From an uncultured Kordiimonas sp. (lineage in GTDB: Bacteria > Pseudomonadota > Alphaproteobacteria > Sphingomonadales > Kordiimonadaceae), in contig CANMRM010000004.1 in the NCBI GenBank assembly GCA_947500295.1, positions 185,663-249,662 of the forward strand: 64,000 bases of DNA, written 5' to 3'. Shown in pieces: positions 1-64,000 of the stretch. Both the position numbers and the translations under genes were made by a program. Within the stretch, counting starts at the first letter, position 1. Every line of letters begins with the position of its first letter. Below the pieces are notes generated by a model. That model saw nothing but the letters and a program-made list of their open reading frames with translations, was not told the DNA's origin and did not search any database.

Positions 1-80
1 GAGTAAAGCCGCATAGCGCGGTGTTCAATAGATGACAAAGAGAGCCTAAATCGGCAGCAATCCAGAGAAAGGAACGGACC

Positions 81-350
81 ATGGATGCACTATATAATGC
101 CCTGCCACACGACAAGGAGCATATCGACGGCTACTACACGAAACTCGGAGAGTTCTATAATTCTCTGAGCGCATCGGAAAAGAAGATATTCCATGCCAAT
201 GCGAAGCAAGCGAAATCAAACGCCCCAGGAATTGAAGCCTTGTTCAGTGACCCAGGCCACAAAGCTGACTTGGAGCAGTATCTGAAAGACAAGGCGGGTC
301 TGCAGGACGTGCCTGAAGATGAAGACATGATGGACTCTGCATTTTTCTAG
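81..350 (+). CDS. hypothetical small acidic protein (89 aa)
   Basis: Intact ORF with an AAAGGAA Shine-Dalgarno-like motif about 6 nt upstream of the ATG. No Cys, no signal peptide, acidic C-terminus EDEDMMDSAFF. No family recognised. Confidence 0.45.
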   Translation: MDALYNALPHDKEHIDGYYTKLGEFYNSLSASEKKIFHANAKQAKSNAPGIEALFSDPGHKADLEQYLKDKAGLQDVPEDEDMMDSAFF

Positions 351-1594
351 GGAGCCAGATTGGGCTTTCCGTACCCCTGGTACAGGGACGGCAGACCAAG
401 AGGTTGACACAGTTCGCGTAGCGTTCGGGCTGCATAGTCCGAACGAGCGGCGGTTCTGTCCAGCGTGAGATAATCTCGATCTGTGCTCAGACGCGCCGCC
501 AGCAAACCTGTAACAATGGCGACGGAGTCGGAAGAACCCACTTGGGCCGCATACAATGGCCTGCCGTCCTGCGATGCAACTGTGCTGGCGATGGCTGTGC
601 CCGGGGCCAGGCAGGTGAGGCCGGGGCCGTAGCTGCCGATTGCCGAGAGATACAGGCCGTTTTCCCCACGCTTTACGGGGTCTTTGGGGGCAAAAACGAG
701 GTCGGTTTCCGTGGTTGGGCCACAGGCATCGCGTCCAAGCGCACTCACCGCAGCAACATTTTCAAGTGCTGCGGGATAGCCTACTGGTTCTGCGCCTGTA
801 TTGCCTGCCGCGGCAATACAATAGGTGCCAGTCATACGGGCTTCTTCAATGGCGGCGGCCTGTGCGTCCGACGCTTTCTCGCTGCTAAGACTGAGGTTGA
901 TAAGGTCAACACCCACGTTCGTTGCCAGGTGCCGGATTGCTTGCGCGACGTCATCGGCCTTTGCGCCGTGTGCGCCCGCCTCATAAACCCGAACTGAAGA
1001 GAGGGCAGCGCCGGGTGCGATCCCGGCGGGGTGGTCGTTATTATCCGGTCGCGCACCAATCAAACCAGCCATCATGGTTCCGTGATACGACACGTCCGCG
1101 CCGTCTGCGCTATGTTCGCCGTCAACGAAGGCACCCAAATCGGCAACATGGGAAAGATAGGGGTGGGGGCCCGCGCCTGTGTCAATCAGGCCAACAGCAA
1201 CGCCCTGACCGCGCCCGGGGTCATACGTCGTGATGCCCACGCTTTTATGCCACCAGCCAAGCGGTCCATCAAAAACCAGCGGTGGGCACTCAATCTCGAC
1301 CCGCCTATTAAATTTCTGACTTGCACCATACCATGTGCCGGACTGTGCCACCGCGGAAACATAGAGGGGTTTTTCTTCAGCTGGTGCAAACGTGAGGCTT
1401 GTTTCCCCAGCTGAATTTGCCATCCCGGCGTGTACATGCTGGGCACCTGTTTCAATATTTTTAACAACCAGAAAAACAAGAGCGCCCGCAAGAGGGAGAC
1501 CGGCGGAAGTCACGTATACATCAACACCGGACTGCTCGGGGTTTTGCGCGGATGCTCTCGGTTTTCCCAGGTGGTGCGAAAAATCATGTGGCAT
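347..1594 (-). CDS. S8 family (subtilisin-like) serine peptidase, no signal peptide
   Basis: Catalytic motifs in order: Asp GLIDTGAG, His SYHGTMMAGLIG, Asn AAAGNTG, Ser VGSSDSVAIVTG. About 110 aa N-terminal extra domain. N-terminus is polar, with no leader or TM segment. Start lies 21 nt downstream of the sensor kinase stop. Confidence 0.8.
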   Translation of the reverse strand: MPHDFSHHLGKPRASAQNPEQSGVDVYVTSAGLPLAGALVFLVVKNIETGAQHVHAGMANSAGETSLTFAPAEEKPLYVSAVAQSGTWYGASQKFNRRVEIECPPLVFDGPLGWWHKSVGITTYDPGRGQGVAVGLIDTGAGPHPYLSHVADLGAFVDGEHSADGADVSYHGTMMAGLIGARPDNNDHPAGIAPGAALSSVRVYEAGAHGAKADDVAQAIRHLATNVGVDLINLSLSSEKASDAQAAAIEEARMTGTYCIAAAGNTGAEPVGYPAALENVAAVSALGRDACGPTTETDLVFAPKDPVKRGENGLYLSAIGSYGPGLTCLAPGTAIASTVASQDGRPLYAAQVGSSDSVAIVTGLLAARLSTDRDYLTLDRTAARSDYAARTLRELCQPLGLPSLYQGYGKPNLAP

Positions 1595-1615
1595 CCCGGT
1601 GCTGGACCTTTGCTG

Positions 1616-4600
1616 CTATTTTTTTGGAATTACTATTGTGAAAATCGATCCGCCGTCTTCTGATGTCCGGTAATCGACCGTCCCCTTGAGTGCGCCGTGT
1701 ACAAGGTTGTGAACAATGTGCAGGCCAAGGCCCGTATTGCCCTGACCGCGTTTTGTGGTGAAGAAAGGGTCAAATATCTTGTTTTGATGGATTTCGGAAA
1801 TCCCGCACCCGTTGTCTGACACTGCGATGGTCACAGCATTTGGCGACTGTCTCGCCTCTACACTTATTTCCCCCGCTTCATTGGGTTCAAATGCATGAGT
1901 TACCGCATTTGTAACCAGGTTTGTGATGACCTGACTTAATGCGCCTGCATTGATCAGGAGCCGTATGTTTTCGTCTCCTCCAACCGATGACTGATGTCCT
2001 TTTTCCATCAACAAAGGTTTCACGCTGATCATGACATCCCGCAAATAGGGTACAAGCTGGATATCGGCGATTTGCTGGCTGCTCTGGTCAGCGGACACCA
2101 GCTTGAAGCTCTTGATCATGTCTGCAGCTTTTTGGGCATTTTTGAGGGTGAGGCGCCCAAGGTCTCCGCTCAGGTCCAGATATTGCTCGAGGTCCGATTT
2201 GGTGATTTTTTGAGCGTCAAACTTGTCTTTGATCTTTGTCGTTTCACTTTCGATTTGAGACGCGCCGCTGACAACAAGGCCGATCGGTGTATTCACCTCG
2301 TGCGCGACGCCAGCCACAAGCCCGCCGAGCGCCGCAAGTTTTTCGGACTGTATCAGCTTTCCCTGCGTTTCCTTCAGCTCGGTCATCGTCTGCTCAATGC
2401 GCGTGTTCCGTTCTGCGAGCTCTGTTTTTTGCCGTTCTATCTTGTGAGTCCGCTCCACTACCTGTTGTTCAAGGCGCCGCTGGCTGGCCTCCAGTACAGC
2501 AAGGCGGGCACGATAGATGGCAAACAGGACCAGCAGTGCCATGGCCGCTACGAGCGCCTGGAACCAAAGCGTCTGATAGAAGGCAGGTAATACCTCAAAG
2601 GTTACTTGACTGGGCGTGGGGCTGGACCGGCCGTTTTGGTCAAATACGTTCATCATCAGCGTGTAGGAACCAGGTGAAAGGTTGGTGTAGGTGGCAGAAC
2701 GCCGCGTGATGTCCGTATGGATCCAGTCACGGTCAAAACCCTGAAGCCGGTGGGCATAGGTATAGGATGCGGCATCTATCGGAGACAAACTTGCATATTC
2801 AACGGTGAAGTCCCGATCTTCCGGCGTAATTTCGATGGGGGCCACGGAAGAGCCCAACGCTTCGCTGTAGTCGTAGGCGTCCCGCCCACCGACTATCAAG
2901 CGTGTTATCGTCGGTGTCTGAAGTGCCTTTTGCCGCTCAAACATGGCGGGGGACACAATTGTCAGCCGCCGAACACCTGTAAAGACCAGTTCGTTGGTGC
3001 GCATGAGTTTAGCGCCCTTGTCGGGCACATTGAGGGGCATGTCCATACTGTCGTCAAACAACATTGACCGCCCGCTGTCTGGATCGTACGCCAGCACACC
3101 TTCGGACGTGGTGAACCACATCCGGCCTTCCTTATCTTCAAGAACAGTATTTGCGTTGGTTCCCCTGTAGTCGGTGCCGTCAAACGGGAAGATAAATCTG
3201 GGCTGGGAAGCAAAAGGCTCGGTGGTGTAGGCGATCTGTTCTCCTGCAATCCACAGCCGGCCAGCCTTGTCCATAGCCATGGCCCGCGCGCTTCGCATGC
3301 GATCCTGATTGTTATCTTCCGACATGCTCTGAATGCGTGTCAGTTCCCGCCTGTCAGGCGACAATTTGAATACGCCGGACCGCGTTCCCATCCAGATTGT
3401 TTTGTCGGCGCTCTCCAGCATATCGAGCACCGGGCCCAAGTCCTGAGGCGAGACGCCCGAAATCCCGGTGCCCACCGGTTGCGGTGTTTGTGTATCAGGA
3501 TCGATGGTCAGGATGCCGCGAGAGAACTCTGACGTCCAGATAGTGCCGCTGCTGTCCTGAAAAATGGACACCAAATTCCAGCCTTCTGTACCGGAAACCA
3601 GGCTCACCGTATCGGTATCGAGGTCATAGGTATATAGCCCGCGCCCGACAGTTGGAATCCAAACGCGGCCGCTGCGGTCCTGCATGGCAGAAAAAATCCA
3701 TACCGGTGGGCTGTCACCAGGAGGCAATTGCAGGCTTTTGTCCAATATAAGCTGCCCCCCGACACGCCTGAAGATTGCGGGCTTCTTGTCCCGACTTGTC
3801 AGCAACAAGCGTCCGTCAGCCAACTCAAGCAGCAACCGAACTTCTGAATTTGAAGAAAAAACACCACTTGCACCCGGGTCACTTTCGTAGACCCTGACAT
3901 CTGTATTGCGGGGGTTGGCGACATTGAGGCCAGCACCCCATGTGGGTATCCATACCAAGCCGTTGGCGTCCTGAATGATGCTGAAGGTATTGTTCGAACT
4001 CAAACTGCTGTCGCGTCCCGGAACATGTTCGATCCGTCTGACCGACTGCTCCCCCCAGTCCACCACCTCAACTCCAGCGTCACGGTATCCAACCCAGAGG
4101 TCGCCATTTTCGTCCTCCATAAGGCTAGTCACAAAATCCGCGGTCAGAGGGACAGGAGGGGCGTTTGGGGCAAAATGGGTCAGAACATTTGACCCAGCCG
4201 TTTTCTGCATCAAGCCAATGCCGTCTGTGCCCAGCCACAAGGTATCTTCCCGATCAAACAGCACGACGGTAACCCGATCAAGCGGCGCATTTGTTTCAAG
4301 AGAGAAAGCTTCGCGGGCTCCTTCGAAAGTGCGTGTGGCTGGGTCAAACCGCTGCAGGCTGCCACCGAGACATCCGACCCAGAGATTGCCGCCCCTGTCG
4401 ACATCCGCGGCCAGACAGAGATTGCTGCTCAGGCTACTTGGGTCGTTAGGGTCGTTGCGGTAGCGTTCGATCGTTTCCAGGTCCGGCAACAAGCGAACCA
4501 TGCCGTCCCCGAAAACCATGAACATCATGCTGCCGTCTGGCAATTCCTGGATGAACAGTGTTTGTCCGGCGAAGTAGGTCTCGGCTTCTTCCGGATCATT

Positions 4601-5017
4601 GCCAAATCGCAAGAATATATTGGTGTCCGGGTCATACATGGTCACGCCATTTGACTCGGTGCCGACCCACACACGATCCATCCGGTCGACAACCACGCTT
4701 CTGAGCCGGTTGCCACTCAGGGAATTTTCGTTGTCAGGGTCATGGACATATTGAATGAAACGGTATCCATCATATCGGAACAAACCGGCGTAAGTCGCAA
4801 CCCAGACGAATCCTTTGGAGTCACGCGCGACAGAAGAAAGTTCTTGCGATACGAGGCCCTGTTCAGCCCCAAACCGGTGAAATCGGAGCTGTGGGCTCAC
4901 CATTCCTTCGTTGGTTTGTGCAATCGCGGTTTGCCAGGTTAATACCGTGCACAAGGTTGCAAGCAACCCCATTAATGGCCAGCTGAACACGCCAGGTCTT
5001 CTCATTTGCCCCACCAT
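1616..5017 (-). CDS. sensor histidine kinase with large periplasmic beta-propeller (two-component regulator propeller repeats) and Y_Y_Y-like domain
   Basis: N-terminal signal/TM segment, then about 750 aa of repeated W(V/I)GT / LWVG propeller-type repeats. Second TM is LWFQALVAAMALLVLFAIY, followed by a coiled coil. H-box VAHEVNTPIG, and ATPase N/G boxes NLVTNAVTHAF, DNGCGI, GTGLGL. Alternative start at M5 (5005). Confidence 0.85.
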   Translation of the reverse strand: MVGQMRRPGVFSWPLMGLLATLCTVLTWQTAIAQTNEGMVSPQLRFHRFGAEQGLVSQELSSVARDSKGFVWVATYAGLFRYDGYRFIQYVHDPDNENSLSGNRLRSVVVDRMDRVWVGTESNGVTMYDPDTNIFLRFGNDPEEAETYFAGQTLFIQELPDGSMMFMVFGDGMVRLLPDLETIERYRNDPNDPSSLSSNLCLAADVDRGGNLWVGCLGGSLQRFDPATRTFEGAREAFSLETNAPLDRVTVVLFDREDTLWLGTDGIGLMQKTAGSNVLTHFAPNAPPVPLTADFVTSLMEDENGDLWVGYRDAGVEVVDWGEQSVRRIEHVPGRDSSLSSNNTFSIIQDANGLVWIPTWGAGLNVANPRNTDVRVYESDPGASGVFSSNSEVRLLLELADGRLLLTSRDKKPAIFRRVGGQLILDKSLQLPPGDSPPVWIFSAMQDRSGRVWIPTVGRGLYTYDLDTDTVSLVSGTEGWNLVSIFQDSSGTIWTSEFSRGILTIDPDTQTPQPVGTGISGVSPQDLGPVLDMLESADKTIWMGTRSGVFKLSPDRRELTRIQSMSEDNNQDRMRSARAMAMDKAGRLWIAGEQIAYTTEPFASQPRFIFPFDGTDYRGTNANTVLEDKEGRMWFTTSEGVLAYDPDSGRSMLFDDSMDMPLNVPDKGAKLMRTNELVFTGVRRLTIVSPAMFERQKALQTPTITRLIVGGRDAYDYSEALGSSVAPIEITPEDRDFTVEYASLSPIDAASYTYAHRLQGFDRDWIHTDITRRSATYTNLSPGSYTLMMNVFDQNGRSSPTPSQVTFEVLPAFYQTLWFQALVAAMALLVLFAIYRARLAVLEASQRRLEQQVVERTHKIERQKTELAERNTRIEQTMTELKETQGKLIQSEKLAALGGLVAGVAHEVNTPIGLVVSGASQIESETTKIKDKFDAQKITKSDLEQYLDLSGDLGRLTLKNAQKAADMIKSFKLVSADQSSQQIADIQLVPYLRDVMISVKPLLMEKGHQSSVGGDENIRLLINAGALSQVITNLVTNAVTHAFEPNEAGEISVEARQSPNAVTIAVSDNGCGISEIHQNKIFDPFFTTKRGQGNTGLGLHIVHNLVHGALKGTVDYRTSEDGGSIFTIVIPKK

Positions 5018-5063
5018 GATATAGTCCTGTCTATCGGCAATAACCTATTGATCATGCACGGGA

Positions 5064-6125
5064 ATGACCACAAAAAAACAACTTTCAGAGGAAATCGTCG
5101 AATTTTTGGCGTCTGCGGGTCTGTTGTCATCAATGGCGGATCATGTGGTCTCGCTTTTGCCGGGTCGACGCCTTGCAGCCCAAGTTGACCTTGGAGCCGG
5201 CGAGCTTTTGTTCGTGAAAAAACATGGTTTGGCGTCCAGCCCCGGCGACCTGTGGCTCGACACGTCAGAGGCTGGCGGGGCTGCGGCCTCCCTTTGCGGC
5301 AGACCCGAAACACTTTTTAATCAGGAGGGCTGGTTTGCTAACCGCTATACACACAATAGGGGCACACTAAAAAACCTGCCTTTGGCGAGGTTTACGCCCG
5401 AACTGGCGCGCGCCATTGGACAGTCTCTTGGCTCGTTTCATAACAGAAGCGCCAGCTGGCTTTCCGGCCTTGGTCATGCGCCGGACAAGAGCGCAGATCC
5501 GCAACAAAGCATCCAGCCGATGCAAGCTCTTTCACCAGCCAGTTATGCCGATATGCCTGGTCTGGACAGGGATATGTTTATCGCGGCAAGTCAGGCCTGC
5601 TCTAAAGGGTTAACCACGCTTGCTGACGGGCTGAATACTGTCTGCGCGGTACACGGCGATTTCCAGGCTGGTAATATTTTGATCAAAAACGACCGTGCTG
5701 ACGCTGTTTGTTTTGTTGATTGGGAGAATGCTGGGGTAGGGGACCCCTCATGGGATTTGGGTCACCTGTTCGCAACACTGTTGAAAAGATGGCTTTACAC
5801 GGTTGATGCTGGCTCCGGCTCGATAGGTGGCGCGATTTTGCAGCAAAAGGGGGAATGGCTCCGGCTGTCAGGTTGGTGGGGTCATTTTCTCAAGGCCTAT
5901 AATCAGGAACTGGCGATTGTCTGCAGTGCTAAAATCGATGAGCAACAGCTAGCACGTGTTGGAGGGCATGCTTTGATGCAGCAATGTAAAAATATACTGT
6001 ACACGCGTGGTCAGTATACGGCCCGGGAGGTTCTGCTGCTGGCATTGGCAAGACAACTGATTGCAGAACCATGCAGGTCAATGGAGCTTTTGCTGCCTTC
6101 TAAGAAAAATGGCGACCGCCAATGA
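5064..6125 (+). CDS. APH/CotS-like phosphotransferase (putative Ser/Thr or small-molecule kinase)
   Basis: Catalytic loop HGDFQAGNILI and metal-binding segment FVDWENAGVGDPSWDLGHL, typical of the aminoglycoside-phosphotransferase-fold kinase family. Stop overlaps the next ATG (ATGA). Confidence 0.75.
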   Translation: MTTKKQLSEEIVEFLASAGLLSSMADHVVSLLPGRRLAAQVDLGAGELLFVKKHGLASSPGDLWLDTSEAGGAAASLCGRPETLFNQEGWFANRYTHNRGTLKNLPLARFTPELARAIGQSLGSFHNRSASWLSGLGHAPDKSADPQQSIQPMQALSPASYADMPGLDRDMFIAASQACSKGLTTLADGLNTVCAVHGDFQAGNILIKNDRADAVCFVDWENAGVGDPSWDLGHLFATLLKRWLYTVDAGSGSIGGAILQQKGEWLRLSGWWGHFLKAYNQELAIVCSAKIDEQQLARVGGHALMQQCKNILYTRGQYTAREVLLLALARQLIAEPCRSMELLLPSKKNGDRQ

Positions 6126-7060
6126 GTGTACGCGACCTGGTCTCCCATATTGTTGATGACTTCCGCTTCGATCCGAATGCCGGTTGGATACATGCAAGAG
6201 CAGGCGGAGTTGCATCTGCCGATGAAGTTTCAAAATTGGTCACCTTCCTCTACAGATATTATTATCAAGGGCTGACGCACCCGGCCCGGTATCAGTCAGA
6301 TGCCGCTGAAGCTAAAACGATCAAAAGCCTCGAGAACAGAGATCTTGTGGCTCGCTTTGTGGCTGAGTTACCTGCGGCAGACTACAGCAGTGCGGGCTGG
6401 CGAATTGTTTCGAGGCAGAACAAGTACATATTGGTGGAGCGCAAGGGAATTCAGCTGACGCTGGCCGATACAGGACACACTGAAGGCGGCCAGATTGATG
6501 AGACTGTCTGCATTCGCATGCCATCAAGCAGACCGTACGCTTCTCCCGGGTTTTTCACAGGTTTTGGCTCACTGGGTCCGGCAGGCAAAGACGAAAAACT
6601 GGACAGGATTTATTTTAATGTTGATGTGAATTCCGCACCTGCGCTGTTCGGCTGGATATTGCGATGGGCCGATGCCAAGGCCTTGCCAGTCACAGTCAAG
6701 GCCATTAATGCTCCAGGAAATTATGACCGCAGAGACTGTATTGTGGCTTACTTCCCGCGCGCTCGCTTTCAGGACATTCGGGCCGTGCTGGGAGAGGAGG
6801 TTGCTGGGCTGGACTTATCATTCAAGCCTGAAGTCCCGGCCTTCACATGCAAAATGCATCGCGGTATCGCCTGGGCACAGGATCCTGGCTCTGATGGAGC
6901 TGGTCAAACAAGCTTCGGTATGCACCGGTGTTCAGTAATCGCCAACGGGCTGAGCCAGGACCGTGCGGCAGGCGCACGAGCTCTGCAGCTGGGCATCCTG
7001 CAACACTGGGAAAAGTCGGGTCTGAACTTGGACAGGCCCCATTTATCGCCTGTCCAATAA
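6122..7060 (+). CDS. HopA1-like (T3SS effector HopA1 family / LanY-like) protein, putative phospho-Ser/Thr lyase
   Basis: Translationally coupled to the kinase. The core RIYFNVDVNSAPALFGWILRW...PVTVKAINAPGNYDRRDCIVAYFPR and downstream SFGMHRC resemble, from memory, the conserved HopA1-family core. The ORF itself is solid; the family call needs an HMM check. Confidence 0.5.
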   Translation: MSVRDLVSHIVDDFRFDPNAGWIHARAGGVASADEVSKLVTFLYRYYYQGLTHPARYQSDAAEAKTIKSLENRDLVARFVAELPAADYSSAGWRIVSRQNKYILVERKGIQLTLADTGHTEGGQIDETVCIRMPSSRPYASPGFFTGFGSLGPAGKDEKLDRIYFNVDVNSAPALFGWILRWADAKALPVTVKAINAPGNYDRRDCIVAYFPRARFQDIRAVLGEEVAGLDLSFKPEVPAFTCKMHRGIAWAQDPGSDGAGQTSFGMHRCSVIANGLSQDRAAGARALQLGILQHWEKSGLNLDRPHLSPVQ

Positions 7061-7068
7061 AAAGCAGA

Positions 7069-9612
7069 CTATTCGTTCCAATCAACCGCTTCAAAGAAAC
7101 GGCAGGCCGCCTCGCACTGTCCCATCAGTTGCGGTGTAAGTTTGCCGATTGTATCCCAGTTATCGCCGCGAACATTATATTCAATGGATTGTGCCGCCTC
7201 GGAAAGATGATACGCGCCAATAACGCCGCAACTTCCAGCAATTGAATGGGCAGAATACCGGACCCTTTCAGGGTCCTTGCGGGCAACGGAGATTTCCAAT
7301 TCTCTGATAAAACGCGGGATATCGCGCATGAACATATCAACCAGCACGCGGGAGCGCGCATTGAGATCACCATAGATCTCAAGCAACTTGGTCAGGTCAA
7401 TGCCTGCCTTCTCGGCCTCTTCAATGATTGAAACTTTGCCGGTTTTCGACTTGAGAAGAGGATAATGTTCAAGCACCAACGCTTCATCGTGGCTGGCTTC
7501 CACCCTCCGGCACTCTCCGGGCAGCCATTTATCGAGAGCGCTGGCAAGCGTTGCGATATCAACAGGCTTGCTGACATAATCATCCATGCCAGCCTTGCGG
7601 CTCATCTCAATGTCTTCCGGCAGAAAGCTGGCAGAAAGCGCTATTACTGGCATCCTGTCATTGTTGCCGTTTTCATTTTCACGAAGTTTGCGAACAACGT
7701 CATACCCTTCAATGTCTGGCATGAAGCAATCAATAAAGGCCAGATGGAACATGCCAATGTCTTCAGTCAGTGCTCTAATGGCGTCTCGGCCATTTTCGAC
7801 GATACGCACCGAAATAGACAGATGCTCAAGCATTTTGCGCAGGACAAACTGATTTGTTCGGGAGTCATCCGCCACCAATACTTTGGCACCAGGAAAACGG
7901 ATGCGCGACAAGTTGGCTTGATTGAAGTTTACCTTGTGCGGACCGGACGTTGCGCCATCATGAAGCTCTTGTGATTTCCCAGGGCTGACCAGATTTTTAA
8001 CCCCGGAGATCAGAGCCTCCGACCGGATCACCTTCATGACTATCTGATCAACTTCATAGCCACGCAAGCGGGATATCAAGGACCGGCTGGAACGGCGGAT
8101 CATTACGCCCACAGGGATATCGGTCAGTCGCTCGCGTTCGCGAATTTGACGTAACCAATGGATACAGTGATGATGATCTACAGTTTCATCAATAAGAATG
8201 GCGTCTATCGGCTTCTTTTTTGCAAGTGCCGTAACCAGATTGTCCACGGCCTGCGACGCGTCGCTAACATGCTGAACCTTCGCGCGCTCGTTGTGCAGGA
8301 TCGCAGCCACGGTTTGCATGCTTTTGGTCGCGTCACCGATCAGCATAATTCTCTTGCTGTCCAGTGCGTCCGGGCTGCTGCTTTCATCAGGTTCGCCGTG
8401 AAGCGGGATGGAGAAACGGAAGGTCGAGCCGACATCATGCTCGCTTTCGACTTCGATGGTGCCGTGCATAAGTTCAACAAGCCTGCGGCTGATTGCCAAC
8501 CCCAACCCGGTTCCACCATATTTGCGGCTGCTATCGCTGCTTGCCTGCTCAAAAGGAATATAAAGCCGTGATTGTTGCTCGGCGGTCATGCCGATGCCGG
8601 TATCTTCGATCTCGAACGTCAACCGATGACCGTCTTCGTCTTGTTGCTCGCATGAAACCCGGACAATGATATGTCCCTGGTTTGTGAACTTGATGGCATT
8701 GCCTACGAGGTTAATCAAAACCTGAGAGACGCGCTTGGGGTCGCACTCTACAAGTTCTGGCGCGCCTGGTTTGACATGGACAATCAGTTCCACGTCTTTC
8801 AGCCAGGCACGTGAGGCCAGCTGGTCGACCGCACCGTGGACCATGTCAGCCAGATTGACCGGCTTTTCTGCTATCTGAAGTTTGCCGGCATCGATCTTCG
8901 AGAAGTCCAAAATGTCATCGATAATCTCGAGCAGGTAACCGGCGCTGTCCTGGCAAATTTTGATCAGGGAATGTTGATCTTCGTCTGGTTTGGTATTGGA
9001 CAGAAGTTCCAGGGTACCAAGGATGCCATGCATTGGAGTCCGGATTTCGTGGCTGACAGAGGCCAGGAACAGGGAGCGGGCGGCCGATTTGGCTTCAATG
9101 AACCGGCGGTGGCGCTCACTGCGCTCCAGATCCTGCATGTCAGCATAATTTCTAAGTGCGCCGATAACACTGGTGATCAACCGTTCTTGGGTAAGGTCGG
9201 TTTTCGAGCGATAGTCGTTAATGTCGTATTTCAGAACAACTTCGGCTTCAGGCGCCTGTCCTGGTTGGCCGGTACGCAGAATAATCCGTACCCGGCTGTT
9301 ACCCATTTCATTGCGAATCTTTTCAACAAGCTTCAGGCCGGAGTTGTCACTCTCCATCACGACATCCAGCAGAATGACCGCGATCTCGGGGATATCGGCG
9401 AGCATTTTTTCAGCCTCGGCGGCTGAAAAAGCGCTTAGCAAGTCTATGCGTGCCCCGCGAAAGCCAATGCTGTGCAGATTGAGCTTGGTCAGGGTGTGCA
9501 CTTCAGGTTCATCGTCAACGACGAGAACCTTCCAGTTCTCCGTTGGCGCATCGCCGGGCTCCGCAGGAAGTTCATCGTCCTGCGCGTCAGCAAACAAATA
9601 GTTATCCTGCAT
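7069..9612 (-). CDS. hybrid sensor histidine kinase/response regulator (REC-HisKA-HATPase-pseudoREC-REC-Hpt)
   Basis: N-terminal receiver KVLVVDDEPEV...LLDVVMESD. H-box SHEIRTPMHGILG. ATPase boxes LINLVGNAIKFT, DTGIGM, GGTGLGLAIS. Degenerate receiver-like segment, then a canonical receiver KVLVADDSRTNQ...FIDCFMPDIEG...SKP. C-terminal Hpt with AHSIAGSCG. No TM segment seen. Confidence 0.9.
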   Translation of the reverse strand: MQDNYLFADAQDDELPAEPGDAPTENWKVLVVDDEPEVHTLTKLNLHSIGFRGARIDLLSAFSAAEAEKMLADIPEIAVILLDVVMESDNSGLKLVEKIRNEMGNSRVRIILRTGQPGQAPEAEVVLKYDINDYRSKTDLTQERLITSVIGALRNYADMQDLERSERHRRFIEAKSAARSLFLASVSHEIRTPMHGILGTLELLSNTKPDEDQHSLIKICQDSAGYLLEIIDDILDFSKIDAGKLQIAEKPVNLADMVHGAVDQLASRAWLKDVELIVHVKPGAPELVECDPKRVSQVLINLVGNAIKFTNQGHIIVRVSCEQQDEDGHRLTFEIEDTGIGMTAEQQSRLYIPFEQASSDSSRKYGGTGLGLAISRRLVELMHGTIEVESEHDVGSTFRFSIPLHGEPDESSSPDALDSKRIMLIGDATKSMQTVAAILHNERAKVQHVSDASQAVDNLVTALAKKKPIDAILIDETVDHHHCIHWLRQIRERERLTDIPVGVMIRRSSRSLISRLRGYEVDQIVMKVIRSEALISGVKNLVSPGKSQELHDGATSGPHKVNFNQANLSRIRFPGAKVLVADDSRTNQFVLRKMLEHLSISVRIVENGRDAIRALTEDIGMFHLAFIDCFMPDIEGYDVVRKLRENENGNNDRMPVIALSASFLPEDIEMSRKAGMDDYVSKPVDIATLASALDKWLPGECRRVEASHDEALVLEHYPLLKSKTGKVSIIEEAEKAGIDLTKLLEIYGDLNARSRVLVDMFMRDIPRFIRELEISVARKDPERVRYSAHSIAGSCGVIGAYHLSEAAQSIEYNVRGDNWDTIGKLTPQLMGQCEAACRFFEAVDWNE

Positions 9613-9905
9613 TTACCCCTGATCCGGCTGAGTTACACATAAGCTTAGTTACCCTAATCGGGATACAACCATAAGGAAAGAAAGTTTCGCAACTTATATC
9701 GAAGGCTTTCGACATAGGCCAGCCCATTTTAATTTTCGTTGCACGACGCCTTCCTTACTTAGTGTCAGCTAGGACAGGCAACGATAGAGACAAGTGTTGT
9801 GCAGCACATTTTTAGTATGTTCAGCGCTCTAACTTATTGCGCCGAGTTGCTGCAATTCGCGTATAGATTGAGTGGGCGGATGATTGTTCGCTTAATGACC
9901 TGGTT

Positions 9906-10244
9906 TTAACTTTCGGTACAGTCCCGGTTTTGGTCAGAGGTCTTGAGCGTGATAATCCGTTCAGGATCCGGGCTAGATGTACTGATAACGATATCAGGGT
10001 TTGCTCGACAAGTTTTGCAGAGGGCGGGGCGCTTTCCAATGACATATTTGTCCCAGATATTCATCTTGGAGTAGTGGCCACATTGACGACATCTGACCCG
10101 TGGTAACTTTATTATAAACAGAATGAATATTGTGGCGGCATTGGCGAGCAGAACATACACAATAGTATGAGAGTCGGTATGCACTGTCAGGGGTATGGCG
10201 ATACCAAACAGAAGTACTCCTATTATTTTGTTCGCCAAGGTCAT
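9906..10244 (-). CDS. hypothetical small membrane protein with C-terminal zinc-ribbon-like CxxC...CxxC
   Basis: Two hydrophobic helices followed by CRQCGH...CKTCR. AT-rich codons (several ATA) are atypical for this window. No clear SD. Lies in an AT-rich gap. Confidence 0.35.
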   Translation of the reverse strand: MTLANKIIGVLLFGIAIPLTVHTDSHTIVYVLLANAATIFILFIIKLPRVRCRQCGHYSKMNIWDKYVIGKRPALCKTCRANPDIVISTSSPDPERIITLKTSDQNRDCTES

Positions 10245-10764
10245 ATGGGCTATAGCTGTTTTTCCGGCGGGTCAATGTTGCGTGTTGGTTCCAAGGCCTT
10301 TCCAGGGTCATCTGCTGTTCCATCCATTCAGCGCACGGACGGAGGCCTGCATGTTGATTTGCTAGCCTAGATCGCAATCGAAGTCGCGTATCAAATTGTA
10401 AAAAAGTGTCGCCTATTCGAAAAGGTTTGGCAGTTTTGTCGCGACATGGCCAGGCTGTAGACAAATCTGCCAAGAAGCGCTGTGCGTCACCTGTATTTGG
10501 CCAAAGCGTCGCATCGTATTTCTATCCAAACAGCTTGGTGTCGGTGTCGCTGTTTCTGGGGCGATATGGGAAATCATGGTTGCAGCCCGCAACAAGCTGC
10601 TCAGTTTTATGGTAATCATCAGGTTTGGGCTGTCTCGGTCCAAAGTGTCTTGATCAGGTAATATGTGTGAGAACAAATAGTAAACAAAAGGATGTAAGAT
10701 ACTGTAAAATATATAATATTAAAGGGATATGGGTTGGATTGAGGTTAAATTTCTTATTAGTATT

Positions 10765-10811
10765 TCCCATGAAATCCCATTGACCATAAGCTATTTCCCA
10801 TGATATCCCAT
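10765..10811. promoter_or_regulatory. candidate MraZ operator: four TCCCAT (= ATGGGA) boxes in two 10-bp-spaced pairs
   Basis: TCCCAT at 10765, 10775, 10796 and 10806, lying 88-134 nt upstream of the mraZ ATG. E. coli MraZ is known to bind TGGGN direct repeats with 10-bp periodicity upstream of mraZ. Confidence 0.5.
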
Positions 10812-10898
10812 GAAAGTTCGGATGACGATCCGGATGCTCGTGGTGTTTGTGCTCGTTGAGCAGCCTGCGGGGGGAGGAAAGCGGGGGCTTGTGGGACA

Positions 10899-11378
10899 AT
10901 GGCGTTATTCCTGTCCACATTTGAAAACAAGGTTGACAAGAAAGGGCGTGTTTCTGTCCCTGCGTCTTTTCGTACAGCCGTTGCTTCCAGCCATTTTCAA
11001 GGCGTTGCTGTCTACCGGCACCTGAGTTTGCCCTGCGTCGAAGGCGCTGATATCTCATTTTTGGAACAGTTGTCCGACCAACTCTATGAAGGGTTTGGCC
11101 CTTTCGATACGGACCAGTTGTCCGTTGCGACGTCGATACTGGCTGAGTCCAACCAGTTGGGCTTCGATTCTGAAGGCCGAATTCTACTGCCTGCCCCCAT
11201 GCGGGAATTTATGGGTGTCGAAGGTTTTGCAACCTTTGTTGGCCTCGGCCGTAAGTTTCAGATCTGGGCGCCTGAGGCCTTTGCCGAGCACAGAGCCCGA
11301 CAGCGTGACATTGCCGCCGACAAGATTACGGCTCTTCCGCCATTCGGCAAGCGCGATGGCGCAGGGGGACGGCCATGA
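10899..11378 (+). CDS. mraZ: division/cell wall cluster transcriptional regulator MraZ
   Basis: MALFLSTFENKVDKKGRVSVPASFR plus a second SpoVT/AbrB-like repeat DSEGRILLPAPMREF. First gene of the dcw cluster. Confidence 0.95.
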   Translation: MALFLSTFENKVDKKGRVSVPASFRTAVASSHFQGVAVYRHLSLPCVEGADISFLEQLSDQLYEGFGPFDTDQLSVATSILAESNQLGFDSEGRILLPAPMREFMGVEGFATFVGLGRKFQIWAPEAFAEHRARQRDIAADKITALPPFGKRDGAGGRP

Positions 11379-12376
11379 GCGCCCCCCGTTTTGAACAGAA
11401 ATTAGCCGGTCAACATATCCCTGTCTTGATGAATGAAGTTGTCGCCGCGATGCGGCCCGCGCCAGGTGAGATATATGTCGACGGTACGTTTGGTGCAGGT
11501 GGGTACAGTAGGGCGGTGCTTGAAAGTGCCGACTGCCACATCGTGGCCATTGACCGTGATCCGCAAGCCATTGAACGCGCCGATGACCTGTCGACCGAAT
11601 TTGGCGAGCGTTTTACAATACTGTCGGGTTGTTTTGGTGACATGGACAGGCTGCTTGCTGCAGCTGACCTCGGGCCCGTTGACGGTGTCATGCTGGATAT
11701 CGGCGTGTCCTCGTTTCAGCTGGATGATGCTGAACGCGGTTTCTCCTTTCAGGAAGATGGCCCGCTCGATATGCGGATGAGCGCTGACGGCGAAAGCGCA
11801 GCTGATGTCGTGAACACCTACGACGAAACAGATCTGGCAGATATCATCTATCAATTTGGTGAAGAGCGAAAGTCGCGCCGGATTGCTGCGGCAATTGTAA
11901 GGCGCCGGGAAGATCAGCCGTTTGAGAGGACGCTGGACCTTGCGCAACTCGTTGAGTCAGTCGTTGGCAGGCCTCCCGTTAAAAAGGGCCGAAAGGCCGT
12001 GCACCCAGCGACACGTACGTTTCAGGCTTTGCGCATACATGTAAACGATGAGCTCGGAGAACTGAAGCGGGGGCTGGCTGCGGCAGAAATTGTTCTTAAG
12101 CCAAATGGTCGCCTTGTGGTCGTTAGTTTTCACTCTCTTGAAGATCGCCTGGTTAAATCTTTTATGGCGGAGCGGTCCGGTCACGTGCCGGCCGCATCCC
12201 GCCATGTCCCTATGCATGACCAGCAAAAGGCACCCCCGTCGTTCCATCTCGAGAAGCGCGGCGTGACAAAACCGAGTGCTGAAGAAGAAGCGCAAAACCC
12301 TCGCGCGCGCTCTGCAAAGCTGCGTGTAGCGATCCGAACTGACGCCCCGGCCATGAAGGAGGTGTTTCATGCGTAA
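11375..12376 (+). CDS. rsmH: 16S rRNA (cytosine1402-N4)-methyltransferase
   Basis: HIPVLMNEVV, DGTFGAGGYS, DIGVSSFQLD, FHSLEDR motifs. 4-nt overlap with mraZ. Confidence 0.95.
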   Translation: MSAPRFEQKLAGQHIPVLMNEVVAAMRPAPGEIYVDGTFGAGGYSRAVLESADCHIVAIDRDPQAIERADDLSTEFGERFTILSGCFGDMDRLLAAADLGPVDGVMLDIGVSSFQLDDAERGFSFQEDGPLDMRMSADGESAADVVNTYDETDLADIIYQFGEERKSRRIAAAIVRRREDQPFERTLDLAQLVESVVGRPPVKKGRKAVHPATRTFQALRIHVNDELGELKRGLAAAEIVLKPNGRLVVVSFHSLEDRLVKSFMAERSGHVPAASRHVPMHDQQKAPPSFHLEKRGVTKPSAEEEAQNPRARSAKLRVAIRTDAPAMKEVFHA

Positions 12377-12764
12377 GACTTTCGCCGCCATAGCAGCTTT
12401 TTGTGCCCTGATGACAGGGGCAGCCCTCATGCAGCTCAAGTTGGCTGTACAGGAGCAGGCCGACAAGGTCGCTGCCCTCGCAGACCAGATTCATCAGGAT
12501 GAGGAAAGTTTGCGCATCCTGGAGGCTGAGTGGGCGTATCTGACATCGCCGCAAGCTCTGCAGGAGCAGTCTATTGAGTTTCTTGCGCTTATGCCGCCGA
12601 CACCAAGGCAAGTTATTGAAACAGCAAAAGATATTCCAATGAGGCGGAGCGACGAAGTTATCAGGGAAGACTCCTCGGTCTTGCTGCCAACGGCGCAAAC
12701 GCCTCCGGAAAAGCCCGCCGATAACGAGACCAACGCGAAGGATAAAAGGAAAAAAGCGCTATGA
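12369..12764 (+). CDS. ftsL: cell division protein FtsL (alphaproteobacterial type)
   Basis: 131 aa with a single N-terminal TM segment followed by a coiled coil. Position between rsmH and ftsI, overlapping both neighbours. Confidence 0.75.
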   Translation: MRKTFAAIAAFCALMTGAALMQLKLAVQEQADKVAALADQIHQDEESLRILEAEWAYLTSPQALQEQSIEFLALMPPTPRQVIETAKDIPMRRSDEVIREDSSVLLPTAQTPPEKPADNETNAKDKRKKAL

Positions 12765-14455
12765 GTTTCGCGCGTGCCCAAACGTTCCGTTTTGATTCAG
12801 GGCCTGTAAACGAGGACCTGTCGCCGATGACGATCGCCAGAAGTCGACTGATGATAGGCGTTTTGTTGTTTTTGGGTGCCTTTGTTCTCATGGGTGTGCG
12901 CACCATGGAGCTCGGGATGTCATCTCCGGCGGCGCAGCGCACGGCGGCGCGTGAGATCATTGTGCCAACAGTGACTTTTGCCCGGTCCGATATTGTGGAC
13001 CGAAACGGCGAGCTGCTCGCTGCAAATCTTCAAACCTCGTCCTTGTATGCCAACCCGCGCAAAATCAAGAATGCAAGGGAGCTGGCAGGTGCTCTGGAAC
13101 AAATACTACCCGGCCTGTCGCGGTCCGAGCTGGAGCAAAAACTGTCTTCGAGCCGCAGTTTTGTCTGGATCAAGCGAAAGCTTACACCAAGACAAAAATG
13201 GCAGGTCAATGCTCTGGGTGAACCAGCCCTGAACTTTCGGGATGAGGAAGATCGTCTCTACCCTCACGGGCGACTGGCGTCTCACGCCCTTGGTTATGTC
13301 GACATTGATGGCAAGGGCATCGCTGGTGTTGAACATTATTTCAATGACCGATTGTCTGAGGCTGGCCGAACCATGGAGCCTTTGGCGTTATCTCTTGATG
13401 TCCGTGTGCAATATGCGCTCGCTGATGAGTTGGAGGCTGCCATGCGCGCGCACCAGGCAATCGGCGCAGCCGGCCTGGTGATGGACGTCAATACCGGCGA
13501 AATTATTGCTATGGTTTCAATGCCGGATTTTGACCCCAACAATGTTCGCGGCGTTGGCGACACGGAAAAATTCAACCGCGCAACCAAAGGTGTTTACGAG
13601 CTTGGGTCGACTTTCAAAACCTTCACGTTTGCCAATGCGCTTGATGACGGTATCGCAACCTTTGATGACGGATACGATGCCACCAAGCCATTGCGTATTT
13701 CGAGGTTTACGATCAATGACGATCATCCCAAAAAACGGTATCTGACGCTGCCCGAGATATTCGCTTTTTCTTCCAACATTGGCACAGCGCAGCTTGCCCT
13801 TGATATTGGTGGCGAACGCCAGCAGGATTTCCTGCAGTCATTGGGGCTGTTGTCGCCGGCCAGCCTGGAGCTCACCGAAGTGGGGGCTCCTATGTATCCG
13901 ACGACCTGGCGCAAAGTTTCGACGATGACGATTTCATATGGCCATGGCATCGCGGTCAGTCCTGTTCAGCTTGCGTCCGGCATTTCCTCAATGGTGAATG
14001 GCGGCAGGTTGAATGCGCCCACATTGCTTAAGTCCGGCGACAATTGGGACAACGGTCGGCAGGTTATATCGCCAGCGACCAGCCGCCAGATGCGGCAACT
14101 GCTCAGGCTGGCTGTTACCAAAGGCACGGGCGGTCGCTCAGACGCTCGCGGCTACCGGGTGGGTGGCAAAACAGGCACTGCAGAAAAAGCAAGCGGCGGG
14201 GGGTATGACCGCAAAGCTCTCATATCGTCTTTCATGGGCGTTTACCCCATGGACGACCCTCAATATGCCGTATTTGCGCTGTTGGATGAACCAAAAGGCA
14301 CCAAAGAAACCTTTGGGTTTGCGTCCGGTGGCTGGGTGGCGGCGCCTGTGGTGAAGAATGTGATTTTGCGTACTGCTCCGCTGCTTGGAGTGCTGCCCAA
14401 AGAAGAGGATGAGGGGCTCTATCAGAGAGTTGCCTTGATGATCGACGACGACTGA
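12761..14455 (+). CDS. ftsI: peptidoglycan D,D-transpeptidase FtsI (PBP3)
   Basis: N-terminal TM segment. Transpeptidase motifs STFK, SSN and KTGT. dcw position. Confidence 0.9.
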   Translation: MSFARAQTFRFDSGPVNEDLSPMTIARSRLMIGVLLFLGAFVLMGVRTMELGMSSPAAQRTAAREIIVPTVTFARSDIVDRNGELLAANLQTSSLYANPRKIKNARELAGALEQILPGLSRSELEQKLSSSRSFVWIKRKLTPRQKWQVNALGEPALNFRDEEDRLYPHGRLASHALGYVDIDGKGIAGVEHYFNDRLSEAGRTMEPLALSLDVRVQYALADELEAAMRAHQAIGAAGLVMDVNTGEIIAMVSMPDFDPNNVRGVGDTEKFNRATKGVYELGSTFKTFTFANALDDGIATFDDGYDATKPLRISRFTINDDHPKKRYLTLPEIFAFSSNIGTAQLALDIGGERQQDFLQSLGLLSPASLELTEVGAPMYPTTWRKVSTMTISYGHGIAVSPVQLASGISSMVNGGRLNAPTLLKSGDNWDNGRQVISPATSRQMRQLLRLAVTKGTGGRSDARGYRVGGKTGTAEKASGGGYDRKALISSFMGVYPMDDPQYAVFALLDEPKGTKETFGFASGGWVAAPVVKNVILRTAPLLGVLPKEEDEGLYQRVALMIDDD

Positions 14456-14467
14456 AGAGGTCAAAGA

Positions 14468-15934
14468 GTGGCAACAAGTCTGTTGCAATTGCTGGGTGGT
14501 GATCTTGTGGCCAAGGATGTTGTCATCAGTGGATTGACGAATGACAGCCGGCGTGTGGGCCCTGGTGACTTGTTTGCGGCCTTGCCTGGATCCGGCGTAG
14601 ATGGTCGAAAATTTATACCCGAAGCTATTGAACAAGGTGCTGCAGCGATCCTGACAACCAGCGTTGGGGAAATGGATTCTTGCAATATTCCTGTCGTCAC
14701 AGATGCCAATCCACGTCGCCGTTATGCAGAGTTGGCTGCCCGGTTTTGTGGGCCGCAACCTGCGTTCCAGGTGGCGGTTACCGGAACAAATGGCAAGACC
14801 TCTGTTGCTGAATTCACCAGACAAATATGGCGCCATTCAGGATTGCAGGCTGCCAGCGTCGGCACACTCGGGGTCCGCGCGCAAACAAAGAATACAACTG
14901 GTGGCTTGACGACACCGGATCCAATGGAACTTCACGCTGCTTTGGCCGATCTCACCAAAAATGGCGTGAGCAACGTGGCTGTTGAGGCATCCAGCCATGG
15001 TCTGGATCAATATCGACTGGATGGCATGCAGTTTCAAGCAGCGGCCTTTACCAACCTGACCAGAGATCATCTGGACTACCACAAGACGGAGCAGGCCTAT
15101 TTTTATGCCAAGGCCCGGCTTTTTGGGGAGCTTCTTGCGCCGGGCGCGACAGCCGTAATCAACACAGATGATAGTTGGGGCGCGATACTCGACGACATCG
15201 CCTGGGGACGTTCGCTCAGCCGGATAACTTTTGGTCGCGGCGAAAAGGCAGTACTCAGGCTTCTTGGTGCGGTGCCGACCAGCCGCGGCCAGCAGCTTCG
15301 AATTGCCTATGGTGGCAACGAATATGAAACTGAACTGGCTCTCATCGGGGAATTTCAGGCGTGGAATGCATTGGCTGCAGCTGGCCTGGTTTTGTCTGGC
15401 GGTGCAGACCTGCCAGATATTTTGGCCGCACTGCCAAAGCTTGAAGGCGTTCCGGGTCGCCTTGAATTGATTGGAACGATTAACGGTGCGAGCATATTCG
15501 TGGATTATGCTCACACACCGGATGGACTGCGGACCGTGTTGAATGCGGTGCGTGCCCACCAGCCTGCCCGCCTGCATGTCATATTCGGGTGCGGCGGAGA
15601 CCGCGACAGTGGAAAACGGCCTCAAATGGGGCATATCGCCAGTGAACTCGCCGACGCAGTTTATGTGACAGATGACAATCCGCGATCAGAAAACCCTGGC
15701 AAAATTCGGCAAGAGATACTGGATGCCTGCCCGGGCGCACTCGAGTTTGCGGACAGGTCGACTGCCATTGAGGCAGCTGCAAACGCAGCCAATCCGGGTG
15801 ATATGGTCATAGTTGCGGGAAAAGGGCACGAAACCGGCCAAACATTTGCGGACGGTACGATTGAGTATTCGGACATCGAAACTGTTCGGGCGTTAACAGG
15901 CGCGGTGTCTCACGCCGTACAAGGGAAGGTATAA
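14468..15934 (+). CDS. murE: UDP-N-acetylmuramoyl-L-alanyl-D-glutamate--2,6-diaminopimelate ligase
   Basis: GTNGKTS P-loop and the DNPR motif ([10 protein letters not shown]) indicating meso-DAP specificity. GTG start. 488 aa, so not a MurE-MurF fusion. Confidence 0.95.
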
Positions 15935-15938
15935 GAAC

Positions 15939-17003
15939 ATGTTGCAGCTACTGGCAGAACAGGGTGGTCTGTTTAACCTGTTTTCCTACCTGACCTTTCG
16001 AACGGGCGGGGCCGTGATAACAGCATTGATAATCTGTTTTCTTACAGGCCCGAGGATAATTAACTGGTTGAAGACAAAGCAGAAAAAAGGCCAGCCTATT
16101 CGTGAAGACGGACCGCAAAGCCACATAGTGGCCAAAGCCGGAACCCCAACCATGGGCGGCTTCATGATTTTGCTGGCCTTATGCATATCCACGCTTTTGT
16201 GGTCTGATCTGCGTAACCCCTATGTGTGGGCTGTGCTCTTTGTCACCCTCAGTTTTGGGGCCATTGGATTTGTGGACGATTATCTCAAAGTGACCAAGGC
16301 GTCGTCGGCAGGTGTGCCGGGGCGGCTCAAATTTTTGATTGAAATGGCTATCGGGCTGGCTGTTGCATGGTGGTTGGCAGCGCTTGTGGAGCCCACACTG
16401 GCCCTGCCGTTTTTTAAAGCTCTCTTGATAAACCTCGGGTTATTTTATCTGCCTTTCGCCTGTCTGGTTATTGTTTGGGCTGGTAACGCCGTGAACTTGA
16501 CCGATGGCCTGGACGGCCTCGCAATTGTTCCGGTGATGATTGCAGCCGCCGCATTTGGATTGATTGCCTACCTTGTCGGCAACACGGTTTACACCGAGTA
16601 TCTCGGTATTGCTTATGTTGCCGGCGCCGGTGAACTTGCAGTGCTTTGCGGCGCCATTATCGGCGCTGGCCTCGGGTTTCTTTGGTTCAACGCTCCGCCT
16701 GCCATGGTATTCATGGGGGATACAGGGTCCCTCGCGCTCGGTGGTGCGATAGGGACCATTGCAGTTGTCACCAAACATGAAATTGTCCTGGGCATCATTG
16801 GCGGGCTGTTTTGGCTTGAAACCATTTCTGTAATCGTGCAGGTGCTATCGTTCAAACTGACGGGCAAGCGCGTTTTCAGAATGGCGCCCCTGCATCACCA
16901 CTATGAACAAAAAGGCTGGGCAGAACCCACGATCGTAATCCGTTTCTGGATTATTGCGGTTGTGCTGGCACTGGTTGGCTTGGCAACGTTGAAACTGAGG
17001 TAG
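15939..17003 (+). CDS. mraY: phospho-N-acetylmuramoyl-pentapeptide transferase
   Basis: Polytopic membrane protein with [13 protein letters not shown] and [11 protein letters not shown] motifs. Confidence 0.95.
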
Positions 17004-17011
17004 CGCACAGC

Positions 17012-18364
17012 GTGATAACCGCACCAGCATATCAGGGACAATCGATCGGTGTATTTGGTCTGGCGCGCTCAGGGCTTGCAACCGTACATTCTCTTGTTGC
17101 GTCCGGCGCGACGGTGTTCGCCTGGGATGACAACATTGAAGCCCGCGAAAAAGTAAGTGCCTGCGCTCATGACCTTTACATCATGGACTTCGATCTTTTG
17201 GACGCGCTTGTGTTGGCTCCCGGCATTCCCCTGACCCATCCAGCGCCGCACCCCCTCGTGGTCAAAGCCCAGGCGGCAAATGTACCCATTATCAGCGACC
17301 TTGATGTATTTGAGGCAGCTCGTTCAACGTTGCCACAACACAAGTTGGTGGGCATCACGGGAACAAACGGCAAATCGACGACGACGGCGCTGGTAGGCCA
17401 CATTCTTGGTGAAGCGGGTCTCCCCGTCGCCATTGGCGGCAATATCGGAACGGGAGTTCTGGCGCTGGACCCCTTGCCGGAAGGTGGCGTTTACGTTCTT
17501 GAACTTTCGTCGTTTCAGCTGGATCTGTGCCAAAAACTCGCTTGTGACGTCGGTATCCTTTTGAATATCACACCTGATCATCTGGATCGACATGGCTCGA
17601 TGGACGCATATGTTGGTGCCAAGCAACGCCTGTTTTCCTTGCAGCCGCAGAGCGCCGTTCCCGTAGTCGGCATTGATGATGACTATTGTCGGTCGATCGC
17701 TCAACATTGCCCGTCTGTCGTTCCTGTGTCCGTAAAGTCGCAGGTAAGCGGCGGCGTTTCTGCTGAAAACGGGCTGCTGACTTATGAAACCGGGGGCGAG
17801 ATCAACACTATAGACATCCGTGCTTTGGCAAGCTTGAGAGGACAGCACAATTGGCAGAATGCAGCCGCGGCGTTTGCGGCCTGCAGGGCGTTGGGTATTG
17901 AACCAGCCACCATTGTCAAAGGGTTGGAGAGTTTTCCGGGGCTGGCCCATCGCCAAGAGCCGGTACCGTTTGATCCAGCCATAACGGTTGTGAACGATTC
18001 GAAGGCAACGAATGTGGATGCGGCTTCCAGGGCATTGAAAACATTTGATAACATTCGCTGGATTGCGGGCGGACGGTCCAAGGATAAAGACTTTTGCGGT
18101 CTTTCGGGCGCTCTGAAGTCTGTGCGTAAAGCCTACCTTATGGGCGAAGATGCTGAGGCGATTGCCTCCATCCTACCGCCTGCTATGCCTCGGGTGTTGC
18201 ATCCGACAATGCTTGACGCTCTTTCACAAGCTCTGGATGACGCTGAAACCGGAGACACTGTTCTTTTATCTCCAGCTTGCACCGCTTTTGACCAATATCG
18301 CGATTTTGAGCACAGAGGCGACGCTTTCAAGGCTGCAGTGGCCGCATATGGAGAGCATTCATGA
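17012..18364 (+). CDS. murD: UDP-N-acetylmuramoylalanine--D-glutamate ligase
   Basis: GITGTNGKSTT P-loop, Mur ligase middle and C-terminal domains. GTG start. Confidence 0.95.
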   Translation: MITAPAYQGQSIGVFGLARSGLATVHSLVASGATVFAWDDNIEAREKVSACAHDLYIMDFDLLDALVLAPGIPLTHPAPHPLVVKAQAANVPIISDLDVFEAARSTLPQHKLVGITGTNGKSTTTALVGHILGEAGLPVAIGGNIGTGVLALDPLPEGGVYVLELSSFQLDLCQKLACDVGILLNITPDHLDRHGSMDAYVGAKQRLFSLQPQSAVPVVGIDDDYCRSIAQHCPSVVPVSVKSQVSGGVSAENGLLTYETGGEINTIDIRALASLRGQHNWQNAAAAFAACRALGIEPATIVKGLESFPGLAHRQEPVPFDPAITVVNDSKATNVDAASRALKTFDNIRWIAGGRSKDKDFCGLSGALKSVRKAYLMGEDAEAIASILPPAMPRVLHPTMLDALSQALDDAETGDTVLLSPACTAFDQYRDFEHRGDAFKAAVAAYGEHS

Positions 18365-19512
18365 TTGCTTTTTCCCGCAATGATAACTCTCTCTTGTCCC
18401 GATGGTGGTGGACGGTTGATCGCTGGATGCTGGTTCTGATTCTTGCGCTGACGATGGTCGGTGTTTGGCTAACCTTGACAGCAAGTCCTGCTGTGGCCGA
18501 GCGTCTGGGTCTCGGGTCCCTGCATTTTGTGAAAAAACAGACGGTTTTCCTGACGCTTGGGCTGGGGATCGTTGTCGGCGTTTCCATGCTATCAACAGCG
18601 ACAATTCGCAGATTTGCGATCATCGGATTTCCCATATCCCTGGCGTTGCTTGTTCTCACGCTTTTCATCGGCCCGGAAATCAAAGGCGCAACACGCTGGT
18701 TGCCTCTGGGTATGTTTACCCTGCAGCCGAGCGAGTTCCTGAAACCATTTTTCATTGTCACCACGGCATGGGTCCTATCGGCACATTTTCGGGGTGAACA
18801 AATTCCGGCAAAACGAGTTGCCACCGGCCTGTATCTGCTCGTTGTGGTTTTTCTCATCATGCAGCCTGATTTTGGGCAGACAATACTTATTAGCGCGGTC
18901 TGGATATCCCAGATGGCACTTGCTGGATTGCCGCTTATGTGGCTGTCGCTGGCGGGCGTGGTTGCGATTATGGGACTTGGTCTTGGCTATGCCTTTCTGC
19001 CGCATGTCGCAAGCCGCATTGATCGCTTTGTCAATCCGGCAAGCGGTGACACGTTCCAGACGGACAAGGCGATGCAAGCCTTTGAGGCCGGCGGCATGCT
19101 GGGTAAGGGGCCTGGTGAAGGGGCCGTAAAACTTAACCTGCCTGATGCGCATACGGACTACATCTTTGCTGTTATTGGTGAAGAGTTTGGTGCTGTCGCC
19201 TGCATCATGTTGTTGATGCTGTTTGCCGGTGTTGTCATGCGCGGCCTGTCAAATCTGATCGAAGAAGAAAATCCTTTTCGGTTACTGGCTGCTGCTGGAT
19301 TGATCATCCAGTTTGGCCTGCAGACCCTGATCAATGTTGGTGTCAATTTGGCAATCCTGCCATCAAAGGGCATGACGCTGCCTTTTGTTTCCTATGGTGG
19401 TTCTTCAATGCTGGCGCTGGCGATCGGTATGGGCATGGTATTGGCGTTGACCCGCCGCAACCGCTTTATTCAGCCGGACCTTGATCCCCTCGGATGGAAG
19501 GCGGCTGAATGA
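18361..19512 (+). CDS. ftsW: SEDS-family peptidoglycan glycosyltransferase FtsW
   Basis: Polytopic membrane protein with PSEFLKP and GMTLPFVSYGGSS motifs. dcw position. Confidence 0.9.
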   Translation: MIAFSRNDNSLLSRWWWTVDRWMLVLILALTMVGVWLTLTASPAVAERLGLGSLHFVKKQTVFLTLGLGIVVGVSMLSTATIRRFAIIGFPISLALLVLTLFIGPEIKGATRWLPLGMFTLQPSEFLKPFFIVTTAWVLSAHFRGEQIPAKRVATGLYLLVVVFLIMQPDFGQTILISAVWISQMALAGLPLMWLSLAGVVAIMGLGLGYAFLPHVASRIDRFVNPASGDTFQTDKAMQAFEAGGMLGKGPGEGAVKLNLPDAHTDYIFAVIGEEFGAVACIMLLMLFAGVVMRGLSNLIEEENPFRLLAAAGLIIQFGLQTLINVGVNLAILPSKGMTLPFVSYGGSSMLALAIGMGMVLALTRRNRFIQPDLDPLGWKAAE

Positions 19513-20621
19513 TGTCCAATGCCCCTTATATCGTGCTCGCAAGCGGCGGTACCGGTGGCCATATGATGCCGGCGGAGGCAGTTGCCGACAGATTGATTGC
19601 AGCAGACTATGACGTCACGCTTTTGACTGACCGGCGCGGCGCCTCTATCGGCAATGTATTTCAGGACACCGATCGAGTGGTGCTGGAGACCAGCAGCCAC
19701 ATGGGCGGCGGTCTGTTCCAAAAACTCAAGTCGCTCTTCAGCGTTTTGCGCAGCACATTTGTGGTGCGCAGTAGGTTCAAAAAGAAGAAACCGACCGTTG
19801 TCGTCGGGTTTGGCGGCTACCCTTCCATGCCCGCCGTATTGGCCGCACGGTCGATGGGCATCCCCTATGTGTTGCATGAGCAAAATGCCGTTTTGGGACG
19901 GGTAAACCGCTGGATGGCGAAGAACAGCAGGTTGGTTGCGCTGAGTGTAGAGCAAACTGAAGGTGTGCCTCCAGGTGTTCATACAAGAGTAGTCGGCAAC
20001 CCGGTCAGGTCGCTCATAGCAAACCTTGCCAATATTGCTTATGCCGTACCTATGGGAGGCGGTGATATCCGGCTTTTTGTTTTGGGTGGCAGTCAGGGTG
20101 CTCGTGTGTTGTCTGATATTGTGCCCGCGGCTCTGGCGTCTCTTGACGACGGATTGCGGAGCCAACTGGTCGTAACGCACCAGGCTCGTTCAGAAGATGT
20201 TGACCGTGTAGTGGCCGCATACTCCCAAGCCGGGATTCGGGCTGAGGTTAAGCCTTATTTTGATGACGTTGCGGGCCAACTGCTCAAAACCCAATTGGTT
20301 ATATCGCGCGCGGGCGCATCGACGCTTGCTGAGCTCACAGCAATGGGCCGGCCGGCAGTGCTGGTTCCGCTCGCGATCGCTGCTGACAATCACCAGTATG
20401 CCAATGCATCGTTGGTCGGCAAAGCCGGTGGTGGCTGGGTGATAGAGGAAAAGGATTTCACAGTGGAACGCTTGTCCCAGTTGCTCATCGATCTGTTCGC
20501 TGACATGGGCGACCTCAGAACGGCCTCCGATCAGATGCGGCAACTGGCCCGTCTCGACGCTGCGGATTTGCTGGCGACTGAAGTGATCGACATAAGCGAC
20601 CGGTTGGAGAACGCGGCATGA
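19509..20621 (+). CDS. murG: UDP-N-acetylglucosamine--N-acetylmuramyl-(pentapeptide) pyrophosphoryl-undecaprenol GlcNAc transferase
   Basis: [11 protein letters not shown]-terminal motif and GASTLAEL C-terminal motif. Confidence 0.95.
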
Positions 20622-22036
20622 AGAGCGTACCTTTTGATATCGGCCTCGTTCATTTCACCGGTATTGGCGGCATTGGGATGTCCGGCATTGCAGAGGTGAT
20701 GCACAACCTCGGCTATGCCGTTCAGGGCTCGGACCTTAGCGAAAACGCCAATGTCAAAAGATTGCGTGAGCAGGGTATCGAGGTCATGATTGGCCAACGT
20801 GCCCAAAACCTTGAGCAGGCCAAGGTTGTTGTGGTTTCTTCAGCTATCCAGTCAGACAACCCGGAAGTAAAAGAAGCGAAAAGGCGCGCATTGCCGATTG
20901 TGCGCCGCGCTGAGATGCTGGCCGAGCTAATGCGGTTGAAATGGTGTATCTCCGTCGCTGGAACTCATGGAAAAACTACGACCACCTCAATGGTGGCAGC
21001 GGTTCTGGAAGCTGGAGGCATCGACCCAACGGTCATCAATGGCGGTATCATCAACAGCTATGGCACCAATGCCCGGCTTGGGGAAAGTGACTGGATGGTG
21101 GTTGAAGCGGACGAGAGCGATGGCACTTTCGTCAAACTTCCTGCAACCATTGCCATCGTTACCAACATGGATCCGGAGCACCTGGATTTTTATGGCACTT
21201 TCGACAATGAAAAAGAGGCCTTCAGGCAGTTTTTGGATCGGGTGCCTTTTTACGGTGCTGCCGTTTTATGTATTGATCACCCGGAAGTGCAAAGTCTGAT
21301 CAAATCGATCAGCGACCGCAAGTATGTGACCTATGGGCTTTCCGCTCAGGCGGATGTTCGGGCGATCAATATTTTGAGCAAAAAAGGTGCTACGACTTTC
21401 GATGTAGTTGTCAATGATCGCTTGACTGGCAGGACCAGCGAAATCAGGCAGGTGCAACTTCCGATGCCGGGCAACCACAATGTTCAAAATGCACTTGCCG
21501 CCATTGCAGCCGGCCTGGAAATGCGTATTGCGCCCGATGTACTCGCCAAGGCATTCAGGAATTTTGATGGTGTAAAAAGACGCTTTACCAAAACCGGAGA
21601 GGTTGGGGGTGTAACGATCATCGATGACTATGGTCATCACCCTGTGGAAATTGCTGCCGTTTTGAAAGCTGCCCGCGATGCATTTGACCATAAGGTCGTC
21701 GCTGTGGTGCAGCCGCACCGTTACTCCAGGCTGGAGAGCCTTTTTGAAGATTTTTGCACATGCTTCAACGACGCTGATGTTGTTCTTGTGTCTCCTGTTT
21801 ATGCGGCCGGTGAGCAGCCGATCGCAGGGGCGGACCAAGATGCCCTGGTTGAAGGGTTGAGAACCCATGGGCATCGGCAGGTCGATGTATTCTCCGGCCC
21901 CGAAGACCTCGCGCAGAAAGTTGGTCACTATGCCGCCGAAGGAGATGTAGTCGTTTGCCTCGGGGCCGGCACAATCTCAGCATGGGCCAATGCGTTGCCA
22001 GAGCAGTTGAAAAGCACTCAGGAGGGTGGACAATGA
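20618..22036 (+). CDS. murC: UDP-N-acetylmuramate--L-alanine ligase
   Basis: [16 protein letters not shown] and GTHGKTTTT motifs. 472 aa, with no Ddl fusion. Confidence 0.95.
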
Positions 22037-22962
22037 CGCCGGAGCAAATTGCTGACCTCAAGGCGGCTCTGCCTCATGTCAAAGGTCGGTTGGTGGAAAA
22101 TGCCCCCATGGCGCGGCTGAGCTGGTTTAGAACCGGCGGCAATGCTGACTTGCTGTTTGAGCCGGCAGATGAAGATGATTTGCTGCACGTTCTCCGAAGA
22201 CTGCCAGCTGGCGTGCCTATTACTGTCATCGGGGTCGGGTCAAATCTCCTGGTCAGGGACGGTGGCATCGAAGGTATCGTTATCAGATTGGGGCGTGGGT
22301 TTGGGGAAATCTGTGCGCGAGGCAACATTGTTAGCGCCGGCGCGGGCGCCATGGATGTCCATGTGGCAAAGGCTGCAGCTCAAAACGGTCTGGCCGGCCT
22401 GGAATTTCTCGTCGGTGTGCCGGGAACAATCGGCGGTGCGGTTCGAATGAATGCAGGTGCTTACGGCCGCGAAATCAAGGACGTCCTCAAGCATGCTCAC
22501 GCGGTCGACCGGTTTGGCCACGTTGAGGAGTTAAAACCCGAGGATTTCCAGTTTTCATACCGACACGCTGCTCTTGCTGAAGATATGATCATCCTGAAAG
22601 CAGCTTTTGTTGCCGAGCAGGGAGACCCTGAAGAGATCAGAGCCCGTATGCAGGAGATTGCATCTGCGCGAGCGGAAAGCCAGCCTCTTGGAACCAGAAC
22701 CGGTGGCAGCACGTTCAAAAATCCGGAAGGGGGCCACGCCTGGGAACTGGTAGATGCGGCAGGCTGCAGAGGCCTGCGCGTCGGTGATGCAGAAGTCTCA
22801 GCGAAGCACTGCAATTTTCTTATCAATCACGGTGAAGCGTCCGCCGCTGACATAGAGGAACTTGGCGAAACGGTACGGTCGCGCGTGAAAGAGCACTGCG
22901 GTGTTGAACTCGAATGGGAAATAAGGCGTATCGGGCGGCACGCTGAAGGAGAGCAGGAATGA
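22033..22962 (+). CDS. murB: UDP-N-acetylenolpyruvoylglucosamine reductase
   Basis: FAD-binding [20 protein letters not shown] and GSTFKNP motifs. I place the start at the in-frame ATG forming an ATGA overlap with the murC stop, rather than at the longer ORF start 21955. Confidence 0.9.
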
Positions 22963-23738
22963 CAGCGATGCTTCGTCAAAACCTGATGAGTTTGAGTGTT
23001 TTTGCTGGTTTGGCAACGCTGTTGGTACTGAGTGTTGCACTGCAGCGGGAAGCGAGTAACTGGTTTGTTGAAACAAGCAGTGATGCGGGTTTTGTCCTCA
23101 ATGATATTGAACTGAACGGTTTGGTTCGTACGCGGGAAAAGGATGTTCAGGCGGTACTGGACATTGATAGTGGTATGCCGCTATTGGCAATTGACCTGAA
23201 AAACCTTCAAGCGCGTATTGAAGCCTTGCCGTGGATCAAGCAGGCTCAGATTAATCGGGTACTCCCTGGTACGCTTACCATCAATGTTTTTGAACGCGAG
23301 CCATATGCTCTTGCACAAACGAATGGGCAGGTGAAACTTATCGATCCCGAAGGTGTTCGGATTACGGATCGCGGGTTAGCCAGCTACACTGATTTGATTT
23401 TGATCGTTGGCGATACGTCGGTCGCTGATCTGCGTACGCTTGACAGGCTGAAGGCAACTGCGCCAGCGCTTGCGTCAAGAATTCAGTCTGCGGTGCGCGT
23501 CAATCAACGACGCTGGGACCTGATATTCAAAAACGGAATTCGGATCAAATTGCCATCGGTTGCTGAACAGCCCTATGGATTGGAGCAGGCCTGGGCACGG
23601 TTCGGGGATTTGAACCAGGCACACCAGCTTCTCGAACGAGAGATCAGTGTGATCGACATGCGATTGCCGGACCGTCTGGTTGTCCGGGTAACCCCATTGG
23701 GCAGGCGCAAGATGGCGGGCAAAGAGTGGACGCTGTGA
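22959..23738 (+). CDS. ftsQ: cell division protein FtsQ
   Basis: N-terminal TM segment followed by a POTRA-like region (IELNGLVRTREKDV). ATGA overlap with murB. Precedes ftsA. Confidence 0.85.
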   Translation: MTAMLRQNLMSLSVFAGLATLLVLSVALQREASNWFVETSSDAGFVLNDIELNGLVRTREKDVQAVLDIDSGMPLLAIDLKNLQARIEALPWIKQAQINRVLPGTLTINVFEREPYALAQTNGQVKLIDPEGVRITDRGLASYTDLILIVGDTSVADLRTLDRLKATAPALASRIQSAVRVNQRRWDLIFKNGIRIKLPSVAEQPYGLEQAWARFGDLNQAHQLLEREISVIDMRLPDRLVVRVTPLGRRKMAGKEWTL

Positions 23739-23784
23739 GTACAGAGAGCCAACATTTGGCAGTATTGAGTTGGATAACAATGCC

Positions 23785-25050
23785 ATGGCAGTGAATGGTC
23801 GACAGGAAAGAGTGGTGGCCGCACTTGATATCGGATCAAGCAAGGTGGCTTGCTTGATCGCACATGTCGCGGCAAATGGTCAGATCAAAGTCCTTGGCGT
23901 CGGCAACAGGGCTTGCAACGGCGGTGTTGCCAGTGGCGTTGTGGTCGACATGGATGCAACTGAGCGCGCCATTCGGGCGGCAGTTGATCAAGCCGAAAAA
24001 ATGGCTGGCCAAACGGTCAGTGATGTCATTCTGGCTTTTTCCGGCAGCGATCCGAAAAGTCAGGTTGTGGAAGTCTCTGTAGACGTTGCGGGGCATGCCG
24101 TAAGTGCCGAAGATCTAGACAATGCCTTGGCCCAAGCCAGGGAAAAGATACATGATGAGGACGGGGAGCTTCTGCATGTATTGCCCGCTGCCTATGCTGT
24201 TGATGGCAACTTTGGCGTCAAGATGCCAGTGGGCATGTACGGGAAAAAACTGACAGTCGCGCTGTTGGTGCTGACTGCGGACAGCGGACCGCTACAAAAC
24301 CTGCAAGCCTGTGTCAGGCGCGCACATCTGAATGTGATCAACATAGTGCATGGCCCCTTTGCAGCAGGCTTGTCCACATTGGTTGACGATGAAATGAAAA
24401 TGGGAGCAGCCTGTATTGATCTTGGTGCGGGAACGACGGGTGTTTCTGTGTTCGCACAAGGGTCACTGGTCCATGCTGAGTCGCTGCCGGTCGGTGGTGC
24501 GCAGGCGACCGAAGAAATAGCACGAACCCTGCTGACCCCTTTTGATCAGGCGGAACGGCTGAAAACATTTAATGGCGCAGCCATCGTAGACCCTGCGGAT
24601 GCCCGGCTTGAAATCGAGGTGCAGCAGGTGGGCGAAGCCGGTCGTGACAGTTACAGTCGCCAACCACGCAGCAATCTTACCAGTGTTATGCAAAAGGAGC
24701 TGGAGCTCCTGTTCGCTACGATTGCGAAGCGGCTCGACGCATCCGGTTTTTCAGGCGTGGCCGGAAAACGGGTGGTTTTGACGGGCGGGGGCGCCAGTTG
24801 TGAAGGCATTGCCGACCTGGCGGGCAAAATTCTTGGACGCAAAGTGCGGATTGGCAGACCGCAGCTGGTCGGCGGGCTGCCTCAAGCCGCACAATCTCCA
24901 GGCTTTGCGGGCCTTGTGGGTTTGTTGCTCTATGAAACACATCCGGAATTGCGAGATATGAAACCGTCAATTTCAGAAGAAGACGGTCAGGAAGAAACCA
25001 AACTGGGAACATTCAGCCGCATGACGCGCTGGTTAAGGGACAATTTCTAA
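23785..25050 (+). CDS. ftsA: cell division protein FtsA
   Basis: Actin-fold motifs LDIGSSKV and IDLGAGTTGVSVF. C-terminal amphipathic helix. Start is uncertain: ATG 23785 preferred over TTG 23770. Confidence 0.9.
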   Translation: MAVNGRQERVVAALDIGSSKVACLIAHVAANGQIKVLGVGNRACNGGVASGVVVDMDATERAIRAAVDQAEKMAGQTVSDVILAFSGSDPKSQVVEVSVDVAGHAVSAEDLDNALAQAREKIHDEDGELLHVLPAAYAVDGNFGVKMPVGMYGKKLTVALLVLTADSGPLQNLQACVRRAHLNVINIVHGPFAAGLSTLVDDEMKMGAACIDLGAGTTGVSVFAQGSLVHAESLPVGGAQATEEIARTLLTPFDQAERLKTFNGAAIVDPADARLEIEVQQVGEAGRDSYSRQPRSNLTSVMQKELELLFATIAKRLDASGFSGVAGKRVVLTGGGASCEGIADLAGKILGRKVRIGRPQLVGGLPQAAQSPGFAGLVGLLLYETHPELRDMKPSISEEDGQEETKLGTFSRMTRWLRDNF

Positions 25051-25125
25051 TGGTCTATATCGTGTTCTTTGCTGGCATCAGCACAAGATGTGCGATAAAA
25101 TGACTTGAAACGGAGGAACTGGGCA

Positions 25126-26757
25126 ATGTCTATCGATTTCGGGAACACCGAACTGACGGAACTGACACCACGCATCGCCGTGGTGGGTGTTGGGGGCGCA
25201 GGCTGCAACGCTGTGAACAATATGATTGCTGCGCAATTGCAGGGTGTTGACTTCATCGTTGCCAACACCGATGCGCAAGCGCTTACGAACGCGCGCGCAG
25301 ACAATAGAATTCAACTGGGTGTCGAGATCACTCAGGGGCTGGGCGCCGGGGCGCAGCCGAAAATTGGGGAAGCTGCAGCCGAAGAGGCTCTGGAGCGCAT
25401 CGATGAGATGCTTGCCGGATGCCACATGGCTTTTGTGACAGCCGGCATGGGGGGCGGAACCGGTACCGGTGCAGCACCTGTTATTGCCAGACGCGCCCGT
25501 GAAAAAGGTATTCTGACAGTTGGCGTGGTTACCAAGCCGTTCCAGTTTGAAGGCGGCCGCCGCATGAACATTGCGGAGAGCGGCATAAAGGAGCTTGCGG
25601 GTCACGTAGATACGCTGATCATAATCCCGAACCAAAATCTGTTCCGGGTTGCCAATGAGCGCACCACTTTTGCCGATGCGTTCAATATGGCGGACGAGGT
25701 TCTTCATTCAGGTGTCCGCGGTATCACCGACCTGATGGTTATGCCGGGGCTTATCAATCTGGACTTTGCTGACGTTCGCACGGTTATGTCTGAAATGGGC
25801 AAGGCGATGATGGGCACGGGTGAGGCTGAGGGCGAAAGCCGTGCAGCAGATGCCGCTGCGGCCGCGATTTCCAATCCGCTTCTGGAGGAAGCCTCCCTGA
25901 AGGGTGCCAAAGGCGTCATCATCAATGTAACGGGCGGCATGGACATGACCCTGTTCGAGGTTGATGAAGCAGTGAACATGGTGCGCGAGCAAGTTGACGC
26001 CGATGCGCTGATTGTTTTTGGGTCTGCCTTTAATCAGGATCTGGAAGGCAAGCTGCGCGTTTCAGTTGTGGCAACTGGCATTGAGGGCACTGGCGGTGCA
26101 GGCCTGCCAATTCCTGAGCCTGTTCGTGAAGTTGTTGAAGAGCAGCCTGAAACGTCTGAGGACGAAGTAGAATCTGTAATGTCTCTCGATGAACCGGCGG
26201 ACGCAGATACTCCTTCAGTGGAAGAAGCGCTTGGCGCGATCGAGTCAGAAATGACCGCTGAAGAGACCTCTACCGTTGATGATCTCGCTTTGCCGGAACT
26301 GGGTGACGACGAGAGCGACCAGTCTGAGGAGGTCCCGGAAATTGATGATCTGGAGAAACGTGCTCTGGAAACTCATGGCGAAGATTCTTTTGTTGCCGAA
26401 GCGCCGATGATGCCAAAAGAGTCGTTAGCGACACCGCATCAAGCTGCACCGGAGCAAGAAGTTGCCTATGCGTCTGAACCAAGTGCGCCAATGGACCAGA
26501 TTGAGGAGCCTGTCGCTGAGGAGGCGCCTCAGAAGAAAAGTCTCTTTCAGTTGATGACGTCTGGCTTGCGCAGCCAGGAACCTGATGACGCGGCCACTGT
26601 TGCGCCGCCACCGGCCAGTAATGATGCAGGACGTCAGGCAACTGAGTCTCAAGAGGCTGGCTCATTGGGTGGATTGTCTGCAGATGACCGTCCCGCGCCA
26701 AAACCGAATACGGAGCAGCTTGAAATTCCAAGTTTCCTGAGGCGTCAGCAGAATTAG
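25126..26757 (+). CDS. ftsZ: cell division GTPase FtsZ with long acidic linker
   Basis: [10 protein letters not shown] tubulin signature. Start ATG 25126 is preceded by GGAGGA. C-terminal conserved peptide [10 protein letters not shown]. Confidence 0.95.
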
Positions 26758-26782
26758 GCTGGCAATATTGTGAAGAATTTTT

Positions 26783-26809
26783 GGCCGGGCAATGCCCGGC
26801 CTTCTTTTT
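26783..26809 (+). terminator. rho-independent terminator after ftsZ
   Basis: GGCCGGGC-aat-GCCCGGCC hairpin followed by TTCTTTTT. Confidence 0.6.
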
Positions 26810-26816
26810 GGACCGG

Positions 26817-27266
26817 TCAGTCTTGCCAACGCTTGAGCGCAGCTTCATCCGTTTCTCGGGCGTCGACCCAGTTTGCCCCTTCACTGGTTTCTTCTTTCTT
26901 CCAGAAAGGTGCCTTTGACTTCAAAAAATCCATCAAAAACTCCGCCGCCTCGAAAGCTGCCTGCCTGTGGGAAGAGAGCGTAATCACCAGCACAATATTG
27001 TCGCCTGGCGCCAGCGCGCCATACCTGTGGATGACGCGGCTGCCCACCAGAGGCCATTTCTTCTCCGCCTCTTGAGCGATCCGTTCCAGTTCGGCTTCCG
27101 TCATGCCGGGATAATGCTCAAGTGTCATGGATTTCAATGTGCCGCCAATGTCACGGACCGTTCCGGTGAAGGTTACAATTGCACCAACGTCATAGTTTTC
27201 ACGGCGCAGCGCTTCTATTTCTGCGTTGATGTCGAAATCTTCTGACTGGACGGAGACCGAGACCAT
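26817..27266 (-). CDS. moaE: molybdopterin synthase catalytic subunit MoaE
   Basis: 149 aa with GAIVTFTGTVRD, EHYPGM and FWKKE motifs. Downstream of moaD. Confidence 0.9.
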   Translation of the reverse strand: MVSVSVQSEDFDINAEIEALRRENYDVGAIVTFTGTVRDIGGTLKSMTLEHYPGMTEAELERIAQEAEKKWPLVGSRVIHRYGALAPGDNIVLVITLSSHRQAAFEAAEFLMDFLKSKAPFWKKEETSEGANWVDARETDEAALKRWQD

Positions 27267-27277
27267 TGCGATGCCCT

Positions 27278-27529
27278 TTAACCGCCCGTAACGGGTGGGA
27301 AAATGGCGACTTCGTCGTTGTCGGCAACAATATGGTCGTGTGTGACATGTGTCTGGTTGATGGCGACGCGGACAAAAACACGCTCGCCCAGAACGCGGGC
27401 ATGCTCGTCGCTCAAGCCGCTGAGGTGATCCAGAAGGTCATGGACAGTCGAAACCGATTCCGGCTTGGAGAGTTGCTCCCCTGCGCTACCGACGCCTTCC
27501 CGAATCCAGGAAAAATACTTAATGTCCAT
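27278..27529 (-). CDS. moaD: molybdopterin synthase sulfur carrier subunit MoaD
   Basis: 83 aa ubiquitin-like protein ending in ...PPVTGG. Confidence 0.85.
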   Translation of the reverse strand: MDIKYFSWIREGVGSAGEQLSKPESVSTVHDLLDHLSGLSDEHARVLGERVFVRVAINQTHVTHDHIVADNDEVAIFPPVTGG

Positions 27530-27532
27530 TGG

Positions 27533-28084
27533 TCAAACCATATGCTTCAAACCGGCTCTCAGGTAATCGTAGCCGGTATAGAGAGTGAGAAGGGCTGCTA
27601 CCCACAGGAGTGTCAGGCCAACCTCCAGAGCCGGCAGGCCAAATGACGGGGCACCTTCCGTCCACACAAGCGCTCCTAGGGCGACCATCTGCAATGTCGT
27701 TTTCCATTTTGCAAGAACGGTTACCGGCACGCTGACCTGAATGCCTGCCAGGAATTCCCGCAGGCCCGACACCAGTATTTCGCGGCACATGATGATCACC
27801 GCCGCAATAACATGATAGCCTGAGACCCAGCCAATATGGACGACCATGATTAGAATGGCACCCACCATCAGCTTGTCGGCAATGGGGTCAAGAAACTGGC
27901 CGATTATTGAAACGCTGCCTGTTGCCCTTGCGAGATATCCATCGAAGAAATCAGTGATGCCGGCAAGTGCAAATGTGACGAACGCGATATGGCTGCCCAT
28001 TGGCTGTTCCATGTAAAAAGACGCAACAAGAACCGGGATCACAAAAATCCTGGACAGTGTCAGAATGTTGGGCAGGTTCCACAT
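27533..28084 (-). CDS. pgsA: CDP-diacylglycerol--glycerol-3-phosphate 3-phosphatidyltransferase
   Basis: MWNLPNILTLSRI start and CDP-alcohol phosphatidyltransferase motif DFFDGYLAR...G...DPIADK. The longer ORF to 28177 is probably an over-extension. Confidence 0.9.
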   Translation of the reverse strand: MWNLPNILTLSRIFVIPVLVASFYMEQPMGSHIAFVTFALAGITDFFDGYLARATGSVSIIGQFLDPIADKLMVGAILIMVVHIGWVSGYHVIAAVIIMCREILVSGLREFLAGIQVSVPVTVLAKWKTTLQMVALGALVWTEGAPSFGLPALEVGLTLLWVAALLTLYTGYDYLRAGLKHMV

Positions 28085-28173
28085 GGCATTCACGGTGCTC
28101 TCTAAACTTGCGCACACCATACCTCTTTGGCGTTTGAGGTCAATGTTAAGGCGGCAACTATGTTGGCCAAATC

Positions 28174-30027
28174 TCACTCATGAAAGTGATCATATATCTT
28201 TTGTGCAATCGCGCGCGATATGCCGTCGACACTGGCAATGTCTCTGACATCAGCACCCAGTACGGCTTTCGCAGAACCGAAATGATGCAGCAGCGCTTTT
28301 TTTCTTTTGGGGCCGATGCCCGGAACGCCATCAAGCGGCGATTTTTTGACGTCCGCTTTTCTGCGGGCACGGTGGGAGCCGATGGCGAACCTGTGTGCCT
28401 CGTCGCGCAACCTCTGCAGATAGTATAATACCGGGTCGTTCAAGGGCATTGTGAACGTTCCGCGATCTGGCATATGAAATTGTTCGCGGCCAGCATTCCT
28501 GTCAGGCCCCTTGGAAATCGCAACAACTGTAACGTCGTTGACACCCAGCTCCTCCAGCGTTTCCATGACCGACGAAAGCTGGCCACGTCCACCATCAATG
28601 ACAAGCAGGTCGGGCCAGTGGCCGCGCGACCTGTCTTCGTCTTCTTTCAGGAGGCGTGAAAACCGTCGGCTCATGACTTCCCGCATCATGCCAAAGTCAT
28701 CGCCAGGGCTTAAGTCGGTGTCTTTGATGTTGAACTTGCGGTAGCTGTTTTTTGTGAAGCCGTCCGGGCCTGCCACGACCATACCGCCAACTGCGTTGCT
28801 GCCCTGAATGTGGCTGTTATCGTAAATCTCAATTCTTGAGGGTGGTCCATCGAGGTCAAATTTTTCCGCGACACCTTCAAGGAGTTTTGTCTGACTTGCA
28901 GTCTCGGCAAGCTTGCGTTCCACAGCTTCCTTCGCATTGCGCTCGGCTTCCCGGACAGTGTCGTACTTTTTGCCGCGCGCCGGCACATCGATGCGTACCT
29001 TGCGCTCCATCCGTTCAGAAAGGGCAGTCGCCAGCAATGCCTGATCTTCCAGAGAATGCGACAGCAGGATTTGTTTGGGGGCCGGTTTGTTGTCGTAAAA
29101 CTGTGCAACAAATGCTGTCAGCACCGAAGAAACATCGTCCCCCTTGTCATGCTTGGGGAAGTAGGCCCGGTGTCCCCAGTTTTGCCCGGCGCGGAAGAAA
29201 AACAGCTGAATGCCAACCTGGCCACCAACTTTGGCTGCTGCGATCACATCGGCCTCATCCACCATGGCGTTGACGATCGTCTGATGGCTCTGGATTTGTG
29301 TAAGTGCATTCAGTCGGTCCCGAAATACGGCAGCTGTTTCATATTCCATTTCATCGCTTGAAGCCTGCATGGCATCTGCGAATTTTTTCTGGATGTCAGT
29401 GTTGCGGCCCTCCAGAAATGCTCTGGTTTCAGAAACCATATCTGAGTATTCGCCGTCTTTCACCTTGCCGACACAGGGACCGGAGCATCGCTTGATTTGA
29501 TAGAGCAAACACACCCGTGTACGTGTTTCCAGGGTGTTGTCGGAACATGAGCGAAGTTGAAAAACCTTCTGCAGCGTATTCATTGTCCGGTTTACTGCAC
29601 CGGCGCTGGCGAAAGGTCCAAAATAGTGCCCCTTGTGCCGACGCGCGCCCCGGTGTTTGGTGATCTGTGGCCAATCGTGATCTGTGCGCAAGAGAATGTA
29701 CGGGAATGACTTGTCGTCCTTCAGCAGGACATTGAAGGTTGGTTTGAAACGTTTGATCAGAGACGCTTCAAGCAGCAGTGCTTCCGCTTCGGTGCGAGTG
29801 GTGACGAAGACCATCGATTTCGTCGTAGATACCATTCGTTGAAGTCGGTTGTTTAGCCTCGCGACCTGCGTATAGCTGGTAACACGTTTCTGGATATTTT
29901 TGGCTTTGCCGACATACAGCACATCACCGTTTTTATCGAGCATGCGATAAACGCCGGGCGTGGTCGGCGCCGTTTTGACAAAAGTGCGAATGACAGCAAT
30001 GCCATCTGATAAACTGGAAGCGGACAA
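28174..30027 (-). CDS. uvrC: excinuclease ABC subunit C
   Basis: GIY-YIG module (GVYRMLD...LYVGKAKNI), UvrBC-interaction region, RNase H-like endonuclease domain and C-terminal (HhH)2. Confidence 0.95.
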   Translation of the reverse strand: MSASSLSDGIAVIRTFVKTAPTTPGVYRMLDKNGDVLYVGKAKNIQKRVTSYTQVARLNNRLQRMVSTTKSMVFVTTRTEAEALLLEASLIKRFKPTFNVLLKDDKSFPYILLRTDHDWPQITKHRGARRHKGHYFGPFASAGAVNRTMNTLQKVFQLRSCSDNTLETRTRVCLLYQIKRCSGPCVGKVKDGEYSDMVSETRAFLEGRNTDIQKKFADAMQASSDEMEYETAAVFRDRLNALTQIQSHQTIVNAMVDEADVIAAAKVGGQVGIQLFFFRAGQNWGHRAYFPKHDKGDDVSSVLTAFVAQFYDNKPAPKQILLSHSLEDQALLATALSERMERKVRIDVPARGKKYDTVREAERNAKEAVERKLAETASQTKLLEGVAEKFDLDGPPSRIEIYDNSHIQGSNAVGGMVVAGPDGFTKNSYRKFNIKDTDLSPGDDFGMMREVMSRRFSRLLKEDEDRSRGHWPDLLVIDGGRGQLSSVMETLEELGVNDVTVVAISKGPDRNAGREQFHMPDRGTFTMPLNDPVLYYLQRLRDEAHRFAIGSHRARRKADVKKSPLDGVPGIGPKRKKALLHHFGSAKAVLGADVRDIASVDGISRAIAQKIYDHFHE

Positions 30028-30134
30028 GGTGAGCCACCTTTTTGATCTACAAGCATATTTTTGAACGATCGCGCGCCGGGAATCAACGACCCAATTTTTT
30101 GGGGCGTTTCACGGAAAAAACTGTCCACTTTCCC

Positions 30135-30143
30135 TGTGGATAA
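30135..30143. promoter_or_regulatory. perfect DnaA-box 9-mer (TGTGGATAA = TTATCCACA)
   Basis: Exact consensus 9-mer about 110 nt upstream of the uvrC start, next to an AT-rich tract. A single occurrence may be chance. Confidence 0.25.
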
Positions 30144-30418
30144 CTTTGTGTGCAATTCGAGACATAAAACTGCAACATCGCTGTAATGCTAGACTTTTTA
30201 CGGATTGCCTATTTTTTGTGCAAAAAAATTAAGTTATTGAAAATAAAGGAAAATAAATTCGTCAAGTTTCTCATAATAAATAAATTGAAATTGTAACCTT
30301 GTCACGGAATAGCACGTATGGCAACGAGCGATTCGGTGTGCACAACTTTGCCAGCTGCTTTTGTCATCCAGAATATTGCAGAACTGTTAAACGGTTAAAG
30401 TTTCGGAAGAATCTCGAA

Positions 30419-30838
30419 CTAGCGGTGTCGTTCTATCTCGACACCGACACTTGCTGCTGCATTGACGGCTTCCAGTTTTTCCACCTTCACTCTAGCTTTC
30501 ACTACCTGAGGGTTTCCGAGCGACATTTCTGCGATTTTTTCCGCCAAGGTTTCCACCAGATGGATATGTCCCTCATTGATGATAGCTTGAATGCCAAGCA
30601 CCACTTCGTTGTAGCAAACAACATTTTCAATCTGGTCTTGATGATGTAGCCGCCCTTCAAGAACCGAAAGATCGACGCTGATTCGTATTTTCTGAGTGTC
30701 GCCTTTTTCGTGTGACCACACGCCGATCTCAGCGTCAGTGACATAATCGCGTACAAATACGTGACGCACGCCGTTTGCAGCATCTGCATAGGGCAGGTGC
30801 ACAAGATTGTCGGGCGCGGGCATATCATCGATCGCCAT
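30419..30838 (-). CDS. folB: dihydroneopterin aldolase family protein (FolB-like)
   Basis: 139 aa. VFVRDYVTDAEIGVWSHEKG...ISVDL and YNEVV...LVETLAEKIA follow the FolB tunnel-fold pattern. Confidence 0.75.
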   Translation of the reverse strand: MAIDDMPAPDNLVHLPYADAANGVRHVFVRDYVTDAEIGVWSHEKGDTQKIRISVDLSVLEGRLHHQDQIENVVCYNEVVLGIQAIINEGHIHLVETLAEKIAEMSLGNPQVVKARVKVEKLEAVNAAASVGVEIERHR

Positions 30839-30844
30839 GGTTTT

Positions 30845-31612
30845 TTATTCCTCAAGAATGTCCGGCGTCCGCCATGCGAGGTGCTGGCCGCCATCAAGCG
30901 TAATCATTTGACCTGTAATCGACGGTGTCTCAAGCAGAAACTTGACGGCCGCAGCGATTTCTTCCAAAGCCGGGCCTTGTCCAAGCATGACACTCCTGCT
31001 CTCTTCATTGAAGTCACGTTCAGCTTGAAACTGGTTTGCAAGAGTCGGCCCCGGACTGATTGCGTTGACCCTGATCAAAGGTGCGAGGCTTTGCGCCATG
31101 GTGCGAGTTGTCGTCCATAGGCCGGCTTTTGATGCAGTATACGAAAAATACTGCGGATTCAGCTTCAACACCCGCTGGTCAATGACGTTGACAACGCAGG
31201 CTGATTTGCCTTCGGGCAACTGTTGGGCCAGAGACTGGGTCAGGATAATGGGTGCGCGCAGGTTCACATTTTGATGCATGTCCCACGATTCTTGCGTGAG
31301 CGATTTCAGATCATCCTTTTCGAATACAGATGCATTGTTCACAAGAACATCAATCGCCGTGCCAAGGGTGTCTGCTGCCTCCGCCACCAGGCCAGAGGCT
31401 ATGTCTCCCTTACTCAGGTCGCCCTTGACAGAGCATGCATGCCCGCCGGATTTCTGTATATGCGCCACCAATTCCGCCGCTTCTTTGTCGGAGCCACGGT
31501 GGTGGACGGCAACAGCGAGGCCCTTCTTGGCGAGCGATAACGCGATGGTCCGTCCAATTCGCTGTGCCGCTCCTGTAACGAGAGCGGCAGAATAGGGCGA
31601 TTGCGTATTCAT
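30845..31612 (-). CDS. SDR family oxidoreductase, FolM/pteridine-reductase-like
   Basis: TGAAQRIGRTIA cofactor motif, NNAS, and YSYTASKAG (YxxxK). Sits immediately upstream of folB. Confidence 0.8.
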   Translation of the reverse strand: MNTQSPYSAALVTGAAQRIGRTIALSLAKKGLAVAVHHRGSDKEAAELVAHIQKSGGHACSVKGDLSKGDIASGLVAEAADTLGTAIDVLVNNASVFEKDDLKSLTQESWDMHQNVNLRAPIILTQSLAQQLPEGKSACVVNVIDQRVLKLNPQYFSYTASKAGLWTTTRTMAQSLAPLIRVNAISPGPTLANQFQAERDFNEESRSVMLGQGPALEEIAAAVKFLLETPSITGQMITLDGGQHLAWRTPDILEE

Positions 31613-31636
31613 GGCTTTTCGTCCGCTTCTATAAAA

Positions 31637-32614
31637 TCAGATTGGCATGCCCATCACGGCTGCACTGTCTGCACTGTGCGCAAGATGTACCATATAGCCA
31701 ATATAGAGGGCCACCATGACGAAGCCTGAGATTTTACCAAGCTGGGACCTTAGTCTTGTGAACGGGATCAGAAGCAGTGCTGCACCCAGCATGACCCAGA
31801 TATCGACTGCCAGGAAGCTATCGGGCACCGGAATGTCGCCCACCATCGACGACACGCCCATGATGGCCAGGATATTGAAGATGTTTGATCCCACAACATT
31901 GCCGACGGCGACATCACAATGACCTCGGATTGCAGCCACCATGGCCGTCACCAGCTCAGGCAAGCTTGTGCCCAGAGCTATCAGGGTCAGACCTATAAGG
32001 GCTTCTGAAACACCGAAGGCACGGGCAAGTTCAATGGAGCCAACGACAAGAAGATCAGCGCCGAGGGCCAGGCCAATCAGGCCACCAATCACCATTGCCC
32101 AGGATTTGCGGTAGGGTATCGGGTGCTCTTCGATCTCTGTAATTTCGTCGAGGCCGTCGAGTTCCGTCGGACATTTTTTTGCCCGCATCCCCGAATAGGT
32201 GAGAAACATAGCCAGCAGCGCCAGCAGGATCAGACCATGGCTGGACGTGAAAGTACCGGACTGAGCAAACCAGATGAAGATCAGTGTTGCACCCACCATC
32301 ATCATCAGATTACGCCCCAACCGGGGCGCGTCGCATGTCATCGGCGCTATTATGGCAGGCAGTCCGACCACAAGGAGAGAGTTTGCGATATTGGAGCCGA
32401 CAATGTTGCCAAGAGCGAGCGTAGGCGACCCCTTCAAAACGGCATCGACACCAACCACAAGTTCAGGAGCTGAAGTGCCGAAGGCAACGATCGTCAAGCC
32501 GATAATGAGGGTCGAGACACCGGCTCTATGCGCCAATGATACAGCGCCGCGCACCAAAAAGTCTCCGGCAACTACTAACAAAACAATACCGGTTACAACT
32601 TCCAAATAAGCCAT
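31637..32614 (-). CDS. calcium/sodium antiporter (CaCA family, YrbG-like)
   Basis: Two internal alpha-repeats GTSAPEL and GTSLPEL within about 10 TM segments. Confidence 0.85.
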   Translation of the reverse strand: MAYLEVVTGIVLLVVAGDFLVRGAVSLAHRAGVSTLIIGLTIVAFGTSAPELVVGVDAVLKGSPTLALGNIVGSNIANSLLVVGLPAIIAPMTCDAPRLGRNLMMMVGATLIFIWFAQSGTFTSSHGLILLALLAMFLTYSGMRAKKCPTELDGLDEITEIEEHPIPYRKSWAMVIGGLIGLALGADLLVVGSIELARAFGVSEALIGLTLIALGTSLPELVTAMVAAIRGHCDVAVGNVVGSNIFNILAIMGVSSMVGDIPVPDSFLAVDIWVMLGAALLLIPFTRLRSQLGKISGFVMVALYIGYMVHLAHSADSAAVMGMPI

Positions 32615-32742
32615 GCAGCCAACAAGTCCTTAAAACGCGGGTGCGGCGGCGCGCGCACATTTGGAGATATATAGGGGTGGAGTGGGGCAAAAACCAGTGT
32701 CGCTCCACAAAAAAGTTACAAGATCACGCAATTGCGAAGTCA

Positions 32743-33681
32743 TCAGTAACCCCTCTGTCGATCAAGGACATTTTCAGGTTGCATGCCAGCTTCAATCTTT
32801 TTGATGTTGTTGGCCACATACTCGGCAGCGGTTTTGGGCCGGGTTATGGATGCAATATGCGGTGTTACGATGATCTTGTCATGGGCCCAGAGGGGGCTGT
32901 CTTCTGTGAGTGGCTCTTCAACAAAAACATCAAGTGTGGCGGCGGAAAGATGACCGCTATCCAGCAGGTCAACAAGATCTTCAAGGTTGATGAGGCTACC
33001 CCGTCCGGCGTTGATGATGGAGGCGTATCTGGGCATTAACGCCATTGTTTCTCTGTTCAGCAGATTGGTGGTTTCCGGTGTTGACGGTAACAGACCTACC
33101 AAAATGTCGGTTCTTTTTAGGAAAGACTCAAACTGGTCTTTGCCACTGAAGTGTTCAATACCTTCTTCGGCGGCTTTGCCCGACCGCGACCATGCTGCAA
33201 TTTGATAGCCAAGAGGCTTGAGGGCCTGTGCGCAGTATTTACCGAGGGCTCCATATCCCAGAATGCCGATCCTTACATCAGAAGCGAGCGGGGGAAACAG
33301 ACGCCGCCATTCTCGTTTGCACTGAGCCGCCAGCATGCGCGGCATGTATCGCTGGTGCATCAATACCGTCATCAGCACAAACTCCGCCATGCCTTCCTTC
33401 AGGCCGTCGTCACTCATGCGGATGATCGGAATATCCTTGGGCAGGGACGGGTCGCGGGTAAGGTGATCGACCCCTGCACCAAGCGAAAAGATCGCCTTGA
33501 TGTTTGGATACTTGGCTACCAACCCCAGTTCCGGTTCCCAGGCAAAAAGATAGGCGGGGCCTTCGTCCGGGCTGCCCCAGTCGGGATAGTTCCTGAAGTC
33601 GACACCCGGGATTGCGGCCTCGAATGCTGGTTGCCAGATTTCCCAACCCGGCTCGTCGAGATAAAAATACAGCCGCGTCAT
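32743..33681 (-). CDS. D-2-hydroxyacid dehydrogenase (glyoxylate/hydroxypyruvate reductase A-like)
   Basis: 312 aa with the NAD motif GILGYGALG and catalytic-region NAGRG...D...H. 4-nt overlap with the upstream ORF. Confidence 0.8.
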   Translation of the reverse strand: MTRLYFYLDEPGWEIWQPAFEAAIPGVDFRNYPDWGSPDEGPAYLFAWEPELGLVAKYPNIKAIFSLGAGVDHLTRDPSLPKDIPIIRMSDDGLKEGMAEFVLMTVLMHQRYMPRMLAAQCKREWRRLFPPLASDVRIGILGYGALGKYCAQALKPLGYQIAAWSRSGKAAEEGIEHFSGKDQFESFLKRTDILVGLLPSTPETTNLLNRETMALMPRYASIINAGRGSLINLEDLVDLLDSGHLSAATLDVFVEEPLTEDSPLWAHDKIIVTPHIASITRPKTAAEYVANNIKKIEAGMQPENVLDRQRGY

Positions 33682-34364
33682 GGCACCTTCACAGCCAGTG
33701 TATCATGGTGACCGATAATCAACTCGCGGAGATAAAAACTCACGTCCGCCCGGTTTTTGAATCCGGCTGCGATCGCGGCAGCCTCGGCTTCTTCGGCTGT
33801 TACGTCAGCCGGAACCGCATACGCCTGCAGGCTCTCATAAAACCCGATTGTAAAGATATCGAAATCGGACCCGAATGAGACTTCAAATATGTCGTTCGGG
33901 CTTTGGCCAATGCGCCGGATGTAATCGTTTTCAATGACACGCTGGCGCATGAGGGCGGCATGGTTTCCTGCGCCGGCGTTGAACATCTCAATATGATAAA
34001 AGCCGCTGGCAGCATCTTTTGCTTTCAGGCCTTCCCAGCTTGTTTCGGACGATGCCTGAAAACTCAGCTCATAGTCTACAAGCGTGTCTGCAGCCCGCTC
34101 AAAAGCGGTCGCAGCTGCCTGACAGTCGTTGTCACATCCGGGCTTGTGTTTGCCCAGCAACATCAAGTCCCAGTGATTGCCCTGGCTATGTCTCATGATG
34201 ATGGGGCGCCCCATTTCAAAAGCGTCCCATTTTGTAGTGGTAACGAGCTCCAGCAGGGCCGGAAACTTGCCAGGCGCTGCGCGGAATTGTGTCACCCAAT
34301 AATCGTCGGCCACAACAGGCGTTGAGAGGGCGAAAAGCCCAAACGCACACAATAGCTTTTTCAC
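33678..34364 (-). CDS. hypothetical secreted protein (228 aa)
   Basis: Signal peptide MKKLLCAFGLFALSTPVVA-DD. No motif recognised. Tightly packed between the M14 gene and the dehydrogenase gene. Confidence 0.6.
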   Translation of the reverse strand: MKKLLCAFGLFALSTPVVADDYWVTQFRAAPGKFPALLELVTTTKWDAFEMGRPIIMRHSQGNHWDLMLLGKHKPGCDNDCQAAATAFERAADTLVDYELSFQASSETSWEGLKAKDAASGFYHIEMFNAGAGNHAALMRQRVIENDYIRRIGQSPNDIFEVSFGSDFDIFTIGFYESLQAYAVPADVTAEEAEAAAIAAGFKNRADVSFYLRELIIGHHDTLAVKVP

Positions 34365-34374
34365 CGTGCTCTCC

Positions 34375-37074
34375 CTATCTTAGCGGGCGGGCTTGCGCCG
34401 CACCGTGGAATATAGCGTTGGTGAAAATCAGGTTCAGGCCGTCAAGGTACGCGCGTACAGTCGGGTCCTGTGTGAAGCCAATGACCATGCCGTTACCGCG
34501 GTTTTCGACCACGACAAACGGCTTGAAAGCCAGTTGCTTGCGGTTTTCTTCCCACAGGTGGCCGCTTGCCAGCAACTCATCTGCACCCTTGAACCAGGCG
34601 ACGTTGGTACCGCTGTTCAACTTGGACGGTGTATAGATGTCGCCACCGCGAATAAGCACGTTGAGCTCATCACTCACACCTGAAGCAAGCCAGTGGTCTT
34701 TGTCCACGCTGGCTGCGGCAAAGGCCCCAGGCACGCTGTCAGGGCGCTCGTTGGCAGGTTCAAGTGCCGCGCGCATTTCAGCTTCAGTGGTAAAGAGAGT
34801 ACCATCGACGGTATTGCCCTCTGACTTGTCTTCGGACACACCTTCCTTGACCTGATTTTCGCGGCGGATCGACAAAAGGTTGACCTCATCATCAGCGAGA
34901 TAACGCAGTGCGCTGCCGGTGCCAATCAACACACCGCCATCTCGCACCCATGCGTCAAGTTTTTTGGCACCTCTCTCGCCGAGTGCGCGAGCATAGCTGC
35001 CAAACGAAGACGGTATGATCAGCACCTGGTAGCGGTCCAGACGCAGGCGGCCAAAGTCGGCGGTCCGCACAGCGGTGACCGGATAACCGATCTGGCGTTC
35101 GATCATAAAGCGTGTGTTACCAGCTGCGTACTGGCTTGTAGGTTCATCCCACAGAATGGCAACCTTGGGTGCAGGCAGGCGGTTTACGGCCCGACTGCCC
35201 AGGTCCATGCCGGCGTCAACCCAGCTGTCATCAATGCCAATAGCTTCTGCTCCCGTTGCTTGAACGAGCTCAGCAACCTGCGCACCCAGATCATCAGGGT
35301 TGCGTGCGGCGTCGAGGATAAGTGTACCGGCCGAATAGGCCCGCCCGCCCAGGGTGAAACCCTCGTCGATGATTTTAACATCGAGTCCTGCGCGCAGGGC
35401 GCTAGCCAGAAAACGGCCTGCGGCCATATCGCCCCAAGGCACGAGGTAAGCGACGCTTGCCGCTGTGGTGTTCAGGCTGCCCTCGCCAATACGGTCTGGC
35501 GCAACGCGATTTGCGGCGGCATCAACGGCGCGGCCGCATATGTTCATATCCACGTTGAACATGACAGGCAGGGCCCAGGCCGTGACGTCATAAATGTCAT
35601 GGCCGATATTTTTAGCGCGCTTTCGCTCCTGCTCGGCAACAAACTCGGCTTCCATGTCGACTTGCGGGTCGAGCAATGTCCTGATCATGCGCTTGCGTGG
35701 CTGCGCGGCGTCGACAAAAAAGGCGCCTGCACTGTAGTTCACGTTGCATGCGCGGAAGTCTTCAGTTGCTTCGTTGACCTCAATGCCCTGTTCGGCCAGC
35801 AGGCTCACAAGTTTGCGGTTTGCAGCGCTGTCACGACTGGCGGGGAAGATGTAACTCCGGTTTTCGCGGTCAGCGCGTCCTTCCGCAATTGCAGACTTCT
35901 GATAGTCGAAGAAATTCTGGAGAAGCGCCTCACGGTTGGTTGCAGTCGTCTCAAGTGTTCCCATCGACGTGATAAAGTGCTGGCGTACAGTCTGGGCATA
36001 CGGCAGTTCTGTGCCGTCATAGCGGCGGTACACAAGGCCACGCGAAGATGCCTGCTCATAGGTCATGGCAACAGCACCGTAATATGCGGGCCAGCTGGCG
36101 CCGTATCCCGGGTAAAAGGCGTCATAGACATCCCGGGTGAAGTAATCGAATCCGAATTTATCGAACCATTTTGCGTTGGTTTTTCCAAACAGGAACAGCG
36201 AATCGCGCTGGCTTTGCGCAAGATGAGGGTTGTACGGGATCGCTTCGGGAGCAAAATAATAGGTGGAGTTGCCGCCCATTTCGTGCAGGTCAACAAATAC
36301 AAGCGGATACCATTCCTGCAGGGCTTTCGAGTGCCCCTGTGTTTCCGGTTGGGTAAGGACGATCCAGTCACGGTTCATGTCGAACAGATAGTGGTTTGTC
36401 CTGCCGGACGGCCAGGGCTCGTTGTGTTCGGCGGAGGCTGGATCACTGTCCGCCTCGAGGCCGTTCGCCGTGCGGAACCGATGAATGAAGCGATCCCGCC
36501 CGTCCGGATTTTGCAATGGGTTGATGAAAACAATGCTGTTGTCGAGGATTGACGGTACGCGTTCATCCGCCCGGGACGCCAGCAAATGATAAGCCGTCAT
36601 CATGGCAGCGTCGGTTGATGATATTTCATTGCCATGCACGCTGTAGGCAAGCCAGGTCGAAGCCGGAAGGTCGTTGATCAGCTGCGCCGCTTCAGTGTCG
36701 GATGTCTCCCTCGGGTCCCCCAGGGCATGCATGCCGGCCTTGACTTCGTCGAGGCGGCTGATGTTGCCGGCGCTTGAGATCGCGATGTAGATCAGCTCAC
36801 GGCCTTCCCAGGTCTGGCCATACGGCATGATTCGCATTTTATCGGGGGCCGTATTTTCCAACGCGCGCATGTAGCGCAACATATCGGCATGAGTGGTGAT
36901 CTTTTCGCCCGAGCTGTACCCGAGAATATCCTTAACGGTCGGTACCGCTGGATCATAGTTGGCACCTGGCCAGAAATACTCGTTTTCAGGATTGCTTTGC
37001 TGTGCCTGCACCGGCATGCCTAACAGTAATGCCAAACCCAACAACAGGCTTGCAGCGAAACGAACTATGGCCAT
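34375..37074 (-). CDS. secreted M14 family zinc carboxypeptidase with large C-terminal extension
   Basis: Start MAIVRFAASLLLGLALLL is preceded by GGAGGAAAG. M14 zinc and substrate motifs HGNEISS, NPDGRD and VDLHEMGG. About 550 aa of extra C-terminal domains. Confidence 0.85.
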   Translation of the reverse strand: MAIVRFAASLLLGLALLLGMPVQAQQSNPENEYFWPGANYDPAVPTVKDILGYSSGEKITTHADMLRYMRALENTAPDKMRIMPYGQTWEGRELIYIAISSAGNISRLDEVKAGMHALGDPRETSDTEAAQLINDLPASTWLAYSVHGNEISSTDAAMMTAYHLLASRADERVPSILDNSIVFINPLQNPDGRDRFIHRFRTANGLEADSDPASAEHNEPWPSGRTNHYLFDMNRDWIVLTQPETQGHSKALQEWYPLVFVDLHEMGGNSTYYFAPEAIPYNPHLAQSQRDSLFLFGKTNAKWFDKFGFDYFTRDVYDAFYPGYGASWPAYYGAVAMTYEQASSRGLVYRRYDGTELPYAQTVRQHFITSMGTLETTATNREALLQNFFDYQKSAIAEGRADRENRSYIFPASRDSAANRKLVSLLAEQGIEVNEATEDFRACNVNYSAGAFFVDAAQPRKRMIRTLLDPQVDMEAEFVAEQERKRAKNIGHDIYDVTAWALPVMFNVDMNICGRAVDAAANRVAPDRIGEGSLNTTAASVAYLVPWGDMAAGRFLASALRAGLDVKIIDEGFTLGGRAYSAGTLILDAARNPDDLGAQVAELVQATGAEAIGIDDSWVDAGMDLGSRAVNRLPAPKVAILWDEPTSQYAAGNTRFMIERQIGYPVTAVRTADFGRLRLDRYQVLIIPSSFGSYARALGERGAKKLDAWVRDGGVLIGTGSALRYLADDEVNLLSIRRENQVKEGVSEDKSEGNTVDGTLFTTEAEMRAALEPANERPDSVPGAFAAASVDKDHWLASGVSDELNVLIRGGDIYTPSKLNSGTNVAWFKGADELLASGHLWEENRKQLAFKPFVVVENRGNGMVIGFTQDPTVRAYLDGLNLIFTNAIFHGAAQARPLR

Positions 37075-37224
37075 GCTTTCCTCCCCAAAATTGAACACCG
37101 CTGAAAATACGGAACCCAAGTCAATAAAGTCAAAATGATCGCTTGAAAAGCCTTCAGAAATCACTTAACCGTCCGGGCAGTGCGAAAGTACGCCAGCTGA
37201 AGTAAAAAATGCTGCGAGTTTCGC

Positions 37225-37253
37225 TTGATTTTTAAAAAGTGTGCCCTTATGGT
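37225..37253 (+). promoter_or_regulatory. candidate sigma-70 promoter for rpmF (TTGATT-N17-TATGGT)
   Basis: Hexamer match and spacing read directly from the sequence, about 100 nt upstream of rpmF. Confidence 0.4.
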
Positions 37254-37350
37254 GCGCGCCTTGAATTGAGGTGTTCACCGCTTGGTGGGCCCATTTTATG
37301 CGCCCGGTGGCCCAAGCATGATAGGCTCCGGCGAGTGAGAAGGTAAGAAA

Positions 37351-37536
37351 ATGGCAGTTCCAAAGAGAAAAGTGACCGGCTCCCGTCGTGGTATGCGTCG
37401 TTCGCACGATGCGCTGAAAGCTGTTAACTTTCAGGAAGATACGCACACTGGTGAATATAAACTTCGCCATCATATCGACCTGAAAACGGGCATGTACCGT
37501 GGCAAGCAAGTTCTGGAGCCAAAAGGCGACTACTAA
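37351..37536 (+). CDS. rpmF: 50S ribosomal protein L32
   Basis: [23 protein letters not shown] is the canonical L32 N-terminus. GAGAAGG SD-like sequence upstream. Confidence 0.95.
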
Positions 37537-37562
37537 TCGCTTTCTGCTTCAATGCAAATACG

Positions 37563-37591
37563 AAAGGCGCTTTTCAGGAAGCGCCTTTTTT
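37563..37591 (+). terminator. rho-independent terminator after rpmF
   Basis: 10-bp stem AAAGGCGCTT/AAGCGCCTTT with a 6-nt loop, followed by a T-run. Confidence 0.8.
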
Positions 37592-37642
37592 GTTGCAAAA
37601 TTTGGGGGTATCCTGCTTGAGCCGATGCATTGGAGGAACCAG

Positions 37643-38410
37643 ATGATCCGCAAAACTATAGTCGCCGCCACTCTTTTGTTGCTGACCGCCTGCATGGCGG
37701 AAAATTCAGTCACGGGCCGGTCGCAGTTCATTATCATTCCGCCGAGCCAGGATGCCGCGCTTGGCCTGGAAGCTCTGAACGAAGTAAAGAAGAGTGCGCC
37801 AGTGGTGACGAGCGGCCGCATGGCCGAGCGGGTGCAGCGCATCGGGGCAGGCATTGCCGCTGTATCGGACAAGCCTGACCTTGAGTGGGAATTTATTGTG
37901 ATAGACGAGCCCGTCTTGAACGCCTGGGCCTTGCCGGGGGGCAAGGTGGCAGTTTATCGCAAGATGCTGGATAACCTGAACGACGAACAGCTCGCTGCAG
38001 TGCTTGGCCACGAGGTAGCCCACGCGGTGCTTCGTCACGGTGCGGAGCAGATGAGCAGGGCGCAGGCTCAGAATATGGCGATCATTGGACTAGGCGTGCT
38101 TGTTAGCAGCCAAACCGAAGATCAGCAGACTGCTCAGATGGCTGTTGGCCTGGGTGCGCTGGCGGCTCAGGGATTTGTCGCACTGCCGCACAGCCGGAAA
38201 ATGGAACTCGAAGCCGATCATATCGGCACGATTTATATGGCGAAAGCCGGATACGACCCCAGAAACGCCGTTACGCTTTGGCAGAAAATGGCGCAGCTCA
38301 AAGACGGAGGCGGGCCGCCGACTTTCCTGTCAACTCACCCATCAGATGATAACCGCATCGCACGCTTGAACGTGCGGATGGATGAGTATCTCAGCTATTA
38401 TCGTCGCTAA
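37643..38410 (+). CDS. M48 family metallopeptidase lipoprotein
   Basis: Start is preceded by GGAGGA. Lipobox LLLTAC and zinc motif HEVAHAVLRH. The longer ORF from 37499 spans the rpmF terminator, so I rejected it. Confidence 0.85.
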   Translation: MIRKTIVAATLLLLTACMAENSVTGRSQFIIIPPSQDAALGLEALNEVKKSAPVVTSGRMAERVQRIGAGIAAVSDKPDLEWEFIVIDEPVLNAWALPGGKVAVYRKMLDNLNDEQLAAVLGHEVAHAVLRHGAEQMSRAQAQNMAIIGLGVLVSSQTEDQQTAQMAVGLGALAAQGFVALPHSRKMELEADHIGTIYMAKAGYDPRNAVTLWQKMAQLKDGGGPPTFLSTHPSDDNRIARLNVRMDEYLSYYRR

Positions 38411-39253
38411 TCAAGATGCGTAGTCGAGGCCGATGTCGACGGCAGGCGCTGACTGGGTCAGGCGCCCGACCGAGACAAAGTCGATGCCGGTTTCGGCGAT
38501 GGCTCTGATGGATTTCAGCGTTACACCACCCGAAGCCTCCAGCGGCATGCGACCGTCCACAATGGCAACTGCCTGTTGCAGTGTCGCGGGCGCCATATTG
38601 TCGAGAAGCAAACTGGTGGCACCAGCATCAAGTGCCTCTCTAACCTGTTCGAGCGTGTCGCACTCCACCTGAATTTGTGATTGACCGCTTGCCTTGGCGG
38701 CTGAAACGGCTTGTTCAACTGACCCGGCAACGGCGAGATGATTGTCTTTGATCATCACGGCATCAAAGAGGCCCATCCGATGGTTTTGTGCGCCGCCACT
38801 TGCTGCGGCATATTTGGCAAGTTTCCTGAGGCCCGGGATGGTTTTTCGTGTGTCGAGCAGGCGTGTGCCCGTGCCTTCAATCGCTTTAATATACTGCTGT
38901 GTCAGCGTCGCAATGCCAGACAGATGTTGCAGGATATTGAGGGCAGTCCGCTCGGCAGTCAGCAAAGCACGGGCTGAGCCCACAATTGTGGAGATCTGGC
39001 CACCAGCAGCGACTTTTTCGCCATCCGCCGCGTGCATAGTGATTTCCACATTGTTATCCAGACGCCGAAAAATGGGTGCCACCAGCGGCAGCCCGGCTAG
39101 TACGAGGTCCTCACGCGCGTTCATCGTCGCGGACAGCTGTGCAGAATCTGGAATAACCGACTGTGCGGTCACGTCCCCGCTGCCTATATCCTCAGCAAAA
39201 GCCAGATCAATGAACTGGTCAATTTCTGTCTGGTTGAGAGGGAACTCTGCCAT
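38411..39253 (-). CDS. nadC: nicotinate-nucleotide diphosphorylase (carboxylating)
   Basis: Pattern typical of quinolinate phosphoribosyltransferase: DTRKTIPGLR, KDNH, and the C-terminal TIM-barrel segment ASGG. Confidence 0.9.
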   Translation of the reverse strand: MAEFPLNQTEIDQFIDLAFAEDIGSGDVTAQSVIPDSAQLSATMNAREDLVLAGLPLVAPIFRRLDNNVEITMHAADGEKVAAGGQISTIVGSARALLTAERTALNILQHLSGIATLTQQYIKAIEGTGTRLLDTRKTIPGLRKLAKYAAASGGAQNHRMGLFDAVMIKDNHLAVAGSVEQAVSAAKASGQSQIQVECDTLEQVREALDAGATSLLLDNMAPATLQQAVAIVDGRMPLEASGGVTLKSIRAIAETGIDFVSVGRLTQSAPAVDIGLDYAS

Positions 39254-39273
39254 GGCTGCACCCCGTACCTTGG

Positions 39274-40257
39274 CTAAGAAAGGTCTTTTGCGGGCCCGGC
39301 TTGCGGACTCATTTCCAGCATGCGACGAAGCGGTTTTTCCGCGGCAATACGAGTCTCTTCATCCAAATTGATTTCAGGGCCAAGATCACGCAGGCAGAGA
39401 TAGAGCTTTTCCATGGTGTTGAGGGCCATATAGGGACACGTGTTGCAGCTGCAATTACCGTCAGCACCGGGGGCGCCGATGAATGTTTTGTGCGGTGCCG
39501 CCTTTTCCATCTGGTGAATGATGCCCGGCTCGGTTGCGATAATGATGGTGTCCGCTTCGTTCTCCAGCGCAAACTTCAGGATTGAGCTTGTCGAACCGGT
39601 ATGGTCGGCATGCTGGACGATATTGTCAGGACATTCAGGGTGGGCTGCTACTGGTGCACCCGGATGCTTGGCCTTTAACTTGATCAGCTCTTTTTCACTG
39701 AACATTTCGTGCACAATGCATGTGCCCTGCCACAAAAGCATGTCGCGCTCCAGTTTGCGCGAAAGAAAGCCACCCAAATGGCGGTCGGGTGCAAAAATGA
39801 TCTTTTGGTCTTCAGGCAGCTGGCTGACGATATGTTCGGCGTTTGAACTCGTGACAATGATGTCGGTCAGGGCTTTCACGGCTGCGGAGCAGTTTATGTA
39901 GCTCAGGACCATATGGTCAGGGTGTGCGTCGACAAACTTTCTAAACTCGTCTGGAGGGCAGCTGTCTTCAAGGCTGCAACCTGCTGCAAGGTCCGGAAGA
40001 ACCACTGTTTTTTTGGGGCTCAGGATTTTGGCCACTTCCGCCATAAAGCGAACACCGCAAAAGACAATAACATCCGCGTCGGTTTCCGCGGCTTTGCGCG
40101 ACAGATCGAGACTATCGCCCACAAAGTCTGCAATGTCCTGAATTTCGCCAGCTTGGTAGTAGTGGGCAAGAATCACCGCGTTTTTCTCGTCCCGCAGCCG
40201 CTTGATCTCGGCGACGAGGTCGAGGGTCGGGTCAATTGTGGAAGCCATCAGGTTCAT
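39274..40257 (-). CDS. nadA: quinolinate synthase
   Basis: ILAHYYQ, the three-fold repeat architecture and the Cys ligands including CSCNTCPYM. Confidence 0.95.
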
Positions 40258-40357
40258 AAAACTCTCCGAAACACGGTCTTCACTCCAGCGTGACGCCTAG
40301 ATACAGGCTGATGCTTTCTTTCGCAATCAAGGAATTATTGGCACGGCACCATCAAAA

Positions 40358-41275
40358 CTAAACCAGCGTGTAGGTGGCTTCCAATGTTGGTTGCCCGTCG
40401 CAGTAAACCCTTCCATCATCGACCAGTGCGATAAGATGAGCAAGCACGGAGCGGGCTGCTGCGGGGTGAAGACGCGGGTCAATATCCTTGTACATTTCTT
40501 TGACCATCATATCGACCGTATGCACCCCTTTTTCAAGACGACGGACAATTTGTCCCTCCCGCATGCGACGATGGGTTATGATGCCGCGAACAAATCTGTT
40601 TGGGTTTTCGATCCAGGGTCCGTGCGTGGGCGCAAGCTTGTCAACATCAAGGGCGATGACTTTCCTGAGGCTTTGCAGATAGTCTTTCATGTCGCCGTCC
40701 GGCGGGGAAATGACAGTGGTTGCCCAGCCCATGACATGATCGCCGACAAAAAGCGTGTTTTCCTCACGGAGATGAAAGCACAGGTGGTTGGCTGTGTGTC
40801 CGGGGGTATGAACGGCTGTCAGTGTCCATCCTTCGCCTGCGATCACGTCTTTGTCTTGGAGAATTGCGTCAGGTTCGAATGATTTGTCGGCGCCGGCTTC
40901 AACGGCCTCACCTTCAAGGCCACCCTTGCGGCCTGCGCCGTGAGCTCCGAAAGCGTGGATAGGTGCGCCTGTTTTTTCCTTCAGCCAGGCGGATAACGGA
41001 GAGTGATCCAGGTGTGTATGGGTGACCAGGATATGGCTCACGGCCCTGTCACCTATTGTTGCCAGTATGGCCGCACCGTGCTCGGGCACCGTCGGACCCG
41101 GGTCGATGACCGCAACTGTCCCGGCGTTTCCAATGATGTAGGTTCCGGTGCCCGTGTAGGTGAAGGGGCTTGGGTTTTTGCACAAGACGCGCGTCACAAG
41201 AGGCGACATCTGTTCGGGTTCGCCGTAAAGGGCGTCAAAATCCCGTTTGAATTCCGGTGCTTCGGTTTTTGCCAC
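40358..41275 (-). CDS. MBL-fold metallo-hydrolase
   Basis: HTHLDH metal motif plus downstream His and Asp ligands. Preferred GTG start at 41275 has GGAG 7 nt upstream. The longer ORF runs to 41329. Confidence 0.8.
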   Translation of the reverse strand: MAKTEAPEFKRDFDALYGEPEQMSPLVTRVLCKNPSPFTYTGTGTYIIGNAGTVAVIDPGPTVPEHGAAILATIGDRAVSHILVTHTHLDHSPLSAWLKEKTGAPIHAFGAHGAGRKGGLEGEAVEAGADKSFEPDAILQDKDVIAGEGWTLTAVHTPGHTANHLCFHLREENTLFVGDHVMGWATTVISPPDGDMKDYLQSLRKVIALDVDKLAPTHGPWIENPNRFVRGIITHRRMREGQIVRRLEKGVHTVDMMVKEMYKDIDPRLHPAAARSVLAHLIALVDDGRVYCDGQPTLEATYTLV

Positions 41276-41332
41276 AATCACACTCCAGTTCGAGCGCTCG
41301 TAACATGGCGTTCTTTTGCAGGAATGCAAAAT

Positions 41333-41382
41333 AAAAACCGGCGACGCCTCGGTGGAATGGGAAAGGGGGCGTCGCCGGTTTT
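41333..41382 (-). terminator. strong hairpin / rho-independent terminator (usable on both strands)
   Basis: 15-bp stem AAAACCGGCGACGCC/GGCGTCGCCGGTTTT with a 19-nt loop. On the minus strand it is followed by TTTTTATTTTG. Confidence 0.65.
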
Positions 41383-41591
41383 AAATTCGAACATGACCGA
41401 TTGGCAGCTGGATCATGTCTCAGGCAAAGTTCCGGTTCGGTGGCAGCCGGAGTGCCGGAACTGCAGTTATAATCGCAATGGCTATGCCAGAAAATAAATT
41501 GTTTAATATCAAATAGTTATAATTTCGACCGTGAGAGATGTCCCGTTATGAGACGGAAGTGTCTACTTATGAACCACGAATAAGTGTCCCA

Positions 41592-42428
41592 TTATGGTTC
41601 AGGCGGTCGAAATCCTGCCTTGAGCCAGATATCGCTTGCTTCATCTGAGCGCAACCAGGAGATAAATCCCTGTGCCAGGGCCCGGCGCTTGGCGCTGACG
41701 GTTGCCGGCACCATCGCGAAATAGCGAATTTGCTGATCAGAAGGCTGTTGCAATCTGATGACCGAGCAGGCGAGTACACTTTTCAGGGCGTCACTGTGAT
41801 AAACAAAACCCGGAATACCTGCGCGTTCAATTTGCAAAAGTGCGAGCCGGACGTTGCCGGCAAACACGGCATTGTTTTGTGCATCAGCCCACAACGCGTG
41901 ACGGGTGAGCCAACTGCGAGTGTATTCCCCTGCCGGTGAGACAGCAGGGTCTGCCATCACGAAACGCCTGTTCCGCAATAAGTCCCGGAGCTGCGCTTGT
42001 GTCATTTTCTGGCCTGCGTACTGGTTGCAAGCCGATGCGAAGACCAAATCGTTGTCTGCTAAGGGCGCTGGTGTACCGTTGATCAGGGACCTGGCCGAAA
42101 GATAGTCTACCCAACGACGGTTTGCAGAGATAAACAAGTCGGCGCCGGCACCTGCTTCAATTTGCCGGGCCATCACCGCGCTGGCACCAACCGATAGCCT
42201 GAACGCAGCTGCGTCATTGCTGGTTGCCCATTTCTTTTCCAGGTCTGGCAAAACGTCCGCAAGACTGGCTGCAGCAAACACTGTTAACGGGGCAGGGCGC
42301 GTGTCATCTTGCGCATGCACCAAATCTGAAACCAAGACGCACCCTAAGGCGAGCGCGAAGGCAAGGGCGGCTGCTAATCGTGAACGGAATTTAGTATGCA
42401 CGCTCAATACAAAAATCCACAACGTCAA
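41592..42428 (-). CDS. ModA-like periplasmic molybdate/oxyanion-binding protein (orphan)
   Basis: Signal peptide ...LVHA-QDD. LTVFAAASLADVL and ARQIEAGAGADLFISAN match the ModA family pattern. Start is ATG 42428 or GTG 42401, and both overlap the ispB 3' end. Confidence 0.7.
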   Translation of the reverse strand: MTLWIFVLSVHTKFRSRLAAALAFALALGCVLVSDLVHAQDDTRPAPLTVFAAASLADVLPDLEKKWATSNDAAAFRLSVGASAVMARQIEAGAGADLFISANRRWVDYLSARSLINGTPAPLADNDLVFASACNQYAGQKMTQAQLRDLLRNRRFVMADPAVSPAGEYTRSWLTRHALWADAQNNAVFAGNVRLALLQIERAGIPGFVYHSDALKSVLACSVIRLQQPSDQQIRYFAMVPATVSAKRRALAQGFISWLRSDEASDIWLKAGFRPPEP

Positions 42429-43431
42429 TCATGGCAGATTTGGCTTCATTATCTTTAAAGATTGCGAGCGCATCCTTTGCCATCTCGCCGTAGTGGCGCG
42501 CGCGTTCCACAGTCGCGGCCAGCGTTCCGTGCTTCTGCAAAATACCGAGCGCCTGACCGAGGTCTTCATCCTTCTGACGGACAGCCTGCATTGTACGTTT
42601 CCAGAACTCGCGCTCTTCCTCTGTGCCGCGCCGGTAAGCCAGGATCACGGGCAATGTTATCTTGCCTTCCCGGAAGTCATCACCAACGTTTTTGCCCATG
42701 GTCGCTTGCCGCGATGAGTAGTCAAGCGCATCATCAATGAGCTGGAAGGCGATTCCAAGGTATCGACCATAAGCTTCAAGCGCGCTGATCACATCTTCGC
42801 CCTTGTCGGCAATAACGCCGGAAACTTCGCAGGCTGCTGCAAAAAGGACAGCTGTTTTCGCCGAAATGACTTCGAGGTATTTTTCCTCGGTAGTCGCAAG
42901 ATCATTGGCGGTGGTGAGTTGCAAAACCTCACCTTCCGTGATGACCGAGGAAGCGTGAGACAGGATTTTCAGAACCCGCAGCGAGTCGGAGCCGACCATC
43001 AGTTCAAACGCCCGGCTGAAGAGAAAGTCTCCGACCAGAACTGTCGGCTGGTTGCCCCAGATCAGATTGGCGGTTTTTTTGCCGCGCCTCAGTGTGCTCT
43101 CATCGACCACATCGTCATGCAGCAGTGTGGCCGTGTGAATGAACTCAACAGCGGTCGCCAGACCAATATGTCGTTTTCCCTCATATCCAATCAGCTTTGC
43201 TGACGCGAGTGTCAGCATGGGCCTCAACCGTTTACCGCCGGAAGAGATGAGGTGACCGGCGAGTTCCGGGATAAGGGAAACAGGGCTCTGCATACGGTCG
43301 AGGATTGTCTCGTTCACTTCGGCCATGTCGCTGGCGGTCACAGCCTGCAAGCGGTCAATGGCCGTCTGGCTGTTTTTCTCGCTGGTGTTTCTGAGCGAGA
43401 CAATATTGTCAGGGTGTGTTGTGTCGGCCAT
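42391..43431 (-). CDS. ispB: polyprenyl (octaprenyl) diphosphate synthase
   Basis: First and second Asp-rich motifs LLHDDVVD and DDALD. Confidence 0.9.
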   Translation of the reverse strand: MADTTHPDNIVSLRNTSEKNSQTAIDRLQAVTASDMAEVNETILDRMQSPVSLIPELAGHLISSGGKRLRPMLTLASAKLIGYEGKRHIGLATAVEFIHTATLLHDDVVDESTLRRGKKTANLIWGNQPTVLVGDFLFSRAFELMVGSDSLRVLKILSHASSVITEGEVLQLTTANDLATTEEKYLEVISAKTAVLFAAACEVSGVIADKGEDVISALEAYGRYLGIAFQLIDDALDYSSRQATMGKNVGDDFREGKITLPVILAYRRGTEEEREFWKRTMQAVRQKDEDLGQALGILQKHGTLAATVERARHYGEMAKDALAIFKDNEAKSAMIDVVDFCIERAY

Positions 43432-43606
43432 CTGTTTGTCTGTTTCCGCTACCTTATCGGGAGCAAGTTAACTATTTGGCGCGGACCATAATCTGCCGCC
43501 GCACCGAAAACAAGAAGTGCTGATCGAATTTCGGCGTCCGCGTCATTTGACCGCAACAAGTTTTGCCGTACAATCTCGCTCTAAGACAGGGAATGCAATT
43601 AAACTT

Positions 43607-44383
43607 ATGGTGAATGAGACCAACGACCATGAACCGGAAACAAGCGAATTTTCCGGATCGACGATAGATGATTTTCTGGGGGGCGCGGTGCGGCTGCGGC
43701 AACCCAAAGACGGCTATCGTGTTTCCATGGACACGGTCATGCTGGCCGCAACCATTCCTGCCAAGGCCGGGGAAACTGTTATTGAGGGAGGCGTTGGCTC
43801 TGCGGGTGCCGCGCTGTGCCTTGCGCGGCGCGTCCCGGGCGTTCGGGTGCACGGCATTGATATTCAGCGGTCCATGCTGGCCCTTGCCCGCGAGAATATT
43901 GCCTGCAATGACCTTCAGGATTTTGTGACCGTCGCCAACCAGTGTGTGACCGATCTGTCGGGTCCGGAAGCGACATTCGATCACGTGATGGTCAATCCGC
44001 CTTATCTGGATCAGGGCAAGGCTATCCGCCCACCGGACCGGGGCAAAGGGCTTGCTCATATGGATTCTGCTGCAACCCTAAAGGATTGGGTGAAATTCTG
44101 CATTTACCGCGTAAAAAACCGCGGAACGGTCTCAATTGTGTATCGTGCAGATCGGGTGGATGAATTGATCTCGCTCCTTTACCGCAGGGTCGGGGACCTG
44201 AAGATTTTACCCCTGTGGCCAAGAGAAGGAACGCCGGCAAAGCGGGTGATTATCCAGGGGAGGAAGGGTATTCACGGCGCGGCAACGCTTTTGCCAGGGC
44301 TGGCTCTGCACGGGGAAGTGGACCGTTATACGCCGGAAGCCCGCCGGATCTTGTGGGACGGTGAGGCGCTGCCGTTGCAGTAA
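43607..44383 (+). CDS. N6-adenine-type SAM-dependent methyltransferase (TrmN6/YfiC-like)
   Basis: GGVGSAGAALCLA SAM motif and NPPY motif (VMVNPPYLD). Start is set at MVNETN rather than the longer ORF start 43517. Confidence 0.8.
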   Translation: MVNETNDHEPETSEFSGSTIDDFLGGAVRLRQPKDGYRVSMDTVMLAATIPAKAGETVIEGGVGSAGAALCLARRVPGVRVHGIDIQRSMLALARENIACNDLQDFVTVANQCVTDLSGPEATFDHVMVNPPYLDQGKAIRPPDRGKGLAHMDSAATLKDWVKFCIYRVKNRGTVSIVYRADRVDELISLLYRRVGDLKILPLWPREGTPAKRVIIQGRKGIHGAATLLPGLALHGEVDRYTPEARRILWDGEALPLQ

Positions 44384-44471
44384 ACTTGCAAAAAGCTTTG
44401 CGCTCAATCGCCAAAACCGCTAAGCACGGGCTCTTTGAAACAGCCGACATAATCTACCGCGAGGAAAGCAA

Positions 44472-45359
44472 ATGGCTGGCAAAATCGGGAATTTCCTGTT
44501 TGGTATCAGGCGTCGCCTGTTTGGTGATCCGCCGCCTCGGGTTGCTGTGATTCCGCTTTACGGCGTGATTGCCGCGGGTGGGCGTTTCCGACAGTCGATC
44601 AATCTGTCGTCTTATGCGGACCGCATCGAACAGGCGTTTTCGACGCCGGGTGTGTCTGCTGTTGCTTTATTGATCAACTCGCCTGGCGGTTCGCCCGTGC
44701 AGTCCGCGATGATCACAAAGCGAATTCGCGACCTGGCTGCCGAGAAACACGTGCCGGTTCTAGCGTTTGCGGAAGATGTAGCCGCTTCAGGTGGCTATAT
44801 GCTGGCGCTTGCCGGCGATGAGATTTTCGCGGACGAATCGTCGCTTATTGGCAGTATCGGTGTCATTTCGGCAGGGTTCGGTTTTGAAAAAGCCATCGCG
44901 AAGGTCGGCGTGGAACGTCGCCTTTATACTGCTGGCGAAAGCAAGGCGATGCTCGACAGTTTTTCAGAAGAAAAGGAAGAAGATGTTGCCCGCCTGAAAG
45001 ACATGCAGGCAGAGATCCATGAGAATTTCAAAAAGATGGTGCGGGACCGGCGCGGCAAGCGCCTGAAGGGGCTGCGCGGCAAGATATTCTCTGGTGAGGT
45101 CTTTACAGGGCACGAGTCGATAAAGCTTGGACTAATCGACGGCATCGGGGACCTGCGCACGGTATTGCGTGATCGCTTCGGCGATAATGTCAAATTTCAG
45201 GTGCTGAGCGAGAAAAAGCCTCGCCTCGGTTCTCTGCTCGGGCTGGGGCGGAGCCAGGAAACAGCATCAGGACAGGCTACGGGTGGGATGGCTGACTTGC
45301 CGCATGGCATGCTGGCCGCAATCGAGGAACGGTTGTTCTGGAACAGATTTGGGCTCTGA
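44472..45359 (+). CDS. S49 family peptidase (SppA/SohB-like)
   Basis: SPGGS and AASGGYMLA motifs. GAGGAAAG SD upstream. Confidence 0.85.
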   Translation: MAGKIGNFLFGIRRRLFGDPPPRVAVIPLYGVIAAGGRFRQSINLSSYADRIEQAFSTPGVSAVALLINSPGGSPVQSAMITKRIRDLAAEKHVPVLAFAEDVAASGGYMLALAGDEIFADESSLIGSIGVISAGFGFEKAIAKVGVERRLYTAGESKAMLDSFSEEKEEDVARLKDMQAEIHENFKKMVRDRRGKRLKGLRGKIFSGEVFTGHESIKLGLIDGIGDLRTVLRDRFGDNVKFQVLSEKKPRLGSLLGLGRSQETASGQATGGMADLPHGMLAAIEERLFWNRFGL

Positions 45360-45363
45360 GATA

Positions 45364-45681
45364 ATGGAGCAGAAAGTGTCCCTGAGTGAACAACACAAGG
45401 CGCAGCTGAAGGCGTACCGTGAAAGCATCGACAACATTGATGCGGCGCTGGTTTTCATGCTGGCCGAGCGGTTCAAAATTACCAAAGCTGTCGGCTTTTA
45501 TAAAAAAGAGCATGACCTGCCGCCGGCGGACCCGGCGCGCGAGCAAGAGCAAGTCGGCAGGCTGAGGGCTTTGGCCGATAGTGCAAACCTGGACCCCGAA
45601 TTCAGTGAGAAGTTTTTAAACTTCATCATCCGTGAAGTTATCCAGCACCACGAACGCATAAGGGAAAAAGGCGAAGTCTGA
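45364..45681 (+). CDS. chorismate mutase (AroQ class)
   Basis: 105 aa all-helical protein. LKAYRESIDNIDAALVFMLAERF...DPAREQE pattern. Confidence 0.8.
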   Translation: MEQKVSLSEQHKAQLKAYRESIDNIDAALVFMLAERFKITKAVGFYKKEHDLPPADPAREQEQVGRLRALADSANLDPEFSEKFLNFIIREVIQHHERIREKGEV

Positions 45682-46421
45682 TGACCGTTGATGGCCCGGA
45701 GCAACTTGAGAAGTTGAAAGAAATTGGCGCGATTTGCCGCGATGTGCTGCGTGCAATGGGGGCAAAAGTTGCGCCCGGCCTAACCCCGCGCGAGCTGGAT
45801 ACAATGGCAGGCGAAATGCTCAAGGAAAGGGGCGCAAAGTCGGCGCCCATGCTGGCTTATGACTTTCCGGGCTATACCTGCATTTCCGTTGGCGACGCAA
45901 TCGCACATGGTATCCCGTCCGACGAACCTCTCAAGGAAGGTGAACTTGTCAATATTGACGTGTCGGCGGAGAAAGACGGCTTTTTTGGCGACACGGGGGC
46001 AAGCTTTGCGATCGGCGAGGTATCTGCAGAACTCTGGACGCTGCTTCGTGCGACGGAGGCGGCTCAGCGCAAAGCAATGTTTGCAGCACGTGCCGGCCAG
46101 AAAATCAATGTTGTTGGCAAGGCTGTGGAACGGGAAGCAAAAAAACATGGTTTCAATATCATCGAGGGGCTGAATGGCCACGGCGTTGGTGCATGGATCC
46201 ATGAAGAACCGTCAGTGCCGAATATTTATTATCCGTCAGAGCGCGCCAAGCTCAAAGAAGGGCAGGTCATCACCATCGAGCCTTTCCTCGCGACCAAAAG
46301 CCACCAGTATGAAGAAGACGACGACGGCTGGACCTTGAGGCTGGCGCAGGGCGGTTTTGCTGCCCAGTTTGAGCATACCTTCGTGGTTACCAAAGGCGCG
46401 CCGATTGTGCTAACCGCCTGA
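45681..46421 (+). CDS. map: type I methionyl aminopeptidase
   Basis: Metal ligands in context: ISVGDAIAHG, NIDVS, GHGVG, TIEP, QFEHT. TGATG overlap with the upstream gene. Confidence 0.95.
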   Translation: MTVDGPEQLEKLKEIGAICRDVLRAMGAKVAPGLTPRELDTMAGEMLKERGAKSAPMLAYDFPGYTCISVGDAIAHGIPSDEPLKEGELVNIDVSAEKDGFFGDTGASFAIGEVSAELWTLLRATEAAQRKAMFAARAGQKINVVGKAVEREAKKHGFNIIEGLNGHGVGAWIHEEPSVPNIYYPSERAKLKEGQVITIEPFLATKSHQYEEDDDGWTLRLAQGGFAAQFEHTFVVTKGAPIVLTA

Positions 46422-46556
46422 CGGTAATTTTGCCACACAGGTCAATATGGTTCGCAGACCTTAAAAAGCCCGGCAAACTGCTTGCTTGACCGCCCCCCTG
46501 CATCCCGCTAGGTTGCCCGCAAATTTACCAATTTCAGAGTCGGTTAGACCCTTTTC

Positions 46557-47483
46557 ATGAGCCAATCATCCAACAGTTCGCCTGCTTCCAAATCACCGGC
46601 GGCGATGCCGTTCCAGAAAATGATCCTGACGCTTCAGAATTATTGGGCGGATCAGGGCTGTGCTATTTTGCAGCCATATGACCTTGAAATGGGGGCAGGG
46701 ACCTTTCATCCTGCCACAACGTTGAGGGCGCTTGGCCCGGAGCCCTGGAAGGCCGCTTATGTGCAGCCATGCCGCCGCCCGACAGATGGCCGTTACGGCG
46801 AAAACCCCAACCGACTTCAACACTATTATCAGTTTCAGGTGATCCTGAAGCCAAGCCCTGAAAACATGCAGGAGCTGTATCTCGGAAGCCTCAAGGCAAT
46901 CGGTATCGATGCGGCGCTGCATGATATCCGGTTTGTTGAGGACGACTGGGAAAGCCCCACGCTCGGCGCCTGGGGCCTTGGTTGGGAAGTCTGGTGCGAC
47001 GGCATGGAAGTCAGCCAGTACACATATTTCCAGCAGGTTGGCGGGTATGACTGCAGGCCGGTTTCTGGTGAGCTGACCTACGGTCTGGAGCGGCTTGCCA
47101 TGTTCGTGCAGGGCGTGGACAACGTCTATGAGCTCGATTTCAATGGAGCTGGCATCAGCTACGGTGACGTGTATCTGGAAAACGAGCGCGAGCAATCGGC
47201 TTACAATTTCGAAATCGCTGATACGGACAAACTGTTTGAAGACTTCAGGAAGGCGCAGGATGAATGCGCCAAGCTTCTGGAAGCCAAGCTGCCGCTGCCA
47301 GCTTACGAGCAATGCATCAAATCCTCGCATACCTTCAATATGCTGGATGCGCGCGGGGTTATTTCCGTGACCGAACGCCAGGCCTACATCGGGCGAGTGC
47401 GTGATCTCGCCAAAGGCTGCTGCACCGCCTGGATGGAAAAGAACGCCGAGCGCTGGCGCGATAAATATGATTGGGAGGCATAA
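46557..47483 (+). CDS. glyQ: glycine--tRNA ligase alpha subunit
   Basis: Highly conserved [17 protein letters not shown]...QPCRRP...[10 protein letters not shown]. Confidence 0.95.
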
Positions 47484-47484
47484 G

Positions 47485-49503
47485 ATGGCTGATCTCCTGA
47501 TCGAACTTTTCTCCGAAGAAATTCCGGCCCGCATGCAAGTAAGGGCTGCGGATGACCTCAAGCGAATGATGGCTGATGCGCTGAAGGGTGCGGGGCTGAG
47601 TTTCGACGCGGCAGACGCATATGCAACGCCGCGCCGCCTCGCGCTGCACATGACGGGCATTCCTGAAAGTACGCCAGATGTAAGAGAAGAACGCCGTGGC
47701 CCGCGCGCTGATGCACCCGAAAAAGCCATTGAAGGCTTTTTGCGTGGTGCCGGTGTGGCGCGCGAAGACCTCGTCGAGCGCGAAGACAAAAAAGGCACTT
47801 TCCTTTATGCGATCATCGAGCGTAAGGGCAGGGCCGCCTCCGACGTGATTGCAGAAGCGCTTTCCGACACCATCAAGAATTTCCCGTGGCCCAAGTCGCA
47901 GCGTTGGGGTGATGGGAGCTTGCGCTGGGTGAGGCCACTACACTCGATCCTCTGCCTGTTTGACGGGGCAGCCGTGGATATGGAGGTGGACGGTATCCGG
48001 GCGGGTGACAGCACACGCGGGCACCGGTTTATGGCACCTGAAGAGTTCACGGTCAGCGATTTTGCTGACTATAGGCAGAAACTTCTGGACCATAAGGTTA
48101 TTCTGGATGCGGGTCGCCGCCAGACACTTGTTCGCGACACGGCACAGACACTGGCTTCCGCCGCGGGGCTGGAGCTGGTGGAAGACACTGGGCTGATTGC
48201 CGAAGTCGCAGGCTTGGTGGAATGGCCGGTGCCGATGATTGGTAGTTTCGACGCCAGTTTCCTCGAAGTACCGGAAGAAGTGCTGATCCTGACCATGAAG
48301 AAGGATCAGAAGTATCTGGTCACGCGCGACCCGGCGACAGGCAAGCTCGCCAACAAATTCATTTTTACAGCCAATATCGAACCGTCGGATGACGGCAGCG
48401 CCGTAACAGGCGGCAACGAGCGAGTGTTGACCGCGCGGCTCTCGGATGCGCGTTTCTTCTATGAGCAGGACCTCAAAGGCAAGCTTGAAGATAACCTGCC
48501 AGCGCTTGAGGACATCGTATTCCACAAAGATCTGGGCACGGTCGCAGAGCGGGTTGAGCGTATTCGCAAATTGGCTGTACATCTTGCCCCAATTGTTGGT
48601 TGTGATCCAAAAGAAGCAGATCAAGCCGCTGAGCTTTGCAAGGCTGATCTGGTGTCCGGCATGGTTTACGAGTTTCCGGAAGTGCAGGGCGTGATGGGTC
48701 GCTATTATGCTCAGGCGCAGGGTGAAAGCGATGCAGTGGCAGACGCGATCCGCGACCATTATGCGCCGCTTGGTCCCAATGACGCCTGTCCGTCAGCACC
48801 GGTCTCGATCACTGTGGCGCTTGCAGAAAAGCTGGACACACTCGTCGGTTTCTTTGGCATCGACCAGAAGCCGACCGGCTCCAAAGACCCCTATGCCCTG
48901 CGCCGCGCGGCGCTTGGCGTTATCCGCTTAATCACGGAAAATAGCATTCGTATCGCGTTAAACCAACTGTTTGACCAAGACCTGGGCCTGTTGACCTTCT
49001 TCGGCGATCGCCTGAAAGTTCAGCAGCGCGACAAGGGCGTGCGGCATGACCTGATCGATGCAGTGTTCGCCAAAGGCGATGATGATCTGGTCCGTGTCCT
49101 GAACCGGGTTGCAGCGCTTAGCGGATTCCTCGACACCGATGACGGCACCAACCTGCTCGCGGGCTTTAAGCGCGCAGCGAATATTCTGAAGATTGAAGAA
49201 AAGAAAGACGGCTCGTCGTATGACAAGCCGGTTGATGTATCGAAGCTCGGTGCACCCGAGGCTGAGGCCCTGTCTGATGCGTTGGCACGGGCCAAGGAGG
49301 GGGCGGAAAACGCGCTCATCTCTGAAGATTTTGAAGGTGCAATGGCGGCCCTGTCTGGCCTGCGTGCGCCCATCGATACTTTCTTCGACAAGGTTATTGT
49401 GAACGCTGATGATGCGGATGCGCGGGCGAGCCGATTGGCGCTGCTCGCTGAAATTCGTACAGCCGTCAACACGGTGGCGGACTTCAGTGTGATTGAAGGG
49501 TGA
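47485..49503 (+). CDS. glyS: glycine--tRNA ligase beta subunit
   Basis: MADLLIELFSEEIPARMQ N-terminus, 1 nt after the glyQ stop. The longer ORF start 47401 overlaps glyQ, so I rejected it. Confidence 0.95.
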   Translation: MADLLIELFSEEIPARMQVRAADDLKRMMADALKGAGLSFDAADAYATPRRLALHMTGIPESTPDVREERRGPRADAPEKAIEGFLRGAGVAREDLVEREDKKGTFLYAIIERKGRAASDVIAEALSDTIKNFPWPKSQRWGDGSLRWVRPLHSILCLFDGAAVDMEVDGIRAGDSTRGHRFMAPEEFTVSDFADYRQKLLDHKVILDAGRRQTLVRDTAQTLASAAGLELVEDTGLIAEVAGLVEWPVPMIGSFDASFLEVPEEVLILTMKKDQKYLVTRDPATGKLANKFIFTANIEPSDDGSAVTGGNERVLTARLSDARFFYEQDLKGKLEDNLPALEDIVFHKDLGTVAERVERIRKLAVHLAPIVGCDPKEADQAAELCKADLVSGMVYEFPEVQGVMGRYYAQAQGESDAVADAIRDHYAPLGPNDACPSAPVSITVALAEKLDTLVGFFGIDQKPTGSKDPYALRRAALGVIRLITENSIRIALNQLFDQDLGLLTFFGDRLKVQQRDKGVRHDLIDAVFAKGDDDLVRVLNRVAALSGFLDTDDGTNLLAGFKRAANILKIEEKKDGSSYDKPVDVSKLGAPEAEALSDALARAKEGAENALISEDFEGAMAALSGLRAPIDTFFDKVIVNADDADARASRLALLAEIRTAVNTVADFSVIEG

Positions 49504-49601
49504 TGTGAAGGCACTATAGTAATTCGGGTCAAAACACTTTGGGCGAAGTGTAACGCGCGCACCCGCGGTCAAACGGGGCGCAAACGAGGACTGGAAATCG
49601 T

Positions 49602-52265
49602 ATGACCAAATGGGTGTATACCTTCGGTGACGGCGCGGCGGACGGCCGGGCTGACATGAAAAACCTGCTGGGCGGCAAGGGCGCAAACCTTGCAGAAATG
49701 GCGTCGCTGGGCCTGCCGGTGCCACCGGGCCTGACCATTACCACAGAAGTCTGCACCTATTATTACGACAACAGCCACACGTATCCCGCTGATCTTGAAG
49801 CGGCCGTCGATGCAGCGATTGAGGGCATCGAAGCAAGCGTTGGCGCCAAATTTGGTGACAAGGAAAACCCGCTTCTGGTGTCTGTGCGCTCAGGCGCCCG
49901 GGTGTCCATGCCGGGCATGATGGACACGGTGCTTAACCTCGGCCTCAATGACGAAACGGTCGAAGGCCTTGCAAAAAACAGTGAGAACCAGCGTTTCGCC
50001 TGGGACAGCTACCGCCGGTTCATCCAGATGTATTCCGATGTAGTGTTGGGCGTGGACCATTATCACTTCGAAGAACTGATCGAGATTCACAAGGAAGAAA
50101 TCGGCGTCGATCTGGACACGGACCTCGGCGCTGACGACTGGAAACTGATCGCAGAGCGCTTCAAAGCCAAAACCGAAGAGGAACTGGGCCGCCCGTTCCC
50201 CCAGGATGTGCGCGAGCAGCTGTGGGGTGCGATTGGTGCCGTGTTTGGCAGCTGGCGCATTGACCGGGCGAAGGTATACCGCAAGCTCAACAATATCCCT
50301 GAAAGCTGGGGCACCGCCGTCAACGTGCAGGCGATGGTGTTTGGCAACATGGGCGAAACATCCGCAACGGGTGTTGCTTTCACCCGTGACCCGTCCACAG
50401 GCGACAATGAGATTTACGGCGAGTATCTGATCAACGCGCAAGGCGAGGATGTGGTCGCGGGTATCCGTACGCCGCAAAACCTGACCAGGCAGGCGCGCGA
50501 AGCGGCGGGCGCGAGCGCCCCGTCGATGGAAGAAAGCATGCCGGAAGTGTTCGGTCAGCTTGCGGACGTGTTTGAAAAGCTCGAAAAACACTACCGTGAC
50601 ATGCAGGACATTGAGTTTACCGTTCAGCGCGGCAAGCTCTGGATGCTGCAGACCCGTGCGGGCAAGCGCACCGCAAAAGCCGCACTCAAAATCGCCGTTG
50701 ATATGGCTGCGGAAGGTCTGATTGACGAAAAAACTGCCGTGATGCGTGTTGAACCGGGTGCCCTGGATCAGTTGCTGCACCCGACACTTGACCCGGACGC
50801 ACCACGCGACATTCTGACCCGCGGCCTGCCGGCATCGCCGGGCGCTGCCGCAGGTGCCGCCGTCTTTGACGCTGATGAAGCTGAAGCCTGGGCCCGCGAC
50901 GGCAAGGACGTGATCCTGTGCCGGGTAGAAACAAGCCCTGAAGATATCCACGGTATGCACGCAGCCCAAGGCGTTCTGACCGCTCGCGGTGGCATGACCA
51001 GCCACGCAGCTGTTGTGGCACGGGGCATGGGTACACCCTGTGTTTCAGGGGCCGGTCAGTTGCGGATCGATGGCAAAACAGGCGTGATGAGCTGCATGGG
51101 CAGGGAAGTCAAAAAAGGTGACCTCATCACCATTGACGGCTCCACAGGCGAAGTGATGGTGGGGGCGGTGAAAACCCTGCAGCCGGAGCTTGCTGGCGAC
51201 TTTGCCACTTTAATGGAATGGGCAGACAGCTACCGCAAGATGCGCGTGCGCACCAATTCTGATACACCGGCTGACACAGCCACGGCCCGCGAGTTTGGTG
51301 CCGAGGGCATTGGCCTGTGCCGGACCGAACACATGTTCTTTGAAGGCGAACGCATCATTGCCGTCAGGCAGATGATCCTTGCCGAAGACCTCTCGGGTCG
51401 CAAAGCCGCGCTTGAGAAACTGTTGCCGATGCAACGCAGCGACTTTGTCGAGATTTTCAAAATCATGCGGGGCCTGCCGGTGACGATCCGGCTGCTGGAC
51501 CCACCGCTGCATGAGTTCCTGCCGCGTGAAGAAGATGAGTTCGAAGATGTCGCCAAAGCGATTGGCGCTGACGTTGCCAAACTCAAGCGCCGGGCTTCCG
51601 AACTGCACGAGTTTAACCCCATGCTGGGGCACCGCGGATGCCGGCTTGGCATAACCTACCCTGAAATCTATGAGATGCAGGCACGGGCGATTTTTGAAGC
51701 CGCTATCGCCGTTGAAGAGGAAACGGGCGATACGGTGGTGCCCGAGATCATGATCCCGCTGGTTGCGACCGAAAAAGAGCTTGCGATCTTGCGCGAACAC
51801 GTTGATGCGGTTGCAAGCGAGGTGTTTGAAGAGAAGGGCCACCATGTAAACTTCATGGTTGGTACCATGATCGAGTTGCCGCGCGCAGCACTGCAAGCTG
51901 GAAAAATTGCCAACGCCGCAGACTTTTTCTCTTTTGGCACCAATGATTTGACCCAAACTGCTATTGGCATCAGCCGTGACGACGCTGCCCGTTTCCTCGA
52001 GCAATATGTCAAGGACGATATTTTCGCCCAGGACCCGTTTGTCTCGATTGACCAGGACGGGGTTGGTGAGCTGGTGCAATTGGGTGCTGATCGGGGCAGG
52101 GAAACCAAATCCGACCTCAAGCTCGGTATTTGCGGCGAGCATGGCGGCGACCCATCCAGTGTGGAGTTCTGCCATCGAGTGGGCCTTGATTATGTCAGCT
52201 GTTCGCCTTTCCGGGTGCCGATTGCAAGGCTGGCCGCAGCTCAGGCGGCGTTGAAAGACACTTGA
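49602..52265 (+). CDS. ppdK: pyruvate, phosphate dikinase
   Basis: 887 aa with GGKGANLAEM, the phosphohistidine motif GGMTSHAAVVARG and a PEP-utilising TIM-barrel C-terminus. Confidence 0.95.
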   Translation: MTKWVYTFGDGAADGRADMKNLLGGKGANLAEMASLGLPVPPGLTITTEVCTYYYDNSHTYPADLEAAVDAAIEGIEASVGAKFGDKENPLLVSVRSGARVSMPGMMDTVLNLGLNDETVEGLAKNSENQRFAWDSYRRFIQMYSDVVLGVDHYHFEELIEIHKEEIGVDLDTDLGADDWKLIAERFKAKTEEELGRPFPQDVREQLWGAIGAVFGSWRIDRAKVYRKLNNIPESWGTAVNVQAMVFGNMGETSATGVAFTRDPSTGDNEIYGEYLINAQGEDVVAGIRTPQNLTRQAREAAGASAPSMEESMPEVFGQLADVFEKLEKHYRDMQDIEFTVQRGKLWMLQTRAGKRTAKAALKIAVDMAAEGLIDEKTAVMRVEPGALDQLLHPTLDPDAPRDILTRGLPASPGAAAGAAVFDADEAEAWARDGKDVILCRVETSPEDIHGMHAAQGVLTARGGMTSHAAVVARGMGTPCVSGAGQLRIDGKTGVMSCMGREVKKGDLITIDGSTGEVMVGAVKTLQPELAGDFATLMEWADSYRKMRVRTNSDTPADTATAREFGAEGIGLCRTEHMFFEGERIIAVRQMILAEDLSGRKAALEKLLPMQRSDFVEIFKIMRGLPVTIRLLDPPLHEFLPREEDEFEDVAKAIGADVAKLKRRASELHEFNPMLGHRGCRLGITYPEIYEMQARAIFEAAIAVEEETGDTVVPEIMIPLVATEKELAILREHVDAVASEVFEEKGHHVNFMVGTMIELPRAALQAGKIANAADFFSFGTNDLTQTAIGISRDDAARFLEQYVKDDIFAQDPFVSIDQDGVGELVQLGADRGRETKSDLKLGICGEHGGDPSSVEFCHRVGLDYVSCSPFRVPIARLAAAQAALKDT

Positions 52266-52304
52266 TACTCCTGATTTGCGCTTGATTAACTACGCAGCGC
52301 CTGT

Positions 52305-52334
52305 AGTTATGGTTGAACAAATGCAACCATAACT
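52305..52334. repeat. perfect 11-bp inverted repeat (AGTTATGGTTG-N8-CAACCATAACT)
   Basis: Read directly from the sequence. Lies between the ppdK stop and the PAS-like gene. No T-run follows it. Confidence 0.6.
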
Positions 52335-52375
52335 GTCAGCCATGTGCGCCGATAGCGACCGTGAGTTTACTCATC

Positions 52376-52840
52376 ATGCCGCACTTCAAGCATATCGAAC
52401 CGTCTTCCATCACGGCCGAGCATCCTGTTGCTCAGTTTTATATGAACTGGCGTGAAATGGACCGGCAGGGTGAGCTTACGCCCTGGTCTGTTTTTTCACC
52501 AATGCAGATGCCGCGGATACTTCCCTGGATGCTGTTGCTGGAAAAACAGGCAGAAGAAAAATATTATTACCGTGTCTGTGGCAGCTCGTGTGAGCAGCTT
52601 TTTGGGCAATCCTATCAGGGAAAATACCTTGGTGATGGCATGCCTGACGACGCGACCCGTATACGCATGCGAGAATTCAAGCAGGTTGAAGAAAGCGGGA
52701 AACCGCTGTTTTCTGAGGCCAACCTGCCGATCAGGGGCAAGGAATTTATTGAGGTCTATCGCGGTACATTCGGCTTTACTCAAGCCGGGGAGTTTGTCGA
52801 CAGGATTTTGGTGGTCATCGCCCCAAAGGAAAGCAAATAG
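52376..52840 (+). CDS. PAS-like (PAS_5 family) domain protein typical of Alphaproteobacteria
   Basis: FYMNWREMDRQGELTPWSVFSPMQMPRILPWMLLLE...YYRVCGSSCEQLFGQSYQGKYL matches the remembered PAS_5 pattern. Start is uncertain between 52313 and 52376. Confidence 0.65.
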   Translation: MPHFKHIEPSSITAEHPVAQFYMNWREMDRQGELTPWSVFSPMQMPRILPWMLLLEKQAEEKYYYRVCGSSCEQLFGQSYQGKYLGDGMPDDATRIRMREFKQVEESGKPLFSEANLPIRGKEFIEVYRGTFGFTQAGEFVDRILVVIAPKESK

Positions 52841-52888
52841 CAGAACCGATTGTGGACATGAGCTGTATTCGCGCAGGCGAACAGATGA

Positions 52889-53011
52889 TTAATCCGCCAT
52901 GACAAACAGCACAACAATAACGGTGGCGACAGAAACAACGAGAAGCAGCAGCTTCTTTACGTCATCATCGCCGCGGACTTCGGCTTGTCTCTGTTTTTTT
53001 GATTTTGTCAT
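52889..53011 (-). CDS. candidate 40-aa tail-anchored small membrane protein
   Basis: My own translation gives MTKSKKQRQAEVRGDDDVKKLLLLVVSVATVIVVLFVMAD. GGGGTG lies about 8 nt upstream of the ATG. It is below the length cutoff of the ORF track. Confidence 0.3.
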   Translation of the reverse strand: MTKSKKQRQAEVRGDDDVKKLLLLVVSVATVIVVLFVMAD

Positions 53012-53105
53012 TGCTACACCCCAAATTCATGCTTCCCAACACACAAAAGATGCTACAAATCAAAGGCTTCGCCAAGTGTTTTTACCTGCTGCTCGCCAAT
53101 TGTGA

Positions 53106-53891
53106 TTAAAGGGGTAACAGGGCTGTTCCGTCCGCCTCCAGCGGACCATCCAGATATTCAAGTCGCAAATATGCCAGGCAGTAAGGACCCGATGCTGTCC
53201 GGATTTCGCCCGCCGTCTTGCCCTCTCCGGTCAGAATTTTGGCGCCAGCCTGCGGGTTTTCACTTGTTGACTTCAGGGGCACCAGCTTTTTCTTCAATGT
53301 GGTTCTGTGTTTCATGCGGGCCGTCAGTTCCTGGCCGACAAAGCAGCCTTTGGTGAAGGAAACGCCGTTTACTTCTTCAGCGTTTGTTTCCAACCAGAAG
53401 TCTTTTTCAATTTTCATGTCGCGACTGCCGTCGGGTACGCCGTGGCGAATGCGGCGTTCTTCATAGGCCTCAGGGGCGAGTGTGCTGGCATCCGGTGCAG
53501 GGTTTTCAGCAGCTATAACTCTCGTGTGCAGGCTGGTGTGCCGCGGGTCGTCGTATGCCACGCCGGTATCCGCAGTTCCGTCAAAAAGCGCCCAGACAGT
53601 GCGAGGGTCATCTGCAATATTCACGTCTGAGCGCAGCTTGTACATCATCAGGCGGCGCATCAGGTCCGGTTTGCGCTCGGCTTCAACATCGAGAAGCAGG
53701 TCATCGCCTTCCTGAACTATGATCATGTCGAACAGGAATTTTCCCTGCGGCGTGAGCAGGCCTGCATAGAGTGCTTTATCCGTCGATAACGTCTCGATGT
53801 CATTGGTAATCAGGCCTTGCATCAACGAACGGCTGTCCGGCCCGGAGAGGCGAATTACGGCGCGACTATCAAGTTTCAGCAAGTTCGTCAT
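53106..53891 (-). CDS. ygfZ: folate-binding protein YgfZ (Fe-S cluster/tRNA modification associated)
   Basis: KGCFVGQELTARMKHR signature. Start ATG 53891 is preceded by AAGGAG at 7 nt. Confidence 0.85.
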   Translation of the reverse strand: MTNLLKLDSRAVIRLSGPDSRSLMQGLITNDIETLSTDKALYAGLLTPQGKFLFDMIIVQEGDDLLLDVEAERKPDLMRRLMMYKLRSDVNIADDPRTVWALFDGTADTGVAYDDPRHTSLHTRVIAAENPAPDASTLAPEAYEERRIRHGVPDGSRDMKIEKDFWLETNAEEVNGVSFTKGCFVGQELTARMKHRTTLKKKLVPLKSTSENPQAGAKILTGEGKTAGEIRTASGPYCLAYLRLEYLDGPLEADGTALLPL

Positions 53892-54087
53892 TGATGGGCT
53901 CCTTACCAAAAGACTGTCGGCATGTACCCGAACAGATAGCAAGTTGGGCGGCTGTTGCAAGGGACCGAATGTATTTTGCCCTCAAGAACCACGAAAACCG
54001 ATGCCATTGCTGTTGTGAAACGCCAGGACCGAGTATAAAAAGAGCCTGAAACTCTCCAGTCAGCAACTCTACCAATCAGGCAGACAA

Positions 54088-55164
54088 ATGATGTCGCACG
54101 CTCAAGACGCAACAACAACGGTCAATAAACTGGTCATTCGGCGTCCGGATGACTGGCACGTACATTTGCGAGATGACGCCATGCTTGAAGCGGTGGCCAA
54201 TCACACGGCACGGCAATTCGCCCGGGCGATTATTATGCCCAATCTTGTGCCCCCGGTAACGACGGTTGCCGCTGCTTCAGCATACCGCAATCGCATACTG
54301 GAAGCGGTGGACGCGGCGTATGAATTCACGCCGTTGATGACCTGCTATTTGACCGATACCATTGATCCAACCGAAGTCCGAAACGGATTTGAGCAAGGCG
54401 TATTCACAGCTTGCAAGCTATATCCGGCAAACGCGACAACCAATTCCAGTCACGGCGTCACGGACGTAAAAAACATCTTCCCGGTTCTGGAGCAGATGCA
54501 AAAAATCGGCATGCCGCTCCTTGTGCATGGAGAAGTGACAGATGGCGACATCGATATATTTGACCGCGAGGCGGTGTTTATCGAGCGTGTTATGTCGCAA
54601 ATCGCCAACGCGTTTCCTGAACTCAAGGTGGTTTTTGAACATATAACAACATCCGACGCGGTAAATTTTGTGCTGGAGAGCGGTGTCAATGTTGCGGCCA
54701 CCGTCACGCCGCATCATCTGCAGTTTAATCGCAATGCCATGTTCCAGGGCGGTATGCGCCCACACTATTACTGTTTACCGGTTGCCAAGCGGGAGCAGCA
54801 CAGGCTTGCCCTCAGAAAGGCCGCAACGTCAGGTTCTGCAAAGTTTTTCTTAGGCACAGACTCGGCCCCCCATACTGTGGGCGCCAAGGAATCTGCGTGT
54901 GGTTGCGCTGGCATATTCAACGCCCCTCATGCACTGGAATGTTATGCAACCGTGTTTGAAGAGGAAAACTCGCTCGACAAACTGGAAGCGTTTGCATCGT
55001 TGAATGGGCCTGAGTTTTACGGCCTGCCAGTGAATGACACGCGGATAATTCTGGAGCGCACGCCCGGTGAGGTGCCGGAAAAACTGGATACTGTAGGGGG
55101 GGCAATCCTGCCATACCACGCAGGCGAAACCCTGCCATGGTCGTTTAAGGGCCTGGAGCGATAG
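54088..55164 (+). CDS. pyrC: dihydroorotase, homodimeric (E. coli) type
   Basis: DDWHVHLRD metal motif, LLVHGE, and about 350 aa in length. Confidence 0.95.
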
Positions 55165-55320
55165 TTGTCCTGACAAGCAGGACAGTTTCCCGCCGCGAAT
55201 TCCGGTGAAAATCCATTACATTTTTCTGATAAGTTTAACCGAAAAACGCAGAATCGGGGCCATTCGCAAAAAAGTCGATAAAATTGACGTGAAAACAAAC
55301 ATTTGCCCCATTTTGCCCGC

Positions 55321-55349
55321 TTGATCATACGGAAATCGCGTTCTATAGT
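55321..55349 (+). promoter_or_regulatory. candidate sigma-70 promoter for pal (TTGATC-N17-TATAGT)
   Basis: Hexamers and 17-nt spacing read directly, about 90 nt upstream of the pal ATG. Confidence 0.45.
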
Positions 55350-55436
55350 CGCCAGAGTTTGTGATCTGCGGCGTTTTGAGGTTCGCGGGGGAACAATGTT
55401 GTAAGCGGGGAAACCCATCTCACTGGAGGAGCGATA

Positions 55437-56012
55437 ATGACGTCCGTGCATCTGGGTAAAAAAATTCTGTTTGTTTCGGCGGCAGCTATGTTGCTGGCCG
55501 CATGCTCGAAGGAGCCGGAGCCACAGGTCTCAACTGGTGGTGCTGATGCTGGTGCTGAGGAATCAAGCTCCAATGGACAGCCGGATGCTGTCTCGACGCC
55601 AGAGGTGTCTGCAGACATTTTGAGAGAAAGAAACAATCGTGACAAATACGGCGCTTCAGCCAGCCAGTCAGCTCTGGAAGCTTTTGCAGGTGATCGTGTG
55701 TTTTTCGCCTATGACAGCTCTGAACTGACTGACGAGGCACGCAACACTCTGGCGATGCAGGCTGAATGGCTTGATTATCATAGTCGTGCACGCGTCACGG
55801 TTGAAGGCCACTGCGATGAGCGCGGCACCCGGGAATACAACCTCGCTCTGGGCGAGCGGCGCGCGAGCGCTGTGAAGAGCTACCTTATGGCTCTTGGTGT
55901 TTCCGCAAGCCGGATCAACACTATCAGTTATGGTAAAGAACGCCCCGCTGTTGTCGGCAACGGCGAATCCTCGTGGAGCCAGAACCGTCGCGGGGTTATG
56001 TCGGTTAATTAA
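55437..56012 (+). CDS. pal: peptidoglycan-associated lipoprotein Pal
   Basis: Lipobox LLAAC-S. OmpA-like domain with FAYDSSELT, EGHCDERGTREYNLALGERRA and NRR. Confidence 0.9.
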   Translation: MTSVHLGKKILFVSAAAMLLAACSKEPEPQVSTGGADAGAEESSSNGQPDAVSTPEVSADILRERNNRDKYGASASQSALEAFAGDRVFFAYDSSELTDEARNTLAMQAEWLDYHSRARVTVEGHCDERGTREYNLALGERRASAVKSYLMALGVSASRINTISYGKERPAVVGNGESSWSQNRRGVMSVN

Positions 56013-56031
56013 TAGGCTTTGAGTTTCAAGC

Positions 56032-56074
56032 ACGGCCCCGTGTCCGGAAGTCCGGTGCGGGGCCGTCTTTTTTT
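56032..56074 (+). terminator. rho-independent terminator between pal and cpoB
   Basis: ACGGCCCCG...CGGGGCCGT stem followed by CTTTTTTT. Confidence 0.7.
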
Positions 56075-56134
56075 AGTCGAATTGAATTGGTATCAATCCT
56101 GATAACCGATCTACGCTTTGGAAAGAGGTGAACG

Positions 56135-57037
56135 ATGCGATTTGTTGGCGCTGCTGGTTTTGCTGTGATGATGTTTATGGGCTTCTCTACTCCTGTGTTG
56201 GCGCAAAGCAGTCCGGCTGTCATGAATGAACGCATCGAAACGCTCGAGCGCCAATTGAGGTTGCTTCAGCGGCGTCTGAGCGGAGGGCAGGTTGCCGCCA
56301 CCACAGACAGTGTCGACTCGGGATCACCCGCGGTATCTGACCGGAGGTTACTTGCAGACATTTCCGCAAAGCTCGGCACCCTTGAACGGCAAATTCGTCA
56401 GTTGAATGGACGGCTGGAAGAATTTGAATATCAGCAGAACGAGTTGTCATCCAGAGTAGAGCAACTGGCTGTAATGCAGGCAGAACAGAATGCACGTCAG
56501 TTTTCAGCTGATAATGCTGCTGCATTGCCGTCTGCGCCAGTCGGCGAGAGCACTCAGCCGGTGATTGATTCAGCAGGAGGCGAAACACTGACTACCTTGC
56601 CGGTGGAGGAGCCTGACGAGACGCCGGGCGTTGAATTGCCGGAGGGGTCTGCAGCCGAGCGCTACAGTTACGCGTTTGGGTTTGTGCGAAGCAATGACCT
56701 GGACAGTGGTCGCATTGCGATGGAACAGTTTCTGGATGTTCATGGCGACGATTCTCAGGCTGCAAACGCCAAGTTCTGGCTGGGCCGAATTCATATGCAG
56801 CAGGGGCGCAATGCGGAAGCGGCTCAAATGTTTTTGCGGCTTATCGAAGAGCATCCCAACCATAATCGGCGTGGCGACTCGCTCGTGGATCTTGCCGACG
56901 TTCTGATCAACCTGGATGCGGCCGAAGATGCCTGCAACGCGCTTGCTGAATTTCGCCGTATCGAAAACGAAGCCTCGGATCGCTTAAAGGCTAACGCTCG
57001 TCGTTTGTCTGACCGGGCACGGTGCAATCTCTTTTGA
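56135..57037 (+). CDS. cpoB: Tol-Pal system protein CpoB/YbgF
   Basis: Signal peptide, coiled-coil N-domain (LERQLRLLQRRL, LERQIRQLNGRLEE) and C-terminal TPR region. Position directly after pal. Confidence 0.8.
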   Translation: MRFVGAAGFAVMMFMGFSTPVLAQSSPAVMNERIETLERQLRLLQRRLSGGQVAATTDSVDSGSPAVSDRRLLADISAKLGTLERQIRQLNGRLEEFEYQQNELSSRVEQLAVMQAEQNARQFSADNAAALPSAPVGESTQPVIDSAGGETLTTLPVEEPDETPGVELPEGSAAERYSYAFGFVRSNDLDSGRIAMEQFLDVHGDDSQAANAKFWLGRIHMQQGRNAEAAQMFLRLIEEHPNHNRRGDSLVDLADVLINLDAAEDACNALAEFRRIENEASDRLKANARRLSDRARCNLF

Positions 57038-58356
57038 ACGATGAGACGCACACTATCGCTGAAGCGGCACTTTCCAGGCGTTTCCTTCGTGACCAATTAG
57101 CATTGCTGGACGTCGGGCCCGGCAGTCGGCTGGCCGTTGCCGTCTCTGGTGGTGCCGACAGCATGTGCCTGGCTCATCTGGCAAGCGACCATGAAAACTC
57201 TGTTGCCCTCATTGTTGATCATGGGCTGCGTGCAGGTTCCGCCAACGAAGCACAGACAGTCAAAACCCGCCTGGAGGAAATTGGCCTTGAGTGCCATGTT
57301 CTGACATGGCCTCATGGTGGGGCGCCGACGAGTAACATCCAGTCAACCGCCCGGGAAGCGCGTTATGAATTGATGCGACAATGGTGTGTCGAGCATAAAA
57401 TCCCCTATTTGTTAACCGCGCATCATCAGGACGATCAGGCGGAGACGGTCGTATTGCGACTGGCGAGAGGCAGTGGTGTTTATGGGCTTGCAGGCATGGC
57501 GCCCACACGCGACCTGGGCGATGGTATAACCCTGGTAAGGCCTTTCCTGACGGTTTCCAAAAACCGACTGGTAGCAACGTGCCAACAGGCTGACCTCACA
57601 TGGGTGGAAGACCCCAGCAATCAAAATCGCGATTTCGAAAGGGTGAAAGTTCGGGAGTTTCTCGGGTCATCTGTGCTGACGGGGCTAACGACTGACAGAT
57701 TGGCGGAAACTGCTGCCCGACTGCGACGAACACGCGATGCGATAGAGTATTATGAGAGTGAATGGTTGCGGCACGCTGCAGCTTTTCATGACGCCGGCTA
57801 TGTTGGCATCGAGACAGAGGCTTTTTCTCGCGCACCGGAAGAGATAACGCTCCGGGGTCTTGTTCAGGTCATTCGTTTTGCAGGTGGAGGAGACTACGCT
57901 CCTCGCTTTGAAAAACTGGAGCGATTGTGGGCTGCTTTGCAAAGCCCGGATTTTAAAGGTGCGACACTGGGAGGTGTTGTGTTTTCACCGGACCGTGCAG
58001 GTTTTGTGTTGGCGATGCGCGAACCCTCTGCGGTGTCTGCCACTCAGCCGGTTATTGCCACCAACGTCTGGGACAATCGTTACAAGGTACATGATGTGGA
58101 CCCAGCGGCTCACAAAGACATGCTGATTGGTGTCGTTGGTGTCGATGGCTTGAATTTGATTGAGACAGAGATGTCTGGTGTGCCAGACATTCCCAAGGCT
58201 GCGGCACGCGTCGCGCCTGCTTTCTTTAAAGCGGGGAGATTGATTGCTGCCCCGCATTTGGGTTATAGTGATCCAAACGAAAAGGTACCGGTTTTAACCC
58301 ATCGTTGGCTCACTTCATCTAAAACCGGTAAAAAAACGTATCGTGGTGTGCAATAA
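57022..58356 (+). CDS. tilS: tRNA(Ile)-lysidine synthetase
   Basis: PP-loop VAVSGGADS, HHQDDQAET. GTG start overlaps the cpoB end. Confidence 0.9.
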   Translation: MQSLLNDETHTIAEAALSRRFLRDQLALLDVGPGSRLAVAVSGGADSMCLAHLASDHENSVALIVDHGLRAGSANEAQTVKTRLEEIGLECHVLTWPHGGAPTSNIQSTAREARYELMRQWCVEHKIPYLLTAHHQDDQAETVVLRLARGSGVYGLAGMAPTRDLGDGITLVRPFLTVSKNRLVATCQQADLTWVEDPSNQNRDFERVKVREFLGSSVLTGLTTDRLAETAARLRRTRDAIEYYESEWLRHAAAFHDAGYVGIETEAFSRAPEEITLRGLVQVIRFAGGGDYAPRFEKLERLWAALQSPDFKGATLGGVVFSPDRAGFVLAMREPSAVSATQPVIATNVWDNRYKVHDVDPAAHKDMLIGVVGVDGLNLIETEMSGVPDIPKAAARVAPAFFKAGRLIAAPHLGYSDPNEKVPVLTHRWLTSSKTGKKTYRGVQ

Positions 58357-58456
58357 GCCCTTGTACCGCGAGGCATTGAGCTTATCTCAGAACGTAAGAC
58401 TCGTGTGTCAAATGGGTTAAATGCGCGCGCCTCGTGCCGCAGCGAAAGGTAGTATA

Positions 58457-60367
58457 GTGAACGGTTTCATGCGTAACGCGTTGGTGTGGGGTGTGATCAT
58501 CCTCATGCTGTTTGCGCTTTTCAACATGTTCCAGGGTGGCAATAGCCGCCAGCCGGAAATGGGCTATTCCGAGTTTATCCAGGCTGTTGAAAATAACGAT
58601 GTAGCCCAGGCAGAGATTGCCGGACAAGACATCAAGATCACACTGAAGAACGGTGAAATTCGCCAGTCAGTAATGCCGAACTTCCATCCTGATCTTTTCA
58701 ACATCCTCAAAGATAACGGTGTTCAATATAAACTCGTCAAGGAAGATAGCGGCGTCTTTACAGCGGCTATTTTGTCCTGGCTCCCGTTTTTGTTGATTAT
58801 CGGTATCTGGATATTCTTCATGCGCCAGATGCAGGGCAAAGGCGGTGGCGGTGGCGCCATGGGCTTTGGCAAGTCACGAGCGCGCCTGCTGACGGAAAAG
58901 CAGGGCCGTGTAACATTTGAGGATGTTGCCGGTATTGAGGAAGCCAAGGAAGAACTTGAAGAAATCGTCGATTTTCTGAAAGACCCGCAAAAATTTCAGC
59001 GCCTGGGCGGCAAAATCCCCAAGGGTGCGCTTCTGGTTGGCCCTCCGGGCACAGGTAAAACCCTGCTCGCCCGCGCTATTGCAGGCGAGGCCAACGTTCC
59101 GTTCTTTACTATTTCAGGGTCGGATTTTGTCGAAATGTTCGTCGGTGTTGGCGCCAGCCGTGTCCGCGACATGTTCGAGCAAGCCAAGAAAAACGCGCCC
59201 TGTATCATTTTCATCGACGAGATCGACGCTGTCGGTCGCCATCGGGGCGCTGGCCTTGGCGGCGGCAATGACGAGCGCGAGCAAACGCTGAACCAGCTGC
59301 TTGTCGAGATGGATGGTTTTGAAGCCAATGAGGGCATTATCATCGTTGCCGCAACCAACCGGCCAGATGTGCTTGATCCAGCGCTGTTGCGTCCTGGCCG
59401 TTTTGACCGTCAGGTGGTTGTGCCAAATCCGGATATCGATGGCCGGGAAAAAATCCTTGGTGTTCATATCAGAAAAGTGCCGCTGGCACCTGATGTTGAT
59501 ATCAACACGGTTGCCCGTGGAACGCCCGGCTTTTCCGGCGCAGACCTGATGAACCTGGTGAACGAGGCAGCCCTTCTGGCTGCGCGTCGGGGCAAGAAAA
59601 TCGTCTCCATGCAGGAGTTCGAGGATGCCAAGGACAAAGTGATGATGGGTACTGAGCGCCGCTCGATGGTCATGACCGATGACGAGAAAAAGCTCACCGC
59701 CTACCACGAAGGTGGACACGCGCTTGTCGCGTTGCATTGTCCAACGTCAGACCCTATCCACAAAGCAACCATTATTCCACGTGGCAGAGCCCTTGGCATG
59801 GTGATGCGCTTGCCGGAACGGGATCAGTATTCCCAGAGCCGCCAGAAAATGCATGACAACCTTGCAGTTGCAATGGGCGGACGTGTTGCTGAAGAAATCA
59901 TTTTCGGTCATGACGCGGTCACGTCTGGAGCGGCGAGCGACATCCAGTATGCAACAAGCCTTGCGCGCAGCATGGTGACACAATGGGGCATGTCGGAAAA
60001 ACTTGGCCCGCTTCAGTATGCTGCGAATGAGGAAGAGGTTTTCCTTGGTCATTCGGTTGCCAAGCAACAGAATATGTCCGATGAAACATCGAATATGATC
60101 GATGAGGAAATCAAGGCATTTGTTGGTGGTGCCAACGACCGGGCAACCAAAATCCTCAAGGACAATCTTGATGATCTTCATACGCTCGCCAAAGCGCTTC
60201 TGGAGTATGAGACGCTTTCCGGTGACGAGATTGATGCGCTTCTTAAAGGTGAGCCGATCAAGGTTAAGCCAGAGAAACCAGATGACACAACCAAAACGCC
60301 TCCGCGTAGATCCAGTGCTGTGCCGACGGCCGGTGTCGGTCAAGGTGAACCCCAGCCGGAAGGCTAG
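58457..60367 (+). CDS. ftsH: ATP-dependent zinc metalloprotease FtsH
   Basis: Two TM segments, Walker [12 protein letters not shown] region and the zinc motif HEGGHA. I prefer the GTG start at 58457 ([12 protein letters not shown]) over the ORF start 58421. Confidence 0.95.
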
Positions 60368-60369
60368 GC

Positions 60370-61506
60370 TTGGTGTCTGCTGATTTTTTGAACCAAATTC
60401 CCGACGGGTCGATACTGTATGTGCGGCCCGTCGGTTTTGTTTCTGCCCGCCATGCAGACGGTGCTGCCTCTTTCGACTACCGCCAGTCAGGCCGCAGGTT
60501 TACTGGCTTTGTGCTCTATGCCAGAGACGGCGAAAACCGTTTGCACGCAGGTTTTGTCGCCGCCGGCCAGGTTGGCGATATCGAGAACACCCTGGGTACT
60601 GAGGCAGCCGAAAGCGTCACAAAACAGCTTCATTTTCTGAGCGAGGCACATTCTGCCCTGGATCTTGCCAACGGCAAGTCACTCACCTTCACCCGTCCTC
60701 TGGTGATGGGTGTGCTGAACGTTACTCCGGACAGTTTTTCTGATGGCGGTAAGTTTCTGGACACCAATATTGCGGTGCGTCATGCACGGGCAATGGCGGC
60801 GGCCGGGGCGGATATCATCGACATTGGGGGCGAATCAACCCGGCCGGGTGCCACACCGGTTTGGGAGGGCGAGGAAGCCGAGCGAATTGTGCCTGTTATT
60901 CAGGCTCTGTCAGATGAAGGTGTTGCGCTCTCAGTTGACAGCCGCAACGCATTCGTCATGGAAAAAGCTGCGGGTGCCGGTGCACACATTATCAACGATG
61001 TGTCTGCGCTTACCCATGACCCTGAAAGCCTCGATCTTGCAGCGCGCCTTGGTTTGCCGGTTGTGTTGATGCATGCACAGGGAGATCCCCGCACCATGCA
61101 GGATGACCCTGTTTATGATCATGCGCTTTTGGATGTTTATGACTATCTTGCAGCGAGAATTCGGGCATGCGAGGTGGCAGGCATCGAAAGAAAGAACATT
61201 ATCATAGATCCGGGTATTGGTTTCGGTAAACGCGTGGTGCAGGACAATCTGGATTTGATCAACGGCCTTCTGCTCTTTCAGACGCTTGGCTGCCCGGTGT
61301 TGCTGGGGGCTTCGCGCAAACGATTTATCGGCGCGATTACTGGTGTTGAAACGGTAGGTGAGCGCTTGGCTGGCTCCCTGGCAGCTGCCATCAAGGCAGC
61401 AGAGTTAGGCGCAAACATCGTGCGTGTTCACGATGTACGGGAAACGGCTGAAGCCATGAAACTGATTCAAGCGTCTTTGGATGCATCTGCGATGGACGGA
61501 CTCTAA
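60370..61506 (+). CDS. folP: dihydropteroate synthase with about 105 aa N-terminal extension
   Basis: Pterin-binding domain starts at MGVLNVTPDSFSDGG, followed by DIGGESTRPG. The preceding about 105 residues have no recognised motif. TTG or GTG start lies just after the ftsH stop. Confidence 0.9.
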   Translation: MVSADFLNQIPDGSILYVRPVGFVSARHADGAASFDYRQSGRRFTGFVLYARDGENRLHAGFVAAGQVGDIENTLGTEAAESVTKQLHFLSEAHSALDLANGKSLTFTRPLVMGVLNVTPDSFSDGGKFLDTNIAVRHARAMAAAGADIIDIGGESTRPGATPVWEGEEAERIVPVIQALSDEGVALSVDSRNAFVMEKAAGAGAHIINDVSALTHDPESLDLAARLGLPVVLMHAQGDPRTMQDDPVYDHALLDVYDYLAARIRACEVAGIERKNIIIDPGIGFGKRVVQDNLDLINGLLLFQTLGCPVLLGASRKRFIGAITGVETVGERLAGSLAAAIKAAELGANIVRVHDVRETAEAMKLIQASLDASAMDGL

Positions 61507-61557
61507 AGAGCAAGCTAGACTGCCGCCCGGTTTTGGGTTGATAGGGGAAAACTTGAT

Positions 61558-62901
61558 ATGAGCCGCAAGTACTTCGGCACCGACGGCATTCGCGGTCGTG
61601 TTAACCATAAGCATATGACGCCGGACGTTGCCATGCGTGTGGGCCTCGCTGCCGGTCGGGTTTTCAAACGGGGTGAACATGTGCACCGGGTGGTTATCGG
61701 CAAGGATACGCGCCGTTCCGGTTATATGTATGAGCCGGCGCTTGCGGCCGGCTTCGTTGCAGCCGGCATGGATGTTGTGATGGTAGGGCCGATGCCAACG
61801 CCCGCGGTCGCTATGCTGGTGCGCTCGCTCAGGGCGGACTTGGGTGTCATGATCTCGGCAAGCCACAATCCGCACTATGATAATGGACTGAAGTTTTTTG
61901 GGCCGGATGGATTCAAACTTTCTGACGACACCGAACTTGAAATTGAACACCTGCTCGACAATGGCTGCAATGATGTTCTTGTGGACAGCAGCGCGCTTGG
62001 CAAGGCTTCGCGGCTGGAAAGCGCCCGCGGTCGCTATGTGGAATTTGCCAAGGCAACGGTACCGTCAGGCGGTTCGTTTGATGGTCTGAAAGTCGTGGTT
62101 GATTGCGCTAACGGCGCTGCCTACAAGGTTGCGCCTGACGTTCTCTGGGAACTTGGTGCCGACGTTGTTTCGATGGGGGTGAACCCCAATGGTTTCAATA
62201 TCAACGACCAGTGCGGGTCTACCTATCCGGAGGCCATGTGCAAACGTGTTATAGAAGAAGGTGCCGATATCGGCGTGGCCCTTGACGGTGACGCGGATCG
62301 CCTGATTCTTTGTGACGAAAAAGGTCGGATTGTTGACGGCGACCAGATCATGGCGCTGATTACGCGAAACTGGGCCGCACGCGGTGCCTTGAAAGGTGGA
62401 GGTCTTGTCTCCACTGTCATGTCCAACCTCGGTCTGGAGCGACTTCTCGAGAGCGAAAACCTGAAGCTGGAGCGGACAAAAGTTGGCGACAGATATGTCG
62501 TCGAGCGCATGCGCAGTCGTGGTATGAACGTTGGCGGGGAGCAGTCAGGGCACATTGTGCTGTCCGATTTTTCCACGACGGGTGACGGGATTATTTCCGC
62601 CCTTCAGGTTATGGCAGAGATTGTACAATCCGGTGTTACTGCGTCCGCCGCCTGCAGTCAGTTTGAACCTGTACCCCAGACATTGAAAAGTGTGCGTTAC
62701 AAGGTGGATGACCCCTTGTCGATGCCGCAGGTCAAAAAGGCAATTGCCGATGCCGAAGAGGGCCTGAAGGGCTCGGGCAGGCTCGTGATCCGCAAGTCTG
62801 GAACCGAGCCGCTGGTGCGAGTGATGGCGGAAGGCGATGACGCCGATCTTGTGATTAAATATGTGGACAGCATTTGCCACGAGGTGGAGACAGCGGCTTG
62901 A
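61558..62901 (+). CDS. glmM: phosphoglucosamine mutase
   Basis: YFGTDGIRG, phosphoserine loop SASHNP, and DGDADR. Confidence 0.95.
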
Positions 62902-62903
62902 CG

Positions 62904-63731
62904 ATGAAAGCCGACGGTATGGGCACTCACGCGATGGGGCGCGTTCTGGTGATTGCCGGTTCAGACCCGTCTGGTGGTGCAGGAATTCAAGCAGATATCA
63001 AAACAATTACCATGCTGGGCCAGTATGCCGCCACGGCAATTACCGCATTGACCGTTCAGAATACCGTAGGTGTCAAGGAAGCAATAGGCACTCAGCCGAG
63101 GGTTGTACGTGCTCAAGTGGAAGCAGTGCTGGAAGACGTTGGTGCCGATGCAGTCAAAACCGGCATGTTACATTCAGCGGACCTTGTGGCGGAAGTTGTG
63201 TCGATACTCCGTGATGCTGAATTTGCTGGCCCGGTTGTCGTTGACCCTGTGATGGTGGCGTCGTCTGGTGACAGGCTTCTTGACGACAGGGCAGTGTCAC
63301 TTATCCAAAATGAATTGATCCCTCTTGCAGCGCTGGTGACACCGAACCTGCCCGAAGCACAGGTGCTGACCGGTAAAGCCGTGGAGAGCAACGAGGAGAT
63401 GCAGGATGCCGGCCGCATGATATTGGACATGGGTGCAGGAGCCGTTTTGATGAAAGGCGGTCATCAGAGTACTTCGACCCTTACCGACTTTTTAATGACA
63501 CCGGAGACAACTTTTTCTTTGTCTGCGCCTAAAGTCGATACACGGCACACGCACGGAACTGGTTGCAGTTTTGCCAGTGCGTTTGCCGCTTTGCTGGCAG
63601 CGGGCCATTCGCTGGACGAAGCATTTCCGATTGCACATGCGTTCATTCAGGAAGCTATCGCCCGGGCTCCCGGATTTGGTGCAGGCCACGGACCGCTTGG
63701 TCACGCTCGGGTGGGGCGCAATGGCAATTGA
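62904..63731 (+). CDS. thiD: bifunctional hydroxymethylpyrimidine/phosphomethylpyrimidine kinase
   Basis: VLVIAGSDPSGGAGIQADIKT and the C-terminal GTGCSFASA. Start is set at the ATG 3 nt after the glmM stop. Confidence 0.9.
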   Translation: MKADGMGTHAMGRVLVIAGSDPSGGAGIQADIKTITMLGQYAATAITALTVQNTVGVKEAIGTQPRVVRAQVEAVLEDVGADAVKTGMLHSADLVAEVVSILRDAEFAGPVVVDPVMVASSGDRLLDDRAVSLIQNELIPLAALVTPNLPEAQVLTGKAVESNEEMQDAGRMILDMGAGAVLMKGGHQSTSTLTDFLMTPETTFSLSAPKVDTRHTHGTGCSFASAFAALLAAGHSLDEAFPIAHAFIQEAIARAPGFGAGHGPLGHARVGRNGN

Positions 63732-64000
63732 ACTTTACGCCCGTAGGAAGGGTGACGGTCCCTGGCTGATTATGCTGCATGGTCTTTTCGGCTCTGGCGA
63801 TAATCTTGGCGGGCTTGCTCGCCTGCTTGAAGCCAACTACCGCATTCTCCTTCTGGACTTACGCAATCATGGTCGCAGCCCACATGCCCCTGAAATGGCG
63901 TACGTTGACATGGCACAAGACGTGTTTGAGGCGATGGACCGGCATGACATTGAGAAAGCTATTGTTTTTGGCCACTCCATGGGGGGGAAGGTCGCGATGC
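63721..64000 (+). CDS. alpha/beta hydrolase (YbfF-like esterase), 5' part only, truncated by the window end
   Basis: My own translation gives MAIELYARRKGDGPWLIMLHGLFGSGDNLG...IVFGHSMGGKVAM, with an HG oxyanion motif and a GHSMGG nucleophile elbow. Overlaps the thiD stop. Confidence 0.7.
   Translation, partial: MAIELYARRKGDGPWLIMLHGLFGSGDNLGGLARLLEANYRILLLDLRNHGRSPHAPEMAYVDMAQDVFEAMDRHDIEKAIVFGHSMGGKVAM

Follow-up and report, generated by a model that had tools for sequence, protein, structure and literature searches.

The left end of the window (the whole 64,000-nt stretch of DNA that was analysed) probably carries a RiPP biosynthetic cluster of an undescribed family, with a two-kinase phosphorelay embedded in it. 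It would be a rare and new variant of a RiPP gene cluster, and the peptide that it yields is expected to carry dehydration and methylation but no thioether rings. Direct observations cover the gene content, the conservation of its linkage, the enzyme families with intact catalytic residues, the homology of the leader, and the selection pattern of the core.

Gene Content and Borders of the Region

The features of the region are listed in Table 1. The six ORFs of the first-pass annotation were recovered at the same coordinates and with the same domains (ORF listing and Pfam), and the gaps between the cassette genes were only 4–65 nt. The rest of the window was mostly housekeeping, as had been stated, with dcw genes, pgsA, uvrC, nadA/C, glyS, ppdK, and ftsH (Pfam/NCBIfam). 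The linkage of the proposed six-gene block held, but its gene count did not, as a radical-SAM (rSAM) gene cut by the left window edge brings it to seven. Furthermore, the island had been described as abutting the dcw cluster. The inserted DNA, spacer included, reaches ~10760 and mraZ starts at 10899, so the two are not in direct contact. The spacer had a GC content of 46–47%, compared with 52–56% on either side. Its orf112, which Pfam assigned to no family, shared 76–78% amino acid identity with the copies in L001 and L003 and was conserved only there. The DNA homology to the island-free L011 and L012 picked up again at ~10760, and the right border of the island is placed between 10245 and ~10760.

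Table 1. Features of the region in window coordinates.
Feature	Position (nt)	Strand	Basis or remark
rSAM gene, last codons and stop	1-16	+	remainder lost beyond the window edge
89-aa ORF (candidate precursor)	81-350	+	no Pfam family
Putative leader, residues ~1-75	81-305	+	homology to Frankiaceae precursor
Putative core DVPEDEDMMDSAFF, residues ~76-89	306-347	+	most constrained part
Candidate dehydration site Ser86	336-338	+	position 86 S or T only
S8 protease, 415 aa	347-1594	-	Peptidase_S8 (Pfam), E 2e-28
Beta-propeller sensor kinase, 1133 aa	1616-5017	-	Reg_prop, Y_Y_Y, and HATPase_c (Pfam)
Putative divergent control region between the kinase-S8 and APH-HopA1 operons	5006-5063	.	conserved in alignment
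APH-fold kinase, 353 aa	5064-6125	+	APH (Pfam), E 1.7e-12
HopA1 lyase, 312 aa	6122-7060	+	HopA1 PF17914 (Pfam), E 2.9e-29
Hybrid kinase, 847 aa	7069-9612	-	three Response_reg stretches, HisKA, HATPase_c, and Hpt (Pfam, NCBIfam)
Low-GC spacer, part of the inserted DNA	9613-10760	.	GC and homology break against island-free L011/L012
orf112, 112-aa membrane/CxxC ORF inside the spacer	9906-10244	-	conserved in L001/L003 only

Conservation of the Gene Cassette

The suggestion that these genes form one unit was supported by comparative genomics, in which the linkage was conserved in nine lineages and the genes were not scattered. The order rSAM, 89-aa ORF, S8 protease, beta-propeller kinase, APH kinase, HopA1 lyase, and hybrid kinase was the same, orientation included, in the window (six genes and the rSAM stub), L001, L003, L004/L008, L005, L006, L009, L098, and L099, with HopA1 identity ranging from 78% down to 33%. 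The cassette occupied at least five distinct genomic neighbourhoods with varying flanking genes, and it was very rare. Regarding the neighbours of mraZ, a DUF4953 gene lay ~380 nt from mraZ in the closest island-free relatives (L011–L013), compared with 12,987 nt in L001, and these relatives show the site in its empty state. The strands are mixed, as might be expected of unrelated accessory genes that are neighbours by chance. However, this explanation is extremely unlikely in view of an order and orientation that persist in nine lineages and in differing contexts even where protein identity drops to 33%, the short intergenic gaps, and the conserved divergent region.

The putative biosynthetic core recurs without the kinases at two other loci. 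L094 contained the rSAM, two precursors, S8, APH, and HopA1 genes, and the Frankiaceae locus L010 contained S8, rSAM, precursor, APH, and HopA1 together with a flavoprotein, a methyltransferase, and PhyH. Because the propeller kinase was absent from both, the kinases are dispensable for the chemistry. Pfam and NCBIfam revealed neither an exporter nor an immunity gene nor a DNA-binding regulator in the cassette, which counts against the RiPP reading. None of the six island proteins carried a DNA-binding domain in these searches, in agreement with the earlier statement that the island encodes no DNA-binding response regulator.

The Kinase/Lyase Pair

The HopA1 profile matched LxmY (PDB 9dk1_B) with an E value of 4.6e-16, and the RxxxSPGFF, K..RRD..Y, and FGxHR blocks were aligned. 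Residues K193, R203, and Y210 were invariant and are spaced like the catalytic K219/R229/Y236 of CaoY (PMC9486802). The best NCBIfam match of the APH kinase was LxmK (E 3e-11), with a score of 43 bits that was far below the equivalog cutoff of 315 and counts against the assignment; its residues K52, H197-G-D199, N204, and D219-W were invariant. The APH stop codon overlapped the HopA1 start codon (ATGA). LxmKY is a heterodimer of kinase and lyase (PMC12141560), and 96% of HopA1 proteins have a phosphotransferase partner, the pair being a marker of RiPP clusters (PMC8153245). The window pair is predicted to be an LxmK/LxmY-type Ser/Thr dehydratase with intact catalytic residues, so that the lanthipeptide-like reading given earlier was right at the enzyme level.

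The gene order, an APH-fold kinase directly followed by a HopA1-fold lyase, is that of LxmK/LxmY and CaoK/CaoY of the class V lanthipeptides lexapeptide and cacaoidin. In contrast to these actinobacterial systems, the window host is an alphaproteobacterium. The cassette has a protease and genes that resemble LanK and LanY, which would fit a class V lanthipeptide (lanthidin) cluster, yet the probability of this is negligible: 10 of the 11 precursor family members have no Cys, the lone Cys of L005 is at a variable position, and neither a second APH-fold cyclase (LanX), LanC, nor an HFCD decarboxylase was found in the cassette (Pfam). The window precursor contains no cysteine, as had been noted and was seen again in the 89-aa translation (pI 4.7), and lanthipeptide thioether formation was ruled out on this ground.

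Alternatively, the pair might irreversibly modify a signalling protein, for instance one of the two kinases, in the manner of the OspF/HopAI1 effectors, with the small ORF unrelated. The HopA1 fold is common to a type III effector (4rsx, E 2e-5), and two signalling proteins are encoded alongside. Nevertheless, this is very unlikely, as the same precursor, rSAM, and S8 genes accompany the pair in L094 and L010, where the propeller kinase is missing, the RiPP lyase LxmY, and not the effector, is the closest relative of known structure, and such pairs mark RiPP clusters.

The Candidate Precursor

The 89-aa ORF is likely to encode the substrate of the cluster, because its leader is homologous to that of a Frankiaceae thioamitide-like precursor and constraint is strongest at its C-terminus. 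The leader aligned with the L010 precursor over residues 1–77 only (hhalign 97.4%, E 9e-12), and the L010 precursor itself matched the thioviridamide RiPP peptide model (E 1.1e-7). No match was found to NHLP, Nif11, or other known leader families, which counts against the RiPP reading. The precursor family comprised 10 clusters among 5.8e9 proteins, each 88–89 aa long, and had the C-terminal pattern ...D-x-M-D-[S/T]-x-F-F, in which V77, P78, D82, M84, D85, F88, and F89 were invariant. Position 86 was Ser or Thr and nothing else, and the Ser86 codons were drawn from both the TCN and AGC families. L094 carries tandem duplicate precursors, one with Ser and the other with Thr. The core had the lowest non-synonymous rate of the precursor, half that of the leader, with a normal synonymous rate.

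The precursors shared 63–97% identity over the whole protein at a fixed length, with a core more conserved than the leader. Antimicrobial RiPPs do not typically show such conservation, which would also fit a small protein that undergoes modification but no cleavage. The 89-aa protein might be a folded protein with a kept modified tail, or a reusable scaffold that carries at its C-terminus a growing small molecule or cofactor, which is later clipped off in the manner of mycofactocin, PQQ, and pearlins. The fixed length and high identity throughout, the location of all invariant modification candidates at the extreme C-terminus, the retention of the core across genera, and the absence of an exporter are in line with this, but it is unlikely. 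The leaders of L094 and P0030 were cut to 52–57 aa with the C-terminal half and the core retained, which points to a dispensable N-terminal half, and the core of the Frankiaceae homologue is of the classical thioamitide type. Moreover, AF2 gave no confident fold (pLDDT 54; residues 2–71 helical, tail unstructured).

The Radical-SAM Enzyme and the S8 Protease

Nucleotides 2–16 of the window translate to SKAA*, which is identical to the end of the 633-aa L001 rSAM, and the rSAM gene directly preceded the small ORF in all relatives. In a ~96% identical strain (run X1), the contig extended 1.6 kb further upstream of the window edge. The L001 protein matched TIGR03975, 'RiPP maturation radical SAM C-methyltransferase', over its full length with 516 bits (cutoff 282), and the rSAM scores spanned 509–521 bits. 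The cut gene is thus predicted to encode a B12-dependent (B12-binding) rSAM RiPP maturation C-methyltransferase.

The S8 protein is proposed to be a cytoplasmic subtilisin-like protease with an N-terminal beta-sandwich-like domain, and it is the candidate leader peptidase. It was encoded at all cassette loci, including L010 (39% identity), and in the window its gene lay 21 nt downstream of the propeller kinase gene on the same strand. D138, H171, N265, and S355 were invariant in six homologues, so the catalytic triad is kept. In NCBIfam, weak matches to mycosin, QhpE, and PatA/G-type proteases were obtained. Residues 24–45 were considered as a membrane anchor and rejected, because the homologues carry Arg or His in this hydrophobic stretch.

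The Sensor Kinases and the Putative Divergent Control Region

The propeller kinase is predicted to be a periplasmic double beta-propeller (Reg_prop/Y_Y_Y) sensor histidine kinase, with an N-terminal signal-like segment and one transmembrane segment (residues ~813–844). It was 54–94% identical across the nine seven-gene loci and also adjoined the precursor in the distant L092 (48% identity). The hybrid kinase was the most conserved cassette protein (60–96%) and had the domain order REC, HisKA, HATPase, degenerate REC, REC, and Hpt. The invariant residues were D33, D34, D83, T114, and K137 in REC1, H188, D628 and K682 in REC3, and H789 in Hpt. No transmembrane segment was predicted and no hydrophobic segment was present in its sequence, consistent with its earlier description as cytoplasmic. 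It is proposed to be the relay partner of the propeller kinase.

The start codons of the propeller and APH kinases had been placed 46 nt apart, or 58 nt for a propeller kinase start at M5. The former figure was reproduced (5018–5063), but M5 (nt 5005) is probably the start and 58 nt the better figure, because the ATG at 5017 was not conserved in L005 and L006 while M5 was. The region 5006–5063 contained the conserved TGATATAGT at 5017–5025 (+ strand), which is extended -10-like, and a second conserved element, AACCTATTGA, at 5042–5051, for which the window has a single occurrence (0.07 expected). In an alignment of seven loci, T5017, G5018, T5020, T5022, A5023, and the TATTGA block were invariant, including at loci whose proteins were only 33–54% identical. 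A generic promoter scan gave no signal above chance. The strongly conserved stretch is a putative divergent control region, and the promoter co-regulation and 'sensing-controlled' operation suggested earlier are hypotheses.

An exported mature peptide might be sensed by the propeller kinase and relayed via the hybrid kinase. The cassette would then serve as a self-contained system for peptide autoinduction in a Gram-negative alphaproteobacterium, and this would refine the RiPP reading without excluding it. Both kinases belong to the cassette in nine lineages as its most conserved proteins, S8 is directly downstream of the propeller kinase, which again lies beside the precursor in L092, the core shows stronger conservation than the leader, as would suit the ligand of a fixed receptor, and the divergent control region is conserved. 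However, the cassette has no exporter, S8 has no signal peptide, a response regulator with an output domain is absent, and the propeller kinase is missing in L094 and L010. In addition, Reg_prop domains are known for glycan sensing and are not known to sense peptides. Such a signalling role is possible but rather doubtful.

Proposed Pathway and Comparison with Known Systems

The pathway is inferred within the RiPP reading as regards where the peptide is modified, methylated, and cleaved, its export, and all that concerns the signal and output of the kinases. The 89-aa precursor would consist of a helical leader of ~75 residues and a short acidic core ending in ...M-D-[S/T]-x-F-F. Ser/Thr86 would be phosphorylated by the APH-fold kinase, and the phosphate would be eliminated by the HopA1-fold lyase to give dehydroalanine or dehydrobutyrine. 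One or more C-methyl groups would be added by the B12 radical-SAM enzyme encoded off the window, and the leader would be removed by the cytoplasmic S8 protease. Should S8 cleave immediately ahead of residue 86, by analogy with the cut inferred for the thioamitide-like homologue of the precursor, hydrolysis of the exposed dehydro residue would leave the tripeptide x-Phe-Phe with an alpha-keto-acyl cap. In the relay, the N-terminal receiver of the soluble hybrid kinase would take up phosphate from the periplasmic propeller kinase, and the Hpt of the hybrid kinase would feed an unlinked response regulator; the relay may control the cluster or sense the product.

Polytheonamide acquires an alpha-keto-acyl N-cap by Thr dehydration, B12-rSAM C-methylation, and leader proteolysis, and the bottromycin enzymes beta-methylate Phe. 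The full-length TIGR03975 match of the cassette rSAM is shared with the B12 rSAM C-methyltransferases of proteusins (polytheonamide PoyB/PoyC) and bottromycin. Unlike these, the window has no detected NHLP or Nif11 leader and no radical-SAM epimerase, and its core is tiny and conserved; dehydration would proceed via the kinase/lyase pair and not a LanM-type domain.

The same dehydratase pair is found in the thioamitides (thioviridamide; TsaC/TsaD of thiostreptamide S4), where Dha1 becomes an N-terminal pyruvyl group after leader removal and an S1T mutant gives 2-oxobutyryl, a precedent for the proposed cap (PMC8153245). The Frankiaceae precursor with the homologous leader has a 13-residue core, SITSVVVTVAVHC, with S1, T8, H12, and C13, whereas the acidic 14-residue core of the window precursor lacks both Cys and His. 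YcaO/TfuA, HFCD, PhyH, and N-methyltransferase are absent from the window cassette, which has B12 rSAM and S8 where thioamitide clusters have a C1A protease. The part of the latter, TsaK, in leader cleavage is not established (PMC8153245).

The sensor kinase genes inside the cluster, divergent from the biosynthetic genes, resemble LanRK modules (e.g., NisRK). These modules are generally known from lantibiotic autoinduction. The window differs from them in the absence of a DNA-binding response regulator, the large periplasmic double propeller of the sensor, and the second, soluble REC-HK-REC-REC-Hpt protein. Like PQQ and mycofactocin, the window system has a core more conserved than the leader, candidate modification sites at the C-terminus, and a radical-SAM enzyme and a peptidase beside the small peptide gene. 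It differs from both in its rSAM class (B12, not SPASM), the lack of dependent oxidoreductase genes nearby, its rarity, and the presence of the kinase/lyase pair.

Gene Content and Layout of the Cassette

The cassette contained seven genes in the order rSAM (encoding a B12-binding radical-SAM protein of 633-640 aa, +), 89-aa ORF of the likely precursor (+), S8 protease (-), propeller kinase (-), APH kinase (+), HopA1 lyase (+) and hybrid kinase (-). The ORF listing and the domain scans agreed with the inventory of ORFs and domains in the first-pass annotation for the six genes lying in the window. The genes were tightly packed. The stops of the precursor ORF and the S8 gene overlapped by 4 nt in the ORF listing, the S8 gene started 21 nt downstream of the kinase stop on the same strand, the APH stop overlapped the HopA1 start as ATGA, and only 8 nt separated the HopA1 and hybrid-kinase stops. 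The gap between the rSAM gene and the 89-aa ORF was 64 nt. The domain scans found no DNA-binding domain in the six window ORFs, and no Rfam family or tRNA was found anywhere in the 64-kb window.

Features of the cassette and its surroundings in the window (identity: range of the cassette relatives against the window; for the rSAM, of the other loci against L001, a relative's locus with the full cassette)
Feature	Position	Strand	Description	Identity (%)
rSAM gene, end	2-16	+	SKAA-stop, exact match to the L001 rSAM C-terminus	93 to 71
Precursor ORF	81-350	+	89 aa; no Pfam or NCBIfam family; no Cys; pI 4.7	97 to 63
S8 protease	347-1594	-	415 aa; Peptidase_S8	89 to 55
Propeller kinase	1616-5017	-	1133 aa; Reg_prop propellers, Y_Y_Y, one TM segment, HATPase_c	94 to 54
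Spacer element	5017-5025		TGnTATAnT	
Spacer element	5042-5051		AACCTATTGA	
APH kinase	5064-6125	+	353 aa; APH fold	78 to 31
HopA1 lyase	6122-7060	+	312 aa; HopA1, PF17914	78 to 33
Hybrid kinase	7069-9612	-	847 aa; REC, HisKA, HATPase_c, two further REC stretches, Hpt; no TM segment	96 to 60
Low-GC spacer	9613-10760		1.15 kb, between the hybrid kinase and the mraZ upstream region; missing from island-free relatives	
orf112	9906-10244	-	112 aa; two hydrophobic segments, CxxC...CxxC motif; no Pfam family	
mraZ upstream region	10760-10898		about 140 nt; about 79% DNA identity to island-free Kordiimonadaceae	
929-aa ORF	33678-37164	-	sole recognised domain M14 zinc carboxypeptidase (residues 95-271)	
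228-aa ORF		-	immediately downstream of the 929-aa ORF; no family match	

Conservation of the Cassette and Borders of the Island

Among 5.8 billion clustered proteins, the close relatives of the HopA1 protein numbered only about a dozen, and gene order and orientation were identical wherever the contig of a relative was long enough. The full cassette was thus present in nine lineages, comprising the window and the loci L001, L003, L004/L008, L005, L006, L009, L098 and L099. The last scans contributed just two of these seven-gene loci and no second actinobacterial locus. The first-pass annotation had proposed that the six genes in the window form one functional unit. The genes stayed together in the relatives and were not scattered, as its own refuting condition would have required, which supports such a unit, but its borders were drawn differently, as the cassette has seven genes. 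In L098 (JAAHTG010000105.1, about 16451-16472), the HopA1 matches overlapped in two reading frames, indicating a frameshift or an assembly error.

The flanking genes differed between lineages. The cassette lay between a DUF5117/DUF4953 gene and mraZ in L001 and L003 (and, by inference, in the window), between an OEP gene and an ECF-sigma/FecR/TonB receptor group in L004, between EPSP synthase/DCD and cytochrome b/TonB receptor genes in L005, and between a solute-binding protein gene and TonB receptor/sulfotransferase genes in L006. A TonB-dependent receptor gene adjoined the hybrid kinase on the right flank of L004, L005 and L006, and the receptor was considered as an eighth component and rejected. 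The receptors shared at most 26% identity in one pair and almost none in the others, and none occurred near the island of the window. Since the three receptors were not orthologous, their adjacency is probably a coincidence in receptor-rich genomes. Among the wider HopA1 relatives, P0017 belonged to an APH-HopA1-LanC cluster and the context of P0013 was unrelated, indicating that the association with rSAM and S8 is specific to this HopA1 subfamily.

The closest RsmH relatives came from Kordiimonadaceae and Kordiimonas (67-73% identity), and none of the 80 loci taken around rsmH carried the cassette upstream of mraZ. The first-pass annotation had also asked which genes adjoin mraZ in related genomes. 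In the three nearest island-free loci (L011-L013), the DUF4953 gene ended about 380 nt before mraZ, compared with 12,987 nt in L001 and L003. The MraZ proteins of L011 and L012 were 92% identical to that of the window, and the one of L013 was 76% identical. This presence and absence between conserved flanking genes is as expected of a genomic island. The DNA homology to the empty site restarted at about window position 10760, so the inserted DNA also takes in the low-GC spacer with orf112. The region that follows is presumably the promoter or leader of mraZ and sets the right-hand limit of the inserted DNA. The GC content of the island was 52-56%, as in its neighbours, with the exception of the spacer (46-47%). 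The domain and tRNA scans of the window revealed no integrase domain, transposase domain or tRNA marking the island. The protein encoded by orf112 was kept only in L001 and L003, at 76-78% amino acid identity. In the rest of the window, the 929-aa and 228-aa ORFs were the only other poorly annotated genes among those sampled.

The Radical-SAM Gene and the Biosynthetic Core

The window kept only the last 16 nt of the rSAM gene. The upstream DNA was judged from L001, whose HopA1 is 78% identical to that of the window, and from X1, a public DNA run holding a strain about 96% identical, whose contig runs 1.6 kb upstream past window position 1. The rSAM proteins of the relatives matched TIGR03975, the RiPP maturation radical-SAM C-methyltransferase family, over their full length with 516-521 bits (cutoff 282).

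Part of the gene set was also found in more distant loci. L094 carried the rSAM, two tandem 52-aa precursors, S8, APH and HopA1 up to the contig end, with no propeller kinase between S8 and APH. Its tandem precursor genes (7579-8061) had shortened leaders and the endings ...LMDSAFF and ...VMDTPFF. L092 carried the rSAM and a 57-aa precursor followed by the propeller kinase. In the Frankiaceae MAG locus L010 (DASZER010000057.1, 5050-14324), the order was S8, rSAM, a 96-aa peptide, APH and HopA1, then an HFCD-type flavoprotein, a methyltransferase and a PhyH dioxygenase. The rSAM of L010 was 43% identical and matched TIGR03975 at 509 bits. As L094 and L010 carry the enzymes without the propeller kinase, the rSAM, precursor, S8, APH kinase and lyase constitute the chemical core, which is common to two phyla, and the sensor kinases are a recurrent proteobacterial addition to it. 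No YcaO was found among the scanned ORFs of L010, and this thioamitide-like cluster may be a C-methylated relative of the thioamitides.

Probable Precursor Peptide

The 89-aa ORF is a short gene beside modifying enzymes, with a leader and a core, as expected of a RiPP precursor. Its family was small, with 10 clusters by word search and three representatives at 50% identity when all 1.84 billion proteins were scored. Residues 1-77 aligned to the Frankiaceae L010 peptide with an hhalign probability of 97.4% (E 9e-12), and the alignment ended where the two C-termini diverge; the leaders are homologous and the cores differ. In the window, the core has the sequence DVPEDEDMMDSAFF. The Frankiaceae peptide ends in SITSVVVTVAVHC, which shows the thioamitide-core pattern S1/T8/H12/C13 (numbered after PMC8153245), and this peptide matched the NCBIfam 'thioviridamide family RiPP peptide' with an E of 1.1e-7, below the cutoff. 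No NHLP or Nif11 leader was matched in Pfam or NCBIfam, even at E up to 10.

The family C-terminus reads ...V-P-x-x-x-D-x-M-D-[S/T]-[A/G/S/P]-F-F, with D-S-F-F in the homologous protein P0030. Position 86 was exclusively Ser (6 of 11 members) or Thr (5 of 11), and Ser86 was encoded by TCT, TCG and AGC. The synonymous differences per codon pair were 0.31 in codons 76-89 and 0.34-0.38 in the rest of the gene, while the non-synonymous rate of 0.14 was half that of the rest (0.21-0.28). The normal synonymous rate together with the halved non-synonymous rate indicates that the tail is translated and is the most constrained part of the peptide. In the AlphaFold2 model, which was of low confidence (pLDDT 54), residues 2-71 were helical and the tail 72-89 was unstructured. 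Cys was absent from the window precursor and from 10 of the 11 family members. The first-pass annotation was right about the missing Cys, for which it had set the small ORF aside as a substrate, yet the ORF is the most likely one. The 89-aa ORF is thus likely to encode the precursor on which the enzymes act.

A core more conserved than its leader is the reverse of antibiotic RiPPs and points to a fixed partner, such as a receptor, an enzyme or a metal. The embedded kinases are an obvious candidate partner of the product.

Modifying Enzymes and Predicted Product

The HopA1 profile matched the lyase LxmY from the LxmKY dehydratase of lexapeptide (PDB 9dk1_B), with an E of 4.6e-16, and the blocks RxxxSPGFF, K...RRD...Y and FGxHR were aligned. 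The effector HopA1 (4rsx) reached only 2e-5 with the lyase profile. The lyase residues K193, R203 and Y210 were invariant and spaced as K219, R229 and Y236 of CaoY, which are the counterparts of the active-site residues in the OspF-family lyase SpvC, and the mutagenesis in the CaoY study identified residues critical for catalysis (PMC9486802). The best NCBIfam match of the APH kinase was LxmK (E 3e-11), at 43 bits far under the equivalog cutoff of 315, and its residues K52, HGD199, N204 and D219 were invariant. Furthermore, D138, H171, N265 and S355 were invariant in S8. This protease had no signal peptide; in homologues, its hydrophobic stretch 24-45 contains Arg or His, and the stretch resembles a strand pair of a beta-sandwich. 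With these residues intact, these enzymes look active. A phosphotransferase gene adjoins 96% of the HopA1-domain proteins, and such pairs are markers of diverse RiPP clusters (PMC8153245).

In the proposed pathway, the kinase would phosphorylate Ser/Thr86 and the lyase would remove the phosphate to give Dha or Dhb. The B12 rSAM would C-methylate at least one tail residue, for which Phe88, Phe89, Met84, Val77 and the dehydro residue are candidates, and S8 would cut off the leader. B12 rSAMs catalyze the beta-methylation of Phe in bottromycin and form the t-butyl cap in polytheonamide. The core of thioamitides begins with a dehydrated Ser that turns into a pyruvyl group once the leader is removed, and the S1T mutant gives a 2-oxobutyryl group (PMC8153245). 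Given this precedent and the first core Ser of the Frankiaceae peptide in the corresponding position, the window product might be alpha-keto-acyl-x-Phe-Phe. This last step is speculative and rather unlikely.

Comparison with Known RiPP Systems

The cassette shares the LanK kinase and the LanY (HopA1-fold) lyase types with class V lanthipeptides. However, its core has no Cys for (methyl)lanthionine or AviCys, it encodes one APH protein only, and it has no LanX, LANC_like or Flavoprotein/HFCD domain. Thioamitides share the dehydratase type, but no YcaO/TfuA occurred among the seven genes, and the S1...T/S8...H12-C13 core pattern was found in the Frankiaceae peptide only, not in the window core. 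Compared with proteusins, the cassette has the TIGR03975-type C-methyltransferase but neither an NHLP/Nif11 leader in the window precursor nor a radical-SAM epimerase, as a second radical-SAM gene was absent from all loci examined.

Dehydration of the LanK/LanY type and C-methylation by a B12 radical-SAM enzyme of TIGR03975, both known from RiPPs, come together in the cassette. The searchable literature yielded no account of a B12 rSAM encoded with a HopA1/kinase pair, nor of this precursor family. The lack of a published match and the failed comparisons with lanthipeptides and thioamitides suggest a new RiPP family, whose core is unusually conserved and in which a phosphorelay is embedded. 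It is also rare, as billions of proteins include only about a dozen members of the precursor family. As the cassette is small enough for expression in one piece and cultured Kordiimonas relatives exist, the product and its link to the kinases are directly testable.

Kinases, Proposed Phosphorelay and Divergent Spacer

The propeller kinase carried HATPase_c and the H-box GVAHEVNTPIG. This membrane kinase had no receiver, while the hybrid kinase was receiver-first and had no sensor domain. The phospho-sites of the hybrid kinase were all invariant, namely REC1 D83 with D33/D34/T114/K137, H188, REC3 D628/K682 and Hpt H789; its middle receiver was degenerate. The parts of a phosphorelay (H-box and HATPase, receiver Asp and Hpt His) were thus all present. 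The domain scan and the loci of the relatives showed no response regulator with an output domain, either among the cassette genes or as a constant neighbour of them. In the simplest reading, the propeller kinase would act on REC1, followed by autophosphorylation of the hybrid kinase and transfer to REC3, to Hpt and then to an unlinked regulator. Such a relay may regulate the cluster, respond to its product or do both.

A bolder reading takes the cassette as a complete peptide-signal system of Gram-negative marine Alphaproteobacteria. A tiny and conserved C-terminal peptide of the 89-aa precursor, dehydrated and C-methylated and possibly alpha-keto-acyl-x-Phe-Phe, would be sensed by the periplasmic double-propeller kinase and relayed through the soluble REC-kinase-REC-REC-Hpt protein. 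Taken as a whole, we consider this quite improbable. If true, the RiPP would be an autoinducer whose dedicated receptor is non-canonical, and the locus would be much more interesting.

The kinase-S8 operon diverges from APH-HopA1. The first-pass annotation had placed the two starts 46 nt apart, or 58 nt if the kinase starts at Met5. The distance between the start codons was indeed 46 nt, but a spacer of 58 nt is more probable, since Met5 was kept in L005 and L006 and the first kinase ATG was not. The spacer DNA, with its two conserved elements (table), was kept even where the proteins were 33-54% identical. A search for expression data turned up no RNA-seq run covering the region. Outside the window, ahead of the rSAM gene (L001 1900-1990 and homologues), a conserved block GTTAACCCTATTGAAAC...GGTAACC...GTTAACCATAAA contained three G(T/G)TAACC repeats and resembled the AACCTATTGA box. 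Judging from this similarity, the two could be sites of a shared regulator. The region preceding the rSAM gene and the kinase/APH spacer contained similar sequences (TTAACCCTATTGAAAC and ATAACCTATTGATCA, respectively). A shared operator remains a weak lead, as a 1-nt indel separates TTAACCCTATTGAAAC from ATAACCTATTGATCA and the motif is missing from some loci. In the generic scan, which was uninformative, 10 promoters were found against 7.3 expected, and 13 terminators against 11.9 expected.

Follow-up and report, generated by a model that had tools for sequence, protein, structure and literature searches.

The gene pair at positions 5064–7060, which encodes an APH-fold kinase and a HopA1-like lyase, is probably one unit of a RiPP-like cassette, in which an 89-aa peptide would be dehydrated, C-methylated and relieved of its leader by an S8 peptidase. 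The window (the whole stretch of 64,000 nucleotides that was analysed) carries the following features:

1–6, + strand: last sense codon and stop codon (GAG TAA) of a B12-binding radical SAM gene, the rest of which lies beyond the left edge of the window
81–350, + strand: 89-aa ORF, candidate precursor, with a tail ending in ...VPEDEDMMDSAFF; every cassette has it beside the radical SAM gene
347–1594, − strand: S8 subtilisin-like peptidase of 415 aa, proposed leader peptidase (Pfam Peptidase_S8, 2e-28)
1616–5017, − strand: periplasmic sensor histidine kinase of 1133 aa (Pfam and hydrophobicity scan)
5018–5063, no strand: divergent spacer of 46 nt from the sensor kinase gene to the APH gene
5064–6125, + strand: APH-fold, LanK-like kinase of 353 aa, predicted to be a protein or peptide kinase (Pfam, NCBIfam, PDB profile match)
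6122–7060, + strand: predicted HopA1/LanY-like phospho-Ser/Thr lyase of 312 aa (Pfam, profile match, AF2 model with Foldseek)
7061–7068: gap of 8 nt between the lyase and hybrid kinase genes
7069–9612, − strand: cytoplasmic hybrid histidine kinase of 847 aa, with REC, HisKA, HATPase_c, REC and Hpt domains (Pfam, NCBIfam)

The layout of the pair is as an earlier, sequence-only reading of this DNA had described it: the ORF sizes, the motifs and the ATGA at 6122–6125 all match the sequence, and the gaps of 46 nt upstream and 8 nt downstream are exact. The kinase ORF includes VHGDFQAGNILI and FVDWENAGVGDPSWDL, and the lyase ORF includes RIYFNVDV, KAINAPGNYDRRDCIVAYFPR and SFGMHRC. The stop codon of the first gene and the start codon of the second overlap by 4 nt, an arrangement of translational coupling. 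Profile-HMM searches also bore out the family identities that had been proposed, APH-like for the kinase and HopA1-like for the lyase.

The lyase matches the Pfam HopA1 family (PF17914) at 2.9e-29, scoring 102.5 bits where the cutoff is 22.7, and its profile matches the LxmY chain 9dk1_B at 2.3e-30. The AF2 model of the lyase has a pLDDT of 86.4, and its best Foldseek matches are LxmY chains (TM 0.70–0.74, 317–324 columns, E 5e-21). This structural check on the lyase chain agrees with the proposed likeness to HopA1, and the model covers the LanY fold over its full length, including the N-terminal part that contacts the kinase. Residues R162, K193, R203 and Y210 do not vary across 17 homologues, align with their LxmY counterparts and correspond to R187, K219, R229 and Y236 of CaoY; the spacing of these catalytic residues is 31/10/7 in the lyase and 32/10/7 in CaoY (PMC9486802). 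The likeness to LxmY extends to full-length sequence, fold and all four catalytic residues, although no more than about 22% of positions are identical. HopA1 itself, a type III effector of Pseudomonas syringae (4RSX, 4RSW), belongs to the same family and shares the C-terminal fold, but the match to it is far weaker (2.5e-7 and TM 0.45, versus 2e-30 and TM 0.74 for LxmY), and, unlike the effector, the lyase has no secretion context here and has a partner kinase gene alongside.

The kinase matches Pfam APH at 1.7e-12, and its catalytic residues K52, H197-x-D199, N204 and D219 are invariant in the homologue alignment. LxmK is the best NCBIfam match, but its 43 bits fall far under the equivalog cutoff of 315 (NF038156), so that the kinase has the fold and role class of LxmK in common, and not the equivalog status. 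The LxmK chain 9dk1_A is matched at 5.9e-9, among generic APH matches; the match spans positions 85–341 of the profile and 106–383 of the chain, among the longest spans of the APH matches listed.

The pairing is a general one: an APH gene adjoins the HopA1 gene in most of 59 genome loci. Phosphotransferase and HopA1 genes were found to be co-encoded in 96% of 1,340 cases and considered a RiPP signature (PMC8153245). The 4-nt overlap is kept in L001, L002, L003 and L073, where L-numbers are labels of the relatives' genome loci compared with the window. This retained overlap of adjacent, coupled genes fits an obligate heterodimer by analogy with CaoKY and LxmKY (PMC9486802, PMC12141560). An APH-fold kinase coupled to a HopA1-fold lyase is likewise the composition of LxmK/LxmY (lexapeptide, PDB 9DK1) and CaoK/CaoY (cacaoidin). 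Taken together, sequence and model comparisons support the assignment of 5064–6125 and 6122–7060 to a LanK/LanY-type two-component Ser/Thr dehydratase of the phosphorylation–elimination type, its activity being a prediction.

The pair had been described as standing alone. It is not isolated, because a seven-gene block recurs in relatives with different flanks. The order of the block is B12 radical SAM, 89-aa ORF, S8 peptidase, sensor kinase, APH, HopA1 and hybrid kinase, and the same block is found in 8 independent relatives in which HopA1 identity is 33–68% and the flanks differ on both sides. Complete blocks were found in L001/L009, L002, L003, L004, L010/L074, L068 and L075; that of the window is complete save for the radical SAM gene, which is cut by the left edge. 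The closest genomes are MAGs that carry the labels Alphaproteobacteria and Sphingomonadales. The cassette genes form four alternating transcription units, not one operon. Two loci differ from this order: in L073 the radical SAM gene is followed contiguously by a tandem of two 52-aa precursors, the S8 peptidase, APH and HopA1, the sensor kinase being absent from its place between S8 and APH, and in L071 the radical SAM gene, a precursor and the sensor kinase are adjacent without the S8 gene, on a contig too short to show the presence or absence of APH and HopA1.

None of the conserved cassette genes encodes an exporter or an output response regulator. No LanX, LanC or LanD was found in the cassette or its relatives; LanC occurs only at the distant APH/HopA1 loci L006 and L034. 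The YcaO and TfuA Pfam families are absent among the called cassette genes. A defence-system reading was dropped on the absence of meaningful PADLOC matches for the kinase, the lyase and the S8 peptidase. Predicted promoters and terminators in positions 1–11000 occur at the level of shuffled sequence, and a sigma-54-like reading was rejected for the TTGAAAC...TTG motif that precedes the radical SAM gene, the spacing being wrong in most loci. The cassette and the dcw cluster that flanks it both have a GC content of 52–55%, and recent horizontal transfer was set aside for want of a compositional signal.

The conserved 89-aa ORF at 81–350 and the S8 peptidase gene at 347–1594 had been missed when the pair was regarded as isolated. 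The window opens 3 nt ahead of the radical SAM stop codon, as seen when window positions 1–420 are aligned with positions 1830–2300 of L002, and the complete gene was read in relatives only. The 633-aa orthologue in L001 matches TIGR03975, "RiPP maturation radical SAM C-methyltransferase", with 526.8 bits (cutoff 281.85); among solved structures, TokK, a B12 radical SAM methylase, comes nearest. The catalytic motifs DTG, HGT and GSS are readable in the S8 peptidase, whose N-terminal domain measures about 125 aa and which shows, by direct sequence reading, no apparent signal peptide or I9 propeptide. Its NCBIfam matches (mycosin, QhpE, PatA/G-like) lie below cutoff. In L027 (1e-52) and L034 (7e-62), S8-related genes adjoin further APH/HopA1 pairs, and relatives of the radical SAM and S8 genes accompany APH/HopA1 in unrelated phyla (L027, L034, L046).

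The sequence-only reading had seen no precursor, and the block holds a candidate, the 89-aa ORF at 81–350. A fallback had been a peptide encoded at a distance, and this came near the mark: the likely substrate gene lies 4.7 kb upstream, but in the same cassette. The peptide has a predicted helical leader at about residues 2–71, an acidic tail and no Cys. The AF2 model, in which the N-terminal 70 residues are helical, has low confidence (pLDDT 54) and was therefore taken as a weak hint only. Values of pN/pS for the small ORF range from 0.02 to 0.28 with pS saturated, indicating strong purifying selection. The C-terminus reads M-D-[S/T]-x-F-F, with D85 invariant among 14 variants; residue 86 is Ser in seven of these and Thr in the other seven, and is the sole hydroxyl residue kept in all, while no Cys column is conserved across them. 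CaoY prefers an acidic residue ahead of the first dehydrated Ser (PMC9486802), and the position of D85 before residue 86, which accords with this preference, was counted toward the precursor reading. When other APH/HopA1 loci were searched, the D-[S/T]-x-F-F tail was confined to cassette loci. The precursor genes found all share a contig with APH and HopA1, wherever the contig reaches far enough, and no other conserved small ORF was found within the cassettes. The ORF matched no known precursor family; assignment to Nif11 or NHLP was tried with two precursor variants and rejected, as NCBIfam and Pfam HMMs gave no match at E<=1. The family comprises 11 clusters in 5.8e9 proteins, with 3 representatives in 1.84e9. 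Across cassettes precursor identity is 63–87%, versus 31–48% for APH and HopA1; conservation over the full length and above that of APH/HopA1 is atypical for RiPPs.

Besides the dehydratase pair, the cassette encodes a likely substrate, a radical SAM enzyme, two sensor kinases and a protease; it looks like an uncharacterised modified-peptide pathway, the steps of which would probably run as follows. The kinase would phosphorylate a Ser or Thr of the substrate peptide, and the HopA1-like lyase would eliminate the phosphate to give dehydroalanine or dehydrobutyrine. The likeliest substrate is the 89-aa peptide and the likeliest site Ser86 in M-D-[S/T]-x-F-F. The same peptide would be C-methylated by the radical SAM enzyme and freed of its helical leader by the S8 peptidase, so that what is left would be short, dehydrated, methylated and free of Cys. 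Cleavage immediately ahead of residue 86 would make this product an alpha-ketoacyl tripeptide.

The two histidine kinases would act either as pathway regulators or as product sensors. The sensor kinase runs from a signal peptide through periplasmic Reg_prop propellers and a Y_Y_Y domain to a TM segment at 813–844 and a cytoplasmic HATPase_c core, and is kept at 54–93% identity in 8 cassettes. The hybrid kinase, in which a hydrophobicity scan found no hydrophobic segment, forms the right end of 8 cassettes at 60–96% identity. Lantibiotic clusters provide a precedent for sensor kinases encoded beside a modified peptide, in the form of LanRK autoinduction systems such as NisRK. The present cassette resembles NisRK-type clusters in this respect, but differs in having two kinases, one a periplasmic propeller sensor and the other a REC-HisKA-HATPase-REC-Hpt hybrid, and no conserved DNA-binding response regulator. 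Product sensing by these kinases in the manner of NisRK is purely hypothetical. A full RiPP autoinducer circuit of Alphaproteobacteria, founded on a LanK/LanY dehydratase, appears unlikely to us; in it the D-[S/T]-x-F-F tail would be dehydrated, C-methylated and cut to a very small product, perhaps an alpha-ketoacyl tripeptide, which, once outside the cell, would be sensed by the propeller kinase, with relay to the hybrid kinase.

The 89-aa product could also be an intact small folded protein that would act, through its dehydrated and methylated C-terminal tail, as a ligand, a cofactor carrier or a regulator of the kinase relay, the S8 peptidase then having a different role. Conservation extends over the whole length of the peptide, with 83% mean column identity, above that of the putative tailoring enzymes, and such a role would also accord with the predicted N-terminal helices, the lack of an exporter and the sensor kinase gene that adjoins the peptide gene in L071. 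Yet variants of 52–57 aa, from which the N-terminal 40 residues are gone, still keep the tail motif, the S8 peptidase is present in all long contigs and the fold of the peptide is predicted with low confidence. Tandem duplicated short precursors, moreover, are a RiPP hallmark, and L073 has such a tandem. We consider an intact-protein product improbable.

Dehydration of a protein was the main idea of the sequence-only reading and is now less likely than a peptide substrate. In its most plausible form, the pair would irreversibly dehydrate Ser/Thr on a co-conserved histidine kinase, much as, in the analogy drawn for it, OspF/SpvC effectors inactivate MAP kinases. Gene arrangement lends this some appeal: the pair is divergent from the sensor kinase across a spacer of 45–72 nt in all cassettes, which carries CTATTGA(T/C) in 7/7 compared (CTATTGAT at 5045–5052 in the window), and the hybrid kinase follows the pair in 8 cassettes. 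The HopA1 fold is also distantly related to the OspF/SpvC lyases (PMC9486802). Against this, L073 has S8-APH-HopA1 with no intervening sensor kinase, beside a radical SAM gene and two precursors; the nearest match in sequence and fold is the RiPP lyase LxmY, not effector HopA1; and the substrates of every bacterial APH/HopA1 pair characterised so far are peptides with a leader (PMC9486802, PMC8153245). A protein target thus seems distinctly improbable. Least likely, with very little probability left to it, is coincidental synteny, in which APH and HopA1 would have an unlinked substrate, another peptide or a small molecule, and their neighbours would be no more than fellow travellers: the two genes do diverge much faster than the remaining cassette genes, form their own transcription unit and include a fold known among small-molecule kinases, but their adjacency to the cassette persists to 31–35% identity, through changes of both flanks and in two rearranged variants, the cluster counts of HopA1 (12 close) and precursor (11) are alike with contigs common to both, and the cassettes hold no other conserved small ORF.

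The preferred reading, a RiPP-like cassette, can be set beside known systems. It is not a class V lanthipeptide cluster, because it has no Cys and no cyclase, and on this point the sequence-only reading was right, as it was in noting no Cys-rich ORF, no LanC/LanX cyclase and no ABC exporter nearby. In contrast to class V lanthipeptides there is no Cys in the precursor, no LanX/LanC cyclase, no LanD decarboxylase and no reductase, and there is one candidate dehydration site where class V dehydratases act on up to eight; the host is alphaproteobacterial, while those of LxmKY and CaoKY are actinobacterial. A phosphotransferase and HopA1 pair is shared with the thioamitide dehydratase TsaC/TsaD (TvaC/TvaD) and with HopA1-associated RiPP-like clusters (PMC8153245), but unlike thioamitide clusters the cassette has no YcaO/TfuA thioamidation and no AviCys machinery. 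Eyles et al. 2021 predict many uncharacterised precursor families with HopA1 pairs, a prediction that the cassette fits; in three of its supplementary files we found nothing listed for radical SAM enzymes, subtilisins, histidine kinases or Alphaproteobacteria (PMC8153245).

The overall logic (a long leader, a TIGR03975 radical SAM enzyme, a Ser/Thr dehydratase and a dedicated protease) is that of proteusins and polytheonamide. The polytheonamide pathway of Freeman et al. 2012 and 2017 reportedly combines an NHLP/Nif11 precursor with the TIGR03975-family enzymes PoyB/PoyC, the Thr dehydratase PoyF and the leader protease PoyH; core position 1 is said to be dehydrated, so that leader removal yields an N-terminal alpha-keto acyl group. 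By analogy, similar N-terminal alpha-keto acyl chemistry is possible for the cassette peptide. The cassette differs from polytheonamide in that its dehydratase is of the LanK/LanY type, not the LanM-N-terminal type, its protease is S8, not papain-like, there is no epimerase and the core is very short. As in proteusins, a TIGR03975 B12 radical SAM gene lies beside the precursor (scored on the L001 orthologue, the window holding only the last codon and stop), but the 89-aa precursor has no NHLP (TIGR03793) or Nif11 (TIGR03798) match.

Literature searches on HopA1, lanthipeptide kinases, radical SAM, TIGR03975 and HopA1 since 2023 yielded no published description of the cassette, which is a rare, uncharacterised variant among HopA1-associated RiPP clusters; the family is represented by about a dozen sequence clusters in 5.8 billion proteins. 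To our knowledge, the HopA1-type dehydratases characterised so far are all actinobacterial, and their products, namely class V lanthipeptides, thioamitides, kintamdin and lipoavitides, are crosslinked through Cys. The cassette would put a LanK/LanY-type pair to work in Alphaproteobacteria, on a Cys-free precursor with a single conserved target residue, and would unite it with a proteusin-type B12 radical SAM methylase and two hard-wired sensor kinases. With a single peptide, a single site and three tailoring enzymes, it would offer a compact, directly testable system in which substrate recognition by LanK/LanY could be studied. The cassette could reveal a new small modified peptide, and its linkage to sensor kinases hints at a role in signalling rather than antibiosis.

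The kinase and HopA1-like genes lie within a block of seven genes (the "cassette"), and the two ORFs, their motifs, their ATGA overlap and the distances to their neighbours (46 nt to a divergent gene upstream, 8 nt to a convergent gene downstream) are exactly as the sequence-only reading had stated. One common gene order surrounds HopA1 homologues of 68%, 46%, 39% and 33% identity in four loci of other genomes (L002, L001, L003 and L004, respectively). The genes of the cassette are, in order:

Gene 1, + strand: B12-binding radical SAM enzyme, about 633 aa in the four loci; the window begins 3 nt before its stop codon
Gene 2, 81-350, + strand: 89-aa ORF, common to the four loci
Gene 3, 347-1594, - strand: S8 peptidase, common to the four loci
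Gene 4, - strand: Reg_prop/Y_Y_Y sensor kinase, about 1133 aa
Gene 5, 5064-6125, + strand: APH-like kinase, 353 aa, containing VHGDFQAGNILI and FVDWENAGVGDPSWDL; common, followed by gene 6, to the four loci
Gene 6, 6122-7060, + strand: HopA1-like protein, 312 aa, starting inside the ATGA at 6122-6125 and containing RIYFNVDV, KAINAPGNYDRRDCIVAYFPR and SFGMHRC
Gene 7, - strand: hybrid kinase (REC-HisKA-HATPase-REC-Hpt), about 847 aa

Further complete cassettes are present in L010/L074 (a Sphingomonadales MAG), L068 and L075, and a copy in L069 is interrupted by the contig end. In the window the 89-aa ORF and the S8 gene converge with a 4-nt stop-codon overlap (347-350), whereas they are 25-400 nt apart in L004, L068, L069, L073 and L075. 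The left flank is SBP_bac_3, an acyl-CoA ligase with an AraC regulator, or DUF2946 with a TonB receptor, and the right flank is a dcw cluster, an ECF-sigma/FecR/TonB set, other two-component genes, or a TonB receptor. Because the genes outside both ends differ among loci, the block itself is the conserved unit. The description of the pair as isolated is therefore not borne out: APH and HopA1 are kept together within a recurring block, of which the radical SAM gene was invisible to the sequence-only reading because the window starts so close to its stop codon. The GC content of the cassette matches that of the rest of the window. In one Sphingomonadales MAG (MH1_Bin8; L010 9866-10944 = L074 16032-16975) the HopA1-like gene is broken across two frames near residue 140, by either a frameshift mutation that made it a pseudogene or an assembly error; every other cassette gene there is intact.

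Outside the cassette, the window carries housekeeping genes: the dcw cluster, ftsZ, uvrC, nadA, and genes for quinolinate phosphoribosyltransferase, glycyl-tRNA synthetase subunits and pyruvate phosphate dikinase. The region directly right of the cassette (10899-26757) looks like the division and cell wall (dcw) cluster, with syntenic calls in L002 for MraZ, a Methyltransf_5 (RsmH-type) methylase, a PBP transpeptidase and a Mur ligase, and with FtsZ confirmed at 25105-26757; in relatives the cassette adjoins quite different genes. A 929-aa ORF at 34375-37164 (- strand) has an M14 zinc carboxypeptidase domain in its N-terminal third only, the remaining ~650 residues matching no Pfam family at E<=1e-5.

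Several lines of evidence identify the enzyme type. Pfam assigns the kinase ORF to APH (1.7e-12) and its partner to HopA1 (PF17914, 2.9e-29; 102.5 bits, where the cutoff is 22.7). A profile built from 17 HopA1-like homologues matched the lexapeptide dehydratase LxmKY in its lyase chain (PDB 9DK1_B; PMC12141560) at 2.3e-30, and the Pseudomonas syringae effector HopA1 (4RSX) only at 2.5e-7. The AlphaFold2 model of the HopA1-like protein (pLDDT 86.4) gave the same ranking, with three LxmY chains first (TM 0.70-0.74, E 5e-21, full length), HopA1 next, and below it the class III lanthipeptide synthetases, through their lyase domains, and OspF/SpvC. Residues R162, K193, R203 and Y210 are invariant and correspond, with equal spacing, to R187, K219, R229 and Y236 of the cacaoidin lyase CaoY, which matter by mutagenesis or alignment (PMC9486802); they also align with the corresponding LxmY residues. 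The kinase retains, by alignment, the invariant Lys, HxD, Asn and DWE-Asp. Its best NCBIfam match is LxmK, at 43 bits against an equivalog cutoff of 315, and its profile matched the LxmK chain at 5.9e-9 (profile positions 85-341, chain residues 106-383), a span that ranks with the longest of the APH matches listed. Because of these sequence and fold matches to LxmY, the catalytic residues and the LxmK-like kinase, the pair is a divergent LanK/LanY-type dehydratase, the activity of which we infer.

The claim that the pair has no precursor is likewise not supported, since the 89-aa ORF is a candidate. It has an AGGA ribosome-binding site, and it is a real gene, because synonymous sites are saturated (pS 0.58-1.08) while pN is low (0.01-0.21). 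The family is tiny: at 90% identity it forms 11 clusters among 5.8 billion proteins, and an exhaustive HMMER scan of a further set of 1.84 billion yielded 3 representatives. All 14 variants end in the tail D-x-D-hydrophobic-[M/L]-D-[S/T]-(x)-F-F, in which D85 is invariant and residue 86, Ser in seven and Thr in seven, is the sole hydroxyl residue kept in every variant. Short variants (52-57 aa) are without the N-terminal 40 residues and retain an A-L-F-x-D...K-A-x-L-E-x-[Y/F]-L-K-x-K-A-G segment and the tail. The upstream radical SAM orthologue scores 526.8 bits (cutoff 281.85) against TIGR03975, "RiPP maturation radical SAM C-methyltransferase"; among solved structures, the B12 radical SAM methylase TokK is nearest to it.

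Variant loci rearrange these genes. The most telling is L073 (7579-8061), in which the radical SAM gene is followed by two tandem 52-aa precursors, ending DKDLMDSAFF and DKDVMDTPFF, and then by S8, APH and HopA1, with the sensor kinase missing between S8 and APH. Contiguous tailoring genes with tandem precursor paralogues are a classic RiPP layout. Cassette-related S8 and radical SAM genes also adjoin APH/HopA1 in Planctomycetales, Thermoanaerobaculia and Sideroxydans loci (L027, L034 and L046). The second of these, a MAG locus, encodes a 651-aa protein that is rich in Thr, Pro and Cys and contains long, near-identical repeats (...TLPTFTVPTIPTVFPPCTIPTLMPPCT...; 4561-6516). Its gene lies between that of a related S8 peptidase and a set of APH, HopA1 and LanC-like genes, close to a radical SAM gene of TIGR03975-like type, and the protein may be a giant lanthipeptide-type precursor with multiple cores. 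The metagenome contig L006 (8898-12303) has an APH, HopA1, LanC_like run with distant HopA1 homologues (about 30% identity), a HopA1-LanC type noted by Eyles et al. (PMC8153245) that differs from the cassette.

CaoK/CaoY and LxmK/LxmY are heterodimers that phosphorylate, then eliminate, Ser/Thr of leader-bearing peptides, and the cationic lyase site favours an acidic residue ahead of the first Ser to be dehydrated (PMC9486802, PMC12141560). In the proposed mechanism, the pair would turn Ser86 of the peptide into dehydroalanine or, in half of the relatives, Thr into dehydrobutyrine; the radical SAM enzyme would C-methylate tail residues, and the S8 peptidase would take off the leader. That peptidase is probably intracellular, because direct reading and a hydrophobicity scan, with no dedicated predictor, found neither a signal peptide nor an I9 propeptide. 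If it cut directly after D85, residue 86 would become an exposed N-terminal dehydro residue and hydrolyse to an alpha-ketoacyl group, as is general in lantibiotic and polytheonamide chemistry, and the product would be a pyruvoyl or 2-oxobutyryl tripeptide.

From its Pfam domains and a hydrophobicity scan, the sensor kinase has a signal peptide and a single transmembrane segment besides its periplasmic propeller region, and the hybrid kinase, with no hydrophobic segment, is cytoplasmic; the two may regulate the cassette or sense its product. The divergent spacer common to the APH and sensor kinase genes is very short (45-72 nt). In the window (5045-5052) and in the equivalent spacers of L001, L002, L003, L004, L010 and L068 it holds a conserved CTATTGA(T/C), which precedes the APH start codon by 8-15 nt. 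Another motif, CTTTCCTT, precedes the start of the hybrid kinase gene by about 55 nt (about 9665-9680).

Some features sit less easily with such a pathway. APH and HopA1 are the fastest-evolving cassette genes, with 31-48% identity between the window and L001, L003, L004, L068 and L075, whereas over matching locus pairs the figures are 63-87% for the peptide, 70-89% for the radical SAM enzyme and 54-79% for the kinases; their divergence is about twice that of the other five genes (31-48% vs 54-89%). The peptide is conserved along its whole length, whereas typical RiPP precursors are not, and it matched neither the Nif11 nor the NHLP models. The genes form four alternating transcription units, and no exporter or output regulator is conserved in the cassettes compared. 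Finally, L071/L072 show the variant opposite to L073: on a 2.5-kb contig, too short to reveal any APH/HopA1, a 57-aa precursor (...DEDILDSFF) accompanies the radical SAM and sensor kinase genes, with no S8 between them. Because of these observations three other readings stay alive: that the peptide stays intact and works as a modified protein and, less likely, that the pair acts on a protein target, or that its synteny with the neighbouring genes is coincidental.

HopA1-phosphotransferase pairs are markers of RiPP-like clusters (PMC8153245), and the cassette is best called a variant of these known clusters. Its pair works like class V lanthipeptide and thioamitide dehydratases, but the cassette lacks the Cys, LanX, LanC and LanD of the former and the YcaO/TfuA of the latter. 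Proteusin pathways are closest in overall logic (long leader, TIGR03975 C-methylase, dehydratase, protease), although the dehydratase, protease and precursor family are all different. Our literature searches found no description of this gene combination. What the sequence-only reading observed is confirmed, and its interpretation is partly supported: its stand-alone protein dehydratase gives way to a dehydratase pair that belongs to a rare, RiPP-like and Cys-free cassette carrying its own sensor kinases. Neither the enzyme type nor its link with RiPPs is new; the novelty lies in the precursor family, the way the enzymes are combined, the host group and the linkage to kinases, all of them easily testable.
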